Shown piece by piece: positions 1 through 64,000 of a stretch of 64,000 nt of DNA (position 1 is its first letter; every line of letters begins with the position of its first letter). The DNA comes from Candidatus Latescibacterota bacterium (GTDB taxonomy: Bacteria > Latescibacterota > UBA2968 > UBA8231). A program made the position numbers and the translations under genes. Below the pieces are notes generated by a model. That model was not told where the DNA came from. It saw only the letters and a list, made by a program, of their open reading frames with translations, and searched no databases. The DNA lies in contig OZ242214.1 of NCBI GenBank assembly GCA_965206595.1, positions 3,200,001 to 3,264,000 of the forward strand. The letters are read 5' to 3'.

Positions 1-1755
1 CCCACGGAGAACCTCGTCCTCGTCGACCACGTCGAGATCCCCAACATCAACCACTTCCCGACCCAGGGGGCTTCGGGCGGCCCGATCGGCCTGCTGAACA
101 CCGATCTCATCGAGGACGTCGCCTTCTACGCCGGCGGCTTCTCCGCGGCCTACGGGGACCGCATGTCGTCGGTGACGGTCGTCGACTTGCGCGAGGGCAG
201 TCGCGAGAAGCTCGAGGGGGAGCTGCAGCTCGGCATGGCGGGAGCCGGCCTGCTTCTCGAAGGCCCCTTGCCGGGAGGGGGCGGCTCCTGGATCGCCTCG
301 GGTAGGCGCAGCTATCTCGATCTCATCGTCGACGCCATCGGCACCGGAGCCGTGCCGCGCTACAGCGACCTGCAGGGCAAGCTGAGCTGGGACCTGTCTC
401 CCCGGCACCGCTTCTCCCTGCTCGGCATCGCCGGCTTCGACGCCATCGACTTCGCTCCCGGGGATACCGATGCCGACGAGGATTTCGTCGTCAACGAGAC
501 CGACCAGTACGTCGCCGGGGCCGGCTGGCGCTGGCTGTGGAGCCGCCGCGGCTTCGCCCGCACCTCCCTCGCCTTCACCTACGCCGACTTCGGCACGGAC
601 GTCCTCGACGGACAGACTCGCGACCTGCTGTTCGCCAACTCCTCGCAGGAGCGCCGGATCGCGCTGCGCAGCGACGTCACCTGGTCGCCGCATGCGGGGG
701 GAGAGCTGCGCTGCGGGATCACCGGCAGCCGCGAGCTCAGCGACTTCTCCCTCTTTTCGGCGTCGCGAACCAACCGCGTCGGCGAGATGACCGGGGAGCT
801 GCGCGTCGGCGAGGGGGTGAGCTCCAACAAGCTGGGGGCCTACCTCGGGTACGAGCGCCCCGTCGCGAAGGGCGTAACCGCGGAAGCGGGAGTGCGCTGG
901 GCCTACTTCGACTACACCGGAAAGAGCGGCCTTTCGCCGCGGCTGTCCCTGCGCTGGCAGCTCGGTCCGCTCACCTCGCTGAGCGCCGCCTGGGGGCTCT
1001 ACCGCCAGAACCTGCCTTCCTCGCTGCTGGTTCAGCACCCTGACAACCGCGACCTGGAGAACCCCCGCGCCGCTCACTACGTCCTCGGGCTGCGGCAGCG
1101 CCTGACCGAGAACACCCTGCTAACCCTCGAGGGGTACCTCAAGCGCTACCGCGACCTGCCTTTCGACCCGGACGATCCCACTGCGTCGGTGGTCGACGCC
1201 TTTGCCGATTTCGGCACCCCGGCTCCCGGGCGGCTGGCCGGCGGCGGGGAAGCCGAGTCCCGGGGCCTGGAGTGGATGGTCCAGAAGAAGCTCGCCCGCC
1301 GCATGTACGGCACCGCGAGCTACGCCTGGTCCCGTTCCCGCTACACCGACCTCACCGGTAGGGAGCGCGACCGCTCCTTCGACAACCGGCACCTGGTATC
1401 CCTCATCGTCGGCTACCGGCAGGGGGAAACCCGGGAGTACAGCCTGCGCTGGCGGTTCGCCGGAGGCCGGCCCTACACCCCCTTCGACGAGGAGGCTTCG
1501 GCGCGCGAGGGAACCGGAATCGTGCAGCGCGACCGCATCAACGAGCTGCGCCTGCCCCCCTACCACCGCCTCGACCTGCGCCTCGACCATCGCCGGCACT
1601 TCGGGCGCTTCAACCTGGTGTCGTTCTTCACCCTGCTGAACGCTTACAACCGCGCCAACCTCTTTCACTATTTCTGGGACACCGGGGACAACCGGTCCGG
1701 CCGCATCAATCAGTGGAGCCGGATCCCGGTCGGCGGCTTCGAGCTCGAGTTCTGA
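1..1755 (+). CDS. TonB-dependent receptor (5' end outside the window)
   Basis: Frame is open from base 1: plug-type ENLVLVDHVEIPNINHF...FYAGGFSAAYGDRMSSV, then barrel strands, RLPPYHRLDLRLD, and C-terminal GFELEF. Confidence 0.9.
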   Translation, partial: PTENLVLVDHVEIPNINHFPTQGASGGPIGLLNTDLIEDVAFYAGGFSAAYGDRMSSVTVVDLREGSREKLEGELQLGMAGAGLLLEGPLPGGGGSWIASGRRSYLDLIVDAIGTGAVPRYSDLQGKLSWDLSPRHRFSLLGIAGFDAIDFAPGDTDADEDFVVNETDQYVAGAGWRWLWSRRGFARTSLAFTYADFGTDVLDGQTRDLLFANSSQERRIALRSDVTWSPHAGGELRCGITGSRELSDFSLFSASRTNRVGEMTGELRVGEGVSSNKLGAYLGYERPVAKGVTAEAGVRWAYFDYTGKSGLSPRLSLRWQLGPLTSLSAAWGLYRQNLPSSLLVQHPDNRDLENPRAAHYVLGLRQRLTENTLLTLEGYLKRYRDLPFDPDDPTASVVDAFADFGTPAPGRLAGGGEAESRGLEWMVQKKLARRMYGTASYAWSRSRYTDLTGRERDRSFDNRHLVSLIVGYRQGETREYSLRWRFAGGRPYTPFDEEASAREGTGIVQRDRINELRLPPYHRLDLRLDHRRHFGRFNLVSFFTLLNAYNRANLFHYFWDTGDNRSGRINQWSRIPVGGFELEF

Positions 1756-1815
1756 GCGACGCGGCGGCGGCGGCTCGAGCGCATCCGGGCCGAGGTCCCC
1801 GTGAGGCCCGTACCT

Positions 1816-2985
1816 TCAGCGCTTCAGGGCCTGCCTGACGGCGAACAGCAGGCAGAGGGGCGCCAGCGCCACCACCCCCATGGCCGAGCGCAGGCCCATG
1901 GCTTCGGCGACCGCCCCGATCACCGCGGGCCCGGCGACTCCGCCGACGTGAGCGGCCCCGTTCAGCAGCGCGTACATCGAAGGGGTGGCGCCGGGAAAGC
2001 GGTCCCCTGCACAGGCGACCGCGGTCGGGTAGCTGACGGTGATGGCGAGCCCGAGCACGGTCAGCCAGAAGACGGTGAAGAAGGTCCCCACCGGCAGGGC
2101 GGCGAGCAGGATGCTGGCGGCGCTGAGCAGGCAGCAGGCGGTGAGCACCGCGGAGACCCCGACCCGGGCGACGATGCGGGCGCATGCCAGCCTGCCCGCG
2201 GCCATGGTCGTTCCCAGCAGCACCAGGCTGAGCACGCCGAGGGAGTGGCTGCTGCCCGCGGCCTTCTCGATGAAGTAGGGGAACCAGGTCGACGGCCCGA
2301 TCTCGGTGACCGCGGAAAACAGGATGGCGAGCCCTATCCAGGCAAAGGCCGGCTGCCGGACCAGGAAGCGCAGGTCGAGCCGGCCCGGCGCGTCCGCTTC
2401 CGGCCTGGGGAACCGCACCACGAGGGCCGCGGCGCCGAAGACCAGCACCATGACGGCGAAGGCCCGGAAGACCCCGCGCCACTCCGACCCGAGCGCGAAC
2501 AGCCCCAGGACCAGTGCCGAGATCAGCACCATGCCGACGTAGAAGAAGGCGTGGAAGACATTCATCGCCCCGGTCCGGTTCCCGGGATGCAGCGAACAGA
2601 GCAGGGCGTTCAGCGGGGCCGCGGGCATGCCGCGCCCGAGGCCGGCCAGGAAGATGGCGGCGAACGCCTGCGGCCGGGTCTCCGCGGCCGAGACAAGCAG
2701 GTACCCCGCCGCCTGGATCAGGGCGGAGGCGGCCAGCATGCGGCGGTACCCGAGCCGCTCGGCGAGCCAGCCGGAGAAGAGGGTGACCGTCCCCAGGCCC
2801 CAGAAAGGGAGCCCGAGAAAGAGGCCCATCTGCGTCTCCGAGGTGATGCCGAGCTCCGCGGAGATGGCGCCGAGACAGGCCGCCGGACCGACGACGATGG
2901 CGCTTCCGGTCGCCATCGTGTACCAGCAGAACAGCTCGATGCAGCGGCGGGCTTGTCTGTCGGTGGGCAAGGCGGCTGTCAGCAA
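1816..2985 (-). CDS. MFS transporter
   Basis: About 12 hydrophobic segments; MFS motif A-like SGWLAERLGYRR and AGRLACARIVARVG. Confidence 0.85.
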   Translation of the reverse strand: MLTAALPTDRQARRCIELFCWYTMATGSAIVVGPAACLGAISAELGITSETQMGLFLGLPFWGLGTVTLFSGWLAERLGYRRMLAASALIQAAGYLLVSAAETRPQAFAAIFLAGLGRGMPAAPLNALLCSLHPGNRTGAMNVFHAFFYVGMVLISALVLGLFALGSEWRGVFRAFAVMVLVFGAAALVVRFPRPEADAPGRLDLRFLVRQPAFAWIGLAILFSAVTEIGPSTWFPYFIEKAAGSSHSLGVLSLVLLGTTMAAGRLACARIVARVGVSAVLTACCLLSAASILLAALPVGTFFTVFWLTVLGLAITVSYPTAVACAGDRFPGATPSMYALLNGAAHVGGVAGPAVIGAVAEAMGLRSAMGVVALAPLCLLFAVRQALKR

Positions 2986-3256
2986 CCCGGGCCGGGGCGG
3001 CGCTGGATCCCCCGACGCAGGGGGCTGGTGGGAATTCCGTGTTTCATCCGGTCAGGTACGGTTGCCGGGCGACGCCGGCAGCTCGAAGGGTTGGCGACCG
3101 CCAGGATCGGCCGCAGCCCGGATGGACTGTTACAGCAGGCTGCCAGTACTTTCTCTGCCGCAGAGGCCCCGGCAAAAATGTTCCAAGTTTTACTCTGCCC
3201 GCCGGCCGCGACGCGGGGCCGGAACGCGACCACCCTCATCGATTCGGAGTTGCCTC

Positions 3257-4441
3257 GTGAAAGTCGACCGTCAGGAGCTGCTCGACAACGGTTTCATCAT
3301 CCTTCGCAACGTCGTCCCCCCCGACGAGCTCGACGGCCTGGGGGAGCAGTTCGAAACCCTGGTCGAGCGCCAGAAAGCGATCTGGTCCGAAGAGAACAGC
3401 GACACCTGGGAGTCGGGGGCGCAGCCGCGGCTCGGCCATTACGAGCGCCTGATCGACCCGCCGACCGCGGCCACGGTCGAGCTCTGGCAGCGCGAGAACA
3501 CCCTCGGGGTCGCCCGCCAACTCCTCAGCGTGCCGGAGCAGGCGGCGGTCTCCGGCATGATGCTGATGTGCAGCCCGCAGCGGGACCACGGCCCCGCGGC
3601 CTGGCACCGCGACATCCACCCCCTCGACATGGCGCCGATGGCGGTGCTGCAGCGGGACCTCATGGAGAACGGCCCCAGGTACCTGCAGTGGAACATCCCG
3701 CTCTACGACGACGTCGTCTTCTGGGCGGTGCCGGGAAGCCACCGGCGCCTCAACACCGCCGAGGAGAACCGCCAGCTCGAGAAGGACCCGCGCGTGCCCC
3801 TGCCCGGGGGCGTGCCGATCGAGCTCGCCGCCGGCGACGGCGTCGTCTACGTCAACTTCCTCCTGCACTGGGGCAGCAACTACAGCAGCACCCTGCGGCG
3901 CACCGCCCACGGCGGCCACAGCATCTTCCCCTACTACTCCGACACCGGTTTCATGAAGCAGCTCTCCCCGGAAGGCCGGGCCGCCTTCGAGTCCTGGGAC
4001 CGGCGCAGCTCACACGCCCAGGACCTGACCGAGCAGGCCCTGCGGGCGGTGCTGAACGGCGACGCCGCGTCCTTCCGCGAGGCGGTCGAAGGTCTGCAGC
4101 CGGGAGCGGGGGAAAAGGGGAAGCTGGTGCTGGCCATCTACCTGTCGAAAGCCGCCTACCACGTGTACGTCCACAAGCAGCCTGCGGACTCCGGTCTGCC
4201 GAGGTGGGCCGCCGACGGCGAGCACCCGATCACCATCAACTGGGGCCCGCGGTTCGCCGAGCGCTTCACCGCCCCGGAAGCCGGGGAGATCTGGCGCAGG
4301 TTCGGCCCCCTCGACCGCGGCCTGCGCGCCGACGAAATGCAGTTCGCGCCGGGGTACCAGAACCGCGAGCCGATGTACCACTGTTTCGAGGATATGCCGC
4401 CGTTCAAGGTCGACGACTTCGTCGCCGGCTGGGCGGCTTAG
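3257..4441 (+). CDS. Phytanoyl-CoA dioxygenase (PhyH) family Fe(II)/2OG oxygenase with C-terminal extension
   Basis: GTG start after GGAG; N-terminal ELLDNGFIILRNVVP; WHRD, VPGSH, LAAGD and LLHWG motifs. Confidence 0.85.
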   Translation: MKVDRQELLDNGFIILRNVVPPDELDGLGEQFETLVERQKAIWSEENSDTWESGAQPRLGHYERLIDPPTAATVELWQRENTLGVARQLLSVPEQAAVSGMMLMCSPQRDHGPAAWHRDIHPLDMAPMAVLQRDLMENGPRYLQWNIPLYDDVVFWAVPGSHRRLNTAEENRQLEKDPRVPLPGGVPIELAAGDGVVYVNFLLHWGSNYSSTLRRTAHGGHSIFPYYSDTGFMKQLSPEGRAAFESWDRRSSHAQDLTEQALRAVLNGDAASFREAVEGLQPGAGEKGKLVLAIYLSKAAYHVYVHKQPADSGLPRWAADGEHPITINWGPRFAERFTAPEAGEIWRRFGPLDRGLRADEMQFAPGYQNREPMYHCFEDMPPFKVDDFVAGWAA

Positions 4442-4634
4442 GCAAGACCGCAGCCGGAGGTCGAGCCGCCCCCTCATTCCTGCAGAAGACTCCCGGGTTG
4501 CCGAGGGCGGCTACCCCGGGACCGGTGCTCCTGCCCGGAGCGGCCGCCGGCCTCCCACAACCGCCCGCGGCAGGGTCGGCCCAGGCCCTCCCCCGGGGCC
4601 GGAACTCTGGTCCGCAACCTCCCGAACCGCAGCC

Positions 4635-5408
4635 CTAGCCCAGCTTCTCCTCCCACTCCAGCAGCCCCTTCACCATCCCCCTGATGCGCGGCCTGTCGCT
4701 GTAGCGGTAGCTGTCGTGCAGGCTCGAGGCGTCCTGCCCGTGCGGCCGCAGGGCCTCGTAGTGGGTCTCCGTCTCCGGCCTGGCGGCGAACTTCAGGGCG
4801 ATGTAGCGCCGCACGCTCTGCTTTCCGAACACGGCGTGGTAGAGGTAGTGGTCGAACAGCACGGCGTCCCCCGGGTCGACCTCGAGAGCGTGAGAGCAGA
4901 GCTCGTTCCCCTCGACGCCGAAGGCTTCCTTCGGCGTTCCCTGCGACTGCAGGCACAGCAGCTGGCGGTGGAAGGGGGCGTGGTGGGACCCGGGGATGAC
5001 CCGCAGGGCCCCGGCCTCCCGGCGCATCGCCTGCAGGTAGATCATGATCTTGAGGCGCCGGTAGTTCAGGTCGATCTGGCCGGCGCGGTCGCAGTGCCAC
5101 TGGTGGTCGTTGGTCTCGTTGAAGCTGCCGGACACCCCCTCGGAGTTGCCCCAGACGAACCCCTCCCCCAGCAGCTGCCCGACCGGCCCGTAGATGCGGT
5201 CGTCCTCGGGCAGCCCCGCCAGCCCGCTTCCCATCTCGACGAAACTGGAGACCGCCTGGTGACTGGGTCCGGTGCGCCTGCCGCTGTTCGCGGCCAGCAG
5301 CCCGTCCGTCTCCCGGGTGATCTCGGCCATCTCTTCCGGGGAGTAGAGCTGCCGCAGGCAGAGGAAGCCGAAGGTTTCGAAGTAATCGATCTGCTGCCGG
5401 GTCAGCAT
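4635..5408 (-). CDS. PhyH-family Fe(II)/2OG dioxygenase
   Basis: MLTRQQIDYFETFGFL start; WHCD, GALRVIPGSH, PGDAVLFDHYLYHA motifs. Confidence 0.88.
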   Translation of the reverse strand: MLTRQQIDYFETFGFLCLRQLYSPEEMAEITRETDGLLAANSGRRTGPSHQAVSSFVEMGSGLAGLPEDDRIYGPVGQLLGEGFVWGNSEGVSGSFNETNDHQWHCDRAGQIDLNYRRLKIMIYLQAMRREAGALRVIPGSHHAPFHRQLLCLQSQGTPKEAFGVEGNELCSHALEVDPGDAVLFDHYLYHAVFGKQSVRRYIALKFAARPETETHYEALRPHGQDASSLHDSYRYSDRPRIRGMVKGLLEWEEKLG

Positions 5409-5597
5409 GGCGCAAGCTCCGTGGTTGTCGCGCTTGTTGCGGATGTGCAGGTTTCGACGCCTTTGCCTCAGGGGATGGAAGACTTCCCCGGGGCGAAATC
5501 TTTTCCGGGGAACTTCGCTGATTCCCCTCAGAGGCCTGAGGGCCCGCAGGGCTTTCGGGCGGCAACAAACGCCCAAAGAAAACGGAGGTCAAGAGAG

Positions 5598-7181
5598 ATG
5601 AGCGAACAGCACGAGGTCCTGTTCGAGACCGACGGACGCCACTCGAGCGTCTACCTGTACGAGCCCCCGATGGGGATCCGCCAGTACGTCGAGCCGATCG
5701 ACGAGGTCCTCGATCTCGGCATCGACACCATCAGCTACGCCGTCGGCGACTGCGCCGTCCTCCTCTACGCCACCGAGGCCGGGGAGCGCTGGGGGCACAA
5801 CGTCGAGCTCGCCGACCACGAGGTCTGGTACCGCGCCGCGCAGAACTTCGAGGCCTTCCTCGCCGCCGGGCACGACCCGCTGATGGTGGTCTGCGAGCAT
5901 GCCCGGGCGCGCGGCTTCCGCTTCCTGCCGCACCTGCTCCTCAACATGCACCACACCCCGTACGACCGCGTCAGCAACTGCCGCGTCTCCGACTTCGAGA
6001 GGGCGCATCCCGAATGGCAGGTGGGAGAGGAAGCGGACTTTCCCGAGGCGGAGTTCGATACCCCCAAGCGCCTCTCCTTCGCGGTTCCCGAGGTGCGCGA
6101 GAACCGCATGGCCATCGTGCGCGAGCTGCTCACCCGGTACCCCGCGGACGGCATCGAGGTCAACTTCCGCGACTACGCCCCCTTCATCGCCCGCCGCGAA
6201 GTCGCCGAGCACACCGACACGCTGACGGAGTGGGTGCGCGAGATCAGGGAGACCTGCGACCGGGAAGCGGCGCGGCAGGGCCTCCGCAAACGCCTCGTCG
6301 TCAGGGCGGCGGCCAGTCTGTCGGGCAACCTGGCGATGGGGCACGACCTGGCCGCCTGGGTGGGAGAGGGGCTGATCGACACCCTCATCGCCATGCCGGT
6401 GGGCGGGGACTTTTCCAGCGAGACCTCGCGGCTGCGTGAGCTCGCCGAGCTCACCGGGGGCACAGAGGTCAAGCTCATTGCCGGCCTCGACAGCGTCGGC
6501 GAGGAGCAGGGTCCGCTCGTTCACAGCGCCGCGGTCGCCAATGTCTACGCCGCCGGCGCCCGGGGCATCCTCTACCACCGCTACTACCCGGCTCCCCACC
6601 GCTACCCCTACACCGCCGGGGATTACGCCCGCCTGCGGTACCTCGCCTACCCCGACATCTTCGCCCACAAGGACAAGACCTTCTACGTCGGTCCGGGCGC
6701 CGACCGCCCCGAGGCGGTAACCTACGGACTCGGCGAGCAGCTGCCGCACCCCCTCGCCCCCGGCGAGTCCCGGACGGTGACCCTCGACGTCGCCGACGAC
6801 GTCGCCGCAAAACAGGAAGCCGGAGAGCTGTGGCGCTGCGAGCTGCAGGTGATGATGCGCGAGATGCTGCAGGAGGACGAGGTGCGTTTGTTCTGGAACG
6901 GCGGCGAGATTGACGGCGGCGAGATACGCAAGGCGGACTACGTCTTCCAGATGCGCCCCGGGGCGGGCACGCGGGGGTACCGCCTGCACGTCGACCTGAG
7001 CAGGGGGAGGGTGCCGGAGCAGGGGACCAACGAGCTGCGCGTCGAGCTGGTTACCAAGGACGAGCGCCTCGTCGACCCGGTCTCCGTGCACGACGTCTTC
7101 CTGGTGGTCGAGTACCTCAAACACCGGCACGCCCTCAGGGACGACGAGCAGTACGGATTGCAGACGACCTTCACGCCGTAA
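5598..7181 (+). CDS. Putative glycoside hydrolase-like (GHL10-like TIM barrel) protein
   Basis: GGAGG RBS; HPEW and LSFAVPEVRENRMAIVRELLTRYPADGIEVNF motifs typical of GHL10-like proteins; beta-rich C-terminal domain. Confidence 0.6.
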   Translation: MSEQHEVLFETDGRHSSVYLYEPPMGIRQYVEPIDEVLDLGIDTISYAVGDCAVLLYATEAGERWGHNVELADHEVWYRAAQNFEAFLAAGHDPLMVVCEHARARGFRFLPHLLLNMHHTPYDRVSNCRVSDFERAHPEWQVGEEADFPEAEFDTPKRLSFAVPEVRENRMAIVRELLTRYPADGIEVNFRDYAPFIARREVAEHTDTLTEWVREIRETCDREAARQGLRKRLVVRAAASLSGNLAMGHDLAAWVGEGLIDTLIAMPVGGDFSSETSRLRELAELTGGTEVKLIAGLDSVGEEQGPLVHSAAVANVYAAGARGILYHRYYPAPHRYPYTAGDYARLRYLAYPDIFAHKDKTFYVGPGADRPEAVTYGLGEQLPHPLAPGESRTVTLDVADDVAAKQEAGELWRCELQVMMREMLQEDEVRLFWNGGEIDGGEIRKADYVFQMRPGAGTRGYRLHVDLSRGRVPEQGTNELRVELVTKDERLVDPVSVHDVFLVVEYLKHRHALRDDEQYGLQTTFTP

Positions 7182-7271
7182 ATATGTCCGGCTGCAAGCT
7201 GAACCGGCCGGCTCCGCGGCGCCGACGCGCGCCCGGACAGCGGCCGAACACTTACCGAGAAAGGAATAGGG

Positions 7272-7787
7272 ATGCTAAGCGAAAAGATCCAGCAGGCCCT
7301 CAACGACCAGCTCAATTCCGAGTTCTTCTCCGCCTACACCTACCTGTCGCTGGCCGCCTATTTCGAGGACCTCGAGCTCAACGGTTTCGCCCACTGGATG
7401 GAGATCCAGTACCACGAAGAGCTGATGCACGCCGAGAAGATCTACGCCTTCGTCAACGACCGCGACGGCCGCGTGCGCCTGCAGGCCCTGGCGCCGCCGC
7501 AGATCGAGTGGGACTCGCCGCTCGACGCCTTCAAGTTCGCCCTCGAAAGCGAGCGCGCCCTGAGCGACAGGATCTACCAGGTAGTCGACTCCGCCCTCGC
7601 CGAGCGCGACCACGCCACCCACACCTTCATGCAATGGTTCGTCAACGAGCAGGTCGAGGAAGAAGCCATAGTCCGCCAGATCGTCAGCGACATGGAGCTG
7701 ATCATCGAAAGCCGCGACGGCATCTTCCTCATGGACCGGGACCTGGCGCAGAGGAATGCCCAGTCCCACAAGCAGGATGAGGACTGA
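7272..7787 (+). CDS. ftnA: Non-heme ferritin
   Basis: MLSEKIQQALNDQLNSEFFSAYTYL; EELMHA; DHATHTFMQWFVNEQVEEE ferroxidase ligands. Confidence 0.93.
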   Translation: MLSEKIQQALNDQLNSEFFSAYTYLSLAAYFEDLELNGFAHWMEIQYHEELMHAEKIYAFVNDRDGRVRLQALAPPQIEWDSPLDAFKFALESERALSDRIYQVVDSALAERDHATHTFMQWFVNEQVEEEAIVRQIVSDMELIIESRDGIFLMDRDLAQRNAQSHKQDED

Positions 7788-7862
7788 ATCGACGGAGGCG
7801 CTGCCGGAGGATCAGTGCCAGCGCGCGCGGTTTCCGCGTGAATCCGGCGATATCGCGCAGGG

Positions 7863-7932
7863 CTAGCCCGAGCGGTACTGCGCTAGCAACTCGTAGTCCG
7901 GTTCCATCCCCAGGCCGGGGCGTTCCGGCACG
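7863..7932 (-). pseudogene. Possible C-terminal remnant of an enolase-superfamily (mandelate racemase-like) gene
   Basis: VPERPGLGMEPDYELLAQYRSG* resembles the family's PxxPGLGxE C-terminus; GC-rich, abutting AT-richer DNA. Confidence 0.3.
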
Positions 7933-8119
7933 GCATCGTTTCCGTCCATGGCGTGAACCACAGAGATCAAAGCGCGGTAGGATAATCTCAGAAAGTGTCC
8001 GCCGAATTTTGCCCAAGCGATATGGCTAAATCGCTGCAAATCCAGTCTACGCCGTTTTTTTCCCCATTTTGGGAGATGGCTTAACCACTGATCAATGGAC
8101 GCTTTGTTAATGGGATGCA

Positions 8120-8930
8120 TCATTCGGCATAAACGAGGGAGGTTACGGGCCCCTCCCCTAGTTCATTACGCTGCAGGCTTTTGGAGGCGTCATAAAATTC
8201 CACTTGGTTTCTTTTTAAAAAACTAAACTCTGCCGATTCCGCCACATAGTCGTGCGAACCGGCAGAGGATAGCCACCCCTTGACATTCGCCTCGTACGCT
8301 AACAACCAGTGCTCGTCGTATAACTCGTCGGTTGTCATCTTCGCCGAGGGACCACTAGTAGACACATTTTTGGAAATCAGATTGAGGTCCCGCGCATGCA
8401 ACAATACAAGTGTGACAACGGAATCCTCCATTGCCATGGCTTTTTTTGGCAACAGCGTCTTCAATTGAGATCTGAAACTCGATAGCACACCACAGTGCCC
8501 ATGCGACTTCACTGCTGTGGCCTAGTGGTGCGTGTCGAAGGATAAGCTGATTCAACACCTCTTCGAGGAGGATACGGTTTATGGAATAACCTGCGGATTC
8601 GTAGTTGACCAAAGTCTTTACGATTCGCTGAACTGTTCCAGGTTCGTTGGTTGCCGACTGAAGAAGGAGACTCTCTGCAAGTTCCCAATTCTCTATTTGA
8701 ACGGTGACGGATCCTAATCTCGCGACAGCGTAGTTCAGAACTGGATCGATAGGAAATTCACACGAAAGCTCAAAGGCGCGGTCAAAATATGCTATCAGAT
8801 CTGAGTGCTGAGCACGTGCTTGGTCGCGGAAGATGAAGGTACGCAGCTCGGAAACCCACTTTGGTTCGATCCCAATTGGAAGCTCGGTTATCAGAGTTTT
8901 ATTAGGATTTAGCGCCAGTCCGAATTCCCC
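8120..8930 (-). pseudogene. C-terminal half of an Abi/UG (DRT-like) reverse transcriptase, truncated by IS5
   Basis: Manual translation from 8930 down: GEFGLALNPNKTLITELPIGIEPKWVSELRTF...YFDRAFEL...VLNYAV...GHSSEVAWALW...EHWLLAYEA...VEFYD. LxLNxxKT is the RT motif after YxDD. Frameshift at the T7 run 8441-8447. Confidence 0.75.
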
Positions 8931-9787
8931 GGAACCTATCTCAAAATTGAGATTGTTTAAGTAAAATCAAAATGGATGCAAGTTGGACGAAGCCAAGAAA
9001 ATTCTCCGGATACAATTCCCAGCGAGTGATCACTCGACGCTGCCATTGAAGCCAAGCAAAGAATCTCTCAACCATCCAAGGCCGCACATAACGCCGCAAT
9101 CGCCGTCCGTCCTGAGTCTTTTTCTTGGTCCGATTCTGGCGATGCGGGGCGATCATCTCGATCCCGTCTTTCTTAAGCTCTTCATCCAACGAATCGCTGT
9201 CGTACGCCTTGTCGCCGATCAAGTTGTCAGGTTGGTCTTCGATCAGGTAAAAGTCAAAGGTCAACTGAACCAGCGTCACTTCATGATGGTTCGCTGCATG
9301 CGTGCTCACCGACAAGGGAAGCCCATTGCCGTCCACGATCCCCATGACCCGCACCCCCTTACCTCGCCTGGTGTGGCCGATATCGGCACCTCCACCCTTG
9401 GCCGCCGAGAACAGGCCATCGATGAAAGCCTCCGATTCGTCCAGACCCCCCTTGCTCGTGAAGGGTCTGGGCCAGGTCCATGAGAACTTCGCGCACCACC
9501 CCTTGACGACACCCGTTTTGAAAACGGCGATGCACGGTTTTGTAGTTCGGATAGCACTGCGGCAACATAGGCCATTGAGCCCCGGTGTTTAGAATCCAAA
9601 GGACGGCTTCAAAAACATCACGCGTGCAAACCGGTTTGCGACCCGGATGGCTCTTGGGACGAAGTTCTTCAGGAAAGTGATGGCGGATTCGTTGCCATTG
9701 CATGTCGGTCAGATTGACCATACACCAATGGTACATCACTGTCATTTCGAAAACAAGTTTAAGTTTGCCTATTTTGAGATAGGTTCC
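8931..9787 (-). mobile_element. IS5-family element, copy 1 (transposase 8941-9721, +1 frameshift near 9446)
   Basis: 17-bp TIRs GGAACCTATCTCAAAAT / ATTTTGAGATAGGTTCC; LWILNTGAQW, GDKAYDSD, WMVERFFAWL; nearly identical to 33339-34194. Confidence 0.93.
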
Positions 9788-10000
9788 AGGCATAGTGCCC
9801 CTGTCGGTGTTGGCAGAAACCTCCGCCGCTATGCGTTTGGTGAGCCGGTCTTTCATTCCCATGACGATAATCTTTCCTGCGGTGCCCCGGCCCTTTCCGA
9901 AATATGCCTCATCTATTTCCGCCTCGGTGCAGTTGACCGGTTCAGGCTCTCCCCACGCTTCGCGGATACGATGGGATACGGACCATGATGTCCGCTGCTT
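9788..10000 (-). mobile_element. IS1595-family transposase internal fragment
   Basis: Manual translation: KQRTSWSVSHRIREAW...EAEIDEAYFGKGRGTAGKIIVMGMKDRLTKRIAAEV; cut by IS5 on one side and IS630 on the other. Confidence 0.75.
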
Positions 10001-10823
10001 TAGTGTCCCGTCCCAGGAATATCTTGTAAAAATGTGATCTTCTCATTAGGTTTCCCCTAATAGGGATACCGCAAGGAGGAACCTAATGGCACTGGGACGT
10101 CCCCTGAAGCCGCTCACCCTCAGTGACGAAGTTCGTGCCCAACTCGAATCCATGGCCCGTTCCCGTAGCCTGCCTCATGCGCATGTGCGGCGAGCCAAGA
10201 TCGTCTTGATGAGCGATGAGGGGCTCACCAATCAACAGATCGGTCAGCATCTTGGGCTGTCGGGCGTTTCGGTTGGCAAGGGGCGCCGTCGTTTCTGCGA
10301 ACAAGGCCTGATGGGGCTCTACGATGAGCTGCGCCCCGGGGGTCCGCGCTCGATAAGCGATGAGGAAGTCGCCGCGTTGATTCATAAGACGCTCGAGCAT
10401 CCACCGAAGGGGGCCACGCACTGGACGTGCCGTTCCCTCGCCGCCGAGGCCAACCTCTCCAAGTCCACCGTTCAACGAGTATGGAAAGCGTTGGGTCTGC
10501 AGCCGCATCGACAGAAGCACTTCAAGCTGTCCAACGACCCTTTTTTTTGTGGACAAAGTCAGAGACATCGTAGGCCTCTACCTGAACCCTCCGGACAAGG
10601 CCATGGTGTTATGCGTCGACGAGAAGAGCCAGATCCAGGCCCTGGAACGGACGCAGCCGATTCTGCCTTTGGGCCTGGGCTATGTGGAAGGCGTTACGCA
10701 CAGCTATATCCGGCACGGCACCACGACCTTGTTCGCGGCGCTCGAAATCGCATCGGGCAAGGTCCTGACCCAATGCAAACCCCGGCATCGGCACCAGGAA
10801 TTCCTGCAGTTCCTCAAATACAT
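10001..10823 (+). mobile_element. IS630-family element, truncated by ISL3 (transposase from 10086, frameshift at the T-run near 10541)
   Basis: Left end TAGTGTCCCGTC resembles the IS630 end at 59994; HTH plus [35 protein letters not shown]. Confidence 0.88.
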
Positions 10824-12269
10824 GGCTCCTCTGGAGAATCTGTGGGTGAGGAGGGGAGGCTGCGGCGATGGGAATAGAGGAGGCCAGGTAGCCCAGGCGC
10901 ATCATCCCCCGGTATGTTGGGACAGTCCACCAAGACGGAACCCAACTACCTGTGGAGGGAATGATGCGCCTGATCACGGTACTAAACCGGTGCACGACCT
11001 TCAAGCGGTTTGTGTTTGAGGGCAGTCATTTTGACCGGCACGGAAGGATAATGGTGAGGATAAGGCCACGGAAAAACTCCCGGGGCGCGTGCAGCGGCTG
11101 CGGTCACTTGGCCCCCACCTATGACACGGCCCCCGAGGCCCGGCTGTTCGAGTTTGTTCCCCTCTGGGGGTTTCCGGTCTTTCTGGTGTATCGCATGCGC
11201 CGGGTTGCCTGCAAAGCCTGCGGCCGGGTGGTCGTCGAGAAGGTCCCCTGGAGCACGGGCAAGCACCACCTGACCGACCTCTACCGCTGCTTCCTGGCCC
11301 AGGGGGCCAAAAAACTGTCGTGGATCGAGGTGGCGCGTTCCTTCCGGACCCGTTGGGACAAGGTCTACCACTCCGTCCAGTACGTCGTGGACTATGGGCT
11401 CGCTCATCGCTGCCTCGACCAGGTCACGGCCCTCGGCGTGGATGAAATCCAGTATCGTAAGGGGCCTCATTATCTGACGTTGCTGTACCAGATCGACCCC
11501 CACCGCCGCCGCCTGTTGTGGATGGGCGAGAAGCGGACGAAGAAGGCCTTGAACGACGGCTTTACCGAACGGGAGCAGGAGCACCGGCGCAAGCAGGAAG
11601 CCGGCGGCGAGCAGGAGCCGACCCGTTTCCTCGACCAGATTACCGTCATCTGCTCTGATATCTGGAAAGCCTACCTCGACGTTATCAGCAAGCGGCTCCC
11701 CACCGCGGTACCTATTCTCGACCGTTTTCACCTCATGCAGCACTTCAGCAAGGCCCTCGACAAAGTCCGTGCCGAAGAGGCCCGCAGACTCAAAGAACAG
11801 GGCCAGGATCCGGTCCTGAGCAAGAGCCGCTGGTGCTTCCTGAAGCGCAAGGAGAACCTCAGCGACTCCCCCCCAAGGCTTGAAGCTGTCGGAGCTATTG
11901 AAGATGAACCTGCGGACGGTCAGAGCCTACCTGCTCAAGGAGGACTTCCAGCGCTTCTGGGACTACACCTACTCCGCGTGGGCTGAGAAGTTCCTCCAGC
12001 GCGGGTGTTTCCGTACGATGAGAAGCAACATCGAACCGATGAAAGACATCGCCGGAATGCTGCGGCGTCACCAAGAGCTCATCCTCAATTGGTTCAGGGC
12101 CAGGAAGCAGTTCAACAACGGCATGGTCGAGGGCTTGAGCCTGAAATGGAATCTGACAGGGAGAAAAGCATTCGGATGCCGCACCTTCAAGGCACTCCAA
12201 ATCGCTTCATTCCATCAGCTCGGCGATTTACCCGAGCCACAATTCACCCACGAATTCTACTGACGAGCC
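10824..12269 (+). mobile_element. ISL3-family element (transposase 10961-12263, frameshift at the C-run near 11868)
   Basis: Imperfect TIRs GGCTCCTCTGGAGAAT / ATTCTACTGACGAGCC; CSGC..CKAC zinc finger, GVDE, DRFH, NGMVEG motifs; flanks do not form a duplication. Confidence 0.9.
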
Positions 12270-13403
12270 AAAAAGGAGAATCCCGTCAGAAACGATCTCC
12301 TCGCGGCCAAGAAGCCTTTTAAACGGGAGATCTCATTATCGAATTCGGAAGTTGTGCCACTCCTGGCTTTGTCCAAGTTCACGTCCGACCTGATCAACTC
12401 GTAAGTTGAGTCTATCTGAGCCCCTACGGCGCCGAACCCTTGGTCGATGACGATTCCGACCTTTTTCCAGAACGACTCGCGCCAAGTGTCATACTCCATT
12501 AACCTCTGAAATAGAAGGTGGTATCGAAAATGGGAATGCTGAAAGACAGTCTCAAGATCCGCACGGTATTCCCCGGACCAGTGATTCCCGAATGAAGCAT
12601 CGTGATCCCAGGGCATTACTTGCTCCAGGCGCCCACCCGGATGGAAATAGAGCAAGGTATTCTTCGTCACTGCGTCCATATTGGAGATGGCATATGTGAC
12701 TGCGTAGTATCGAAGGACACTCTCCACATTCACCATGGAAGGAATCTTCTCTTCAAAGTCCTCGTGGGTCAGATATAGGAGCTGATTGAACAGGCGCTGC
12801 AAATCGGTGTAGTTGGATTCATCCCCAGCCTTCTTGTTCCAGGACGAAAGGTAGTTATCGTACTCCAGCAACGGCGCCGTACTGCCTCCGTGATCCTCGG
12901 ATTTGTAGAGACTTCCGAGCTCATGCTCGTAACGTCTCAGGAAGTCTTTGTTCGTCTCCTCTACCTGGACAAAGACGCCCATAAAGTCGTCGTTGACGAT
13001 TAGGCTGACGTGTTTGGTATTCGGGGCCGGATGGCCAAGGAATTGAAAACAGCTTCATGGTCAGGACGTTGCGCATCAATGAAAGATCAGTGTATTCCGC
13101 ATTGAGATTGACCTCCCTTGCTCCGATGGGATTGGAGTAATCCTCAAACCAGATTTTCCAACTTTTCTTCGGGTACTTCCGGGCGGTGGCGCCGCGGAAT
13201 CGAACCTGGCACTCGCGAGATTGGCCGACGAAGGTGAATCGGGCTGGATAGCGGACGTCGCTGTGTGGTGCCTGATATAGAGAACTCAGGTCGTCGGGAT
13301 CGACGGTCAGGCGATATACAGGCAATTCGAGCCGATGATCTTGGGCCTGGAGGAAGGGTGCATGAATAACCACCAGGAAAAAAACGAGAACCGGCAACCT
13401 CAT
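12270..13403 (-). pseudogene. CotH kinase family protein; frameshift near 13045 and 3' end abutting ISL3
   Basis: Signal peptide; VRFRGATARKYPKKSWKI, LNAEYTDLSLMRN, (frame-corrected) LFQFLGHPAPNTKHVSLIVNDDFMGVF, NMD..KN, PWDHDASFG. Confidence 0.8.
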
Positions 13404-13570
13404 TTACAAAAAGCCTTCGCAGAGAATCCTAAGGGGGACCGCCCGCACCGCCCCTGCCCTCCCGGCGAAGGGCGCCATCCCCGTCCTCCAGAAGGCAGGT
13501 GATCGATCAAGGTCCTGAGTGATGGCCGTGCAGGGAATACACCGGCAACGGGCGGGCATCGGCAGAGGCC

Positions 13571-14341
13571 TCACACCACGATGTCGGTTCCACTGCCTGC
13601 TCCCTCGAGACAATTGTCGATCACGTACCGGTATTTCGAGTATCCGCGCTGGACAAGGGAGAAACGCTTGATGAGGTCCAGCGCCCAGAAAGGCACCAGG
13701 GATTCGGTCTTGATCTCCATGACGACGGGGGACTCCGCCCACTGAGCGGTGACCGCGTCGTCGTAGTAGCTCATCTCCTCATCATGGCTCGACAGGTCGT
13801 ACGAACCGCGCATCAGCCGGTAGCGCATAGCGCGGTCGAACGTAATGCGTCCGTAGGCGTCCACGTCGCTGACGAAGGGCTGCCGGTGGTAGCGGAGATG
13901 GAGCACGGGCTCGGTGCCGTACAGATGATGGACGTCGACGAAGGACCGCGGCAGGGCATCGTACGTCGGCGAGGTGCGTTCGCTCCTGGCGATTTCGAGC
14001 ACCCCGGGCCACTCCGTCATAGCGATTCGGTCGCGGACCTTCCAGACGGTGCGGTTGTGCCGGTACTTGACCTCGAGGGTGGCAGACTCGACGGCGCCGG
14101 TTCCGTAATAGCGGACCCTGGGTTTGAACCGCAGCAGCTCGCGCAGCCTGGTGTCGTGGTAGAAGCGCAACCCGGGAGTATCCATGTACACGCTGTTGAC
14201 CGTGTAGGCTCCCTGCTCCCTGGGGACGTTGGCGTCGAGCGAAAACAGCGGCTTGATGAAATCGCGAATTTCCGCGGCCTGCGGCTCGGTCACGGTGTAC
14301 TTCAACTCGTAGCGGTGGATCGCAGGCAGCTCAACTGCCAT
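13571..14341 (-). CDS. VTC (polyphosphate polymerase) domain protein
   Basis: RYELKY, YTVNSVYMDTP, RFKPRVRYY, LEVKYR, RITFD, VMEIK and GYSKY motifs of the VTC/CYTH tunnel fold. Confidence 0.9.
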   Translation of the reverse strand: MAVELPAIHRYELKYTVTEPQAAEIRDFIKPLFSLDANVPREQGAYTVNSVYMDTPGLRFYHDTRLRELLRFKPRVRYYGTGAVESATLEVKYRHNRTVWKVRDRIAMTEWPGVLEIARSERTSPTYDALPRSFVDVHHLYGTEPVLHLRYHRQPFVSDVDAYGRITFDRAMRYRLMRGSYDLSSHDEEMSYYDDAVTAQWAESPVVMEIKTESLVPFWALDLIKRFSLVQRGYSKYRYVIDNCLEGAGSGTDIVV

Positions 14342-15644
14342 CGTGCCCCACCTCTTTCTGCAGAACCCCCGGATCCTCTATGCCCAGCTCGTAGTACAGG
14401 AAATAGAGGGCGTGCGCCAGTTCGCGTTGGCTCTCGGCGATTGCGACCCGCGCATCCATGATCGTGCGCTCGAGCTCGAGGATTTCGTCAGCCGGCACGG
14501 TAGGGTAGTCCCGTGTCTCGGCGATCACCAGCGACGATGCCTGGATGACGGCCTCGCCCTCCTGGAGGGTCAGGTCGCGGGCGAGCAGTGTCTCCGTGTA
14601 GTCGGAGAGCGTTTCGCGGACCTCCTCGGCGATGCGCTCGCGAACGGAAAGGACCTCGAGCCCGCTTCCCGACACCGCAAGGAAAACGCCGGCCAGGTTG
14701 CCCGCATTGCGGTTGAAGAGGGGGAGCTCCAGGCCGAACCTCAGCTCATGCCAGTCACCTTCGGAACGCTCGAAGTGTCGGGAAACCTCCAGGAAAGACA
14801 ACTGCGGCAGCCGCCGCCAGCTCTCGCGGTTTCGCCTTTCGAGGGCGAGTTGTCGCTGCTCCTCGGCCAACCGAAGCTCCGGGCGGTTGGCGTAGGCGAG
14901 GCCAAGGAGTCGCTCTTCATCCAAGGCGACTTCGGGAAGCGGCTCAGAAAGCACCTGGATCTGCGTGGAGATACCCGTGAGTCGTCGCAACCTGCGCTCT
15001 TCCTCCCGCAGTGCGTGCAAGCTGCGAAGGTGACCCTGCCGCGCTTCGGCTACGGCCGTTTTTGCTTTGACGAAGTAGACGATCGATCTCCGACCGAGGT
15101 CCATCATGGTCTCGATCTGGGAGATCCGCAGGTTCTCATTCTCAACCCGCATGGCGGCGATGCGGGCCAGTTCGGCGTGCATGGCGATATCGGCGCAGGA
15201 TCGGCGCACTCGCGAAGCCAGCCAATGCCGCTCCCGTACGGCCTCGACCTTGCGCTCCCACAAGGCTACCTGCTTCCGCTGCCGTCGCGCTCCCGCCTCT
15301 CCGGCGGAAGGAGGACGCCAGCGGATCCCTATCTCGAGTTCGTCGAACCGGGCGGTACCGGCCCGGGAGGCCAGGTTGCGGACGCGCACTTCCGGATTGT
15401 CGATCCAGTCGAGCGAGCGAATCCGGTGGGTGCGAACCTCGGTCTCTGTTTCGAGCGCACGGAGCCGCGGGTTGTTGTCCAAACCCACCGCCACCGTTGC
15501 TTCAATCGTCAGGGTCACCCCGTCCTTGTGGGCGGCGTTGTGACCGCCCGGGGCTTCGCCCGGGAGATCGGCGGAGGCTGCCGTCGAAGCGGGGATCGCA
15601 ACGAAAGGGGCCAGCACCACGAGAAACCGGCCGCCTGCTCTCAT
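14331..15644 (-). CDS. TolC-family outer membrane efflux protein
   Basis: Signal peptide; LTIEATVAVGLDNNPRL, AYANRPEL, GLELPLFNRNAGN; ATGA overlap with the upstream HlyD gene. Confidence 0.85.
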   Translation of the reverse strand: MRAGGRFLVVLAPFVAIPASTAASADLPGEAPGGHNAAHKDGVTLTIEATVAVGLDNNPRLRALETETEVRTHRIRSLDWIDNPEVRVRNLASRAGTARFDELEIGIRWRPPSAGEAGARRQRKQVALWERKVEAVRERHWLASRVRRSCADIAMHAELARIAAMRVENENLRISQIETMMDLGRRSIVYFVKAKTAVAEARQGHLRSLHALREEERRLRRLTGISTQIQVLSEPLPEVALDEERLLGLAYANRPELRLAEEQRQLALERRNRESWRRLPQLSFLEVSRHFERSEGDWHELRFGLELPLFNRNAGNLAGVFLAVSGSGLEVLSVRERIAEEVRETLSDYTETLLARDLTLQEGEAVIQASSLVIAETRDYPTVPADEILELERTIMDARVAIAESQRELAHALYFLYYELGIEDPGVLQKEVGHDGS

Positions 15645-16732
15645 CGCCCCGGTCTCCCGATTTCCGGGCCGCTCTCTTCCGCAAGGGCGCCCCACGGTGC
15701 GGACGGGCGATCGGCAAGGCGTACGCGTACGGACTCGCCGGGCAGCAGGAGGTGGCCCGGCTCGAGGAGGACACGGGCTTTTCTCGCCCACAACATCTGC
15801 CCGCGCAGCCACAGTCTCTCAGGCATAGGTGAGTACCCCGGATGCACGAAGTCGATCCTCCCTCTGGCGTCGAACTCGCTCGACCGCCTCGACATCACTT
15901 CCACCTTCTGCCCGACATCGACCTGCAGGTCCTTCGTCTCCGGGACATACACTTCAACCGCGGAGGCGTGGGCGCTCTCCACGGAAACAATGGGCACGAA
16001 GGCATCGACCGTACTTCCTTGCAAGGCCAGGATCTCGGAGACCGATCCCGCACACGGCGACCTGACCGTCCGGTACTCGATGCGCTGATCGATCAGGGCG
16101 AGTGACTGCCGGACCTCGTGCAGGCGCTGCACCCGGTCCCCGAGAAGCGAAATCATGATGCTGTCGCCATAGGCACTCGAACCGCCGGCGCCAAGGTTGA
16201 GCACATCGGGCCGAATGAGGGCCGACTGTTCGGCTACCGACTGCTCCAGGGCATCGCGGCGGATGGTCATGCGGGTCAGATCGCGATCCTGTCCCAGGCC
16301 GGCTTTCTCCGCTGCCGCAAGGGCGTCGATTTCCCGGCCGAGGGCCTCGAGCTCGGCCTCCTCCGCCTTGACGGCGGCGTACTGCTCGGACACGCGCAGT
16401 CGCAAAAGGTCGTACTCGACGCTGTATCGACGCCGGTCTGCAGTTACTATCGACTCCAGGGCGGCCAGCTCTTCTTCACGTAGTCGTTTTTCCGCCAACA
16501 GATCCGAGGCGTCCAGGCGAGCCAGGACCTGTCCGGAAACGACGCTTTCCCCCACGGCGGTACTCACCTCCTGGATGGCACCTCCCTCGCGAGCGCCCAC
16601 CGATCGCACCGTCGATACCACCGTGCCGATCAGGTACGGGTCGGCACGCCACTCCCGATAGCCGTAGGCCGCGGCAAGCACGCCCGCCACCCACAGGGCA
16701 CGAAAAGAGTTCTTCCTCAGCCAGCGCTTCAT
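15641..16732 (-). CDS. HlyD-family membrane fusion protein
   Basis: N-terminal TM; lipoyl half-motifs GAIQEVSTAVGESVVSGQVLARLD and VRSPCAGSV; coiled coil; beta-barrel ending LLPGESVRVRL. Confidence 0.85.
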   Translation of the reverse strand: MKRWLRKNSFRALWVAGVLAAAYGYREWRADPYLIGTVVSTVRSVGAREGGAIQEVSTAVGESVVSGQVLARLDASDLLAEKRLREEELAALESIVTADRRRYSVEYDLLRLRVSEQYAAVKAEEAELEALGREIDALAAAEKAGLGQDRDLTRMTIRRDALEQSVAEQSALIRPDVLNLGAGGSSAYGDSIMISLLGDRVQRLHEVRQSLALIDQRIEYRTVRSPCAGSVSEILALQGSTVDAFVPIVSVESAHASAVEVYVPETKDLQVDVGQKVEVMSRRSSEFDARGRIDFVHPGYSPMPERLWLRGQMLWARKARVLLEPGHLLLPGESVRVRLADRPSAPWGALAEESGPEIGRPGR

Positions 16733-16735
16733 CAA

Positions 16736-17416
16736 CTACACCTCTACGGCAGAGGAGTGGTTCATGAAGGTCAGCCCGCGTATGCCTTCTATCCGTCCGA
16801 GAGCCTCGATCAGTCGGGTCGAGTCCGCTTCGTCGGCGAGTTTCACCTGGTAGGTGCAGTCGACGAGATTGCCTTGGGCGACATCGCGCATGGTGACCAG
16901 GCCGAACGTTCTCGGTACCTCTTGCAGTATCCGGGCAACCTGGGCGGCAAAGGTCGGCCCCGTCGGTATCTGGAACCGCACGAGTCCATCGAATTTCATC
17001 CGCGTGCCGAACAGGGACGCGTGCATGACTACCGCGATCGTACAGAACAGGGCGGTGGCGAAGGTGGCGGCGAGGTAGCTCTGAACGCCGCAGGCTACCC
17101 CGGCACCAAGAGCAGCGAACAGGAACACCAGATCGCGCGGATCGCGCAGGTTGGTGCGAAAACGAATGATGGCCAGCGACCCCACAATTCCGATGCCCCT
17201 GGCGACGTTGTCGCCGATCGCAATCATCAGCAGACAGGTGATGATGCTGCCGAGAACCATGGTCTGCATCAAACCGCGCGACCAGGACAGGCCCTGGAAA
17301 GTCCACTCGTACACCATTGCGATTAGGCTCGAAAGGCAAAAGGCGAATACGAGAGAGAGCAGGACCTGGTTCCAGTGGAGTTTGATCGTTCCGAAATCGA
17401 GCAACAGACTATCCAT
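16736..17416 (-). CDS. DUF4956 family membrane protein
   Basis: IGDNVARGIGIVGSLAIIRFRTNLRDPRDLVFLF..GVACG signature followed by a small soluble C-terminal domain. Confidence 0.9.
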   Translation of the reverse strand: MDSLLLDFGTIKLHWNQVLLSLVFAFCLSSLIAMVYEWTFQGLSWSRGLMQTMVLGSIITCLLMIAIGDNVARGIGIVGSLAIIRFRTNLRDPRDLVFLFAALGAGVACGVQSYLAATFATALFCTIAVVMHASLFGTRMKFDGLVRFQIPTGPTFAAQVARILQEVPRTFGLVTMRDVAQGNLVDCTYQVKLADEADSTRLIEALGRIEGIRGLTFMNHSSAVEV

Positions 17417-17482
17417 CAGACACTGACTCCTGGGCTTCTTTCAAGGTGTGACGGAGAGTGAAAGGGCGACTCCTGAGCCCTT

Positions 17483-17491
17483 AATATACCA
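17483..17491 (-). promoter_or_regulatory. Candidate extended -10 promoter for the DUF4956 operon
   Basis: TGgTATATT on the minus strand in an AT-rich patch about 70 bp upstream of the DUF4956 start. Confidence 0.35.
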
Positions 17492-17663
17492 TTGAATTTC
17501 GAAATCCTGGTGGACACGGGCACGGAAGGAAAGAATCGCCCTGCGTCGTCCGGGCCGGCCGGGCCAAGCAAGGCCCCGCAGACCATCGACGCGTTTTTCC
17601 AGCACTATCCCCCAGCGACTTCAGAAGGCCCGGTATCCGCCGGGCTGCCGCTTGCCGACCAAA

Positions 17664-20600
17664 TCACCGACTTCCGGCGACCTTCAACATTTTCCTGGTC
17701 GTGGAGAACCCGTTGATCCTGATGCGGCACAGGTAGACTCCCGATGCGACCTCATATCCGTCTGCGGATCGGCCGTCCCAGACCAGCGAGTGATCGGTTG
17801 TCTCCATGATCTCGTCATCGACAAGCGTTGCCACAGGGGCTCCCAACAGATTGAACACCTGAACGGACACGTTGGCAGTTCTGGGCAAGCTCAAGAACAC
17901 CGTGGTTTTGGTGGAAAAAGGATTCGGATAGTTGACGACCTTCGCGCCCGGATTCGATGCGGAGGGAGCACCCGGAGCATTCCACGCTCCCGGCGTCCCC
18001 CCGTTAGGTGAGGCGTACCAGTTTTCGGGCCGGGAGTTGTCGACCGTGGGCTCAACCAGGGCCAGGGTAAAGCCTGTTCCGTTTGGCTCAGTTGGCCAGG
18101 GAGGGCGCTCGTCATACGCAACCGAATCGACAACCCGCTCGAGGTCGGTCAATAGGGTAAGGTGGTCACCACGGCTGCTCAGTCCGAAGGGAAAGTTTCC
18201 GAAACAACCGTCCGTCTCCGGAAAGACCGTCAGAAAATCGGTGCTGTCACGGCAAATCACGACGTACCCGCCCGCTCCAAGAAGGACATCGGGGGGCAGA
18301 ATGAAGTCGGGCGAGTTCCCCGCATCGCGAAAGCGCCAGCCCCCGATCTCGAGGGGGGCCGAGCCAAAGTTGTGAAGCTCAGCCCAATCTCCGGAGTCCA
18401 GAGCCTCACTCGAATTGTAATTGATTTCGTTGATCACAACGGGCAGCTGCCCGGGTGAAACGGGGTCCTGCTCAGATGAAGTGAACCGGGCGGTAAGCTC
18501 GTAGTTCTCCTCGATGGAAATTCTGGCTTGGAAGGTGTCGGAAACCGGATCCGACCAACTGTCGAACTCGAACCCGGAAGCCGGAACCGCAACCACATCG
18601 ATGGGCACCCCGTTGAAGTAGAGACCGGATGAGCTTGTAACTCTTACGGGTACCGTGTTTACAAAAATGGTACCAGCTCCCTCGGGCTCGACTTCGAGGG
18701 AAAGCGTGGATCGGCCCCCCAGGGAAAATTGAGTCTGCAGGTGACTCCATACATAGCTTGCCCTCACCCGGGCGAAGGCCCGCATCACGTCGAGATTGGA
18801 ATCCCACTCCTCTATCGTAGCGAACGCCTTTCCATAGAACGGGGAAGGGAATCGTTCCCACCGCTGGGAATGCCGGGGTATTTCATCCGCAACAGGGTTC
18901 CTCATGCCGTCGATTACGGAATCGACGCGGGTCCATTCAAAAGTGGTGTTCAGATGGCCTGCGAACCGTTGAATGAAATCGTGCCTGATTTCATCGATCT
19001 CGAGAAGGTTTTGCATGAGGAAAGTAGCCCAGGGTGGATTCGGCCATCCACGACCGGGAGTGGTCGCCAAGGCAACCATATCGAGTTCGGGAGGGCTGGG
19101 GTTCAATGCCAGAGGCAAGTTGAATCCGTAGTCCAAATCGAAGAGTATCCATCGCCAGCGGCCGTTCGCACTGTGGGGACGCCAGAATTCCCAATTGTTA
19201 CCGGGCCAATCGGTATTCGCCACGTACATTTCCGCAATCTGGTAATTGAGAAATTCATCGAGATCCAGCCGGGCCCGTATCTCCTCAAGGGCGCCGACGT
19301 CCTGCAGATCACTGCTCTCGAGGTAGCTCAGAAATGACTGAAAATGTTCGGCGTCTCCTACCCTCACCTCTGAATCGTTGACGAGGTAATCGATTGCGTC
19401 CGATCCAAATCCATGGTTATCGGATATGTAGTCGACTGAAATGCGCTCGCGCATGTTGTGGATACCCCAGTACTGGCCATTGAGGTAAAGAACGACAGGC
19501 CTGTAGGCTTGGTAATCGATATCCATGCGATCCTTGACCAGGGCCTGCATGATCGCGTCGCGAAGGAGCGTGTAGGTCCAGTCATTGCCCGAGTTGCGCA
19601 GAATGAAACCCTTGTATCGGGTTATAGTCTTATCGGGGAAGAGAGGATAATAGATGGCCTCATTGCCGTACCTCCGGCGAGCGTGTATGGCGATCGACTT
19701 CTGCGGCTGGTTGCGAGACCATCCGCCGTGAATTTTCACGCCCACATCCTGGGAGAATTCCAGCCTGCCGCCGGCATCGTTAAATTCGATATGGGCAGGG
19801 CGTTCCCAGTCGCGCGTGAAGTTCGTGCGATCTCCCTTGATATAAATACCCACCTTTCCGCTCCAGAGATGTTCCGGATCGACAGCTAAGGAAACAGTCG
19901 GCAGGCTGACCTCCTCACCGATAAAGTAGGTGCTGGTTATCACGTCACTGGGGAGATGCCCTTCGGTGACCGCGAGTAATCGCAAGACTGTTGTGGTTTC
20001 CATGCGGACTCCGGAACCCTTGTAACGTCTTTTCCTCGTTGGGATGCTGCCATCGGTAGAGAAGAAGATGCTGGTGTTGGCATCCGGATGGCTCAAGGAA
20101 ACGGTGAGCGGACTGTCGTAATAGCCGCCCAAATGCGAGTAGGTGGGAGCCTGGGAATGGTGAAGCTTTCCCGGGGAAACGTTTCCCCTCCCCGGAGATG
20201 GCTCATCCACAAAGAACCAGGCTTCTCCGTTCGGTACTCGAGCGTAGGAAACGTCGGGGCGCAGGGGACCGAGGGTCACTGAATCGAGGAGTGTCGTGCC
20301 GTCCGAAGCAAACAATCCCAACTGCTCGCCGTTTGAAGAGAGTCTGAAATTCAAATGGAGCCCCTCCTGATCGTGGTCTCCGTCCGCCCAAAGCAGAATG
20401 AATCTACCGGCAGGGATGGTGGTGGCTTTCCGGTCATTTGTGGGAAATCGGAAGGCCCTTGGATTGGTCAGGTCATCGGTGATGAACATTCCACCAATGT
20501 TCGCGGCGCGGCCGCCGGCATTGTATATCTCTATCCAATCGTCGAATTGGCCGTACTGGTCGGCACAGCAGGACTGGTTGTTCGACATCAGTTCGTTTAT

Positions 20601-20675
20601 GAGCAACCCTTCGGCAAACAGTGAACGGGGTAGGCTGAAACAGCCGGCAAGAACGGCAAGAAGGACGATGCCCAT
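17664..20675 (-). CDS. Secreted multidomain CotH kinase (lamin-tail, FN3-associated, CotH, lamin-tail, FlgD/T9SS-like CTD)
   Basis: LLINELM..DWIEIYN; YFIGE; ILRNSGND; NTDWPGNN; WRWILFDLDYGF; VVINEINY; C-terminal NYPNPF...WDGRSADG..ASGVY. Confidence 0.9.
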   Translation of the reverse strand: MGIVLLAVLAGCFSLPRSLFAEGLLINELMSNNQSCCADQYGQFDDWIEIYNAGGRAANIGGMFITDDLTNPRAFRFPTNDRKATTIPAGRFILLWADGDHDQEGLHLNFRLSSNGEQLGLFASDGTTLLDSVTLGPLRPDVSYARVPNGEAWFFVDEPSPGRGNVSPGKLHHSQAPTYSHLGGYYDSPLTVSLSHPDANTSIFFSTDGSIPTRKRRYKGSGVRMETTTVLRLLAVTEGHLPSDVITSTYFIGEEVSLPTVSLAVDPEHLWSGKVGIYIKGDRTNFTRDWERPAHIEFNDAGGRLEFSQDVGVKIHGGWSRNQPQKSIAIHARRRYGNEAIYYPLFPDKTITRYKGFILRNSGNDWTYTLLRDAIMQALVKDRMDIDYQAYRPVVLYLNGQYWGIHNMRERISVDYISDNHGFGSDAIDYLVNDSEVRVGDAEHFQSFLSYLESSDLQDVGALEEIRARLDLDEFLNYQIAEMYVANTDWPGNNWEFWRPHSANGRWRWILFDLDYGFNLPLALNPSPPELDMVALATTPGRGWPNPPWATFLMQNLLEIDEIRHDFIQRFAGHLNTTFEWTRVDSVIDGMRNPVADEIPRHSQRWERFPSPFYGKAFATIEEWDSNLDVMRAFARVRASYVWSHLQTQFSLGGRSTLSLEVEPEGAGTIFVNTVPVRVTSSSGLYFNGVPIDVVAVPASGFEFDSWSDPVSDTFQARISIEENYELTARFTSSEQDPVSPGQLPVVINEINYNSSEALDSGDWAELHNFGSAPLEIGGWRFRDAGNSPDFILPPDVLLGAGGYVVICRDSTDFLTVFPETDGCFGNFPFGLSSRGDHLTLLTDLERVVDSVAYDERPPWPTEPNGTGFTLALVEPTVDNSRPENWYASPNGGTPGAWNAPGAPSASNPGAKVVNYPNPFSTKTTVFLSLPRTANVSVQVFNLLGAPVATLVDDEIMETTDHSLVWDGRSADGYEVASGVYLCRIRINGFSTTRKMLKVAGSR

Positions 20676-20918
20676 TCCGGGCCGGTTTGTGAGATCAGTT
20701 GGTATCAGTGTCGTAGCTCCTCAGGAGATTCTCGGAGGCGCACCGGGTACATGGGTGTACGGCCCCGAGTAGCTGCCAGGCATGGGCGGAAGTTGCCGGT
20801 TCCCGTCTGCAGCGGACCAAGGCCCACTATCTACCGTCCGTCTGCCCCAACCGGCAGCCCCGCAGCGGGAAATGCCGAAAGCCCCAGGAAGGAAACAAGG
20901 GCGGCCCGAAGCGCCTTC

Positions 20919-22283
20919 CTACTTCCCCCGGTCCCCCATGGCGTCGCGGATCTCGCGGATGCTGCCCTCGAGCCGGTCGAGGCGCTCGTTGGTCTCCTTC
21001 ACGTCCTTCTGGATTTTCGTCGCGATGGCGACCTGCTCCTCCAGCTCCTCGGCCTTCACCGAGCCCTCGTCCTTCACCAGCACGCTGGTCAGGGTGGCGG
21101 TGAAGACACCCACCAGGACCATGCCCGTAATCACCAGGAAGACCGTGAGGATTTTGCCGGAAGCGGTCTGGGGATTGTGGATGTCGGCGTAGCCGCCGGT
21201 GACCAGGGTGGTGAAGCTCCACCAGAGACTGGGCCAGAACCCCGAACCGGACTCGAGGCGCTCCAGGCCCATGAAGATGCAGGCGCCGAAAACCAGAGAC
21301 ATCAGGCCGTAAAGCAACGACCGCTTGAGGAGCCTCACGTCGAGGGTGGAGCTCAGGTGGTCCATGCCGCGCCAGAAGAACAGGCCGATGCGGAACAACC
21401 TCAGCGCCCTGAGAATGCGCACCGCCCGCAGCAGGCGCCCCAGGCGAAGGATGCCTATGTCGCCGGAGGCGGCGATGACCTGCACCGGCGGAAGGGGTAT
21501 GGAAGTTATGAAGTCTATCCAGTTGTTCTTCCAGTACCACTTCTTCGAATCGGCAAGCCTGTGCTCGAAGACGAAGTTGGCCATGAAAAGGCCGCAGCAT
21601 ATCACGTCGATGATCCAGAATATCCACAACGTGCTCACGGCGAAGTGGGGCAGCACTTCCACGACGGGATCGGTATAGTTCTCTCCGCTGTCGATGATCT
21701 TGACCTGCGCCAGCTTTCCCCCGACCACCTGCCCCGAAGCAAGGGCGTGCGAACCTTCCTCATCGGAAATGTGGAGGTTCACCCGCTCATACCCTTCTCC
21801 CCCGTTCAGGATGACGATCCCGCCTATCTTCCCGTCCTCCACTTCCGCCCTGGCAACGGCGCCGCCGCCGGTGGCCCCGACGCCGAGCAGGTCGACGACG
21901 AGTATGGTGATGAGGAAGAGGATGAGGATGAAAACCAGCAGGTCCTTGGCTCTCACGCTGCCGGCGCTGCCCAGAACCCTGGCCTGCTCGTCCATCAGGT
22001 GTTTCTTCTGGCGCGCCTGCTCGATGATCCGGGCCTTGTCCATCAACTTCTCTTTTTCCTCGTTCAGCCTCGAGATCCGCGATTCCGCCTTGTCGAGGCC
22101 CAGCTCGTAGTGGCCGTGCCTTTTGCTCAGGCTGACCGTCTCCACCTTTTCCGCCATGGCGTCGATCTCCCTCTCTTCGACGGCCAGCTGACGGTCGATG
22201 CGGTCGATCTCCTGCACTACCAGGTCCTTCATCCTGGTAATGCGTTCGAGGGAGCAGGATTCCAGTCGCTTTGAAAATGACAT
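20919..22283 (-). CDS. 6TM voltage-gated-type cation (K+-like) channel
   Basis: S4 LRLGRLLRAVRILRALRLFR; pore WWSFTTLVTGGYADIHNP; coiled-coil N- and C-termini. Confidence 0.88.
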   Translation of the reverse strand: MSFSKRLESCSLERITRMKDLVVQEIDRIDRQLAVEEREIDAMAEKVETVSLSKRHGHYELGLDKAESRISRLNEEKEKLMDKARIIEQARQKKHLMDEQARVLGSAGSVRAKDLLVFILILFLITILVVDLLGVGATGGGAVARAEVEDGKIGGIVILNGGEGYERVNLHISDEEGSHALASGQVVGGKLAQVKIIDSGENYTDPVVEVLPHFAVSTLWIFWIIDVICCGLFMANFVFEHRLADSKKWYWKNNWIDFITSIPLPPVQVIAASGDIGILRLGRLLRAVRILRALRLFRIGLFFWRGMDHLSSTLDVRLLKRSLLYGLMSLVFGACIFMGLERLESGSGFWPSLWWSFTTLVTGGYADIHNPQTASGKILTVFLVITGMVLVGVFTATLTSVLVKDEGSVKAEELEEQVAIATKIQKDVKETNERLDRLEGSIREIRDAMGDRGK

Positions 22284-22566
22284 CTCGATTTAAAAAACTC
22301 CGGGCTGAGGCTGTTCGGTAACCGGTACGATTCGACCACGTACAAAGTTAAGTAATGGCCCCCCCGGAGGGGTTTCTGTCAAGACGCTGAAGGCTCGCAC
22401 GAGCCGTCGCAGAAGCAGGTCGACGAGCCGGCTCAGGGTTTTGGAACCGAGCCGGCGTTGCGGGGATTCGCACGGATGAGAGCGGCCTGTCATCGCAAGA
22501 CCCGGGCAGGGCCGCCCATGCTCATTCTCCTTTCGGGGACCCGATTACTGCCTATAATGGACTCCC

Positions 22567-24501
22567 ATGACTGCCTCTCACTCCCCTTCCCGTTTCAGCT
22601 ACAGGGGCCTGTTCATCGGTGTGCTCCTGTGCGTGGGCGTCGGTCTGGTCGCCCCGTACTGGGCCGTCTTCACCTACAACGGGGTCGGCTTCGCCCCGGC
22701 CTCGCCGGGGGCCATCCTGTTCCTCATGGTCACCGTCCTGGCGAGCGCCGTCGTCGGCCTGATCAGCCGCCGGTTGTCGCTGCCCAGGGCCGACCTGGTG
22801 CTGATCTTCTGCATGCTGCTGGTGGCCATAACCGTGCCGACCTGGGGGACGATGTTCTTCCTGATCGGCACCATGGTCTATCCCTACTACTTCGCGACTT
22901 CCGAGAACCGCTTCGCCGACCTGCTGCACCCGCACATCCCGTCCTGGATCGTGCCGCAGGACGTGCAGGCGATCAAGGATTACTACGAGGGGCTGCCCAA
23001 GGGGGGCCGCATCCCCTGGGAGGCGTGGGTCGAGCCGATGGGGCACTGGCTGGCGCTGACCACGGTGATGGGGTTCATGCTGATCTGCATGAGCGCCATC
23101 CTGCACCGGCAGTGGTCGGTGCAGGATGGCCTCACCTATCCCATGATGCAGCTGCCGCAGCAGATGATCGACGACGGCGGGGGCATTGGCCGCCGCCTGG
23201 CGCCCTTCTTCAGAAGCAAGACGATGTGGCTGGGCTTCGCGATTCCGGCGATCACGTTGAGCCTGGGCGGGTTCAACCACTTCTGGCCCGAGGTGCCGGA
23301 GTTCAGGCAGGTCGGCGGCCTGCGCCTGTTCAACAACACCATACACATCGGGTTCTACTTCAAGCTCGCCTACATCGGCTTCTTCTACCTCGTCGACCTG
23401 CAGATCCTGTTCAGCATCTGGTTCTTCTACCTGCTGTGCAAACTCGAGGACGGGGTGTTCAAGACACTCGGTATCGCCAACACCGAGAAGCTGAGCGTGT
23501 ACGAGTATTCGCAGTCAGCGGACCTGACGCACCAGATGACCGGGGCGGTCATCGTTTTCGTGCTCTACGGAATGTGGATCGCACGCGGGCATATTCTGGC
23601 AGTGATCCGCAAGGCCTGGGATCCGTCAGGGGGGATGGACGACAGCGAGGAGCTGCTGAGGTACCGCACCGCGGTCGTCGGTTTCCTGGTGAGCCTGGTG
23701 TTCTGCGGCGTCTGGCTGTGGCGGTCGGGGGTGCCGGCGATCACCGTGCCGTTACTGCTGGTCGTCAGCCTGATCTTCTTCATTCTCGTGGCGCGGGTCG
23801 TAACCACCGCCGGGGTCGCCACGGCGCGCAGCCCCATCGTGCCGGCCTTCTTCATCATATCGGGGCTCGGGACCTCGATCCTCGGCGCCAAGGGTCTGGT
23901 GGCGCTGAATTTCACCTTCATCTGGCAGGGGGAATCGCAGCTGTCGGCGATGGTCGCCACCTCCAACGGGCTGAAGCTCGCCGAGAGGATCCCCGGACCG
24001 AAGGGTCGTCTGTTCTGGGGGCTGATGCTGGCCCTGGTGGTCACCTTCCTCGCCTCGGCCTGGATGACTCTGAAGCTCGGCTACACGTACGGCGCCATAA
24101 ACCTCAACCTCCTCAACTGGGTAGGGGCTCACGGGTGGCCTTCCCTCGGCGCCAAGATTGCGGACATGCCGGACGCCAACATGAGGGGGTGGATGTTTCG
24201 CGGAATCGGCGCGGCAGTGGAGGGATTCCTGATGTTCGCCCAGCACCGGTGGCACTGGTGGTCGCTGCATCCGCTGGGGTTCACCATCGGCGTCGGCTGG
24301 CTCACCAGCAAGCTATGGTTCCCGGCGCTGCTCGCATGGCTGATAAAGCTGACCATCCTCTTCTTCTGGGGCCCGCGGATGTTCCAGGCCATGAAGCCGT
24401 TCTTTCTCGGGCTGATCATGGGGGAAATAGCAGTCGGGGGCATCTGGGGAACGATCTTTCCGTTCACCAGCGAAACCGGCCGCTGGCTCACCTTCATCTG
24501 A
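22567..24501 (+). CDS. Polytopic membrane protein (DUF6785/DUF6784-like putative transporter)
   Basis: Many TM helices; YPYYFATSEN, IPWEAWVEP, RQW...LTYP, WWSLHPLGF, PFFLGLIMGE motifs. Confidence 0.7.
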   Translation: MTASHSPSRFSYRGLFIGVLLCVGVGLVAPYWAVFTYNGVGFAPASPGAILFLMVTVLASAVVGLISRRLSLPRADLVLIFCMLLVAITVPTWGTMFFLIGTMVYPYYFATSENRFADLLHPHIPSWIVPQDVQAIKDYYEGLPKGGRIPWEAWVEPMGHWLALTTVMGFMLICMSAILHRQWSVQDGLTYPMMQLPQQMIDDGGGIGRRLAPFFRSKTMWLGFAIPAITLSLGGFNHFWPEVPEFRQVGGLRLFNNTIHIGFYFKLAYIGFFYLVDLQILFSIWFFYLLCKLEDGVFKTLGIANTEKLSVYEYSQSADLTHQMTGAVIVFVLYGMWIARGHILAVIRKAWDPSGGMDDSEELLRYRTAVVGFLVSLVFCGVWLWRSGVPAITVPLLLVVSLIFFILVARVVTTAGVATARSPIVPAFFIISGLGTSILGAKGLVALNFTFIWQGESQLSAMVATSNGLKLAERIPGPKGRLFWGLMLALVVTFLASAWMTLKLGYTYGAINLNLLNWVGAHGWPSLGAKIADMPDANMRGWMFRGIGAAVEGFLMFAQHRWHWWSLHPLGFTIGVGWLTSKLWFPALLAWLIKLTILFFWGPRMFQAMKPFFLGLIMGEIAVGGIWGTIFPFTSETGRWLTFI

Positions 24502-24699
24502 CCCGGAGATCGCTCGATCAGGATCGCCCCTTGTTCAATGGGCAATCAAAGACCACTCGTTCCGTCAGCGCCTGCTCCCTTCTTGTTGCCGGCCAACCAG
24601 GGAGAACAAACCGCGCCGTTGTGCGTCGAACTTTATCGGTATTCCAACAGGTGATCCCGCCCGCTCTGTTGTCCCACAGCGCCGTGAGGAGAAGCTCCC

Positions 24700-25305
24700 A
24701 TGTCTGTCTCCCGTCTGATCTGCATCGTCCTGATGACCAGCGGCATCGCCTCCGCCCACCAGGAAGGCCCCCTGGCCGGCCGCGGGAACTGGGGGCTGGG
24801 GGTAGCCTTGCCTTCCGGCGGCGGAAGCAGCTTCAGCGTGTGGAAGATCCGCTCTCCCACCACCGCCCTGGGCCTGGAAACAAGGGTTTCGTGGAGCCTC
24901 CGCGACTCCACCGCCAACGCGGATGACCCCGCCTCAGCGGCCATAAATCGCCATTACCTGAGGCTGCAGCTGAGTCCCACAATCAAGCACTATCGGCCGC
25001 TGAAAAACGGGATCGCCCCTTTTACGTATGGCCGAGTCGAAGCCGGTTTTTCGGGCTATAGACGGGACTATAGTCTGAATTCGCAGCACGGCAGCAGCGG
25101 AGGCCACATAGGGATAGGACTTGGTTTGGGAGTCGAATGGTTCCCGTTCCAACGGATCAGCCTGGGCGGTCAGACCGGGCTGAGACTGGGGTACCGCTAC
25201 TTTCAGCACGATTCCAGGGGGATTGATTCCAACACCTCCCGAACCAGTTGGAACCTGTACTTGCGGACCTTCCAATCGCAATTGAAGGCATTGATGTATT
25301 TCTGA
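24700..25305 (+). CDS. Small outer-membrane beta-barrel protein, paralog 1
   Basis: Signal peptide, amphipathic strands, GLGVEWFPFQRISLGGQTG, terminal YF. Confidence 0.75.
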   Translation: MSVSRLICIVLMTSGIASAHQEGPLAGRGNWGLGVALPSGGGSSFSVWKIRSPTTALGLETRVSWSLRDSTANADDPASAAINRHYLRLQLSPTIKHYRPLKNGIAPFTYGRVEAGFSGYRRDYSLNSQHGSSGGHIGIGLGLGVEWFPFQRISLGGQTGLRLGYRYFQHDSRGIDSNTSRTSWNLYLRTFQSQLKALMYF

Positions 25306-25436
25306 CCAAAGACGATGGCTCCTCTCACCACTCCACAACCCGCAATTAACACGATGCCTCTTTTTAATTTTGGTCTTGCTGTCAGCGGTTCTTTTTCCCG
25401 ATGAATACCGCCACAGGCTATGGGATCCCGAAGCTC

Positions 25437-26027
25437 ATGCTGGCTAAATCGTTGCTCTCCATGATCCTGTTGACAGGCACCGTCGCCTGGGCTGAAGGCC
25501 CTCTGGCCGACCGGGGCGGATGGGCGTTGGGCGTGCCCCTGCCTTCCAGCAGCGAACGCAGCATCAGCCTGTGGAAGGTACGCTCTCCCGTCACCGCCCT
25601 CGGCCTTGAAATAGGTTTGTCATCGCATTACGGCGAAAGCACAATAGACGACCTGGAAAACCTTGACCGAGAGGATCTCCGAATACGTGATCGGTCTCTC
25701 AGGATGCAACTGCTTCCTGCCATCAAGCACTACCGCCCTCTGCACGAGGAGGTCGCCCCCTTTGTTATTTATAAAGTCCACACACGTTTTGCTATTTGGG
25801 ATAGAGGATTTGGCAGCGAATTCGTGAAACGGCGCACCAGAACCGAGGGCGACCTGGGGCTGTCCGTGGGTTTGGGTACCGAATGGTTCCCGTTCCAGCG
25901 CATCAGCCTGAGCGGGCAGACCGGACTGGACCTCAGCTATCGCTACGAAAAAGAGGACCTCAACCGCGAGTGGGAGTGGTCCCTCGAGACCTTCCAGACG
26001 GAGATGACCGCGCTGGTGTATTTCTGA
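25437..26027 (+). CDS. Small outer-membrane beta-barrel protein, paralog 2
   Basis: Signal peptide; shares EGPLAxRGxW, WKxRSPxTALGLE, IKHYRPL, EWFPFQRISL and terminal YF with 24700-25305. Confidence 0.75.
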   Translation: MLAKSLLSMILLTGTVAWAEGPLADRGGWALGVPLPSSSERSISLWKVRSPVTALGLEIGLSSHYGESTIDDLENLDREDLRIRDRSLRMQLLPAIKHYRPLHEEVAPFVIYKVHTRFAIWDRGFGSEFVKRRTRTEGDLGLSVGLGTEWFPFQRISLSGQTGLDLSYRYEKEDLNREWEWSLETFQTEMTALVYF

Positions 26028-26166
26028 CCCCGTCTGTCCAGCCGGAACGGTTCCCCGGATACACCAGGCTGACGGTGCCTGGTTTCCCGCATACCCGGTG
26101 TTCCTTCAGCGCCAACCCGATTCGGCATCCGGCAACGAGAGCAGTACCTCCCCCGATCCGTACCGA

Positions 26167-27183
26167 TTACCGGTTTCCCACCTGCACTCCCTGAACTGAA
26201 AACACTTCTTCGAGGAAGTTCCGCCCCATGCGCACGTACCCGGTGGCGTCCGGGTGGAGGTTGTCGGGCAGGTATTCGGCGAGGCTTTCGTCGAAGAGCT
26301 TGAGGCCGTCGACGTAATGGATGTTGTCGTCGCCGCGCTTTTTGAACGCCTCCACGGCTTCGGCTACCTCGACGCGCATCTGTTGCAGGGTCAGGCCGAC
26401 CGCATTGGGCGCGGTCTCGCGGTCGTGGCCCCAGATCGGCGAGCAGACCGCCAACGGGGTGTGGGGATGGCCGTCGCGGATGGTGGCGATGGTTCCGAGG
26501 ACGGCCGGGCGAAAGGCGCGCGGGCCGAGGCTGGCGGCGCCGTAGATGTTGATGCCGATCTTGACCGAGACGAAGTCCGCGGGCAGGCATCGGATCAGCC
26601 GGGCGACGAACGGGTCGGCGTGGCACTGGCCGCCGTAGCCCAGCGACGTGAGGTTGAAGTCCCGGGCCCGGGCTACCACCCCCGGCCAGGTAGTGGCGGG
26701 CGATCCCGCGGTGCGGCAGTGGGTGATGGAGCTGCCATAGGCAACCCACTTCGGCCGGGTATCTTCGCTTTTTTCGCAATCTGCTCCCCCGGGCAATTCA
26801 ACGTGGCGCAGGGCGACGGGCATGGACGGCGACAGCCAGATCTCCAGGGACTTCCCGCCCGCGGGCAACCCCGCGAAGCGAACCTCGGTCGCGCCGGCCG
26901 CATACGCAGCGGTGGCGGCGATCTTCCCGCCGATGCACAGGTCGAGGCGGCCGTCCCCGGCCAGCGGCTCGCAGCGGACGATCAACTCCTCGGCGTCGGT
27001 GGCCAGGCGCACGCGCACGCCCGAAGGCATCTCGGCCCGCCCGGCAAGGCCGTTCTCCCCGGGCGAGTACAGGTCCGGATCTCCATGGGGAATGCGCCAG
27101 GGCTTTACCCAGCCCGGCCCTTCTTCGAGCGAGACGGCGCCGCTCCAGGTCAGGCGGGGGTCGGCGGCGGTAATGACGGGCAT
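26167..27183 (-). CDS. SGNH/GDSL hydrolase family protein
   Basis: YGSSITH (block I), LGYGG, IGIN, DNLHPD. Confidence 0.85.
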   Translation of the reverse strand: MPVITAADPRLTWSGAVSLEEGPGWVKPWRIPHGDPDLYSPGENGLAGRAEMPSGVRVRLATDAEELIVRCEPLAGDGRLDLCIGGKIAATAAYAAGATEVRFAGLPAGGKSLEIWLSPSMPVALRHVELPGGADCEKSEDTRPKWVAYGSSITHCRTAGSPATTWPGVVARARDFNLTSLGYGGQCHADPFVARLIRCLPADFVSVKIGINIYGAASLGPRAFRPAVLGTIATIRDGHPHTPLAVCSPIWGHDRETAPNAVGLTLQQMRVEVAEAVEAFKKRGDDNIHYVDGLKLFDESLAEYLPDNLHPDATGYVRMGRNFLEEVFSVQGVQVGNR

Positions 27184-27265
27184 GAAATAGTCCTTTCTGT
27201 GAGGGGAAAGTTACCCGGTGCGAAGGCCGACTGCGGTCCCCCGCCCGGCTTCCATCAGCTGCCTG

Positions 27266-28720
27266 CTATGAATCAACGGGCGGCGGCGGATAGTGCAGGC
27301 CGCGTTGGCCGGAGAGGTTGCGGTCGGGACGGGGCGACCATTGCCGGTCGGGCAGGCCGACGAGCTGGCCGTCTTCGACCCAGGCTTCGTCGCCGCCGTA
27401 GAGTTCCCCGGCGAGCCGCTCGCCGAGCCGGGCCTGTATTTCGGCGCAGCCGGGTGAACCGGCCAGGTCGTTGAGCTCGCCGGGATCGCTTTCGAGATCG
27501 AAGAGCTGGATGCGGTTGCCCACCGGATAGTAGATCAGCTTGTGCCGCCCCCCGTGGATCATGCGGTTGGCATTCGGACCTTCCCCCCATTCGCCATACA
27601 GGTACCTGCGCCGTTCCTCGCCGACCATCGACAGACCCTCGACCGTGCCGGGTATGTCGACGCCCGCCAGGTCGAGCAAGGTCGGCATGACATCCTGCCA
27701 GCCGACGAGGCGGTCGTCCAGGGTATGGTGCGGAACCCGCCCGTCCCGGCCTCCGAGCAGGATCATCGGCACGTTGGCCGACTGCTCGTGGAAGAGCCGC
27801 TTGGCCCAGAGGCCGTGGTTGCCGAGCATGTCGCCGTGGTCGGCCGTGAAGCAGATGACGGTATTGTCGAGCAGGCCCTCCTCGCGCAGGGTGCCGACGA
27901 CCACGCGGAGCTGGTGGTCGATCTGGGTGCAGAGCGCGTAGAAGGCGCGGCGGATGCGCAGGGCTTGCGGCCTCTCGAGGTGGACGTTTTCCCCCTGAAT
28001 TTCCTTGAGGGCATAGGGCAGACCATCGAAGTCGCGCGCCCAGGCGCCGTGGTGCGGCGCGTCGATATCGACGTCGCGGTAGAGGTCGAGGTAGCTCTGC
28101 AGGGGCACCAGCGGCGGGTGCGGGTGGCGGAAGGACAGGTACCAGAAGCCGGGCTTTGTCGGGTCGCGGCGCTTGATCATCCGGCTCATCCGGCGCGCCG
28201 CCCAGGTGGTGGGGTGGCAGTCCTCCGGCAAGTGCCAGGGGCGGAAGGAGTACTCGTTGTTGCTCATGCCGTGGGCGAAGCCCATGCCGGCGTGGCCCTT
28301 GTCCGCCAGGAAGAGATCGTAGTCGTCGACGGCCCCCAGGTTCGGCCGGCCCTCTTCGTCGAGGATCACGTCGTCGAAGCCGATGCGGTCGCGCTGGGGA
28401 AAGACGTGGAGCTTGCCGACGGCATACGCCTGGTAGCCGGCGTCGCGGAAGGTCTGCGCCACGGTCGGCAGGCCGGGCATGGGATCGGTCGTCTTGAAGA
28501 CCCGGTCGCCGTGGGTGCGCGGCGCAGTGCCCGTCATCAGGGTGCGGCGGGCGGGGATGCAGACCGGGCATTCGCTGTAGGCGTTGACGAAGCGGGTGCC
28601 GCTGCGAGCCAGCGCGTCGAGGGTGGGGGTGATGATGGCGGGATGGCCGGCTTCCCCCAGAAGGGACGCGGACCAATGGTCCGTGGTTATCAGCAGGACG
28701 TGCGGTCTGTCGTTTGCCAT
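27266..28720 (-). CDS. Formylglycine-dependent sulfatase
   Basis: PHVLLITTD, CPVCIPARRTLMTG (CxPxR), GKLH, PHPP, TADHGDMLG. Confidence 0.92.
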   Translation of the reverse strand: MANDRPHVLLITTDHWSASLLGEAGHPAIITPTLDALARSGTRFVNAYSECPVCIPARRTLMTGTAPRTHGDRVFKTTDPMPGLPTVAQTFRDAGYQAYAVGKLHVFPQRDRIGFDDVILDEEGRPNLGAVDDYDLFLADKGHAGMGFAHGMSNNEYSFRPWHLPEDCHPTTWAARRMSRMIKRRDPTKPGFWYLSFRHPHPPLVPLQSYLDLYRDVDIDAPHHGAWARDFDGLPYALKEIQGENVHLERPQALRIRRAFYALCTQIDHQLRVVVGTLREEGLLDNTVICFTADHGDMLGNHGLWAKRLFHEQSANVPMILLGGRDGRVPHHTLDDRLVGWQDVMPTLLDLAGVDIPGTVEGLSMVGEERRRYLYGEWGEGPNANRMIHGGRHKLIYYPVGNRIQLFDLESDPGELNDLAGSPGCAEIQARLGERLAGELYGGDEAWVEDGQLVGLPDRQWSPRPDRNLSGQRGLHYPPPPVDS

Positions 28721-28818
28721 CGGCTTCTCCATAGCAAGGCCAGGCCTGTCGGATGCGCGGGACAGGCGGCCCCGGTCAGCCCGTTGATTTCCCCGACCTG
28801 GGTACCGGGCTGGTTGTT

Positions 28819-30597
28819 CTAGATGAGGGCCTCGTTGTATTGCAATTGATGCAGGCGGGCGTAGATGCCGTCCCGGGCCAGAAGCTCTTCGTGGCTGCCC
28901 TCTTCGCGCAACCGGCCCCGGTGCAGCACGAGGATCTTGTCGGCGCCGCGGATGGTGGACAGGCGGTGGGCGATGACGATGGAAGTGCGGTCGCGCATCA
29001 GCTTTTCCACGGCCTCCTGGATCCAGCCTTCGGTCTCGGTGTCGATGTGGGCGGTGGCTTCGTCTAGCACCAGGATGTCCGGGTCCGCGGCCAGGGCGCG
29101 GGCAAAGGACAGGAGCTGACGCTGCCCCCCGGACAGGGCGGCGCCGCGCTCCTGCACCTCGTGCCGGTAGGTGTCGGGCAGGCGCTCGATGAAGCGGTCG
29201 GCGTTGACATAGCGGGCCGCCTGTGCGACCGCTTCGTCCGACAGCCCGGGGGCACCGAAACGGATGTTGCCGGCAATGTCGCCGGCAAACAGAAAGACGT
29301 CCTGCTGCACCAGGCCGAAGCGGCGCCTGAGCGCTTCCACGTTCCACTCGCGAACGTCGATGCCGTCGACCAGGATCTGCCCCCGCTGAATCTCGTAAAA
29401 GCGGCACAGCAAGCTGACTATGGTGGTCTTGCCCGAACCGGTGGCCCCCACCAGGGCCAGGCTCTGCCCCGGCTCGGCGCGGAAGGAGACGTCGCGCAGG
29501 ACCCACTCTTCCCCTTCGTAGGCGAACCACACGCGGCGGAATTCGATGGCGCCGTCGACGCGCTCACGGGCCACGGGGCCGCCGGCCGGCTCCGGCTCGG
29601 CGTCCATCAGTTCGAAGATGCGCTCGGAGGAGGCCATGGCCACCTGCACCGTGGCGTATTCCTCGGCGAGGTTGCGGATGGGCATGAAGAAGCGGGGCAC
29701 GTATTGCAGCATGGCCACCAGAACGCCCCAGGCGATCTCCTCGCGCAGCACCTGGCCGACGCCGTACCACAGCACCAGCGCTGTCAGGCCGGCGCCGCAC
29801 ATTTCCATGAAGGGGAAGTAGGCCGAGTGGTAGCGGGTGCGCACCAGGCGGGCCTCGAGGTATTCGTCGGTGCCCTGGTGAAAGCGCCGGGCGCTGCGCG
29901 GCTCGCAGTTGAACAGCTTCACCACCTCTATTCCGGACAGGGTTTCCTGCAGATCGGCGCTGAAGCGGGCAAAGCGCGTGCGGGCCTGGCGGAAGGCGTG
30001 GAAGGTGCGGCTCTGCAACCACAGGGTGGCCCCGAAGGCCACCGGCAGAAAGGCGCAGGTGAGCAGGCCCAGCTCGAAATCGAGGTAGAAGAAGATGAAG
30101 AACAGGATCGAACCGACGGTGACGGTTTCCGTCACCAGGGAGACGGCGCCGTAGGTGAAGAACTCGTTGAGCGCCTCGACGTCGCTGGTATTGCGCGCCA
30201 TCAGCCGGCCGATGGGGGTGCGGTCGAAGAATTTGAGCGGCAGGCGCTGCAGGCAGGCGAAGATGTTCAGGCGCACGTCGCGCATCGTCCACTGGCCGAC
30301 CATGCTGGTGATCCAGCTCTGGGCGTAGCCGATGGCGAACTGAGCCACCAGCAGTCCGGCGAAGAGAAGGACGAGGCTGCCCAGACCGTCCAGGTTGCCC
30401 GGCACGATGTGCTCGTCGACGGCGATCTTGGTCAGCACCGGACCGGCCTGGCGGGCCAGCGAGGCGGCGAGGATGAGCAGCAAGGTCGAGACCGCCCAGG
30501 GCAGGTAGGGCCGCAGGAAACCGAGGAGCCTGGCCACCAAACGGAGGTCGATGGGCTTCTGGTCGATTTCCTGCTCGTCGCGGACGGCCGGCGGCAT
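28819..30597 (-). CDS. ABC exporter, fused permease/ATPase (MdlB-like)
   Basis: TMD plus GATGSGKTT, LSGGQRQ, LVLDEAT, IAHRLST; start overlaps the upstream stop. Confidence 0.93.
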   Translation of the reverse strand: MPPAVRDEQEIDQKPIDLRLVARLLGFLRPYLPWAVSTLLLILAASLARQAGPVLTKIAVDEHIVPGNLDGLGSLVLLFAGLLVAQFAIGYAQSWITSMVGQWTMRDVRLNIFACLQRLPLKFFDRTPIGRLMARNTSDVEALNEFFTYGAVSLVTETVTVGSILFFIFFYLDFELGLLTCAFLPVAFGATLWLQSRTFHAFRQARTRFARFSADLQETLSGIEVVKLFNCEPRSARRFHQGTDEYLEARLVRTRYHSAYFPFMEMCGAGLTALVLWYGVGQVLREEIAWGVLVAMLQYVPRFFMPIRNLAEEYATVQVAMASSERIFELMDAEPEPAGGPVARERVDGAIEFRRVWFAYEGEEWVLRDVSFRAEPGQSLALVGATGSGKTTIVSLLCRFYEIQRGQILVDGIDVREWNVEALRRRFGLVQQDVFLFAGDIAGNIRFGAPGLSDEAVAQAARYVNADRFIERLPDTYRHEVQERGAALSGGQRQLLSFARALAADPDILVLDEATAHIDTETEGWIQEAVEKLMRDRTSIVIAHRLSTIRGADKILVLHRGRLREEGSHEELLARDGIYARLHQLQYNEALI

Positions 30598-32342
30598 CAG
30601 AGGTCGCCCAGTTCCTCGGTGAGGTGCTGGCGCCGGTACATCTCCGCGTAGAGGCCGTCGCGCGCGAGCAACTGGTCGTGGGTGCCCTCTTCGACGATGC
30701 GCCCTTCGTCGAGCACGATGATGCGGTCCGCGGCCATGACGGTGGAGACGCGGTGGGCGATGAGGATGGTGGTGCGCGCGGCCATGACGTCGCGCAGGCG
30801 TTCGAGGATCTGCTCTTCGGTGCGGGTATCGACGCTGGCCAGGGCATCGTCGAGGATGAGGATCTTCGGTTGCCGCACGATCGAACGGGCCAGGGCGGTG
30901 CGCTGCTTCTGGCCGCCCGACAGGGTGACGCCGCGCTCGCCGACGACGGTCTCCAGCCCTTCGGGAAAGGTGTCGAGGTCCGCGGCCAGCTGGGCCACAT
31001 CGAGGGCGCGTTCGACCTCGTCGGCGGCCGCCGAGTCGAGGGCGATGTTGTCGCGGATGCTCTCGGAGAACAGGAAAGTGTCCTGGGGCACGTAGCCGAT
31101 GGCGTCGCGGAAGGCGCGCAGCGGCATCTGTTCGATCGGTTTGCCGTCGATGAGGACCTGGCCCTCGCCGGCCTGGATGAGGCGGGGGATGAGCCGGGCC
31201 AACGTGCTCTTTCCCGAGCCGACGCGGCCGACGATGGCCAGGGTGCTGCCGGCCGGAATGTGAACGTCTATGTCGCGCAGCACCGGTTGGCCGTCGTACG
31301 CAAAGAAGGCGCCGCGGAATTCGATTTCCCCTCTGATCGCCTGGCCGTCGTCCCGGTGATGATCGGCCTGGGGCTTTTCCTGGAGCACCGACTCGATGCG
31401 CAGCATCGAAGCCATGGCGCGCTGGTACTCGTCGACGATGCGGCCCATCATCATCATCGGGCGGCTGATACGGATCAGGTAGGCGTTGAAGGCGACGAAG
31501 GCCCCCAGGGTGAGTGTGCCCTCGACGACGCGAATTCCGCCCAGCCACAGGATGAACACCATGGACAGGCCGCTGAGGAGGAAGGTGAAGGGGAAGAACG
31601 TGCTGTAGAGGTAGATCAGGCGGCGGTTGCGTTCGACGTACTCGTCGTTGAGCCGGGCGAAGCGGTCGATCTCGCCGCGGCGGCGGGCGAACGCCTTGAC
31701 CACGCGCATGCCCGAGAGGTTCTCCTGCAGGCAGGTGCTGATGGCGGCGAACTGCTCCTGGACCATGCGGTAGCGCCGGCGCACCTTGCCGCCGACCAGG
31801 CGCAGGATCAGCGTCATGACGGGCATGGGCAACAAGGCGTAGAGGGTCAGCTGCCAGTCGTACAGGCACATGGCAACCATGCTGAAGCTGAAGCCGAGCA
31901 CGGCGCTCAGGAACATGCGGAAGCCGTGGCTCAGGTAGCGCTGCACGGCCTCGACGTCGTTGGTCGCCCGGGCCATCAGATCCCCGGTGCGGGCCTGCTG
32001 GAAATAGCCCAGGGGCAAGGTGAGAAGGTGGTCGAAGTAGCGCTGGCGGATGTCGCGCTCGACGCGGTAGGAGGTGGCCGCCAGGTGCCAGCGCATGCCG
32101 AAGGCCATGCCCCACTGCGCCAGACCCAGGCCGACGATGAGGACAGCGAAGTGCGTCAGGAAGGTCAGGTCCGGTGCGGTTTGATCGAGGCTTGCCCGGG
32201 CCTGGTTGATGGCGCGTTCGAGGACGAGGGGAATGGAGACGGAAACGAGCTGTTCCCCCACCAGAAAGCCCAGGCCGGCGGCCAGGGCCCAGCGGTAGGG
32301 GCGGAGGTAGAAGGCGAACGGTTTGAAGGGATTCAGGCTCAT
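30597..32342 (-). CDS. ABC exporter, fused permease/ATPase (MdlA-like heterodimer partner)
   Basis: RTGDLMARATND, GRVGSGKST, LSGGQKQR, degenerate Walker B ILDDAL. Confidence 0.93.
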   Translation of the reverse strand: MSLNPFKPFAFYLRPYRWALAAGLGFLVGEQLVSVSIPLVLERAINQARASLDQTAPDLTFLTHFAVLIVGLGLAQWGMAFGMRWHLAATSYRVERDIRQRYFDHLLTLPLGYFQQARTGDLMARATNDVEAVQRYLSHGFRMFLSAVLGFSFSMVAMCLYDWQLTLYALLPMPVMTLILRLVGGKVRRRYRMVQEQFAAISTCLQENLSGMRVVKAFARRRGEIDRFARLNDEYVERNRRLIYLYSTFFPFTFLLSGLSMVFILWLGGIRVVEGTLTLGAFVAFNAYLIRISRPMMMMGRIVDEYQRAMASMLRIESVLQEKPQADHHRDDGQAIRGEIEFRGAFFAYDGQPVLRDIDVHIPAGSTLAIVGRVGSGKSTLARLIPRLIQAGEGQVLIDGKPIEQMPLRAFRDAIGYVPQDTFLFSESIRDNIALDSAAADEVERALDVAQLAADLDTFPEGLETVVGERGVTLSGGQKQRTALARSIVRQPKILILDDALASVDTRTEEQILERLRDVMAARTTILIAHRVSTVMAADRIIVLDEGRIVEEGTHDQLLARDGLYAEMYRRQHLTEELGDL

Positions 32343-32473
32343 GCGCTGTTTTGTGGGAAGCCAATATCCTACCATTCACGAACGGCACGGCGCAAACGCC
32401 TGACACGGCAATTCGCGCCGCGGCCTGCCGCCGCACCCCCCGTGAGATCCCCCTTTCGACACGGAGAAACCCG

Positions 32474-33118
32474 ATGACGCCGGAACAGCCCGCCCCGTAC
32501 CCCGTTCGGTTCTCGATCGACTACCCCGGGTCCAGCCGCAGACTCACCGCCTTCTTCAGGATGGTCCTGGCGATCCCGATCCTCATCCTTCTCGGTCTGG
32601 TGAGCGGCTCCGTCCCCGCGGACGACGCGACCGACTACGAGTGGACGGCTCCGCTCCTGACGGGTGGGGTGTTGTGGCTTGCCCCGATGCTGATGATCCT
32701 GATCCGCCGCAAGTACCCGCGCTGGTGGTTCGACTGGAACCTGGAGCTGGCTCGCTTCGCGACCAGGGTAACGGCCTACCTGATGCTGCTCCGCGACGAC
32801 TACCCGTCCACCGACGAACCGCAGGGGGTCCGCCTCGACATCCCGTACCCCGACGTGGAAAGCGAGCTGAGCCGGTTCCTGCCCCTGGTCAAGTGGATCC
32901 TGGCGATTCCGCACTACATCGCCCTGGCCGTCGTCGGCAGCCTGGCAGTGGCGGTGACCGTCATCGCCTGGGTCGCGATCCTGATCGCCGGGCGCTACCC
33001 GAGGGAGCTGTTCCTGTTCGTGGAAGGGACGCTGCGCTGGGGCCTGAGGGTCGGAGCCTACGCCTTCCTGCTGACCACCGACAGGTACCCGCCGTTCCGC
33101 TTCGGCGCCGATTCCTGA
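32474..33118 (+). CDS. DUF4389 family membrane protein
   Basis: Duplicated LAIPH..YPR..F...RV.AY..L..D.YP motif. Confidence 0.85.
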   Translation: MTPEQPAPYPVRFSIDYPGSSRRLTAFFRMVLAIPILILLGLVSGSVPADDATDYEWTAPLLTGGVLWLAPMLMILIRRKYPRWWFDWNLELARFATRVTAYLMLLRDDYPSTDEPQGVRLDIPYPDVESELSRFLPLVKWILAIPHYIALAVVGSLAVAVTVIAWVAILIAGRYPRELFLFVEGTLRWGLRVGAYAFLLTTDRYPPFRFGADS

Positions 33119-33338
33119 GACCATACAAATGGAGCGCATTCACTATGCAATCGGGAATTATATAGATAACTACGCAAGCGCAACTTTAGTAATCTCATCC
33201 GCGAATTTAAAGATAATATGGTATAATATAATAGAGAAAATACCAGAGAGAAGGACATCCCAGATCCTCAAGTGTTTAGCCCGGAAATGGGAGGATGTCG
33301 GCGACTGGCACTGCATATTATTTCGTTCTCCAATAGTC

Positions 33339-34194
33339 AGAACCTATCTCAAAATTGAAATTGTTTAAGTAAAATCAAAATGGATGCAAGTTGGACGAAG
33401 CCAAGAAAATTCTTCGGATACAATTCCCAGCGAGTGATCACTCGACGCTGCCATTGAAGCCAAGCAAAGAATCTCTCAACCATCCAAGGCCGCACATAAC
33501 GCCGCAATCGCCGTCCGTCCTGAGTCTTTTTCTTGGTCCGATTCTGGCGATGCGGGGCGATCATCTCGATCCCGTCTTTCTTAAGCTCTTCATCCAACGA
33601 ATCGCTGTCGTACGCTTTGTCACCGATCAAGTTGTCAGGTTGGTCTTCGATGAGGTAAAAGTCAAAGGTCAACTGAACCAGCGTCACTTCATGATGGTTC
33701 GCTGCATGCGTGCTCACCGACAAGGGAAGCCCATTGCCGTCCACGATCCCCATGACCCGCACCCCCTTACCTCGCTTGGTGTGGCCGATATCGGCACCTC
33801 CACCCTTGGCCGCCGAGAACATGCCATCGATGAAAGCCTCCGATTCGTCCAGGCCCCCTTGCTCGTGAAGGGTCTGGGCCAGGTCCATGAGAACTTCGCG
33901 CACCACCCCTTGACGACACCCGTTTTGAAAACGGCGATGCACGGTTTTGTAGTTCGGATAGCACTGCGGCAACATAGGCCATTGAGCCCCGGTGTTTAGA
34001 ATCCAAAGGACGGCTTCAAAAACATCACGGGTGCAAACCGGTTTGCGACCCGGATGGCTCTTGGGACGAAGTTCTTCAGGAAAGTGATGGCGGATTCGTT
34101 GCCATTGCATGTCGGTCAGATTGACCATACACCAATGGTACATCACTGTCATTTCGAAAACAAGTTTAAGTTTGCCTGTTTTGAGATAGGTTCT
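33339..34194 (-). mobile_element. IS5-family element, copy 2
   Basis: 16-bp TIRs AGAACCTATCTCAAAA / TTTTGAGATAGGTTCT; nearly identical to 8931-9787. Confidence 0.95.
33349..34128 (-). CDS. IS5-family transposase (uninterrupted frame)
   Basis: MVNLTDMQW...FIDG...GDKAYDSD...VERFFAWL. Confidence 0.9.
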   Translation of the reverse strand: MVNLTDMQWQRIRHHFPEELRPKSHPGRKPVCTRDVFEAVLWILNTGAQWPMLPQCYPNYKTVHRRFQNGCRQGVVREVLMDLAQTLHEQGGLDESEAFIDGMFSAAKGGGADIGHTKRGKGVRVMGIVDGNGLPLSVSTHAANHHEVTLVQLTFDFYLIEDQPDNLIGDKAYDSDSLDEELKKDGIEMIAPHRQNRTKKKTQDGRRLRRYVRPWMVERFFAWLQWQRRVITRWELYPKNFLGFVQLASILILLKQFQF

Positions 34195-36368
34195 TGGCAT
34201 ATCGACGAGAGAGCAGGGTGGGGCCGGGACGACAACGAGTGGGAGAGGTGGAAGACCGTTGACTTGGAGTGTGCCGATGGCCTCTGGACGACCCGTCCAG
34301 GCGTGGGGGCAAATACGGTATCAGGCGGGGATCACCTGGACTTCTATCACTCGGTGGGGCCAAACGAGTCTCAGCAGTTCGGCGGAGACCTTGGCGGTGC
34401 CACCGATCTGTGGGACGGCAGCTCGGGCAGGCAGGATTTCACCCCGGAAACCAATCCCTCAACAGCTGGATACGAGCCCTCGCCAAGGCCGGCCGATAGA
34501 TTCCCGCAGCCCATAGAGAAAAACCAGAACGTTTTCAGTGGCATCTATATTGAAAACATCCGGCGGGAATCCGGAGACCCCCCTGGCGTTATGAAGTTTG
34601 ATGTTCGCTTTGCGCCGCTGGCTCCCAATAACCTGGAAGCCGCCATCGGCGAGGATCGGGTGCAGCTCAGTTGGACCAAGCCATCTGCCAACGGTGCGAC
34701 AGTTGCTTCAAACAAGGTGCGACATCGTCCCAGTGCGGACGCAAATTGGACGGCGGAAACACCGGTGGCAGCGCCTGACAATGACGATGATGTGGTAAGC
34801 CATACTGTCACGGGACTGACTATCGACACTCAGTACCTCTTTGAAGTGGCCGCCGTCAGCGGGAGACAAAATGAGTTGCCGGGCCTTGAGGGCTTATCCG
34901 TTAGCTACACGGCAACGACCCAACGGGCTATTAGACGGACCGAGGTCCCCCCCCTGGTTTTTGCGGAGATACATCAGGGTGCCGGGAGCTGGGAAAGCTA
35001 TGTGGACAGGTTTGCAAAAACCGGCTCGTATGATTGGTCGTTGGAAGGTCTCGATATGTTGCAGTTCCGACTGGATGAAACAGAGGGCGGGTTTCAGAAG
35101 TTGCATTTCAGGAACCCTCCCAACTATGAGTCTCCGGTAGACACACCTAAAGGCGACAATACCGAAGGGGACAATATCTACGAAGTGACGGTGAAGGCCG
35201 AACCGTCGGGTCCGAGCGGGGCAAGCAGTCCTGATCATCGTTATATGATCCCGGTTACCGTTGAGGTAACCACTGAAAATGAAAGGGGCAAAGTGACGGT
35301 GACGCCTGACCGTTACCAAGTGGACGTGGAGCTGACCGCGACCCTGACAGACCCCGACAGCCCTGACCCGAATAAACCCCCCTACCGGGATCAATTGGCA
35401 ATGGAAGCGGGGATCGGTATTCGACCATAATGGCACTCTCACCCGGAGTCCAGATCTTCCAGACCCGATTATGGGTGCCACTGATTCGCGGTACACTCCG
35501 GTTGCAGAAGATATTGGCTATGAACTGATTGCTGAAGTTGGCTATACCGATGGTCATGGCCCAGGGAAAAAGGCACTTTCGCCGCTGCCCGTCCCGCCGA
35601 AGGTGGTGGTTGATGTGCCCTCGGCGCCTGGAAACCTGCAGGCGGCTCCTCGCGACCGTTCGGTGCTCCTGACTTGGGAGTCAGCTTCGGACAACGGTTC
35701 AGCGCTTACCCGGTATGAGTATCAGCAGAGCACGGACGGGGGGACTACTTGGTCTCCGGGCTGGACAACGATTGCCCTTCCCGCGGACACGGATGCGGCC
35801 GATCTCACCGAGCATACGGTCACAGGGCTGACCAACGGCACCGTGTACACTTTTGAGGTGCGGGCGGTCAACGCGATCGGGGAGGGCGCTGCGGCGCAGG
35901 TTACCCTGCCCCCTGAGAACCTGCGGGCGCGATGGGTTTTCGCCGGTTCCCATCTTTTGGCGAGCCACAAAGCGCAGCTGACCTGGGACGATCCGGACGA
36001 CGCCCGCATCACGGGGTGGGACTATCGGCAGAAGGCGGGCGCTGCGGCCTGGGGTTCCTGGCAGCAGATAACCGGTAGCAGTGCGACTACGGTCACGCAT
36101 TCGGTGGAGGCCGTGCAAATCTGGCGGCCGTACCGGTTCCAGGTGCAGGCCCGTTACGGCCCCGGGACCGACGACACCGGGCCGGAATCGGCCGAGGCGG
36201 TGCTGACCCCCTTGCCGGTGTTCACCCAGCCGCCTGCGGTGATCCAGAATAGCGGCGACGGCAAGGCGCAGTTCAAGGTGGGGTTCGACTTCCCGGTCGG
36301 CGACGTGGATCTGCCCGACGGCCTGGTGCCGAATGAATACATCGAGATGGAGGTTACCAAAACCACGG

Positions 36369-36403
<35 letters not shown>

Positions 36404-36914
36404 GACGACGGTAAGCGACTGGACGGCCCTATCGCAGCAGGGAATAGATGGGATACTGTCTGGCGTGGCCCTGGTAGCCGAATTCACGGACGGGGACCTG
36501 GCGCCGACCGAGGGTCTGGCTGGCGGGGGTACGGGACCGGACGATCCGACCGTTTCCCGTCAGGTGGTCGCGGTGATCCGGGTGTCGGGTCTGGACCCCG
36601 GGGCGACCTACGAATTCAAGGTGCGCTTTGTCCATCCGGACGGGGTGACGGAGTTGGAGCCGGCCTCGGCTTCGGTGTACGGGCTGCGTTGGCAGCGACC
36701 GACCGCCACCGCGGTGGCGTTGAGCTGGACGGACCCCAACAAGCCGTTTATCAGGACTTGGCAGTACCGTCAGCGGGCCGGCAGCGGCTCGTGGGAGCTC
36801 TGGCAGAACGTGAGCGACCCCGGCGCGACGACGACGACGCACCTGGTCTCGGGTCTCGAGGCGGAGGAGACCTACGAGTTCCAGGTGCAGGCGCTGGTGC
36901 CGGGGGGTCCGTTG

Positions 36915-37338
36915 GCCGAATCGTTCACGGTGTCGGCGGCTCCGAAGCCTTTGGTAGCGCCGGGTAACCTGCGGGCGGACCCCGGTCACGCGTCGATGAC
37001 GTTGCGTTGGGACGACGCGAACAATGCCCGCATCACCGGGTGGCAGTATCAGCAGCGGCAGGCCGGAGAGGATTGGGGAGCGTGGCAGCCGATCCCGGGC
37101 AGCACGGCGTCGACGACCTCGTATACGGTGCCGGACCTGACCAACGGGGTGAGCTACCGTTTCCGGGTGCGGGCCTTGGCCGGATCCCAGGAGGGTCCCC
37201 ACGGGAAGTCGGTGGGAGGTCCGCCCAACGGCTTGCGGGCCCAGGCGTTGAACGGCGCGGTAGAGCTGGTCTGGGCCGACCCGTCCGATTCCCGTATCGC
37301 GGGGTGGCAGTATCGGGTGCGCGAGGGTCAGGACAGCT
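36915..37338 (+). repeat. Shared FN3 block, copy A
   Basis: gccgaatcgttcacggtgtcggcggctccgaagcctttgg...ggtcaggacag; nearly identical at 48066, 57752 and 63280. Confidence 0.9.
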
Positions 37339-37368
37339 TTTTCGAGGCCATTCCAGATGGAGGCAACT

Positions 37369-38818
37369 ATGAAATTCACTTCTCATTTTGACAAGATGAA
37401 ACGGTTAATGCTCTTGCTGCTATTTCTGCTTGGCCACTTTACCAGGGGCGACGCTCAGGAAACGGACCCTCTGGAAATCAACCTGGCGGATTTCTTGCCC
37501 TTGGAGGTCGGCAACCGATGGACCTTTTCTCATGAGTATATAAATGAAATGTATTGGGTTTCGACTATGGAATGGGACGAGGAAGCTAGAGCATATTACA
37601 GGCAATTTGAGGTCCCTGGATATCCGATTGACGAGGCCGAACCACCCAGTTCCCTAACCCGACCAGATCCCGCAGTCCTCACGGTCGAAATAACGCATAC
37701 GGAGTGGATACACGGGGAGGAGTATTTTGTCTTTAGCGGGCCGTCGTATTCCTGGCCACCGCTGCCCGCGTTTTTTTTGGCTGGGCAGAAGGTGCGATTG
37801 TCGGAGGACGGTATTCTTTATTTCTCCATAAACCTCATCGACTTTGACCCACCCTTTCCCATCGATATTCCCCTGTATGATTTCGGGATGCCCTCACGGG
37901 AATACAACTATACCGTAAGCCTAAAGGACCCTACTTACCTTTCCTGGCCCTGGACCGAACAGATCGAGGTCTCTCGATTCATGGTTAATCGGCTAAATCA
38001 TCCTAAGTTTCCGGGTCACCCGTTTTATAAACCGCGTTATCCGCTGATTCCTGACCACCTGAATATAACGGTTAATCCACCGTATCGGGACAAGGTTTTG
38101 GAAGTTAGATTTATTTTAGATACCACTCCGGTTAACCGGTATCATGAAAATGATCATTTCGAGGCCAATTTTGTGCATGGATACGGGTTGGGACTTTCCA
38201 AGGTGGGAGATTTTGACCCTCTAGGGAACTACCTCCTGAATGTTCTTTATCCTGTTTCGGCCGTTCTGTCGGGAAAAGAGGTGTCCTACGAAGAGGCCAC
38301 GGCAAAACTCGTAACCTTGGTGGAACCCGATCTTATCCCGGTTGTGGGACAACTCGATTCCCTCTTCTACGGATTTGACTTCAGCGAAGGAACTGGTACC
38401 GATTACTTTGACCCCAAATCCGATATGGTGATTGACCAATATTGGGACGCTCATGCTGACTACGGCCGCCCGGCTTTTTTTATCTCAACCCTTGGAATAG
38501 CCGATCTGGGACGTGGTGATTTTGGCCGTTTGGTCTCCAGCGGGACCGCGGACTTGGAGCCGGATCCACATAGTACCGTCAGGAGAGACGGTATCAGAGA
38601 ATGGACGAAGATTCTCCAGGAAGGACATGTATATGCGTTCTGGACCCGAGAGGGAGGAATTGCGCTGACGCACGTTATTGAAATCGTCACGTTTCCATGG
38701 TCTTCTGGAAGGGTCAGATGCATACTGGTTGATTGGAAGTACTTCCCCCCCCTCCCCCGACCGGCCAACCTCGGTCAGGTTTACATCCTGGGGAGCGTTG
38801 AAAGACTCCTTTCGGTGA
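37369..38818 (+). CDS. Secreted hypothetical protein (DFLPLEVGN family, copy 1); +1 frameshift in the C8 run hides a SWGALK tail
   Basis: GGAGG RBS, signal peptide, paralog of 52516-53907. Removing one C at 38745-38752 gives FPPSPDRPTSVRFTSWGALKDSFR*. Confidence 0.8.
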
Positions 38819-39190
38819 AAAGGCAAGAACCCTTCCAGGGCAGCACCTGCATGAATTGGTCTACGATGGCCCGACACTTTCATTAGTTGGTTTCTCTTCC
38901 CCCATCTTTTTCGTTCGAAAGGACGGACAAAATGCGAATGATCCGCCTAGCACTCTGCATTCGAGGACTGGGTCCGGCGGGAAGGTGTTGTCGAGGAAGG
39001 AGCTGTGGCGGCCTTCAACCGGCGCCTGCTCGAGCGCGTGCACATCGAGGCCAAGCAGGCGGAAATCCACGCCACCTTGCAGCGGCCCCGGACGTGGACT
39101 TCAGGGGTGCTGCTCAACCACCTGGAGGACTGGCATTTCGCCCACCAGGGGTTGGAAGGGCTGTAGTTTCTTCAACTGCGGCTTCCCCGG

Positions 39191-41555
39191 TCACGGTTCC
39201 GGTTCCTGTCCCTTGGGCATGCGGTAGCCGACGCGCGGTTCGGCAAAGAGGTAAGTGGGGTTGGCGGCGTCGTCCTCGAGCTTGCGGCGGAGTCTGCGCA
39301 CGAGGCTGCGGATCACGCGCACATCCCCGGAGTGCGCAGGGCCCCAAATCCGTCGCAGCAGCCGTCCGTGGCTCACCACCCGTCCGGCGTTTACCGACAG
39401 CTCGAGGAGCAGGTCGTACTCCGCCGCGGTCAGTTTCAGCGTGGCCGGACAGGGTCACTCGCCGTTCGGCGTAGTCGACGGTCAGGCCGCCCAGCACATA
39501 CGGTTCGGTCGGCTCGTCCCCACTCCCCCCCTCCTGCTGGCGCAGGGCGGCCCGGATCCTGGCCACCAGCTCCGTGGGCGAGAACGGCTTGACGATATAC
39601 TCGGCGGCTCCGGCTTCGAAGGCATGTGCGATGACCTCATCCCTGCCGTAGCCGGACAGGAAGATGACCGGCACCTCGGCGATGCGGACGAGGTCCCGCA
39701 TCAGCTCGATGCCGTCGGTATCGGGCAGCACCAGGTCGAGCAGGACCAGGTGGGGCTTTTTCTCCTCCATGAGCAGGAGCGCCTCCTCCGGGTCGGCGGT
39801 CCCTGTCGGTGTGAAACCGGCCTGGGAGAGCGCCTTCCGGGCGTACCGGAGCGCCTGCGGATCGTCGTCGACTACGAGAATGCGCACCCCTTCTGCGGCT
39901 TTCTTCGGCGAGCCTGGAGCGGGCCGGGGTGCGGTTGCGGCCGCTTCGACCGCGGGAATCGTGAAGGTGGAGCGCGCGCCCGAACCGGGGCCGTCGCTCT
40001 GGGCCCGGATGCGGCCCCCGTGGGCCTCCACGATCCCCTTGCTGATGGCCAGGCCCAGGCCCGGCTCAGCGGTCCCGGGCGCCCCGTCCTCGCCCCCGGG
40101 TCGGGCGAACTTTCTGAACAGGTGCGGCAAGCGCTCGGCGGATATTCCCTTGCCCTCGTCGGCGACCGCGACGTGTACTCCCTGCCTCACCGCGGTCACC
40201 CGGATGACGGTCGCCATCGGCGAGTGCCTGGCGGCGTTGGACAGCAGGTTGTCCAGGACCTGGACGATGCGCCGCCGGTCCACCCTCACCAGGGGCAGGT
40301 CCGGCGCCAGATCGATATCGAGATGGTTCCTGCTCCCTCCGTTCAGGAAGGTGTTGCGGGCCCGGTCCACGAGGTCGGCGATCTCCACCGGTTCGGGTGA
40401 TACGGGCAGCGTGCCGGTCTCGATACGCGCCACGTCGAGCAGGTCGCCGATCAGCTCGCGCATGGCGTCGGCCTGATCGAGGATGATGCGGTGGAACTGG
40501 CGCATCTCCGCCGGGTCCAGATCGGGGGCGGCGTCCAGCAGCGCCGTCGCCGAGCCTCGGATCGAAGTCAGGGGGAGGCGCAGCTCGTGGCTGACCATGC
40601 CCAGAAGCTCGGCCCGCAGCCGCTCGAGCTCCTCCAGCGGGGTCAGGTCCTGCAAAGTCACGACCAACGACTCGACTTCGCCGGCCTCGGTATGGATGAA
40701 AGTGGCGTTGACCAGCACGGTGACCGAGCGGCCGTCGGGTACCTTCAGGACGATCTCCTCGGCCCGCACCGACTCCCCGCCGCTCAGCGCCTGGGACAGG
40801 GAGAGCTCTTCCAGGGAGATATCCGGTTGGTTCGCGCGCTCAATGGTCACAGTTTCCAGCAGGTTCTCGAAGGAATCATCCGTCTTCCCCAGACCGTCGA
40901 CGATCCTTCTCGCCTCCCGGTTGAAGGACACCAGCGCTCCCGTCTGCGCGTTGAAAACCGCCACCCCCACCGGCGAGGTGTTGATCAGGGTCTCCAGGTG
41001 CGTCCTGGCACGGCGCTCCTCCCGGTACTGACGGGCGTTGGCGATGACCAGGGCCGCCTGGGCGGCGAACATCAGCAGCGTCTCTTCGTCCTGGCGGGAG
41101 AACTTCTGTCCGGGATCCTCATGGGCGAGGTAGATGTTGCCCACCCCCGCATCCCGGTGACGGATCGGAGCCGTCAGGAAGGAGTTTATCTCGAGGGCTA
41201 TTGGGAAATTGGGGATGCCCACCGACCGGGTGTAGCCGTGAAAGTCGGCTCTCACCGGCTCCGGCAGGTTGCTGAGGTGCTCAAAGACTTCCCTTCCCCG
41301 GGGCATCTCCCACAGCCCCTGGGCCTCTTCGGGTGTCATGCCGGAGGCCAGGAAGTCCTCCAATTGCCCGGACTCATCGAGGGTGGTGATCACCCCGTAC
41401 CGGGCAGCGGTCAGCGTCCGGGCGCTGTCCAGGACTCTCTGCAACACCGTGTCCGGATCGAGGCTCTCCTTGATGTGGAGGCTGGCCCGGCTCAGGCCGG
41501 ACAGGCGCTCCCGCAGAGCCGCTATCTCCTGATCGCGCGGGTCGGATGGGGTCAT
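39191..41555 (-). CDS. Soluble hybrid sensor kinase/regulator (GAF, PAS, HisKA, HATPase, REC, OmpR-type wHTH); frameshift near 39441
   Basis: VSHELRLPL, DNLLSNA, DEGKGI, GLGLAISK, ILVVDDD, LLDL, VKPF; C-terminal LTAAEYDLL...LRRKL..PTYLFAEPRVGYR is in another frame. Confidence 0.85.
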
Positions 41556-41689
41556 CTTCTCTCCTCGGTTGAAGGGAATGCGGTGGTTTCCGGGATCGTC
41601 CGGCCTCCGGCTGAGCAGGGCAACGGGGTGGATGCCCATAATAGGGCGCCAGCCAAGCCGAATTAAGAACCGAAGGACCATTCAGGCAA

Positions 41690-42396
41690 AAAACCCCGCA
41701 ATATTCGACCCCCGCCTGGTGCCCGTGCGCCGGCATCGGCAGGGCATCCATGTCGACGGCCAACTCCTCGTATTTCATCCGTCCTTCCAGCAGCCGGCAA
41801 CGAGACCGGGCGCTGCGCAGGACGGCTTCCTCCAACACCTCGCGGTTATAGGCAGTCGAGGCTTGCTCGAGCAGGCGCGACAGCGTCGGCTGACTGGCCA
41901 GTCCCTGCGGCCGGTCTTCGTCGCCGCTGCGCAACGGCGCCTGCCCTTTGCGATCGCTGACCGCCAGACGCAGGATCGGATCTTGGCGCAACGCGTCGGC
42001 GTCGGCGGCGTGGGTCCAGCCCTGTGCCAGCAGCACGATCTGTGTGCGCAGCAGCTCCGGCAGCGGGTGCGTGATCTGGTCTTGGGTACGGAGATCCTCG
42101 AAGTGGGCGTCGACCCAATCCAGAACCCGGCTGTGTTCGAGCAGTTGACGCAACATCAGCGCACCGGTGTCGCTGCCAAGGTGGGTGGGGCGGGCTTCGA
42201 TGTGGATGGAGCGGTTGAAAGACGGCTGAATCGGCCCGGCTTGCTCGGACTCGGTGTGTGACGGTAATTCACCCATTGGGTGTCCTACTGTGTGATGGGT
42301 TCAAAGGGCGATACTGCCTTGTGTTTCCCTCTGAAATCTAAGCATGGGAGGCACCCAGTACAGCCCTCTCCACTAAAATTCCATGAATAACAAGGG
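41690..42396 (-). mobile_element. IS1380-family element, 5' remnant (transposase from 42276, truncated)
   Basis: SDTGALML, DDADALRQDP, LASQPTLSRL, VDMD..AHGHQ; left end CCCTTGTTATTCATG. Confidence 0.82.
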
Positions 42397-42441
42397 TTGA
42401 GTTATATTGTAGGTGGCAGATCAACCATCCGGAGTTTGAAT

Positions 42442-43303
42442 ATGTCCTGTATCTTCATTGCAGCACTTACAGTTTTGGCTGCCCTCCTTACGGCAGAGGC
42501 AAAAGCCCAAACGGATGAGGCTGCCAGGCAGGAGCCCAAAGAAATCACCATCCACCTCCGTGGAAACCAGCAGATGGCCGCGGCTCTGCAGGAGGCGGCT
42601 GCCAAGGGGACGACAGTTACCGGGATAGCCGATTTTGATTCCCTGTCTGCTGTTTATGGGCTGATGGGAATTTATCGCGAGGGTACGGCTCCATCTTCCA
42701 ATTTTTACGGGCATTGGTTTCGACAGGTTCCCCTCGGATGCAAATGTGATCGCTATTGCCGAAGGCTATAGAAACTTGCCCGGTATACAAGCTGCCCGGT
42801 CGGAGAGCCCGGTTTATTTGGGTAGTGGTATCCATCGCTTGGGGGGCTCGAAACACGCGGGAGTGCGTATTCCCACAAAGATGGTATTCGGCACTTTTTC
42901 CTGTGTGGTTTTATCAGCGATTTCAGGGGTCATGTATGATGCCTATATAGAAAGCGAGACAGAGTACGAGGACGACCCTTGGGGAGGGTTGGAAAGTGCT
43001 ATTTTCGGTCTTCCGGTCGGCATTGCAGTTGGATTCCCGGTGGGTGTGACCCTAGCCGATCCTGATGATTCTTTACCCTGGACTTTGCTAGCCGGTTTCG
43101 TACCGGGAGCGGCGGGGCTTTATTTGATGGAATCCGAACAAGCCGTGGCATCCGGCCTTTTGTTGGCGTATGTCTTTCCGCCATTTCTTTCCCTCGCTGC
43201 TTCTGAACTGTGGCGCAATCCTTCCGAAGATCACCGCACTTCCTTTGGCGTAGCCCCCACCCCGAACGGTGGCCTTTCCGCGGTTACCAAACTGCGATTT
43301 TGA
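42442..43303 (+). CDS. Exported/membrane hypothetical protein, paralog 1 (frameshift near 42725)
   Basis: Signal peptide; shares QTDE.ARQEPKEITIH and DFDSLS with 43334; Gly-rich hydrophobic helices; ends GLSAVTKLRF. Confidence 0.7.
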
Positions 43304-43333
43304 CGGTTAGGTGAACAAAAAGGAGAAAAGCAT

Positions 43334-44122
43334 ATGTCCTGTATTTCCATTGCAGTATTTACAGTTTTGGCTGCCCTCATTGCAGCAGAGGCAAAAGCCC
43401 AAACGGATGAGGATGCCAGGCAGGAGCCCAAAGAAATCACCATACACGTTCGCGAACACAAAAGAGTGGCCGCGGCTCTGCTGGATGCGGTTGAAAAAGG
43501 GACGACATTTATCAAGATCACCGATTTTGATTCGCTTTCCTCCACTTTTGGCTTGATTGGGATATTTAAAAAGAGAAAGGGATCCCCTTTTTATGGATAT
43601 TATTTTCGGTTGATGTTTCCCCCGGAAGCGGATCTAGCGGCGATTGAACTAGCTTATGCCAAGTTACCTTATACTGAATCGTTCAGGCGTAGTTCTCTGA
43701 AGCGAATTTTAATTAAGGTTGGGTTTGGTGCGGCGGTTGGGATTGGGTCACTGATTGGTGCTGGGAATGCGAGTGGTGGTGGACTGGGCGGAGGCATCCT
43801 TGGTTTGTTTGTGGGCCAATTTTTGGGGTATCCTCTCGGGGTGTACCTGGTCGATAGGGAAAGTTCATTTCTTGCGGGCGTGGCGGGTTCGGTTTTTGGG
43901 TATTGGGCGGCAGTCGAACTGTCAGATTCAAACTATTTCGGGGAATTAACTGAACCGGTCGCATGGTCTATTTATCTCGGGCTCCCCATAATCTTATCGG
44001 AGCTGTCTCGCATTAAATCAAGCCCCCAACAAGCTCAATAGGCTTCTCGGTTTTCGCAGATATCTTTCGGTGTGAATCGGGAAAGAAGCGGTCTGTCCGT
44101 TTCAGCAACCCTACGGTTTTAA
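43334..44122 (+). CDS. Exported/membrane hypothetical protein, paralog 2 (in-frame TAG at 44039-44041)
   Basis: After the TAG the same frame reads ASRFSQISFGVNRERSGLSVSATLRF*, matching the paralog's C-terminus. Confidence 0.7.
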
Positions 44123-44150
44123 GATTCACCAAAAAAAGAGGGAGAACCTT

Positions 44151-47100
44151 ATGATTTATATTTTCGCCACAATGACCCTTCTAACCATTCTCATGGCAGA
44201 AATGGCAAAGGGGAGCACGAGCAATGACGAGCGATTAGCCAAGATGTTTTCTCCGATCCTGGTTCTGACGGAAGAAACCAGTACTGAATATGACGATACG
44301 GAACCTATCCGAGTAATTAAACCTGAACCGGTTGAAATCATGGGGGCCAACTCCGCGTCAAATATTTGGCTCTCGGCATACAACCTAGAACCAGATCATG
44401 TAGCCTCAGCCCTCATTAGTTCGGCAACCTTCCCTCCGGCCGACATAAATTCAAATTTTAGGCAATGGTATCCTAATGGGAAAGTAAATTTAGATGCAAA
44501 TAAATTTGGCTATTTAGACCATAGCAATTTGAAAATATACAGGGCCACGGGAGGACTGGTTCCAGGTAATTATTTGACCTATGCTTTTTTTAATTATCCA
44601 GGTGAAACCGCAGCTGAATGGAATCAAAATTATTTCGGTAACGGGATCCACGCCGGAGGGAATTTTCCCAACACCGCGTATGTGCATATCTACGAAAGAA
44701 ATATTGATGAGTACACTGCTGTATACGGCACCGTTACGGTTATCCAGTATTTCTATTTTTACCCATTTAATGATTGGTGGAATAACCACGAGGGAGACTG
44801 GCAGCGCATTGATGTTGTGGTCAGTTCCAGAGATCCAGACACTGCGGAATTTTTGGGTGTAGAGTATAGGTTTCATGAAGTATGGTTGAACTACTACAAG
44901 GATTATGGTGACAATCCGGGAATTACCGACAATTTCGTTTACAATGCGATTTTTCACACAAGACTTCAGGCAGGCACTCATCCTGTAGCCTATATAGGTG
45001 CGGGCTCGCACGCCGCCTACCCTATTTCTGGAGACATTGAATTTTTTGATCCTGCGGAGGTTATAACGGACCCAACGGGGGCGGAGGGAACGGAGGAAGT
45101 ATCTGGATCTGTAGATGTTTTGCCCAGTACGGGATCATGGGAATACATGAGTCATACGGGTTTAGTGCTCACCACCGAAGCGGACGCTTCCCACCCAGGT
45201 TTATGCGAAACCTATGACCTTGTGCATTTGCCAATACCTGATACTTCAAATACCGACAATGCGGGACTGAAACCAGCCATGAGTTGGCTGGGGGCCAAGA
45301 TTCGGTGGGGGACGCCGGTGGTCGATAGTCCCATTATTGCCGAAATTTTCGGAGGTAATTTAAGCCCACAGGATGGGCCTTACGACCGGTATTCCGATGG
45401 GTGGGGCAATCTCAAGATGTTTGGCGAAGTAGGTAAAATTGCTAAAGATCCCTTTTACCATAATGACCTGGTTGGTACCGGGTCCAATACACTAGATGTT
45501 ATTGAATTTCATCACTGGGCTATCCTCGGCGACGAGACCTGGAGCGGCTCGGTTGGCCTGTACGGCGACGTGGTGGTCTTTCCTGGCGCCGAGCTTACGA
45601 TACAGGCAGGGACCACGGTTACCTTTCCATCCCAAAGTGACCGCCATCAATTTAAGGAAGGAAGTCATAGTCTATCCGAGATTTTTGTGTATGGTACCTT
45701 GAAATCTGGAGGGACCAGCAGCAATCAAGTCGTTATCAGGGGCCCCGATCCCTCGGACAATGCGCAGCATTGGGGGGGCATCCGGATGATGGGGGAAGCC
45801 AGTTCCGAAATGGTGCCCCATACCCAAATTCGCAATGCGCCCGTACCCACCATTAGTCCCACTAATTTGACCGTCGTAGCAGCGGATGGCCAAGCCACCC
45901 TGCGGTGGGAAGAACCCTCCCTGTCTGATCCGAGCATAACGGGATGGGAATACCGCACGAAACCGGAAAGCGCTACGGAGTGGGGAGACTGGACGGGTGT
46001 GTCGGGTCGGGCTACGCGGGAGGCGATTGTCCCGAACCTGGCTTATGGAGTTCGACATCAATTTGAGGTGCGGGCGGTCAACACCACCCCCGGGGGCGGG
46101 CCTTCGTCGGATGTGGCGTCGGTAAGCCTGATGACGGTGGCATTCTCCGCGTCTAGCTACTCACTGATTGAAAGCGGCAACCCGGTGTTGCCGGGAGACG
46201 TTCGGGGCCAGGCTGAGGATCCGACGCAAGCGGCCCAGCAGGTGGAGGTCATCGTGGTAGTGACCCCGGCGACCGACCGGGCGCTGACGATCCCGGTGAC
46301 GGTGTCAAACGGCTCGGCGGAGGCGGGCGACTACCGGCAGGACCTTCCTGTGGGCGGTTTGAGCTTTGCGTCGGGTAAGGCTTCGGCTCGATTCACGATC
46401 ACGGCTGTATCTGACGATGATGTGGACGACGAGACGGTCCAGGTGGGTTTGGGAACACCGCTTCCGCCGGGGGTGCAAGCCGGCGATCCGGCCACGGCGA
46501 CGGTGACGTTGTACGATACGCCGTCGGCTCCGACGGTGACGGCCGAAGGCGGCGACGGGTCGGTGACGCTGAGCTGGGCGGCGGCGGGCAATCCGGGCAT
46601 AGAAGGATGGCAGTATCGGATACTCCCGGTCACGAGCCAGGGGGTGTGGAGCGATTGGAAGCCCATGAGGGGCAGCCTTTCGACGACGACGGAGCATACG
46701 GTGGACGGCCTGGACAACGAGGTGACGTATCGTTTCCAGGTGCGGGCGTACAATGCCCGAGGGTACGGGGATGAATCGACATCTGTGGATGCGACCCCGA
46801 CCTCGCCCGGGGCCCCGACGGCCCCGACGGCCCCGCGGTCCCTGACGGCTCGGGCGGGGAACGAACAGGTGAGCCTGTCCTGGGAGACTCCCGACGACAA
46901 CGGCTCGACGCTGACGGGGTGGGAGTATCGGCGCAGCACGGACGGGGGGACCACCTGGGACCCGGACTGGGAGGCGATTCCCCTTCCTCCCGGCACGGTC
47001 GCGGCCGACCTCGAGGAGCATACGGTCGAGGGGCTTACCCACGGTCAGGCGTACACCTTCGAGGTGCGTGCGATCAACGCCGTAGGGGATGGGGCCGCCT

Positions 47101-48845
47101 CGCGGGTGTCTCTGCCGGCGGCGCCGGGGAATTTCCGTGCGCGATGGGTTCTCGAGGGGGCCGATGCTTTTGGGCACCACGAGGCGAAGCTGAGTTGGAC
47201 CGATCCGGCTGACCCCAGCCTCAGCTGGGAATACCGGAAGAAGGAGGGCACCTCGGATTGGGAAACTGCCTGGGCCACGGTGTCCGACGAGGATCCGACG
47301 GGCGTCTCGGTTACGCAGACGGTGGACGGCCTTGACATCACGCAGCCGTACCGGTTCCAGGTGCGGGTCCGTCAACCTGCGGGTTGGCCGGCGGAGGCGG
47401 GGCTGTCCCCGTTGCCGGTTTTTACGCAGCCGCTGTCGGTGCGGGCCCAAAGCGTGGCCGGCAAGGCGCAATTCGATCTGGGGTTTGTCCCCCCGGTGGG
47501 GGGTCCGGACCTGCCGGATGGTTCGCAACAGGTTTCGTCGGCCAACCTCCGATATCAGTTGGTGACCATCCAGGCGAATGGCCAGAAGACGACGAGCGGT
47601 TTCGTCGGTCTGGGCACTTTACCTCAGCTACTTCCTGCGGAGGCGGTAGCGACTTATTCCGCTCCGGCCGGGTCGGTTGGCGGCGCGTCGGAGGCTCAAG
47701 CCGCCGCCTTTCAGGTGGTGGCTACCCTCCTGATTACGGGTCTGGACCCGGGTGTGACCTACCAAATCAAGGTGCGCCTGCTCGATTCCTCCGGGTCGAC
47801 GATATCGGAATCGACGTTGGGTTCGCTGCTGGGTCTTCGGGTGCAGTGGTCCACGGCCGGTTCGGTGGTGCTGAGCTGGAACCGAAGGACCGACCCGGGC
47901 CTCACGGGCTGGCAGTATCGTCAGCAGGCCGGCAGCGGGTCGTGGGGTGACTGGCAGAGCGTGCCCAACAGCACGGCGTCGACGACGAGTCATACGGTGT
48001 CCAGCCTTACCGAGACGGAGACCTACCGGTTCCAGGTGCGGGCGCTGGTGCCGGGGGGTCCGTTGGCCGAATCGTTCACGGTGTCGGCGGCTCCGAAGCC
48101 TTTGGTAGCGCCGGGTAACCTGCATGCGGAACCCGGTCACGCGTCGATGACGTTGCGTTGGGACGACGCGAACAATGCCCGCCTCACCGGGTGGCAGTAT
48201 CGGCAGCGGCAGGCCGGAGAGGATTGGGGAGCGTGGCAGCCGATCCCGGGCAGCACGGCGTCGACGACCTCGTATACGGTTACGGACCTGACCAACGGGG
48301 TGAGCTACCGTTTCCGGGTGCGGGCGTTGGCCGGGTCCCAGCAGGGTCCCTTCGGGAAGTCGGTGGGAGGGCCGCCCAACGGCTTGCGGGCCCAGGCGTT
48401 GAACGGCTCGGTGGAGCTGGTCTGGGCGGACCCGTCCGATTCCCGAATCGCGGGGTGGCAGTATCGGGTGCGCGAGGGTCAGGACAGGTGGAGTGGGTGG
48501 CAGCCGGTCCCGGGCAGCACGGCGTCGACGACCTCGTATACGGTGCCGGACCTGACCAACGGGGTGAATCACCGGTTCCGGGTTCGGGGGGTGGCCTCGA
48601 ATGGCGGGGTGGTGTTGACCTGGCCGATGGTGGAGACGAGTCCGGATGGGTCGCTTGCGGTCCCGCCGCCGGTCCCGGTGACCAACGGTCCGCCGGAGAT
48701 CACGAGCGGTCCTTCAGTGGTATCGTTCGACGAGAACGTCGACGGCGTGGTGGCCGGCGACCAGCCCTCTAAGAAGACTTGGGGGCAGGTCAAAGCACAG
48801 CAACTAAAATCACATCACAACCAAAATCGCGGAGGTGACGCATGA
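44151..48845 (+). CDS. Giant gene B: secreted 1564-aa protein (Vps62-like HEGDW head, beta-helix-like linker, FN3, Calx-beta-like, FN3 stalk, TWGQVK tail)
   Basis: Signal peptide; LAKMFSPILVL, QYFYFYPFND..NHEGDWQRIDV, PVAYIGAGSHAAY; repeated LxW..WQYR..YxFxVRA FN3 units. Confidence 0.85.
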   Translation: MIYIFATMTLLTILMAEMAKGSTSNDERLAKMFSPILVLTEETSTEYDDTEPIRVIKPEPVEIMGANSASNIWLSAYNLEPDHVASALISSATFPPADINSNFRQWYPNGKVNLDANKFGYLDHSNLKIYRATGGLVPGNYLTYAFFNYPGETAAEWNQNYFGNGIHAGGNFPNTAYVHIYERNIDEYTAVYGTVTVIQYFYFYPFNDWWNNHEGDWQRIDVVVSSRDPDTAEFLGVEYRFHEVWLNYYKDYGDNPGITDNFVYNAIFHTRLQAGTHPVAYIGAGSHAAYPISGDIEFFDPAEVITDPTGAEGTEEVSGSVDVLPSTGSWEYMSHTGLVLTTEADASHPGLCETYDLVHLPIPDTSNTDNAGLKPAMSWLGAKIRWGTPVVDSPIIAEIFGGNLSPQDGPYDRYSDGWGNLKMFGEVGKIAKDPFYHNDLVGTGSNTLDVIEFHHWAILGDETWSGSVGLYGDVVVFPGAELTIQAGTTVTFPSQSDRHQFKEGSHSLSEIFVYGTLKSGGTSSNQVVIRGPDPSDNAQHWGGIRMMGEASSEMVPHTQIRNAPVPTISPTNLTVVAADGQATLRWEEPSLSDPSITGWEYRTKPESATEWGDWTGVSGRATREAIVPNLAYGVRHQFEVRAVNTTPGGGPSSDVASVSLMTVAFSASSYSLIESGNPVLPGDVRGQAEDPTQAAQQVEVIVVVTPATDRALTIPVTVSNGSAEAGDYRQDLPVGGLSFASGKASARFTITAVSDDDVDDETVQVGLGTPLPPGVQAGDPATATVTLYDTPSAPTVTAEGGDGSVTLSWAAAGNPGIEGWQYRILPVTSQGVWSDWKPMRGSLSTTTEHTVDGLDNEVTYRFQVRAYNARGYGDESTSVDATPTSPGAPTAPTAPRSLTARAGNEQVSLSWETPDDNGSTLTGWEYRRSTDGGTTWDPDWEAIPLPPGTVAADLEEHTVEGLTHGQAYTFEVRAINAVGDGAASRVSLPAAPGNFRARWVLEGADAFGHHEAKLSWTDPADPSLSWEYRKKEGTSDWETAWATVSDEDPTGVSVTQTVDGLDITQPYRFQVRVRQPAGWPAEAGLSPLPVFTQPLSVRAQSVAGKAQFDLGFVPPVGGPDLPDGSQQVSSANLRYQLVTIQANGQKTTSGFVGLGTLPQLLPAEAVATYSAPAGSVGGASEAQAAAFQVVATLLITGLDPGVTYQIKVRLLDSSGSTISESTLGSLLGLRVQWSTAGSVVLSWNRRTDPGLTGWQYRQQAGSGSWGDWQSVPNSTASTTSHTVSSLTETETYRFQVRALVPGGPLAESFTVSAAPKPLVAPGNLHAEPGHASMTLRWDDANNARLTGWQYRQRQAGEDWGAWQPIPGSTASTTSYTVTDLTNGVSYRFRVRALAGSQQGPFGKSVGGPPNGLRAQALNGSVELVWADPSDSRIAGWQYRVREGQDRWSGWQPVPGSTASTTSYTVPDLTNGVNHRFRVRGVASNGGVVLTWPMVETSPDGSLAVPPPVPVTNGPPEITSGPSVVSFDENVDGVVAGDQPSKKTWGQVKAQQLKSHHNQNRGGDA
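48066..48670 (+). repeat. Shared FN3 block, copy B
   Basis: Nearly identical to copies A, C and D. Confidence 0.9.
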
Positions 48846-49750
48846 AAGCGCTCGTACTACTTCTCGCATCTGTCATGTGCTTCGGCGGAATGCCGGCCGG
48901 AGCTCAGGAGGAGGGAATTAAGGTCTATGTAAACCTTGAAGAGGGGGCGATCTACAAAAGCAATCTGGACGGGAGCGGAGAACAGCGCCTCGTCGAGGGC
49001 TGGGGGCCTGACCTATCCCCGGACCAAAGACACGTGGCTTTCACCAGAAACAAGAGTTTGTACCTGTTTGATCTCCAGACAATGAAAGAGAAGATCCTGG
49101 TGGAGATTGATACAGGTAGGCCCGCCGTCGAACCCGTATGGCATCCCAGAGGTAGCACCATCTTTTTCAATAGGGCAGGTGTGTTTCTTTCTGACATCTA
49201 TGCAATAAAGAAGGACGGCACAAACCTTCGTTTGGTCGTACCCGGTGGAGGGTATTACGACTTCCTATCCTGGCCGGGTCCTTTTTCTCCCGACGGTGGC
49301 CATTTGCTGTATACCAACTGCCATGACGACTGCGAATCCCTGCGAGTCGTTGACATCGACACCGGTAACCGGACGGAATTGTCGGGGCGCACGAGCTACG
49401 GTGCCTGGGCGCCCAATGGTCGCCATATCGCCTTTGGCGATGCCCGGGGGCCGGGGCTTTTTGTCGCCGATCCCGGCGGCGCGCAGGTGCAGACGGTCCT
49501 GGAAGATGTCCAGGTCGGCGATCTTTCCTGGTCACCTGACAGCACGCGGATAGCCTACACCCAGAAGGGTGGTTCCGGGGCGACGGGCGCCTCGGGGGGC
49601 ATCTACGAGGTGAGACTGGATGGCACGGGCCTGCGGTCTCGGGATGCCCACTTCGACAAGTGGGAGTATTCGCTCGATTCCACTTCCACCGTCGTCGCCC
49701 CCCAGACCCTTGAGAGGACCTGGGGCCAGGTCAAAAACGAACAGCAGTAA
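48842..49750 (+). CDS. TolB-like (PD40) beta-propeller protein with TWGQVK tail, copy 1
   Basis: Signal peptide; repeated P.(L/W/F)SPDG..(I/V)AF; ATGA overlap with giant B. Confidence 0.85.
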   Translation: MKALVLLLASVMCFGGMPAGAQEEGIKVYVNLEEGAIYKSNLDGSGEQRLVEGWGPDLSPDQRHVAFTRNKSLYLFDLQTMKEKILVEIDTGRPAVEPVWHPRGSTIFFNRAGVFLSDIYAIKKDGTNLRLVVPGGGYYDFLSWPGPFSPDGGHLLYTNCHDDCESLRVVDIDTGNRTELSGRTSYGAWAPNGRHIAFGDARGPGLFVADPGGAQVQTVLEDVQVGDLSWSPDSTRIAYTQKGGSGATGASGGIYEVRLDGTGLRSRDAHFDKWEYSLDSTSTVVAPQTLERTWGQVKNEQQ

Positions 49751-49761
49751 AAACTCCAACC

Positions 49762-52465
49762 TGAGCGGTCGGGTACATCCTTTACAGAAAAGTCCGGCAA
49801 CATGGTTTACAGTTTCCGGCGAGCGGCTTTACCCAAAGCGTCGGTGATGGTGAGCTGTCGTTCGTCCAAGCGACCCAGTCTAAGGGGACCGAACCACACC
49901 TCCCAGACCCCGTCGTCAATGGGTTCCAAGCCGATGGGTTGTTGACGCAACGCGGTACTGACGGCTACTCGATGGGTCTTCCATCGGATGCCTCCGTTGC
50001 CACTGACCCGACGTACCTCCCGGTGCACGGGGTAGTGTAGGGGCGGCAGTTTTCTGGGGAAAGGACGGGGCGAGGGTTGGTAGAACTCGATCGGAGGTCG
50101 TTGGTCCAAGGCCTCGTGGGGTCGTACCTGGTTGTATTCGTTACGGAAGCGGGTAAAGCGGTATTGCTGTCCGAAGCGGGACGCAGCGGGGGGAATCGTC
50201 GCCTCCGACTTGAGCGTGCCATGCATGCGTTCGTGGCGCCCATTCTGCTGCGGGCAGCCGGGCTGGATGCGCTCGGGCACGATGCCGAGCCGAATCCACC
50301 AGACCGACAGCTGGGAGAGCCGTCCCAGCGCCTGGGAGGAGGCGAAGGGGGCGCCGTTGTCGGTGCGGATGATGCGGGGCAGGCCATACTCTCGGAAGAG
50401 CCGGTGGAAGACCGGCCGGCTCAGCGGTCCCTGGGGCGCTGTGAGGGCTTGGCACCCCAGCAGGAAGCGGCTGTAGCCGTCGACGACGGTCAGCGGGTAG
50501 CAGTAGCGGCCATCCAGGGTCTTGAACTGCCCCTTGAAGTCGGCGGTCCAGACGTGATTGGGCTCGCTCAGGGGAGTCTGGGGCGGCCCCGCAGGGCCCG
50601 GCCGGCGCCGCGTCCGCGGCGTCGGCACCAGGCCATGGCGTTTGAGGATATCGCAGACAGTGGTGCGTGCCGGCCAGGGGCGATGCGGCTGCGACCGCCA
50701 GAGGAGCGCCAACAGCTTCTTGGCACCCCAGGTCGGGTGTCTGTGGCGCGCCTCGAGAATCGCCTCTACGAGGTCGGACGGCGTAGCGTGCGGGCAACGG
50801 ACCGGTCTACGCGACGCCTCCATCAAGCCGGCCGCGCCTGCGTCGACATACCGCTGCACCCACTTGTAGCCGGTGGGACGGCTGATGCCGTAGCGACGGC
50901 ACAGGTCGGAAAAGGGGAAGTAGTCCTCGAGGTAATCGGCGATGAAGTGCATTCGTTGGTCCATGGCTGAGGTTTCGTTCCAGGGCATGTGAGCATGCTC
51001 CTTGAGATGCTCAAAGGTGGGCGAAACTGTAAGCCATGTACCTGGACTGATCTGTAAACCATGTACCTGGACTTTTGCAAAAGGCAGAATTCCTGGATAA
51101 TCGGTCAAGGATTAGAGGGTAGCACGAATTCGATGGAACTTGGTATGTTTGGTAGGACGAAGGCATCCCCGGCCTCGGTTTCCCCTGGCCATGAGAGAGG
51201 TTGTTCATGCCAGGTATTGTTGATTTTCCCACGGTGGTTGAAGAAGCGGTGGCCGAGTTCGGCGGCCTCTTCGCCAACGCCCCGGAGCGCCGTCACTTTG
51301 GCGAGTATCTAACCGGGTTGATGGTGGCCGAACGCAAAAATGTATCGGCGATCAACGCCGAGTTCGTCGAGACCACCGATCAGTCCTGCCTGAACCGCTG
51401 GATTACGCAGGTGCGGTGGGACGGAAAATGGCTCAACGAACATCGCCTGGAATGGTTGCAGGAGCACCCTTCGACGCGCTATTCAGGGCGCGGGGTGATC
51501 GCCATCGACAACACCTTGGTCGGCCACAGCGGAGAAAAGATCGAGGATGTGGGGTGGTTTTGGGATCACTCGGACAAGCGCCATATGATTGCGCACGACT
51601 ACGTCATCGCCAACTACGTGTGCACCTCGGGGAAATACTATCCGTTGGAATTCCGTCGCTTTCGCAAGGGCCGGGAAGGGGAGACGGACCCCTCCTTCAA
51701 GAGCCATACCGAGCTGTTCAAAGAGCTGGTGGACTGGGTCGTGTTCCGACAGATCCCGGGCGATTTCGCCTTCGACTGCTACTTCAGCAGTGTCGAGTGT
51801 CTCGATCACCTCCATAGTCATGAGCGCGGCTACGTAGGAGCCCTGAAGAGCAACCGCAAGGTCGAGTTCAAGGGCGGCCTGATGAAGGCCGCGGAAGTGG
51901 CTGCGAATATCCCGCCCGAGGATCGCAAACAGGTCAGCATCGGCAAGCGCAAACAATGGTATTTCACCAAAACCCTGAGTCTGCCCAAGCTCGAGCACCG
52001 GGTTCGCCTGGTGATCCTGTGGGATCGCAAGAACGGCAGGGAAGCGGTCAAGTTTCTACTCACCAATCGCGTGCACTGGGAGATCGCTCGTATACTGAAC
52101 GTCTATCGCAAACGCTGGACAGGCACCGAGACCTTTCATCGGGACGGCAAGCACCATCTGGGCATGGGAGACTGTCAGTTACAAAAGCGGCGAGGGCCAG
52201 ACCCGGCATAGGTACCTCGTGATGCTGACGCACAGTCTGCTCATGGCACGGATGCGGCAGGGCCGTGCGCGTGACTGGGCTCATACCGTGCTGACGACCA
52301 TTGGCGAAGCCTGTCGAGCCGTGTCGCGAGAGACGCTCAGCAAAACCATCTCCTGGGTAGTGGACCAAGCCTCAATAGGGTGGACAGAGCAGCGAATTGT
52401 CGCACATCTCAAACTTTAGTAAAAAAGCGGAGTTTGCAAAAGTCCAGATGTACCTGGACCGTACC
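49762..52465 (-). mobile_element. IS481-family element (transposase 49807-50988) with IS701 inserted in its terminal repeat
   Basis: MPWNETS..., WTADFKG, IRTDNG, QNGRHERMH, RPHEAL; ends contain repeated TGTAAAccATGTAcc. Confidence 0.88.
51067..52447 (+). mobile_element. IS701-family element (transposase 51207-52419, frameshift near 52185)
   Basis: Perfect 15-bp TIRs CTGGACTTTTGCAAA; ATGTAC direct repeats at 51061 and 52448; YLTGL..RKN, IAIDNT, FDCYF, RW..ETFHRD.K. Confidence 0.85.
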
Positions 52466-52515
52466 CGCAACTTCAAGACTTCCGAAACCAAAAAAACAGT
52501 GAATGGAGGGACACA

Positions 52516-53907
52516 ATGCGACTATGGCACCTCATGTTCATACTGGTTTTCCTGGCTGGCCATCTCCCCCGGGTTGGAACGACCCTGTTGGCCTTGTTTT
52601 TTGGATATGTAGCCGCTGTTGCGGAACATGAAATGGGCGAGCCGGATTCTTTCGAGTTAGGGCTCAACCCGTCTGATTTTCTTCCTTTGGAAGTGGGCAA
52701 CCGATGGACATTTACTCATGAGTATTTGAACGACATGTATGGGTATGACCCGCCTGATAACATGGATGAAGAAACAAAAGCATATCTAAGGGAATTCGAG
52801 GTGCCTGGATATCCGTTTGAAGAGGAGAGCAATCACCCGCCCAACTCCCTGACCCATTCGGAGCCGGCTGACCTTACCGTTGAAATCACCCATACGGAGT
52901 GGATTTCCGGAGAAGATTATTTCGTTTTCAGCGAACCATCGTATTCCTGGCCACCGCTGCCCAAAGGTTTTTTGGCCGGAAAGAAGGTGCGCTGGTTGGA
53001 GGGTATCCTGGTCTTCAACGAAGAGGGGTCAGATGTCCCCTTGTATGATTTTAGCACATCGTCGGAGAGGTACGAGTATGAAGTGGCCCCGGCCATTGGG
53101 CTCCTCCCCGTAAGGGTGTGGATTGTCCGGAGGATGACCGATAGCCTCACCTTTATCCCGAACCTTCGGGATCACCTGGACATCCTGATAACACCAGCCA
53201 ATCAGGGTCAGGTTTTGGAAGTTGAATTTCGTCTCAATTCTCCACTTCTGAATGAGGACTGGAAGGTTCTGTTCGTAAAAGGGTATGGGCTCGGACAATG
53301 GGAGCAAAAAGTCTACGGTCTTCATTATTCCGAACACTATTCCAACGTTCTCAAACCTGTCTCGGTTTTACTCTCGGGAAAACAGGCGTCCTATGAAGAA
53401 GCGACGAGGGAACTTGTAACCCTGATGGAACCCGAACTTCCCCCGATAGTGGGACAACGCGACACCTTATACTCCCTCGGAGGATTTGATTTCAGCAAAG
53501 GACAAAAACTGAATCCAAAGTGGTTATTCGATGAAGAGAACGACGACATTGAGTTTTGGCAACGAATAGATCCCAATGACGGGCTCTCTCTGGAGCCTGA
53601 AAAATTGGTATCCCTTACAGGTCTTGCCGATCTGGGGAGAGTGGATTTCACCGGTTTGGTCTCCACGGGTCCCCCCGATCTTCAGAAAGACCCTCGTCCC
53701 TGGTCGGTTATACCCCAGGAGTTGAATACCTATGCGTTTTGGACCCAGGAAGGAGGGATTGCTCTGATGAATGTCCTGGATGTAGTCCGCTCCCGGATTG
53801 GCAGTGGCATCTATATAGTGTTCGACTGGGTTTACTATCCTCCTTCGGAGGATTCTACTATTATCCAGTCTTTATCGTGGGGAGAACTGAAAAATCTTCT
53901 GCGTTAG
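52516..53907 (+). CDS. Secreted hypothetical protein (DFLPLEVGN family, copy 2) with SWGELK tail
   Basis: GGAGG RBS, hydrophobic N-terminus; shares DFLPLEVGNRWTF, TVEITHTEWI.GE.YFVFS.PSYSWPPLP, GFDFS.G and YAFWT.EGGIAL with 37369. Confidence 0.85.
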   Translation: MRLWHLMFILVFLAGHLPRVGTTLLALFFGYVAAVAEHEMGEPDSFELGLNPSDFLPLEVGNRWTFTHEYLNDMYGYDPPDNMDEETKAYLREFEVPGYPFEEESNHPPNSLTHSEPADLTVEITHTEWISGEDYFVFSEPSYSWPPLPKGFLAGKKVRWLEGILVFNEEGSDVPLYDFSTSSERYEYEVAPAIGLLPVRVWIVRRMTDSLTFIPNLRDHLDILITPANQGQVLEVEFRLNSPLLNEDWKVLFVKGYGLGQWEQKVYGLHYSEHYSNVLKPVSVLLSGKQASYEEATRELVTLMEPELPPIVGQRDTLYSLGGFDFSKGQKLNPKWLFDEENDDIEFWQRIDPNDGLSLEPEKLVSLTGLADLGRVDFTGLVSTGPPDLQKDPRPWSVIPQELNTYAFWTQEGGIALMNVLDVVRSRIGSGIYIVFDWVYYPPSEDSTIIQSLSWGELKNLLR

Positions 53908-54000
53908 GAGAGAAGTAGTTGCCTATCTATCTACACAACACCTCCCCAAGGGTACCCCCTTGTGGGCTCGTGCTAGCCTTTTTCAAATGGAGGAACGCTC

Positions 54001-57000
54001 ATGCGTTGCCATCTTTTTCAGATCAACCCATTTGCCCACCATGGAAACTGGGTGAAAATCCTGGCGGTTCTGTTGGTTGGTTTCAGCGCGTCGATTGCTC
54101 GGAGTGAAGAATTCGTTTGCGGATTTGTACCCCCCGAAGACGGAGCCACGGGAGCAAGTGGCACGGTCAATCTCTATCGAGAAGGAACCGTGAGACCGAT
54201 GATCCTGTATGGGGAGTTCAATGGTGCGGAAAATAACGACAGCTCTTTATTGAGCCTTTCGGATCGAGAAGGGAGAATAAACCAGAGTGCAGCCAACTTC
54301 CTATCCATAACCCATGAAGGAAGTTTGTCGCATTATTTCTTCAAGATGTCGCATCGTAAATTGACTTTGGCCCCTCCCCTTACCGGGAGTACTGCAAGAT
54401 GGTATGAATCCAGCGATGACGAAGTCTCCGATTACGTAGGGTCTCCCTGCGCCACCTGGTATTCAGGTGTGAAGAGATTCGTCCAGGAAGTAATTGTGGA
54501 GGCCGATGCGGAGGGAGTTGACTTCAGCCAAACGAACATGGTAGCCGTTATCACACCACGAGACTTTGGCGATGAATGCAGTAAGAATGGGACCGTTTTT
54601 TATAATTTGTCCCTTCCTACGCCCGTAGATGGAAAAACCCGTTTGGATAGGGTTATCACCGCGGACTATCGGGGCAGTTTCGCTTACATCGTTGGAGTTT
54701 TGGCCCACGAATACGGTCATGCGATGGACCTGCCTGAACTTTTTGATCGCACCCATCAGCGGGACAAAATCAATTCGGCAAGTCACAGTGCCGGCATCGG
54801 CCGTTGGGGGGTGATGGCGTCGGGTAACTTGGGATGGGAACATACGCCCACCGGCAAATCCGATCCGGTAAACGATGGCCCCAATCCCATGTCGATGTGG
54901 TCACGGGTGGAAGTGGAGTGGGTGGACCCTGTGGTTTTGGAAGCCGACCAATCGGGAGTCGAAGTCCAAAAAGTAACCTCTTCTTCGAATAGTGCCTACA
55001 AAATCCCCATTTCCGAGTCTGAATACTTCCTGGTCTCCAATCGTCAGAAGACGGGGGGGAGTGCCTACGATATCTACATGCCGGAAGGTGGAAGTGGTTT
55101 GGCCATCTGGCATATTGATGAAGACGCAGGTTCCGGCGATGATGCCAACGAATATGAGAGACACAAGCGTGTTGATTTGGAATGTGCCGATGGCCTGTTT
55201 TCGGACCGGGGGTATCCTGGCAACACCAAGGATGTTGAGGCCGGGGGTGATAATCTGGATTACACAACCTGTTCCGATGTTGCCGCTGGATGCATTCCCA
55301 GCTATCAAGCTACTCGCAATGGTAACGTAGGAGACGCTACCGATCTTTGGGATGGAAGCTCCCACACCCAATTTACCCCGGACACCAATCCCTCCACGGG
55401 TGGGTACGAACAGGGTTTCATAGCCAAAAGGCCACAGCCTATAGCGACCCGGCAGAATGTTTTCACCGGGGTGTTTATAGAAAACATCCGACCGGTTTCA
55501 GCCAAGCCCGGCGTGATGGCGTTTGATCTTCAATTTGCACCGCTGGCTCCCAATTCCCTGGATGCGGCGATCGGCGAGGGTCGCGTAGAGCTCACCTGGG
55601 AAGCGCCCAACCCCAACCCCAACCCCGCCACGATCGCCTCGTATAAGGTCCGACACCGCCTCAGTTCATCGACTTCGGAAACTGATTGGATGGTGTCAGA
55701 CCCGTTGGGCAAGTCAGTGACCAGTCATACGGTGACGGGACTGACCAACGACAGTGAATACACCTTTGAGGTATTCGCCGTTGCCAGCAATAACAAGGAG
55801 GGAGAGCCCGCCAGTATCACCGCCATCCCCCAACAGACCATCAAAGGAGATTCGTCCCCGGAGTTTGAGGAGATACCGGACAACACTTCGAACTGGGAAA
55901 GGTTGGTGGGGAGGTATGAAAAAGCTGGCTCCTATCGTTGGGACCTGGAAGGTGACGATGATGGCAAGTTCGAGCTTTCGGGCTCGGGCGGGGTTCGCGA
56001 ACTGCTTTTTCTGAATCCCCCCAACTTTGAAGCTCCAACTTCTGCTGATGGGGATAATTTTTTTGAAATAACCATAACGGTAGAGGAGACAGGCGCGAGC
56101 GGGGCTAGCGAAACGCCCCTAATGAAACCGGTCACCGTTGAGGTAACCAATGAAAATGAAAGGGGCATGGTGACGGTGACGCCTGACCGTTACCAAGTGG
56201 ACGTGGAGCTGACCGCGACCCTGACAGACCCCGACAGCCCTGACCCCAATAACCCCCCTACCGGGATCAATTGGCAATGGAAGCGGGGATCGGTATTCGA
56301 CCATAATGGCATTCTCACCCGGGCTCCAAATCTTCCAGACCCGATTATGGGTGCCACTGATTCGCGGTACACTCCGGTTGCAGAAGATATTGGCTATGAA
56401 CTGATTGCTGAAGTTGGCTATACCGACGGTCATGGCCCAGAGAAAAAGGAACTTTCGCCGCTGCCCGTCCCGCCGAAGGTGGTGGTTGATGTGCCCTCGG
56501 CGCCTGGAAACCTGCGGGCGGCCCCGCGCGATCGTGCGGTGCTTTTGACCTGGGACACGCCGGCGGACAACGGCTCGGCGCTTACCAGATATGATTACCG
56601 CCAGAGCACGGACGGGGGGACGACGTGGTCGCCGGACTGGGGGACGATTCCCCTTCCCTCCGGCACGACGGCCGCCGACCTCGAGGAGCACACGGTCACG
56701 AGCCTGACGAACGGCACCGTGTACACCTTCGAGGTGCGGGCCGTCAACGAGGTCGGGGACGGCGCCGCGGCGCAGGTTACCATGCCCCCGGAAAACCTGG
56801 CGGCGGAATGGGTTCTGGACGGTCTCGATATTTTTGCCGACCACAAAGTCACGCTGACCTGGGACGATCCGGGCGATACCCCGCATTACGGGATGGGACA
56901 CACGGCGGAAGGCGGGCTCTTTGGCCTGGCAGGACTGGCAGGAGATAAGCGGCAGCGGTGCGACTACGGTCACGCATACGGTGGAGGGCGTGAAGATGTG

Positions 57001-58715
57001 GCGGGGGCACCGGTTCAAGGTGCGGCCTCGCTACGGGACCTTCACGGGGGCGGAGCCGGAGGTGATGTTGTCCCCGCCATCGCATTTCCGGCAGCTGCTG
57101 TCGGTGAAGCCCCGAGGCGGGGCGGGCAAGGCGCAGTTCGAGGTGGGGTTTGACCTGTCGGTCGAGGATGAGGACCTGCCGGAAAGCGCTTATACGGTCC
57201 CGTCGGCCAACGTCCGGTATCAGCTGGTGACGATCAGCGCGACGGGGGTCACGACGACCAGCGATTTCGTAGACCTGGCCAATTTCTCTCTGCTTCTGCC
57301 TGCCGGGGCGAGCCTGGTATCGACTTTTTCGGCAACCGACCTTGCGCCGGTGGAGGGGTTGGCCGGGGGCGCGTCGGAGGCTCAAGCCGCCGCTTTCCGG
57401 CAGGCGGCGACGCTGCGAATCACGGGCCTGGACCCGGGCGTGACCTACCGAATCAAGATGCGCCTGGTCGCTTCGGACGGGGCGACGATTTCGGAGTCGA
57501 CTTCGGGTTCGGTGCTGGGTCTTCGCTGGCAGCGACCGACCGCCGGGTCGGTGGAGTTGACCTGGACGCATCCGGACGATCCGGCGATCACGGCCTGGCA
57601 GTATCGTCAGCAGGCGGGCAGCGGGTCTTGGGGGGTTTGGCAGAGCGTGCCCAACAGCACGGCGTCGACGACGAGTCACACGGTGTCCAGCCTGGACGCG
57701 GAGGAGACCTACCGGTTTCAGGTAGGCGCGATCGGTCCGGGGGGTCTGGTTGCCGAATCGTTCACGGTGTCGGCGGCTCCGAAGCCTTTGGTGGCGCCGG
57801 GCACCCTGCGTGCGGACCCCGGCCACGCGTCGATGACGTTGCGTTGGGACGACGCGAACAATGCCCGCATCACCGGGTGGCAGTATCGGCAGCGGCAGGC
57901 CGGAGAGGATTGGGGAGCGTGGCAGCCGGTCCCGAACAGCACGGCGTCGACGACCTCGTATACGGTGACGGGCCTGACCAACGGGGTGAGCTACCGGTTC
58001 CGGGTGCGGGCCTTGGCCGGGTCCCGGGAGGGTCCCTTCGGGAAGTCGGTGGGAGGTCCGCCCAACGGCTTGCGTGCCCAGGCGTTGAACGGCGCGGTGG
58101 AGCTGGTCTGGGCGGACCCGTCCGATTCCCGAATCGCGGGGTGGCAGTATCGGGTGCGCGAGCGTCAGGACAGCTGGGGCAGCTGGAGTGGGTGGCAGCC
58201 GATCCCGGGCAGCACGGCGTCGACGACCTCGTATACGGTGCCGGACCTGACCAACGGGGTGAGCTACCGGTTCCGGGTTCGGGGGGTGGCCTCGAATGGC
58301 CGGGTGGTGCTGGCCCGCACGTATTTGTCGAAGAGCACCAGCTACGGTGCGTGGTCGCCGGATGGCGGCCATATCGCCTTCGGTGACGTCTGGGGGCCCG
58401 GGCTTTTTGTCGCCGATTCTGCCGGGGCGCAGGTGCGGGAGCTTCTGGACAATGTCCAGGTCGGCGCTCTTTCCTGGTCGTCCGACAGCCAGCGGATTGC
58501 CTTCACCCAGGTGAGCGACGGGGCGACGGGCGCGCGCCTCTGGGGGCATCTACGAGGTGGAACTGGATGGCACGGGTAAGCGGTCTCGAGACGCCCATTT
58601 CGACGCTTGGGAGCATGCGCTCGATTCCGGTACGGTAATCGTCGAAAAGACTTGGGGGCAGGTCAAAGCACAGCAACTAAATCACATTACAATCAATCGC
58701 GGAGGTGACGCATGA
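54001..58715 (+). CDS. Giant gene C: M6 (immune inhibitor A-like) metalloprotease, FN3, cadherin-like, FN3 stalk, fused to a PD40 C-terminal fragment with TWGQVK tail; frameshifts near 56880 and 58535
   Basis: AHEYGHAMDLPELFD, GIGRWGVMASG Met-turn, EYFLVSNRQ, GLAIWHIDE; from 58316 the DNA matches the PD40 gene at 59330-59640. Confidence 0.85.
57752..58315 (+). repeat. Shared FN3 block, copy C
   Basis: Nearly identical to copies A, B and D. Confidence 0.9.
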
Positions 58716-59716
58716 AAGCGCTCGTACTACTTCTCGCATTCCTTTTCTGCTTTGGATGCGAAATGCCGGTCGAAGCCCAAGCCCAAGAGGAGGAAGAAGC
58801 CGGGCAGGACCAGGGGTTCAAGGTTTATTGGGAGTTCGTCGATGACGACCGAGAGTATGTGATCTACCGAAGCAACTTGGACGGGAGCGGCGAACGGGAG
58901 CTCGCCGTGGGGTATACTCCCGCCCTTTCTCCGGATCGGACCCACATGGTCTATGTAAGACTGGCGGATCTGTACCTGATGGATCTCGAGACCGAGGAAG
59001 AAACCCTGCTGCTTGATAATCGAACGATTTCCCCATCCGGAAATGCGGGGGCCGGACATCCCAAATGGCACCCCGATGGAGAGACGATCTTCTTTGATCT
59101 TGGAAGTATAGCCCACCTGCTCGATCTCTACTCGATAAAGAAGGACGGCACGAATCTCCGGCTGCTCGCCAAACAAGGCAGTCTGGCCAACGCATGGCCT
59201 TCTCCCTTCTCGCCGGACGGCCGCAAGTTTTTGTATAACGACTGTTTCGACGAATGCTACACGCTGCTGGTCTTCGACCTCGACGACCTCGACACGGTTA
59301 CCGGATCATCCTCCACGGACTCCCCTTCCCGCACGTACTTGTCGAAGAGCACCAGCTACGGTGCGTGGTCGCCGGATGGCGGCCATATCGCCTTCGGTGA
59401 CGTCTGGGGGCCCGGGCTTTTTGTCGCCGATTCTGCCGGGGCGCAGGTGCGGGAGCTTCTGGACAATGTCCAGGTCGGCGCTCTTTCCTGGTCGTCCGAC
59501 AGCCGGCGCATCGCCTTCACCCAGGTGAGCGACGGGGCGACGGGCGCCTCGGGGGGCATCTACGAGGTGGGTTTGGATGGCACGGAGAAGCGGTCTCGAG
59601 ACGCCCATTTCGGTGCTTGGGAGCATGCGCTCGATTCCACTACGGTCGTCGGCGACCAGCCCTCTGACCAGCCCTCTGAGAAGACTTGGGGGCAGGTCAA
59701 AAAAGAACAGCGGTAA
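58712..59716 (+). CDS. TolB-like (PD40) beta-propeller protein with TWGQVK tail, copy 2
   Basis: Paralog of 48842-49750 with the same RBS and first codons; PALSPD, WHPDG, FSPDG, WSPDG repeats. Confidence 0.85.
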   Translation: MKALVLLLAFLFCFGCEMPVEAQAQEEEEAGQDQGFKVYWEFVDDDREYVIYRSNLDGSGERELAVGYTPALSPDRTHMVYVRLADLYLMDLETEEETLLLDNRTISPSGNAGAGHPKWHPDGETIFFDLGSIAHLLDLYSIKKDGTNLRLLAKQGSLANAWPSPFSPDGRKFLYNDCFDECYTLLVFDLDDLDTVTGSSSTDSPSRTYLSKSTSYGAWSPDGGHIAFGDVWGPGLFVADSAGAQVRELLDNVQVGALSWSSDSRRIAFTQVSDGATGASGGIYEVGLDGTEKRSRDAHFGAWEHALDSTTVVGDQPSDQPSEKTWGQVKKEQR

Positions 59717-59995
59717 AAACTCCAACCCAACTAAAAACACCAAAACCCGAAAGGTTCCGGGATGAAAAGAGCGATCCTGTACGCCGCCTTGTGCCTGAGC
59801 GGAACTGCCCTGGCACAGGACACGACCTACTTCAAGCAGGACTTCGAGGATCATAGTCTGCGCACGTGGGCGCAACACGTTGTCAACGAAAATACCATCA
59901 CGCCTCAGCCCCTGCCTCATGTCAAGTTCAATCGCATCCGAGGCGGAAGAGCCGACCGCGCCCTTCTCGATACAACAATAGACGGCGTTGTCCTA

Positions 59996-61162
59996 GTGTC
60001 ATGTCGTGTAATTAACTGTACAAACAATTGAAAGTGCCGTAGGTTTCCCTTATCCCCCTTCTGAAAGGAGAGACCTATGGTGACGGGGCGTCCATTAACG
60101 CCGTTAGAGCTGAGTCCGTCGGACCGGGAACGACTGGAATCGATGGCCAAATCACGAAGTCTTCCCCACGGATTGGTGCGGCGAGCCGAGATGGTGCTGC
60201 TGGCCGCCGATGGCTGGCCCAATGAAGCGGTCGCTTCCGCGGTGGGTGTGACGCGAGCTACGGTGGGCAAATGGCGCCGGCGTTTTCTCGACAACGGACT
60301 CAATGGCTTGTATGATGAACTACGTTCAGGGGCGCCGCGATCGATCACGGACGAGCAGGTAGCCGAGGTGGTATACAAGACCCTGAAGACCAAGCCCAAA
60401 GACGAAACACAGTGGTCGGTGCGCTCCATGGGCGAAGAAACCGGCCTGACCAAGGACGCGGTTCATCGCATTTGGCGCACGTATGGTTTGCAGCCCCATC
60501 GACACAAGCGCTTCAAGCTTTCCACCGATCCTTTCTTTGTCGACAAAGTACGGGATATCGTCGGCTTATACCTGAATCCCCCCGAGCACGCCCTGGTGCT
60601 GTGCGTGGACGAGAAGAGCCAGATCCAGGCGTTGGAACGAAGTCAGCCCATGCTGCCCCTGGGACTGGGATACGTGGAAGGGATTACGCACGACTACAAG
60701 CGGCACGGCACCACCACCCTGTTTGCCGCCCTGGACATCGCCACCGGGGAAGTGATGACCCAGTGCAAGCCCCGTCATCGTCACCAGGAGTTCCTCCAGT
60801 TCCTGCGCCACATCGAGGCCAACGTGCCCGCTGACCTCGATATTCATCTCGTCGTCGACAACTACGCCACGCATAAGCATGCCAAGGTCAAGCGATGGCT
60901 GGCACGGCGTCCCCGATTTCACCTTCACTACACTCCCACGTATGCTTCGTGGCTCAATCAGGTGGAGATCTGGTTCAATATCCTCACCCGCCAGGCGGTT
61001 CGGCGCGATTCGTTCCGCAAGGTGTCGGAGCTCATCGAGCGAATCGAACGCTACACGGCCAAATGGAACGCCAACGCACACCCTTTCGTCTGGACGGCTA
61101 CGGCGGATTCCATCCTCGCCAAAATCAAGAGACTTTGTGAACGAATCTCTGCGACAGGACAC
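59996..61162 (+). mobile_element. IS630-family element, complete, with TA duplication
   Basis: TA|GTGTCATGTCG ... CGACAGGACAC|TA, inserted in a CTAG site. Confidence 0.95.
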
Positions 61163-61165
61163 TAG
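60077..61165 (+). CDS. IS630 transposase
   Basis: HTH plus [28 protein letters not shown]; the TAG stop is formed by the duplicated TA plus flank. Confidence 0.93.
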
Positions 61166-63279
61166 CCAACCGGTCCTTGGAAGTGTTCATACCGGATTCC
61201 ACGAGCACGGATGACAGGGGGGATGCACTCCCCTCCCTCCACTTCGGGCGAAGCATCAGCTACTACCTGGGCGGCAGGATCGTCCGTGGCGACGCGACGA
61301 ACCTATGGCCAAGGGGTAATGATCGGATCTACGATTCGTTAGTGCCGGATAACGATGAGATGTACCTGAGGTATCATGTTAAACTGGAGGATGGCTGGCG
61401 TTTCTTAGAAAGACATGTAGTAAAAATCCCTGGTCTGGCAGGCACGTACAATGCCGGGGCGGGCGGCTGGAGGCCCGATCCGGAGCAAGGGTCTGTGGGG
61501 TGGTCGGCGCGCCTGCTGGCGGGAAGGGGGCCGGAATACCCCACAAACCAATGGTCGCCGTTGTCCTACGTCTATCACCTGAACCAGGAGAACGACACAG
61601 GCGATCACTGGCCTTATGACGAGACGGAGGGAAGAGTTGATTGGAACGCCGCGCCACGCCTTCAGATGAACCAATGGTATCGCATCGAGCAGCGCATCAA
61701 AATGAACGATCCGGGCCATGAAAACGGCCTGACCGAGGTCTGGATCAACGGCGAGAAGGATCCGGATTTATGCGTTTATGATTTGGCCTATACGACCCAC
61801 GATACTATCGGGATCAACCGAGCCTGGGCGGACATCCACTACGGCGGCAAATACCGTTCTCCTGCCGACAACACCCTGTTCCTCGACAACTTCCACGTCT
61901 CCACCAACCCCACCCCCTGGTCGGGTGAGTTGGTCGGCAGCAGCAAGTGGTCGGGCACGATCCTGGTCACCGGCGACGTCACGATTCCCGACGGAATGGA
62001 CCTGACCATCGCAGCCGATACCGAGATTCGCTTTGCGGCCAACAGCGACGAAACCGGCGGGGGCAGCGACACCGCCCGCTCGGAGCTGATCGTCGAGGGC
62101 GAGCTTGTTGCGACGGCGAGCGGCATCACCTTGGGCTCGAGCAACACCACCGACCCGTCCGACGAGGACTGGTACGGGATCCGGGTGAAGAGCGGGGGCG
62201 AGGCGACTTTGACCGGGGTGACGGTGAAGGACGCGAAGCATTGTGCGGAGGAGGAGTCCGGCGGCACCCTGACCATGTCGGAGGTTACCCTGTCCAACTG
62301 TGGGTCGCCGCCTGAGAATCTGCGTGCGCAATGGGTTTTCGACGGCAGCCATGCCTTCGGACACTCCAAGGCGAGTCTGAGCTGGACCGACCCGAGCGAT
62401 ACCCGGATTACGGGGTGGCAATATCAGAAGAAGGAAGGCAGCGGGACCTTGGGTTCCTGGCAGACGGTGTCCGACGAAGATGCCTCCCTGAATACGGTCA
62501 CGCAGGAGGTGGATGGCCTGAAGAGCTGGAAGACGTACCGGTTCAAGGTGCGGGCCCGTGCCGGACGCGTACCGGGTCCCGAATCCGAAGTGGGGCTGTC
62601 TCCGTTGCCGGTTTTTACGCAGTCGCTGCAGGTGCTGCCCCGGGGCGGTTCGGGCAAGGCGCAATTCGACCTGGTGTTTTCTCCCCCGGTGGACGGTCCG
62701 GACCTTCCGGATGATGCGCAGCAGGTTTCGTCGGGCAACCTCCGGTATCAGCTGGTGACCGTCGACGCGGAGGGCGCGACGAATACCAGCGATTTCGTAG
62801 ACCTGGCCAATTTCTCTCGGCTTCTGCCTTCCGGGGCGAGCCTGGCATCGACTTTTTCGGCAACCGACCTTGCGCCGGTTGAAACGACGGTTGGGGGTGC
62901 GTCGGAGACTCAAGCCGCCGCTTTCCGTCAGGCGGCGACGCTGCGAATCACGGGCCTGGACCCGGGCGTGACCTACCAAATCAAGATGCGTCTGGTCGCT
63001 TCGGACGGGGCGACGATTTCGGAGTCGACTTCGGGTACGGTTCTGGGTCTTCGCTGGCAGCGACCGACCGCCGGGTCGGTGGCGTTGAGCTGGACCGATC
63101 CCAACAAGCCGTTTATCAGGACTTGGCAGTATCGTCAGCGGGCCGGCAGCGGCTCGTGGGAGGGCTGGCAGAACGTGCGCGACCCCGGCGCGACGACGAC
63201 GACGGACACGGTCTCGGGTCTCGAGGCGGAGGAGACCTACCAGTTCCAGGTGCGGGCGCTGGTGCCGGGGGGTCCGTTG

Positions 63280-63890
63280 GCGGAATCGTTCACGGTGTCG
63301 GCGGCTCCGAAGCCTTTGGTGGCCCCGGGCACCCTGCGGGCGGACCCCGGCCACGCGTCGATGACGTTGCGTTGGGACGACGCGAACAATGCCCGCATCA
63401 CCGGCTGGCAGTATCGGCAGCGGCAGGCGGAGAGGATTGGGGAGCGTGGCAGCCGGTCCCGGGCAGCACGGCGTCGACGACCTCGTATACGGTGACGGGC
63501 CTGACCAACGGGGTGAGCTACCGGTTCCGGGTGCGGGCGTTGGCCGGGTCCGAGGAGGGTCCCCACGGGAAGTCGGTGGGCGGTCCGCCCAACGGCTTGC
63601 GGGCCCAGGCGTTGGACGGCTCGGTGGAGCTGGTCTGGGCGGACCCGTCCGATTCCCGTATCGCGGGGTGGCAGTATCGGGTGCGCGAGGGTCAGGGCAG
63701 GTGGAGTGGGTGGCAGCCGGTCCCGGGCAGCACGGCGTCGACGACCTCGTATACGGTGCCGGACCTGACCAACGGGGTGAGCTACCGGTTCCGGGTGCGG
63801 GGGGTGGCCTCGAATGGCGGGGTGGTGCTGGCCTGGCCGATGGTGGAGACGAGTCCGGACGGGTCGCTTGCGGTCCGGCCGCCGGAGATT
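63280..63890 (+). repeat. Shared FN3 block, copy D
   Basis: Nearly identical to copies A, B and C; diverges after the PPEI codons. Confidence 0.88.
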
Positions 63891-64000
63891 CATGTTGGAA
63901 TGATCTGGAAACCTCGGTTCAAACCGACCTGGAAGAAGGCAACCTCATCGGCCTTGGGTGGCCCTACGTTGACTGGACGGCCCGGACTTCAACGACACCG

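Follow-up and report, generated by a model that had tools for sequence, protein, structure and literature searches.

A DUF4956-HlyD-TolC-VTC gene unit and its possible role in polyphosphate export across the bacterial envelope

Related systems and layout of the locus

The eukaryotic VTC complex (yeast Vtc4/Vtc3/Vtc1; PDB 3g3q, 7ytj, 8i6v) carries the same catalytic tunnel domain as one of the genes described here. In this complex, polymer synthesis is coupled to membrane passage (accessible parts of PMC9911596 and PMC4641920), and we propose the same logic for a bacterial gene module. The two systems differ in several respects. The bacterial enzyme is free-standing, with 256 aa, and lacks SPX and a membrane segment. 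Its membrane partner is the MgtC-like DUF4956 protein, which is unrelated to the three-helix Vtc1-type channel subunits of the eukaryotic complex, and its product would exit the cell via HlyD-TolC instead of entering a vacuole.

Tripartite efflux and type I secretion systems (EmrAB-TolC, HlyBD-TolC, MacAB-TolC) resemble the module in that a membrane-anchored adaptor (lipoyl, barrel, hairpin) and a TolC-type factor occur side by side. In contrast to these systems, no ABC, RND, or MFS pump is encoded with the module at 12257-22283 or conserved across the 72 loci described below, and its adaptor scores far below the cut-offs of the curated NCBIfam subfamilies RND_mfp, EmrA, and HlyD. In synthase-dependent exopolysaccharide secretion, as in the alginate (Alg8/Alg44/AlgE) and cellulose (BcsABC) systems, a polymer synthase of the inner membrane is coupled to an adaptor-like protein in the periplasm and to a channel in the outer membrane, and export is believed to be powered by polymerisation. 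The module would share this layout of synthase, adaptor, and outer channel. However, its polymer would be inorganic, a soluble tunnel enzyme would act as the synthase, and a TolC duct takes the place of the beta-barrel porin and TPR scaffold.

In Gram-positive pel operons, CotH, polyphosphate polymerase, and DUF4956 occur as accessory genes (preprints 10.1101/768473 and 10.1101/2024.04.20.589940). As far as the accessible text of these preprints goes, the accessory genes belong to the same three families as here, VTC abuts DUF4956 as in three Bacillota loci described below, and CotH is predicted to be secreted; unlike the module, however, these loci lack HlyD and TolC. Export is not proposed in the accessible parts of either preprint, and one of the two groups favors a cytoplasmic polymer. 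When these Gram-positive genes were deleted in Streptococcus intermedius, no clear phenotype was seen (10.1101/2024.04.20.589940, in part). At a Clostridium perfringens locus, VTC is listed together with CotH and a membrane protein of 226 aa (PMC2879425, in part). No description of the HlyD-TolC-linked form of the module was found in the literature searched.

The window analyzed here is the whole 64,000-nt stretch of DNA. All genes that had been named in a preliminary description of the locus were found by Pfam searches and ORF calls, and all of them are on the minus strand. The features are as follows:

28819-32436, same strand: ABC half-transporter, ~8 kb upstream of CotH-big and outside the operon
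20919-22283, minus strand: ion-channel-family gene upstream of CotH-big (Pfam Ion_trans)
17664-20675, minus strand: CotH-big, predicted exported CotH kinase-like protein, 1003 aa
17417-17663, minus strand: 247-nt gap between CotH-big and DUF4956
16736-17416, minus strand: membrane protein, 226 aa (Pfam DUF4956)
15641-16735, minus strand: periplasmic adaptor HlyD, short form, 364 aa (Pfam HlyD_D23 and HlyD_3)
14331-15644, minus strand: TolC/OEP, 437 aa with the ATG at 15644 as start (Pfam OEP, two stretches)
13571-14341, minus strand: tunnel enzyme VTC, 256 aa (Pfam VTC)
12270-13403, minus strand: broken downstream CotH (Pfam CotH in both frames)
10823-12269, strand not given: ISL3-family insertion sequence (IS; Pfam DDE_Tnp_ISL3)

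The DUF4956, HlyD, TolC, and VTC genes had been said to abut or overlap, and the junctions read from the sequence bear this out. The DUF4956 stop codon (TAG, 16738-16736) is directly followed by the HlyD start (TTG at 16735, ATG at 16732), the letters ATGA at 15644-15641 contain both the stop codon of HlyD and what is likely the start codon of TolC, and the TolC stop lies 11 nt within VTC, which begins with the ATG at 14341. The longest TolC ORF extends to 15812 but is probably over-extended, because a signal-peptide-like start is found at 15644. The 247-nt gap upstream of DUF4956 is a possible start of a four-gene transcription unit. A search of 12000-23000 for sigma-70-like sites gave none, a negative that carries little weight in this phylum. 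Within 12257-22283, the Pfam searches detected no ABC, RND, or MFS gene, in agreement with the earlier statement that the operon holds no pump gene, and no pel genes. The Ion_trans gene adjoins CotH-big only in genomes G001 and G002, and it was seen in two of the 72 loci described below; it is syntenic within the genus only and is probably outside the system.

Conservation of the four-gene unit and search for a pump

A scan of the first DUF4956 lineage, with one genome per species, gave 72 loci in 68 assemblies. These came from several double-membraned phyla and were labeled Latescibacterota/Gemmatimonadota, Myxococcota, KSB1, Calditrichota, Neomarinimicrobiota, Ignavibacteria, Cytophagia, Spirochaetales, and Deferribacteres. 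The four genes were complete in 60 loci; 11 others were cut by contig ends, and one (L084) lacked TolC. HlyD directly followed DUF4956 in all 72 loci, and TolC was retained in 66, with five of the other six cut by contig ends. A second DUF4956 lineage (~40% identical) has the gene order VTC-DUF4956-HlyD-TolC. Among its 40 metagenome loci, HlyD followed DUF4956 in all 27 that had room for it, and VTC preceded DUF4956 in 35 (four of the remaining five were cut). That the genes occur in two orders speaks for a functional connection and against frozen synteny. The conservation of HlyD and TolC with DUF4956 and VTC, without which the preliminary description would have been refuted, was thus upheld by HlyD adjacency in both lineages and in both gene orders.

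The distance matrices of the four proteins correlated with each other (r 0.81-0.90, 58 loci), which suggests that the four genes were inherited as a unit. DUF4956 was the best-conserved part of the module, with a mean pairwise identity of 63.9% over the same number of loci. Within the phylum the module is patchy, being present in 8 of the 151 genomes sampled. In the three Bacillota loci, VTC is directly followed by DUF4956 and the duct is absent, so that the anticipated contrast between diderms and monoderms holds in this small sample.

The HlyD protein matched HlyD_D23 (45.7 bits) and HlyD_3 (36.2 bits) in Pfam and has a basic N-terminal tail and a single hydrophobic anchor segment. Long forms of HlyD, which carry a periplasmic beta-propeller-like DUF6929 domain, made up 42 of the 67 complete ones. 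TolC showed two OEP repeats (51.1 bits, Pfam) behind its signal-peptide-like start. In the pump census, 21 of 364 unassigned neighbor ORFs passed a polytopic/ABC-like filter, and Pfam pump families (AcrB, MFS, ABC, and MacB, at one locus each) were found near the module in four of the 72 loci. No nearby pump was conserved across these 72 loci in a census that relied on a crude pre-filter for hydropathy and motifs and on greedy ORF picking, so a pump may have been overlooked. The ABC gene at 28819-32436 recurred in the same genus only, and several ABC genes like it are present in the genome. Orthologues of HlyD were found at 12 places in nine genomes of the phylum; 11 of them adjoin DUF4956, and the twelfth place is cut by an IS. 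Pairing of HlyD with a separately encoded pump, which would have spoken against the preliminary description, therefore received no support.

The tunnel enzyme, its membrane partner, and the proposed export machine

The VTC protein matched Pfam VTC (PF09359) with 98.7 bits (cut-off 23) over profile positions 2-228 of 235. It consists of the tunnel domain only, and neither a signal peptide nor a membrane segment was detected; no longer fused form was found. No VTC-DUF4956 fusion protein was found either, which is weak evidence. A profile of VTC aligned to yeast Vtc4 (3g3q) over its full length (E 2.7e-9). In a Foldseek search with the AF2 model (pLDDT 88.8), ranks 1-13 were taken by Vtc4, Vtc3, and Vtc2, with Vtc4 as the best (E 2.6e-14, TM 0.71), whereas other tunnel enzymes followed from E 7.4e-8 with TM <=0.51. 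The predicted structure thus clearly resembles Vtc4 more closely than it does any of the hydrolytic tunnel enzymes. Residues K14, R75, R77, K92, K101, and R103 align to Vtc4 K200, R264, R266, K281, K294, and R296, and Y151, R153, R165, E209, K211, and K236 align to Y359, R361, R373, E426, K428, and K458. All 12 are invariant in 60 VTC sequences and in the three Bacillota sequences, and the Vtc4 counterparts of those other than K236 are important for the tunnel as well. Lys-458 of Vtc4 is catalytic (PMC4641920, in part). The first strand of VTC reads R10-x-E12-x-K14, where R10 aligns to Vtc4 R196. E12 is also invariant, but Vtc4 has T198 at this position. In hydrolytic tunnel enzymes, an acidic patch provides a second metal site, and a metal-binding Glu is located at the E12 position (accessible part of PMC4641920); hydrolase or other chemistry is therefore possible. 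Taken as a whole, the VTC protein appears polyphosphate-polymerase-like.

DUF4956 scored 44.1 bits in Pfam (cut-off 30.6), and its score for MgtC (PF02308) was 19.5 bits, below the cut-off of 31.4. The AF2 model (pLDDT 87) has helices at 15-39, 47-67, 71-85, 93-110, and 114-133, followed by a C-terminal domain (residues 136-225 or 139-226) with an ACT-like fold. This domain matched ACT domains with Z up to 11.7 and the C-terminal domains of MgtC (2lqj, 7qa5) with Z 8.8-9.3. For the membrane part, the fold search gave no match in the PDB. The model therefore has an MgtC-like build, with five predicted helices and an ACT-like domain. An arginine-rich loop predicted to face the cytoplasm contains the invariant arginines R85, R87, R91, and R94. 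In Salmonella, MgtC is a regulator and not a transporter (preprint 10.1101/2024.04.20.589940, in part).

The four genes may encode a single envelope-spanning machine in which the polymerase is coupled to the export of polyphosphate through both membranes, a reading for which we regard the case as evenly balanced. The cytoplasmic VTC enzyme would polymerise phosphate from ATP on the cytoplasmic side of the inner membrane, as yeast Vtc4 does from ATP. A DUF4956 oligomer, with its ACT-like domain in the cytoplasm, would take up the chain and pass it through the inner membrane, and HlyD, as the membrane-anchored adaptor, and TolC, as the channel, would conduct it across the periplasm and the outer membrane. 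Outside the cell, the polymer would encounter CotH kinase-like proteins that are secreted through the type IX route. We infer from the gene unit and the models that VTC would act as a polymerase, that DUF4956 would be the channel, that the components would be in physical contact, and that the exported molecule would be polyphosphate.

The same duct could also export a cargo other than polyphosphate (e.g., a small anion, a metal-phosphate complex, or a peptide), with VTC cleaving triphosphate or ATP so as to energise or regulate the DUF4956 membrane unit. The invariant E12, the ligand-binding ACT-like fold of the DUF4956 C-terminal domain, and the links of the MgtC family with the regulation of ATP and phosphate (preprint 10.1101/2024.04.20.589940, in part) all point in this direction. 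However, the full Vtc4-aligned basic tunnel set is retained, including the Lys-458 equivalent, and the VTC model lies with Vtc4 rather than with the hydrolases. In addition, we know of no tunnel enzyme that powers a transporter, and we judge this account to be unlikely. Alternatively, polyphosphate might be made but go no further than the periplasm, or than a layer bound to the cell surface, with HlyD-TolC as a scaffold or vent instead of a free export path. Periplasmic handling is hinted at by DUF6929 in the long HlyD forms, and the single-membraned loci manage without a duct. The near-constant retention of TolC and the outer-surface export signals of the CotH partners make such an arrangement quite improbable.

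It is also conceivable that the genes are co-regulated and do not form a single machine, with HlyD-TolC serving a remote pump and VTC-DUF4956 making intracellular polyphosphate. An ABC exporter gene is indeed encoded 8 kb away on the same strand, in a genome with several of its kind, and the S. intermedius authors favor a cytoplasmic polymer (preprint 10.1101/2024.04.20.589940, in part). However, HlyD always directly follows DUF4956, in two gene orders, this HlyD subfamily was never seen apart from DUF4956 in the nine genomes of the phylum, and the ABC gene is not conserved outside the genus. Moreover, the host genome also encodes PPK1, so cytoplasmic polyphosphate has an enzyme of its own. 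Co-regulation without a common machine is therefore very improbable.

CotH proteins and the insertion sequence

A CotH gene was found within 8 kb of the module in 48 of the 72 loci. CotH-big matched Pfam CotH (PF08757) with 157.5 bits (domain at aa 313-642) and also contains two LTD stretches and CHB_HEX_C. Its C-terminal T9SS sorting domain (NCBIfam TIGR04183, Por_Secre_tail) scored 37.1 bits against a cut-off of 23, the host genome encodes SprA, and 92 T9SS sorting-domain matches, CotH-big included, were found in the genome at E<=0.001. CotH-big is therefore a predicted type IX cargo. A profile of 30 CotH domains, with CotH-big as the first row, aligned to B. cereus CotH (5jd9) with E 5.7e-49 over chain residues 47-324. 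The N-Y and W-D-x-D stretches of the CotH consensus aligned to 5jd9, and CotH-big reads NNW and FDLD at these positions. The N-termini of both CotH proteins of the locus were signal-peptide-like, as judged by eye.

Drawn from gene neighborhood and CotH export, the idea that polyphosphate serves as a phosphoryl donor or substrate for surface CotH is speculative. The interpretation given in the preliminary description thus stands in part: the unit is conserved, the Vtc4 residues are kept, and no pump is conserved, whereas the CotH-donor link comes from neighborhood and export. The complete scheme, in which a soluble tunnel polymerase docked on an MgtC-like channel drives polyphosphate through TolC without an ABC, RND, or MFS pump and the polymer is an ATP-independent donor or substrate for CotH, seems to us distinctly unlikely. 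If true, it would represent a novel type of machine for secretion through the envelope and would mean that bacteria could phosphorylate targets outside the cell.

Co-oriented CotH genes had been described on both sides of the unit. Both are present on the minus strand, but the downstream copy is frameshifted and cut by an IS. It is read in two frames (12921-13403 and 12257-12982), the 5' one of which bears the signal-peptide-like N-terminus, while the second extends from 12982 as far as the IS junction at 12270. Compared to an intact orthologue of the same genus, the +1 frameshift results from one extra T in the T-run at ~13046-13049. Contigs of run X1 carry identical letters over 12888-13594, and orthologues of the downstream CotH are single ORFs (525+ and 874 aa). 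As the ISL3 copy cuts the gene at 12269/12270, position 12270, from which the locus had been taken to start, is an IS boundary. The lost 3' part of the gene was located at genome positions 408751-410252, beside another ISL3 copy. Elsewhere in the genome, this IS is present as six further full-length copies (99.6-100% identity) and as partial copies.

Locus layout and insertion sequences in the window

The host genome of the window is a single 7.05-Mb contig, and its nearest named relatives carry the labels Candidatus Latescibacterota or Gemmatimonadaceae.

Genes of the locus, in order of transcription
20919-22283, minus strand: ion-channel gene, 454 aa
17664-20675, minus strand: CotH-big, 1003 aa
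17417-17663, minus strand: gap between CotH-big and DUF4956, 247 nt
16736-17416, minus strand: DUF4956, 226 aa
15641-16735, minus strand: HlyD, 364 aa
14331-15644, minus strand: TolC, 437 aa
13571-14341, minus strand: VTC, 256 aa
12257-13403, minus strand: second CotH, split over two frames

The preliminary description had reported the DUF4956, HlyD, TolC, and VTC genes as abutting or overlapping in this order. The Pfam scores of all genes in the module region far exceed the curated cut-offs. The HlyD start directly adjoins the DUF4956 stop codon, HlyD ends and TolC begins within a shared ATGA, and the TolC stop lies 11 nt within VTC. These assignments and tight junctions confirm the reported genes and their packing. 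The packing of the four middle genes is an arrangement predicted to permit coupled translation. Promoter and terminator scans of 12000-23000 were uninformative, with 0 promoter-like sites and with 10 terminator-like sites against 8.1 expected. The ion-channel gene was rejected as a member of the system because its synteny is limited to the same genus. A DUF6785+DUF6784 protein (644 aa) is encoded on the opposite strand at 22567-24501, with paralogues at genome positions 2174654 (81.6% identity) and 6922293 (73.2%).

The host genome is rich in insertion sequences, three of which lie consecutively at window 8931-12269, where the GC content is lower (51-65%) than in the flanks (66-70%).

Insertion sequences in the row
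8931-9787: IS4/5-type element, ~25 copies at 92-99% identity
10001-10823: second element of the row
10823-12269: ISL3 element

In the second CotH gene, a T-run near 13046-13049 is longer by one T than in an intact orthologue from a same-genus genome, which breaks the frame, and the ISL3 copy truncates the gene after ~380 codons. The detached 3′ part, which contains the LTD and type IX sorting domains, is located 2.8 Mb away at G000:C1:408751-410252 on the host contig. Because this part adjoins another ISL3 copy, an IS-mediated rearrangement is suggested. The frameshift letters are identical in the contigs of X1, a public sequencing run. A sequencing error was rejected on this agreement, but X1 may be the source sample and is thus not independent. 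The stretch 12322-13104 had zero cover in runs X4, X5, and X8. X4 and X5 each have one contig that runs from 12124 straight on to 13272, a skip of 1147 bases, and its short side has just 30 letters; other strains may have a different IS/CotH junction. A partial second VTC-TolC-HlyD copy, 99.97% identical to that of the window, is present at G000:C1:78913-82061. One of its ends lies 6 nt past the VTC stop codon, at the other end HlyD is cut 5′ by an ISL3 copy, and DUF4956 is missing. The intact copy of the module is that of the window.

Conservation of the four-gene unit

The first-lineage scan, for which close homologues of DUF4956 were aligned as query, covered a single genome of each species and yielded 72 loci in 68 assemblies. 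Because the search patterns were strict, these loci represent one conserved DUF4956 subfamily, at least 50% identical. Their record labels are Latescibacterota/Gemmatimonadota, Myxococcota, KSB1, Calditrichota, Neomarinimicrobiota, Ignavibacteria, Cytophagia, Spirochaetales, and Deferribacteres. The profiles used to assign the module genes were built up in iterations, starting from the proteins of the window. HlyD directly followed DUF4956 at 72/72 loci, and all four genes were present at 60/72. The order DUF4956-HlyD-TolC-VTC was uninterrupted at 59 of these 60, with a CotH gene inserted in the other (L041). Among the incomplete loci, 11 were cut at a contig end and one (L084) was without TolC.

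A second DUF4956 lineage, ~40% identical, was found at 40 loci on metagenome contigs with a single protein as query. Here, the gene order was VTC-DUF4956-HlyD-TolC. HlyD followed DUF4956 at all 27 loci with room; the 13 left out are those where the contig ends inside DUF4956 or <=219 nt after it. VTC preceded DUF4956 at 35/40 loci. Four of the other five were cut, and L125 has 2.2 kb upstream of DUF4956 without VTC. That the four families stay together in both gene orders is stronger evidence for a functional unit than synteny alone. The four genes make up a genuine module that is intact and widely conserved.

Nine genomes of the phylum together have 12 places with an orthologue of the window HlyD (6/41 relatives and 8/151 genomes of the phylum sample; the two sets overlap). 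Eleven of these places were beside DUF4956, with VTC 2.3-3.4 kb further, and the twelfth was the IS-cut copy. At 58 loci, the distance matrices of the four module proteins correlated (r 0.81-0.90), with mean pairwise identities of 63.9% (DUF4956), 51.0% (VTC), 40.3% (HlyD), and 37.2% (TolC). The 67 complete HlyD proteins of loci L030-L090 included 23 with <450 aa, like that of the window, and 42 with at least 600 aa; these long forms carry a C-terminal DUF6929 domain with weak likeness to SMP-30-type beta-propellers.

The preliminary description had also noted that no ABC or RND pump gene lies in the operon and that CotH genes flank it. Outside all module families, the neighbourhoods of the 72 loci contained 364 ORFs of at least 120 aa, and the largest neighbour family occurred in only 11 loci. 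A crude pump filter (hydropathy plus ABC motif) kept 21 of these ORFs, among which Pfam identified AcrB-type, MFS, ABC ATPase, and MacB-type proteins, at one locus each. The window encodes an ABC exporter 8 kb upstream, at 28819-32436; this gene recurs close to the module only within the genus. CotH was found <=8 kb from the module at 48/72 loci. It immediately followed VTC at 28/52 loci with room and immediately preceded DUF4956 at 18/61. CotH-big carries a type IX sorting domain, and the host genome encodes SprA and 92 type IX sorting-domain matches at E<=0.001. A single-sequence PDB search with the CotH domain gave nothing useful, and a profile search succeeded. The link of the module to exported CotH kinases is suggestive only. 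Proteins with a Cthe_2159-type carbohydrate-binding domain adjoin the module in a Myxococcota locus (L081:5750-7768, a family of 4 loci), and one adjoins VTC-DUF4956 in Paenibacillus (L092:7476-9374). PPDK_N (pyruvate phosphate dikinase-like) genes are located near the module (L066:13042-16158, a family of 4 loci) and near CotH in a Nonomuraea locus (L091:9673-10962).

VTC and DUF4956 proteins

A single-sequence PDB search with VTC gave nothing useful, and a profile of 60 module VTC proteins gave a full-length match to the catalytic domain of yeast Vtc4 (3g3q, E 2.7e-9). Twelve tunnel residues aligned to Vtc4 were invariant in 60/60 module sequences and likewise in three Bacillota VTC sequences. 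They include the position aligned to Lys-458, which is described as catalytic in Vtc4 (PMC4641920). The nearest structure to the AF2 model of VTC (pLDDT 88.8) was Vtc4 (TM 0.71), compared with TM <=0.51 for hydrolytic tunnel enzymes. Strand 1 of VTC reads R-x-E-x-K, and its E12 is invariant. At this position, Vtc4 has Thr and the hydrolytic relatives a metal-binding Glu (PMC4641920), and for this reason the chemistry of VTC may be other than polymerisation. In the host genome, VTC is encoded only at the two module copies; PPK1 is also present. No VTC-DUF4956 fusion was found among longer proteins, which is weak evidence.

The high-confidence DUF4956 model (pLDDT 87) comprises five helices and a C-terminal ACT-like domain, whose matches include the C-terminal domain of MgtC (Z 8.8-9.3) as well as many ACT domains. 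The membrane domain had no PDB fold match, but this is not evidence for a new fold, and the listed matches all cover residues 135-226. Among 94 diverse members of the family, R85 and R87 never vary. From the positive-inside rule and the model, we infer that the arginine-rich loop 85-94 would face the cytoplasm. DUF4956 has no relation to the Vtc1-type channel subunits of the yeast complex. Its MgtC-like family is large, with 4882 cluster representatives at E<=0.001. Another DUF4956-like gene of the host genome (332 aa, different cluster) lies at L096 (G000:C1:3924000-3943000, about 3826-12098), together with TolC-like OEP, SBP_bac_3-like, phytase-like beta-propeller, and Omp85-like genes. This cluster is without VTC, and no HlyD was detected in it. 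Genome G117 has two genes similar to this DUF4956-like gene (332-335 aa).

Single-membraned loci and candidate role

Both VTC and DUF4956 matched in the same 3 of 14 named control genomes (Bacteroides thetaiotaomicron, Corynebacterium glutamicum, and Methanosarcina acetivorans), and CotH matched in these and in Bacillus subtilis. In four single-membraned records, ORFs were called directly for gene assignment. DUF4956 directly followed VTC in all three Bacillota records (Paenibacillus, Acetoanaerobium, and an Enterococcus plasmid), with no duct, i.e., no HlyD adaptor and TolC outer-membrane factor. At the high-GC Nonomuraea locus, just CotH, a histidine phosphatase, and the PPDK-like gene scored, as the ORFs picked there did not include the VTC and DUF4956 frames. 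The single-membraned sample consists of only three loci plus published cases. In Clostridium perfringens, VTC, a membrane protein, and CotH are clustered (PMC2879425), and Gram-positive pel operons have cotH, polyphosphate polymerase, and DUF4956 as accessory genes (10.1101/768473). Double-membraned bacteria have the duct, and it is missing from the few single-membraned loci covered here.

PPK enzymes acting inside the cell are the accepted makers of bacterial polyphosphate, for which no route to the cell surface or out into the medium is established. A review counts VTC-type polymerases as eukaryotic (PMC10657179). The module is a conserved bacterial unit that ties a Vtc4-like enzyme to a candidate export duct. 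Together with the distribution of the duct, this makes the module a concrete, testable candidate for polyphosphate export. Polymerase-coupled export across both membranes is its most likely role, to which we give an even chance. For the pair in Streptococcus intermedius, the published text remarks on a Vtc4-like fold and an MgtC-like protein, describes no clear phenotype of the deletion, and suggests a cytoplasmic polymer (10.1101/2024.04.20.589940). No description of the HlyD-TolC-linked form was found in the literature searched. If true, polyphosphate export would be the first proposed job for the large MgtC-like DUF4956 family and would offer a reason for the exported CotH kinases adjoining module genes. 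In soils and sediments, the habitat of these uncultured phyla, it would also matter for the cycling of phosphorus, the formation of minerals, and biofilm matrices.

At all three Bacillota loci (L092, L093, and L094), an OmpR-type response regulator and a histidine kinase adjoin VTC-DUF4956, which may be a lead to the signal controlling the pair.
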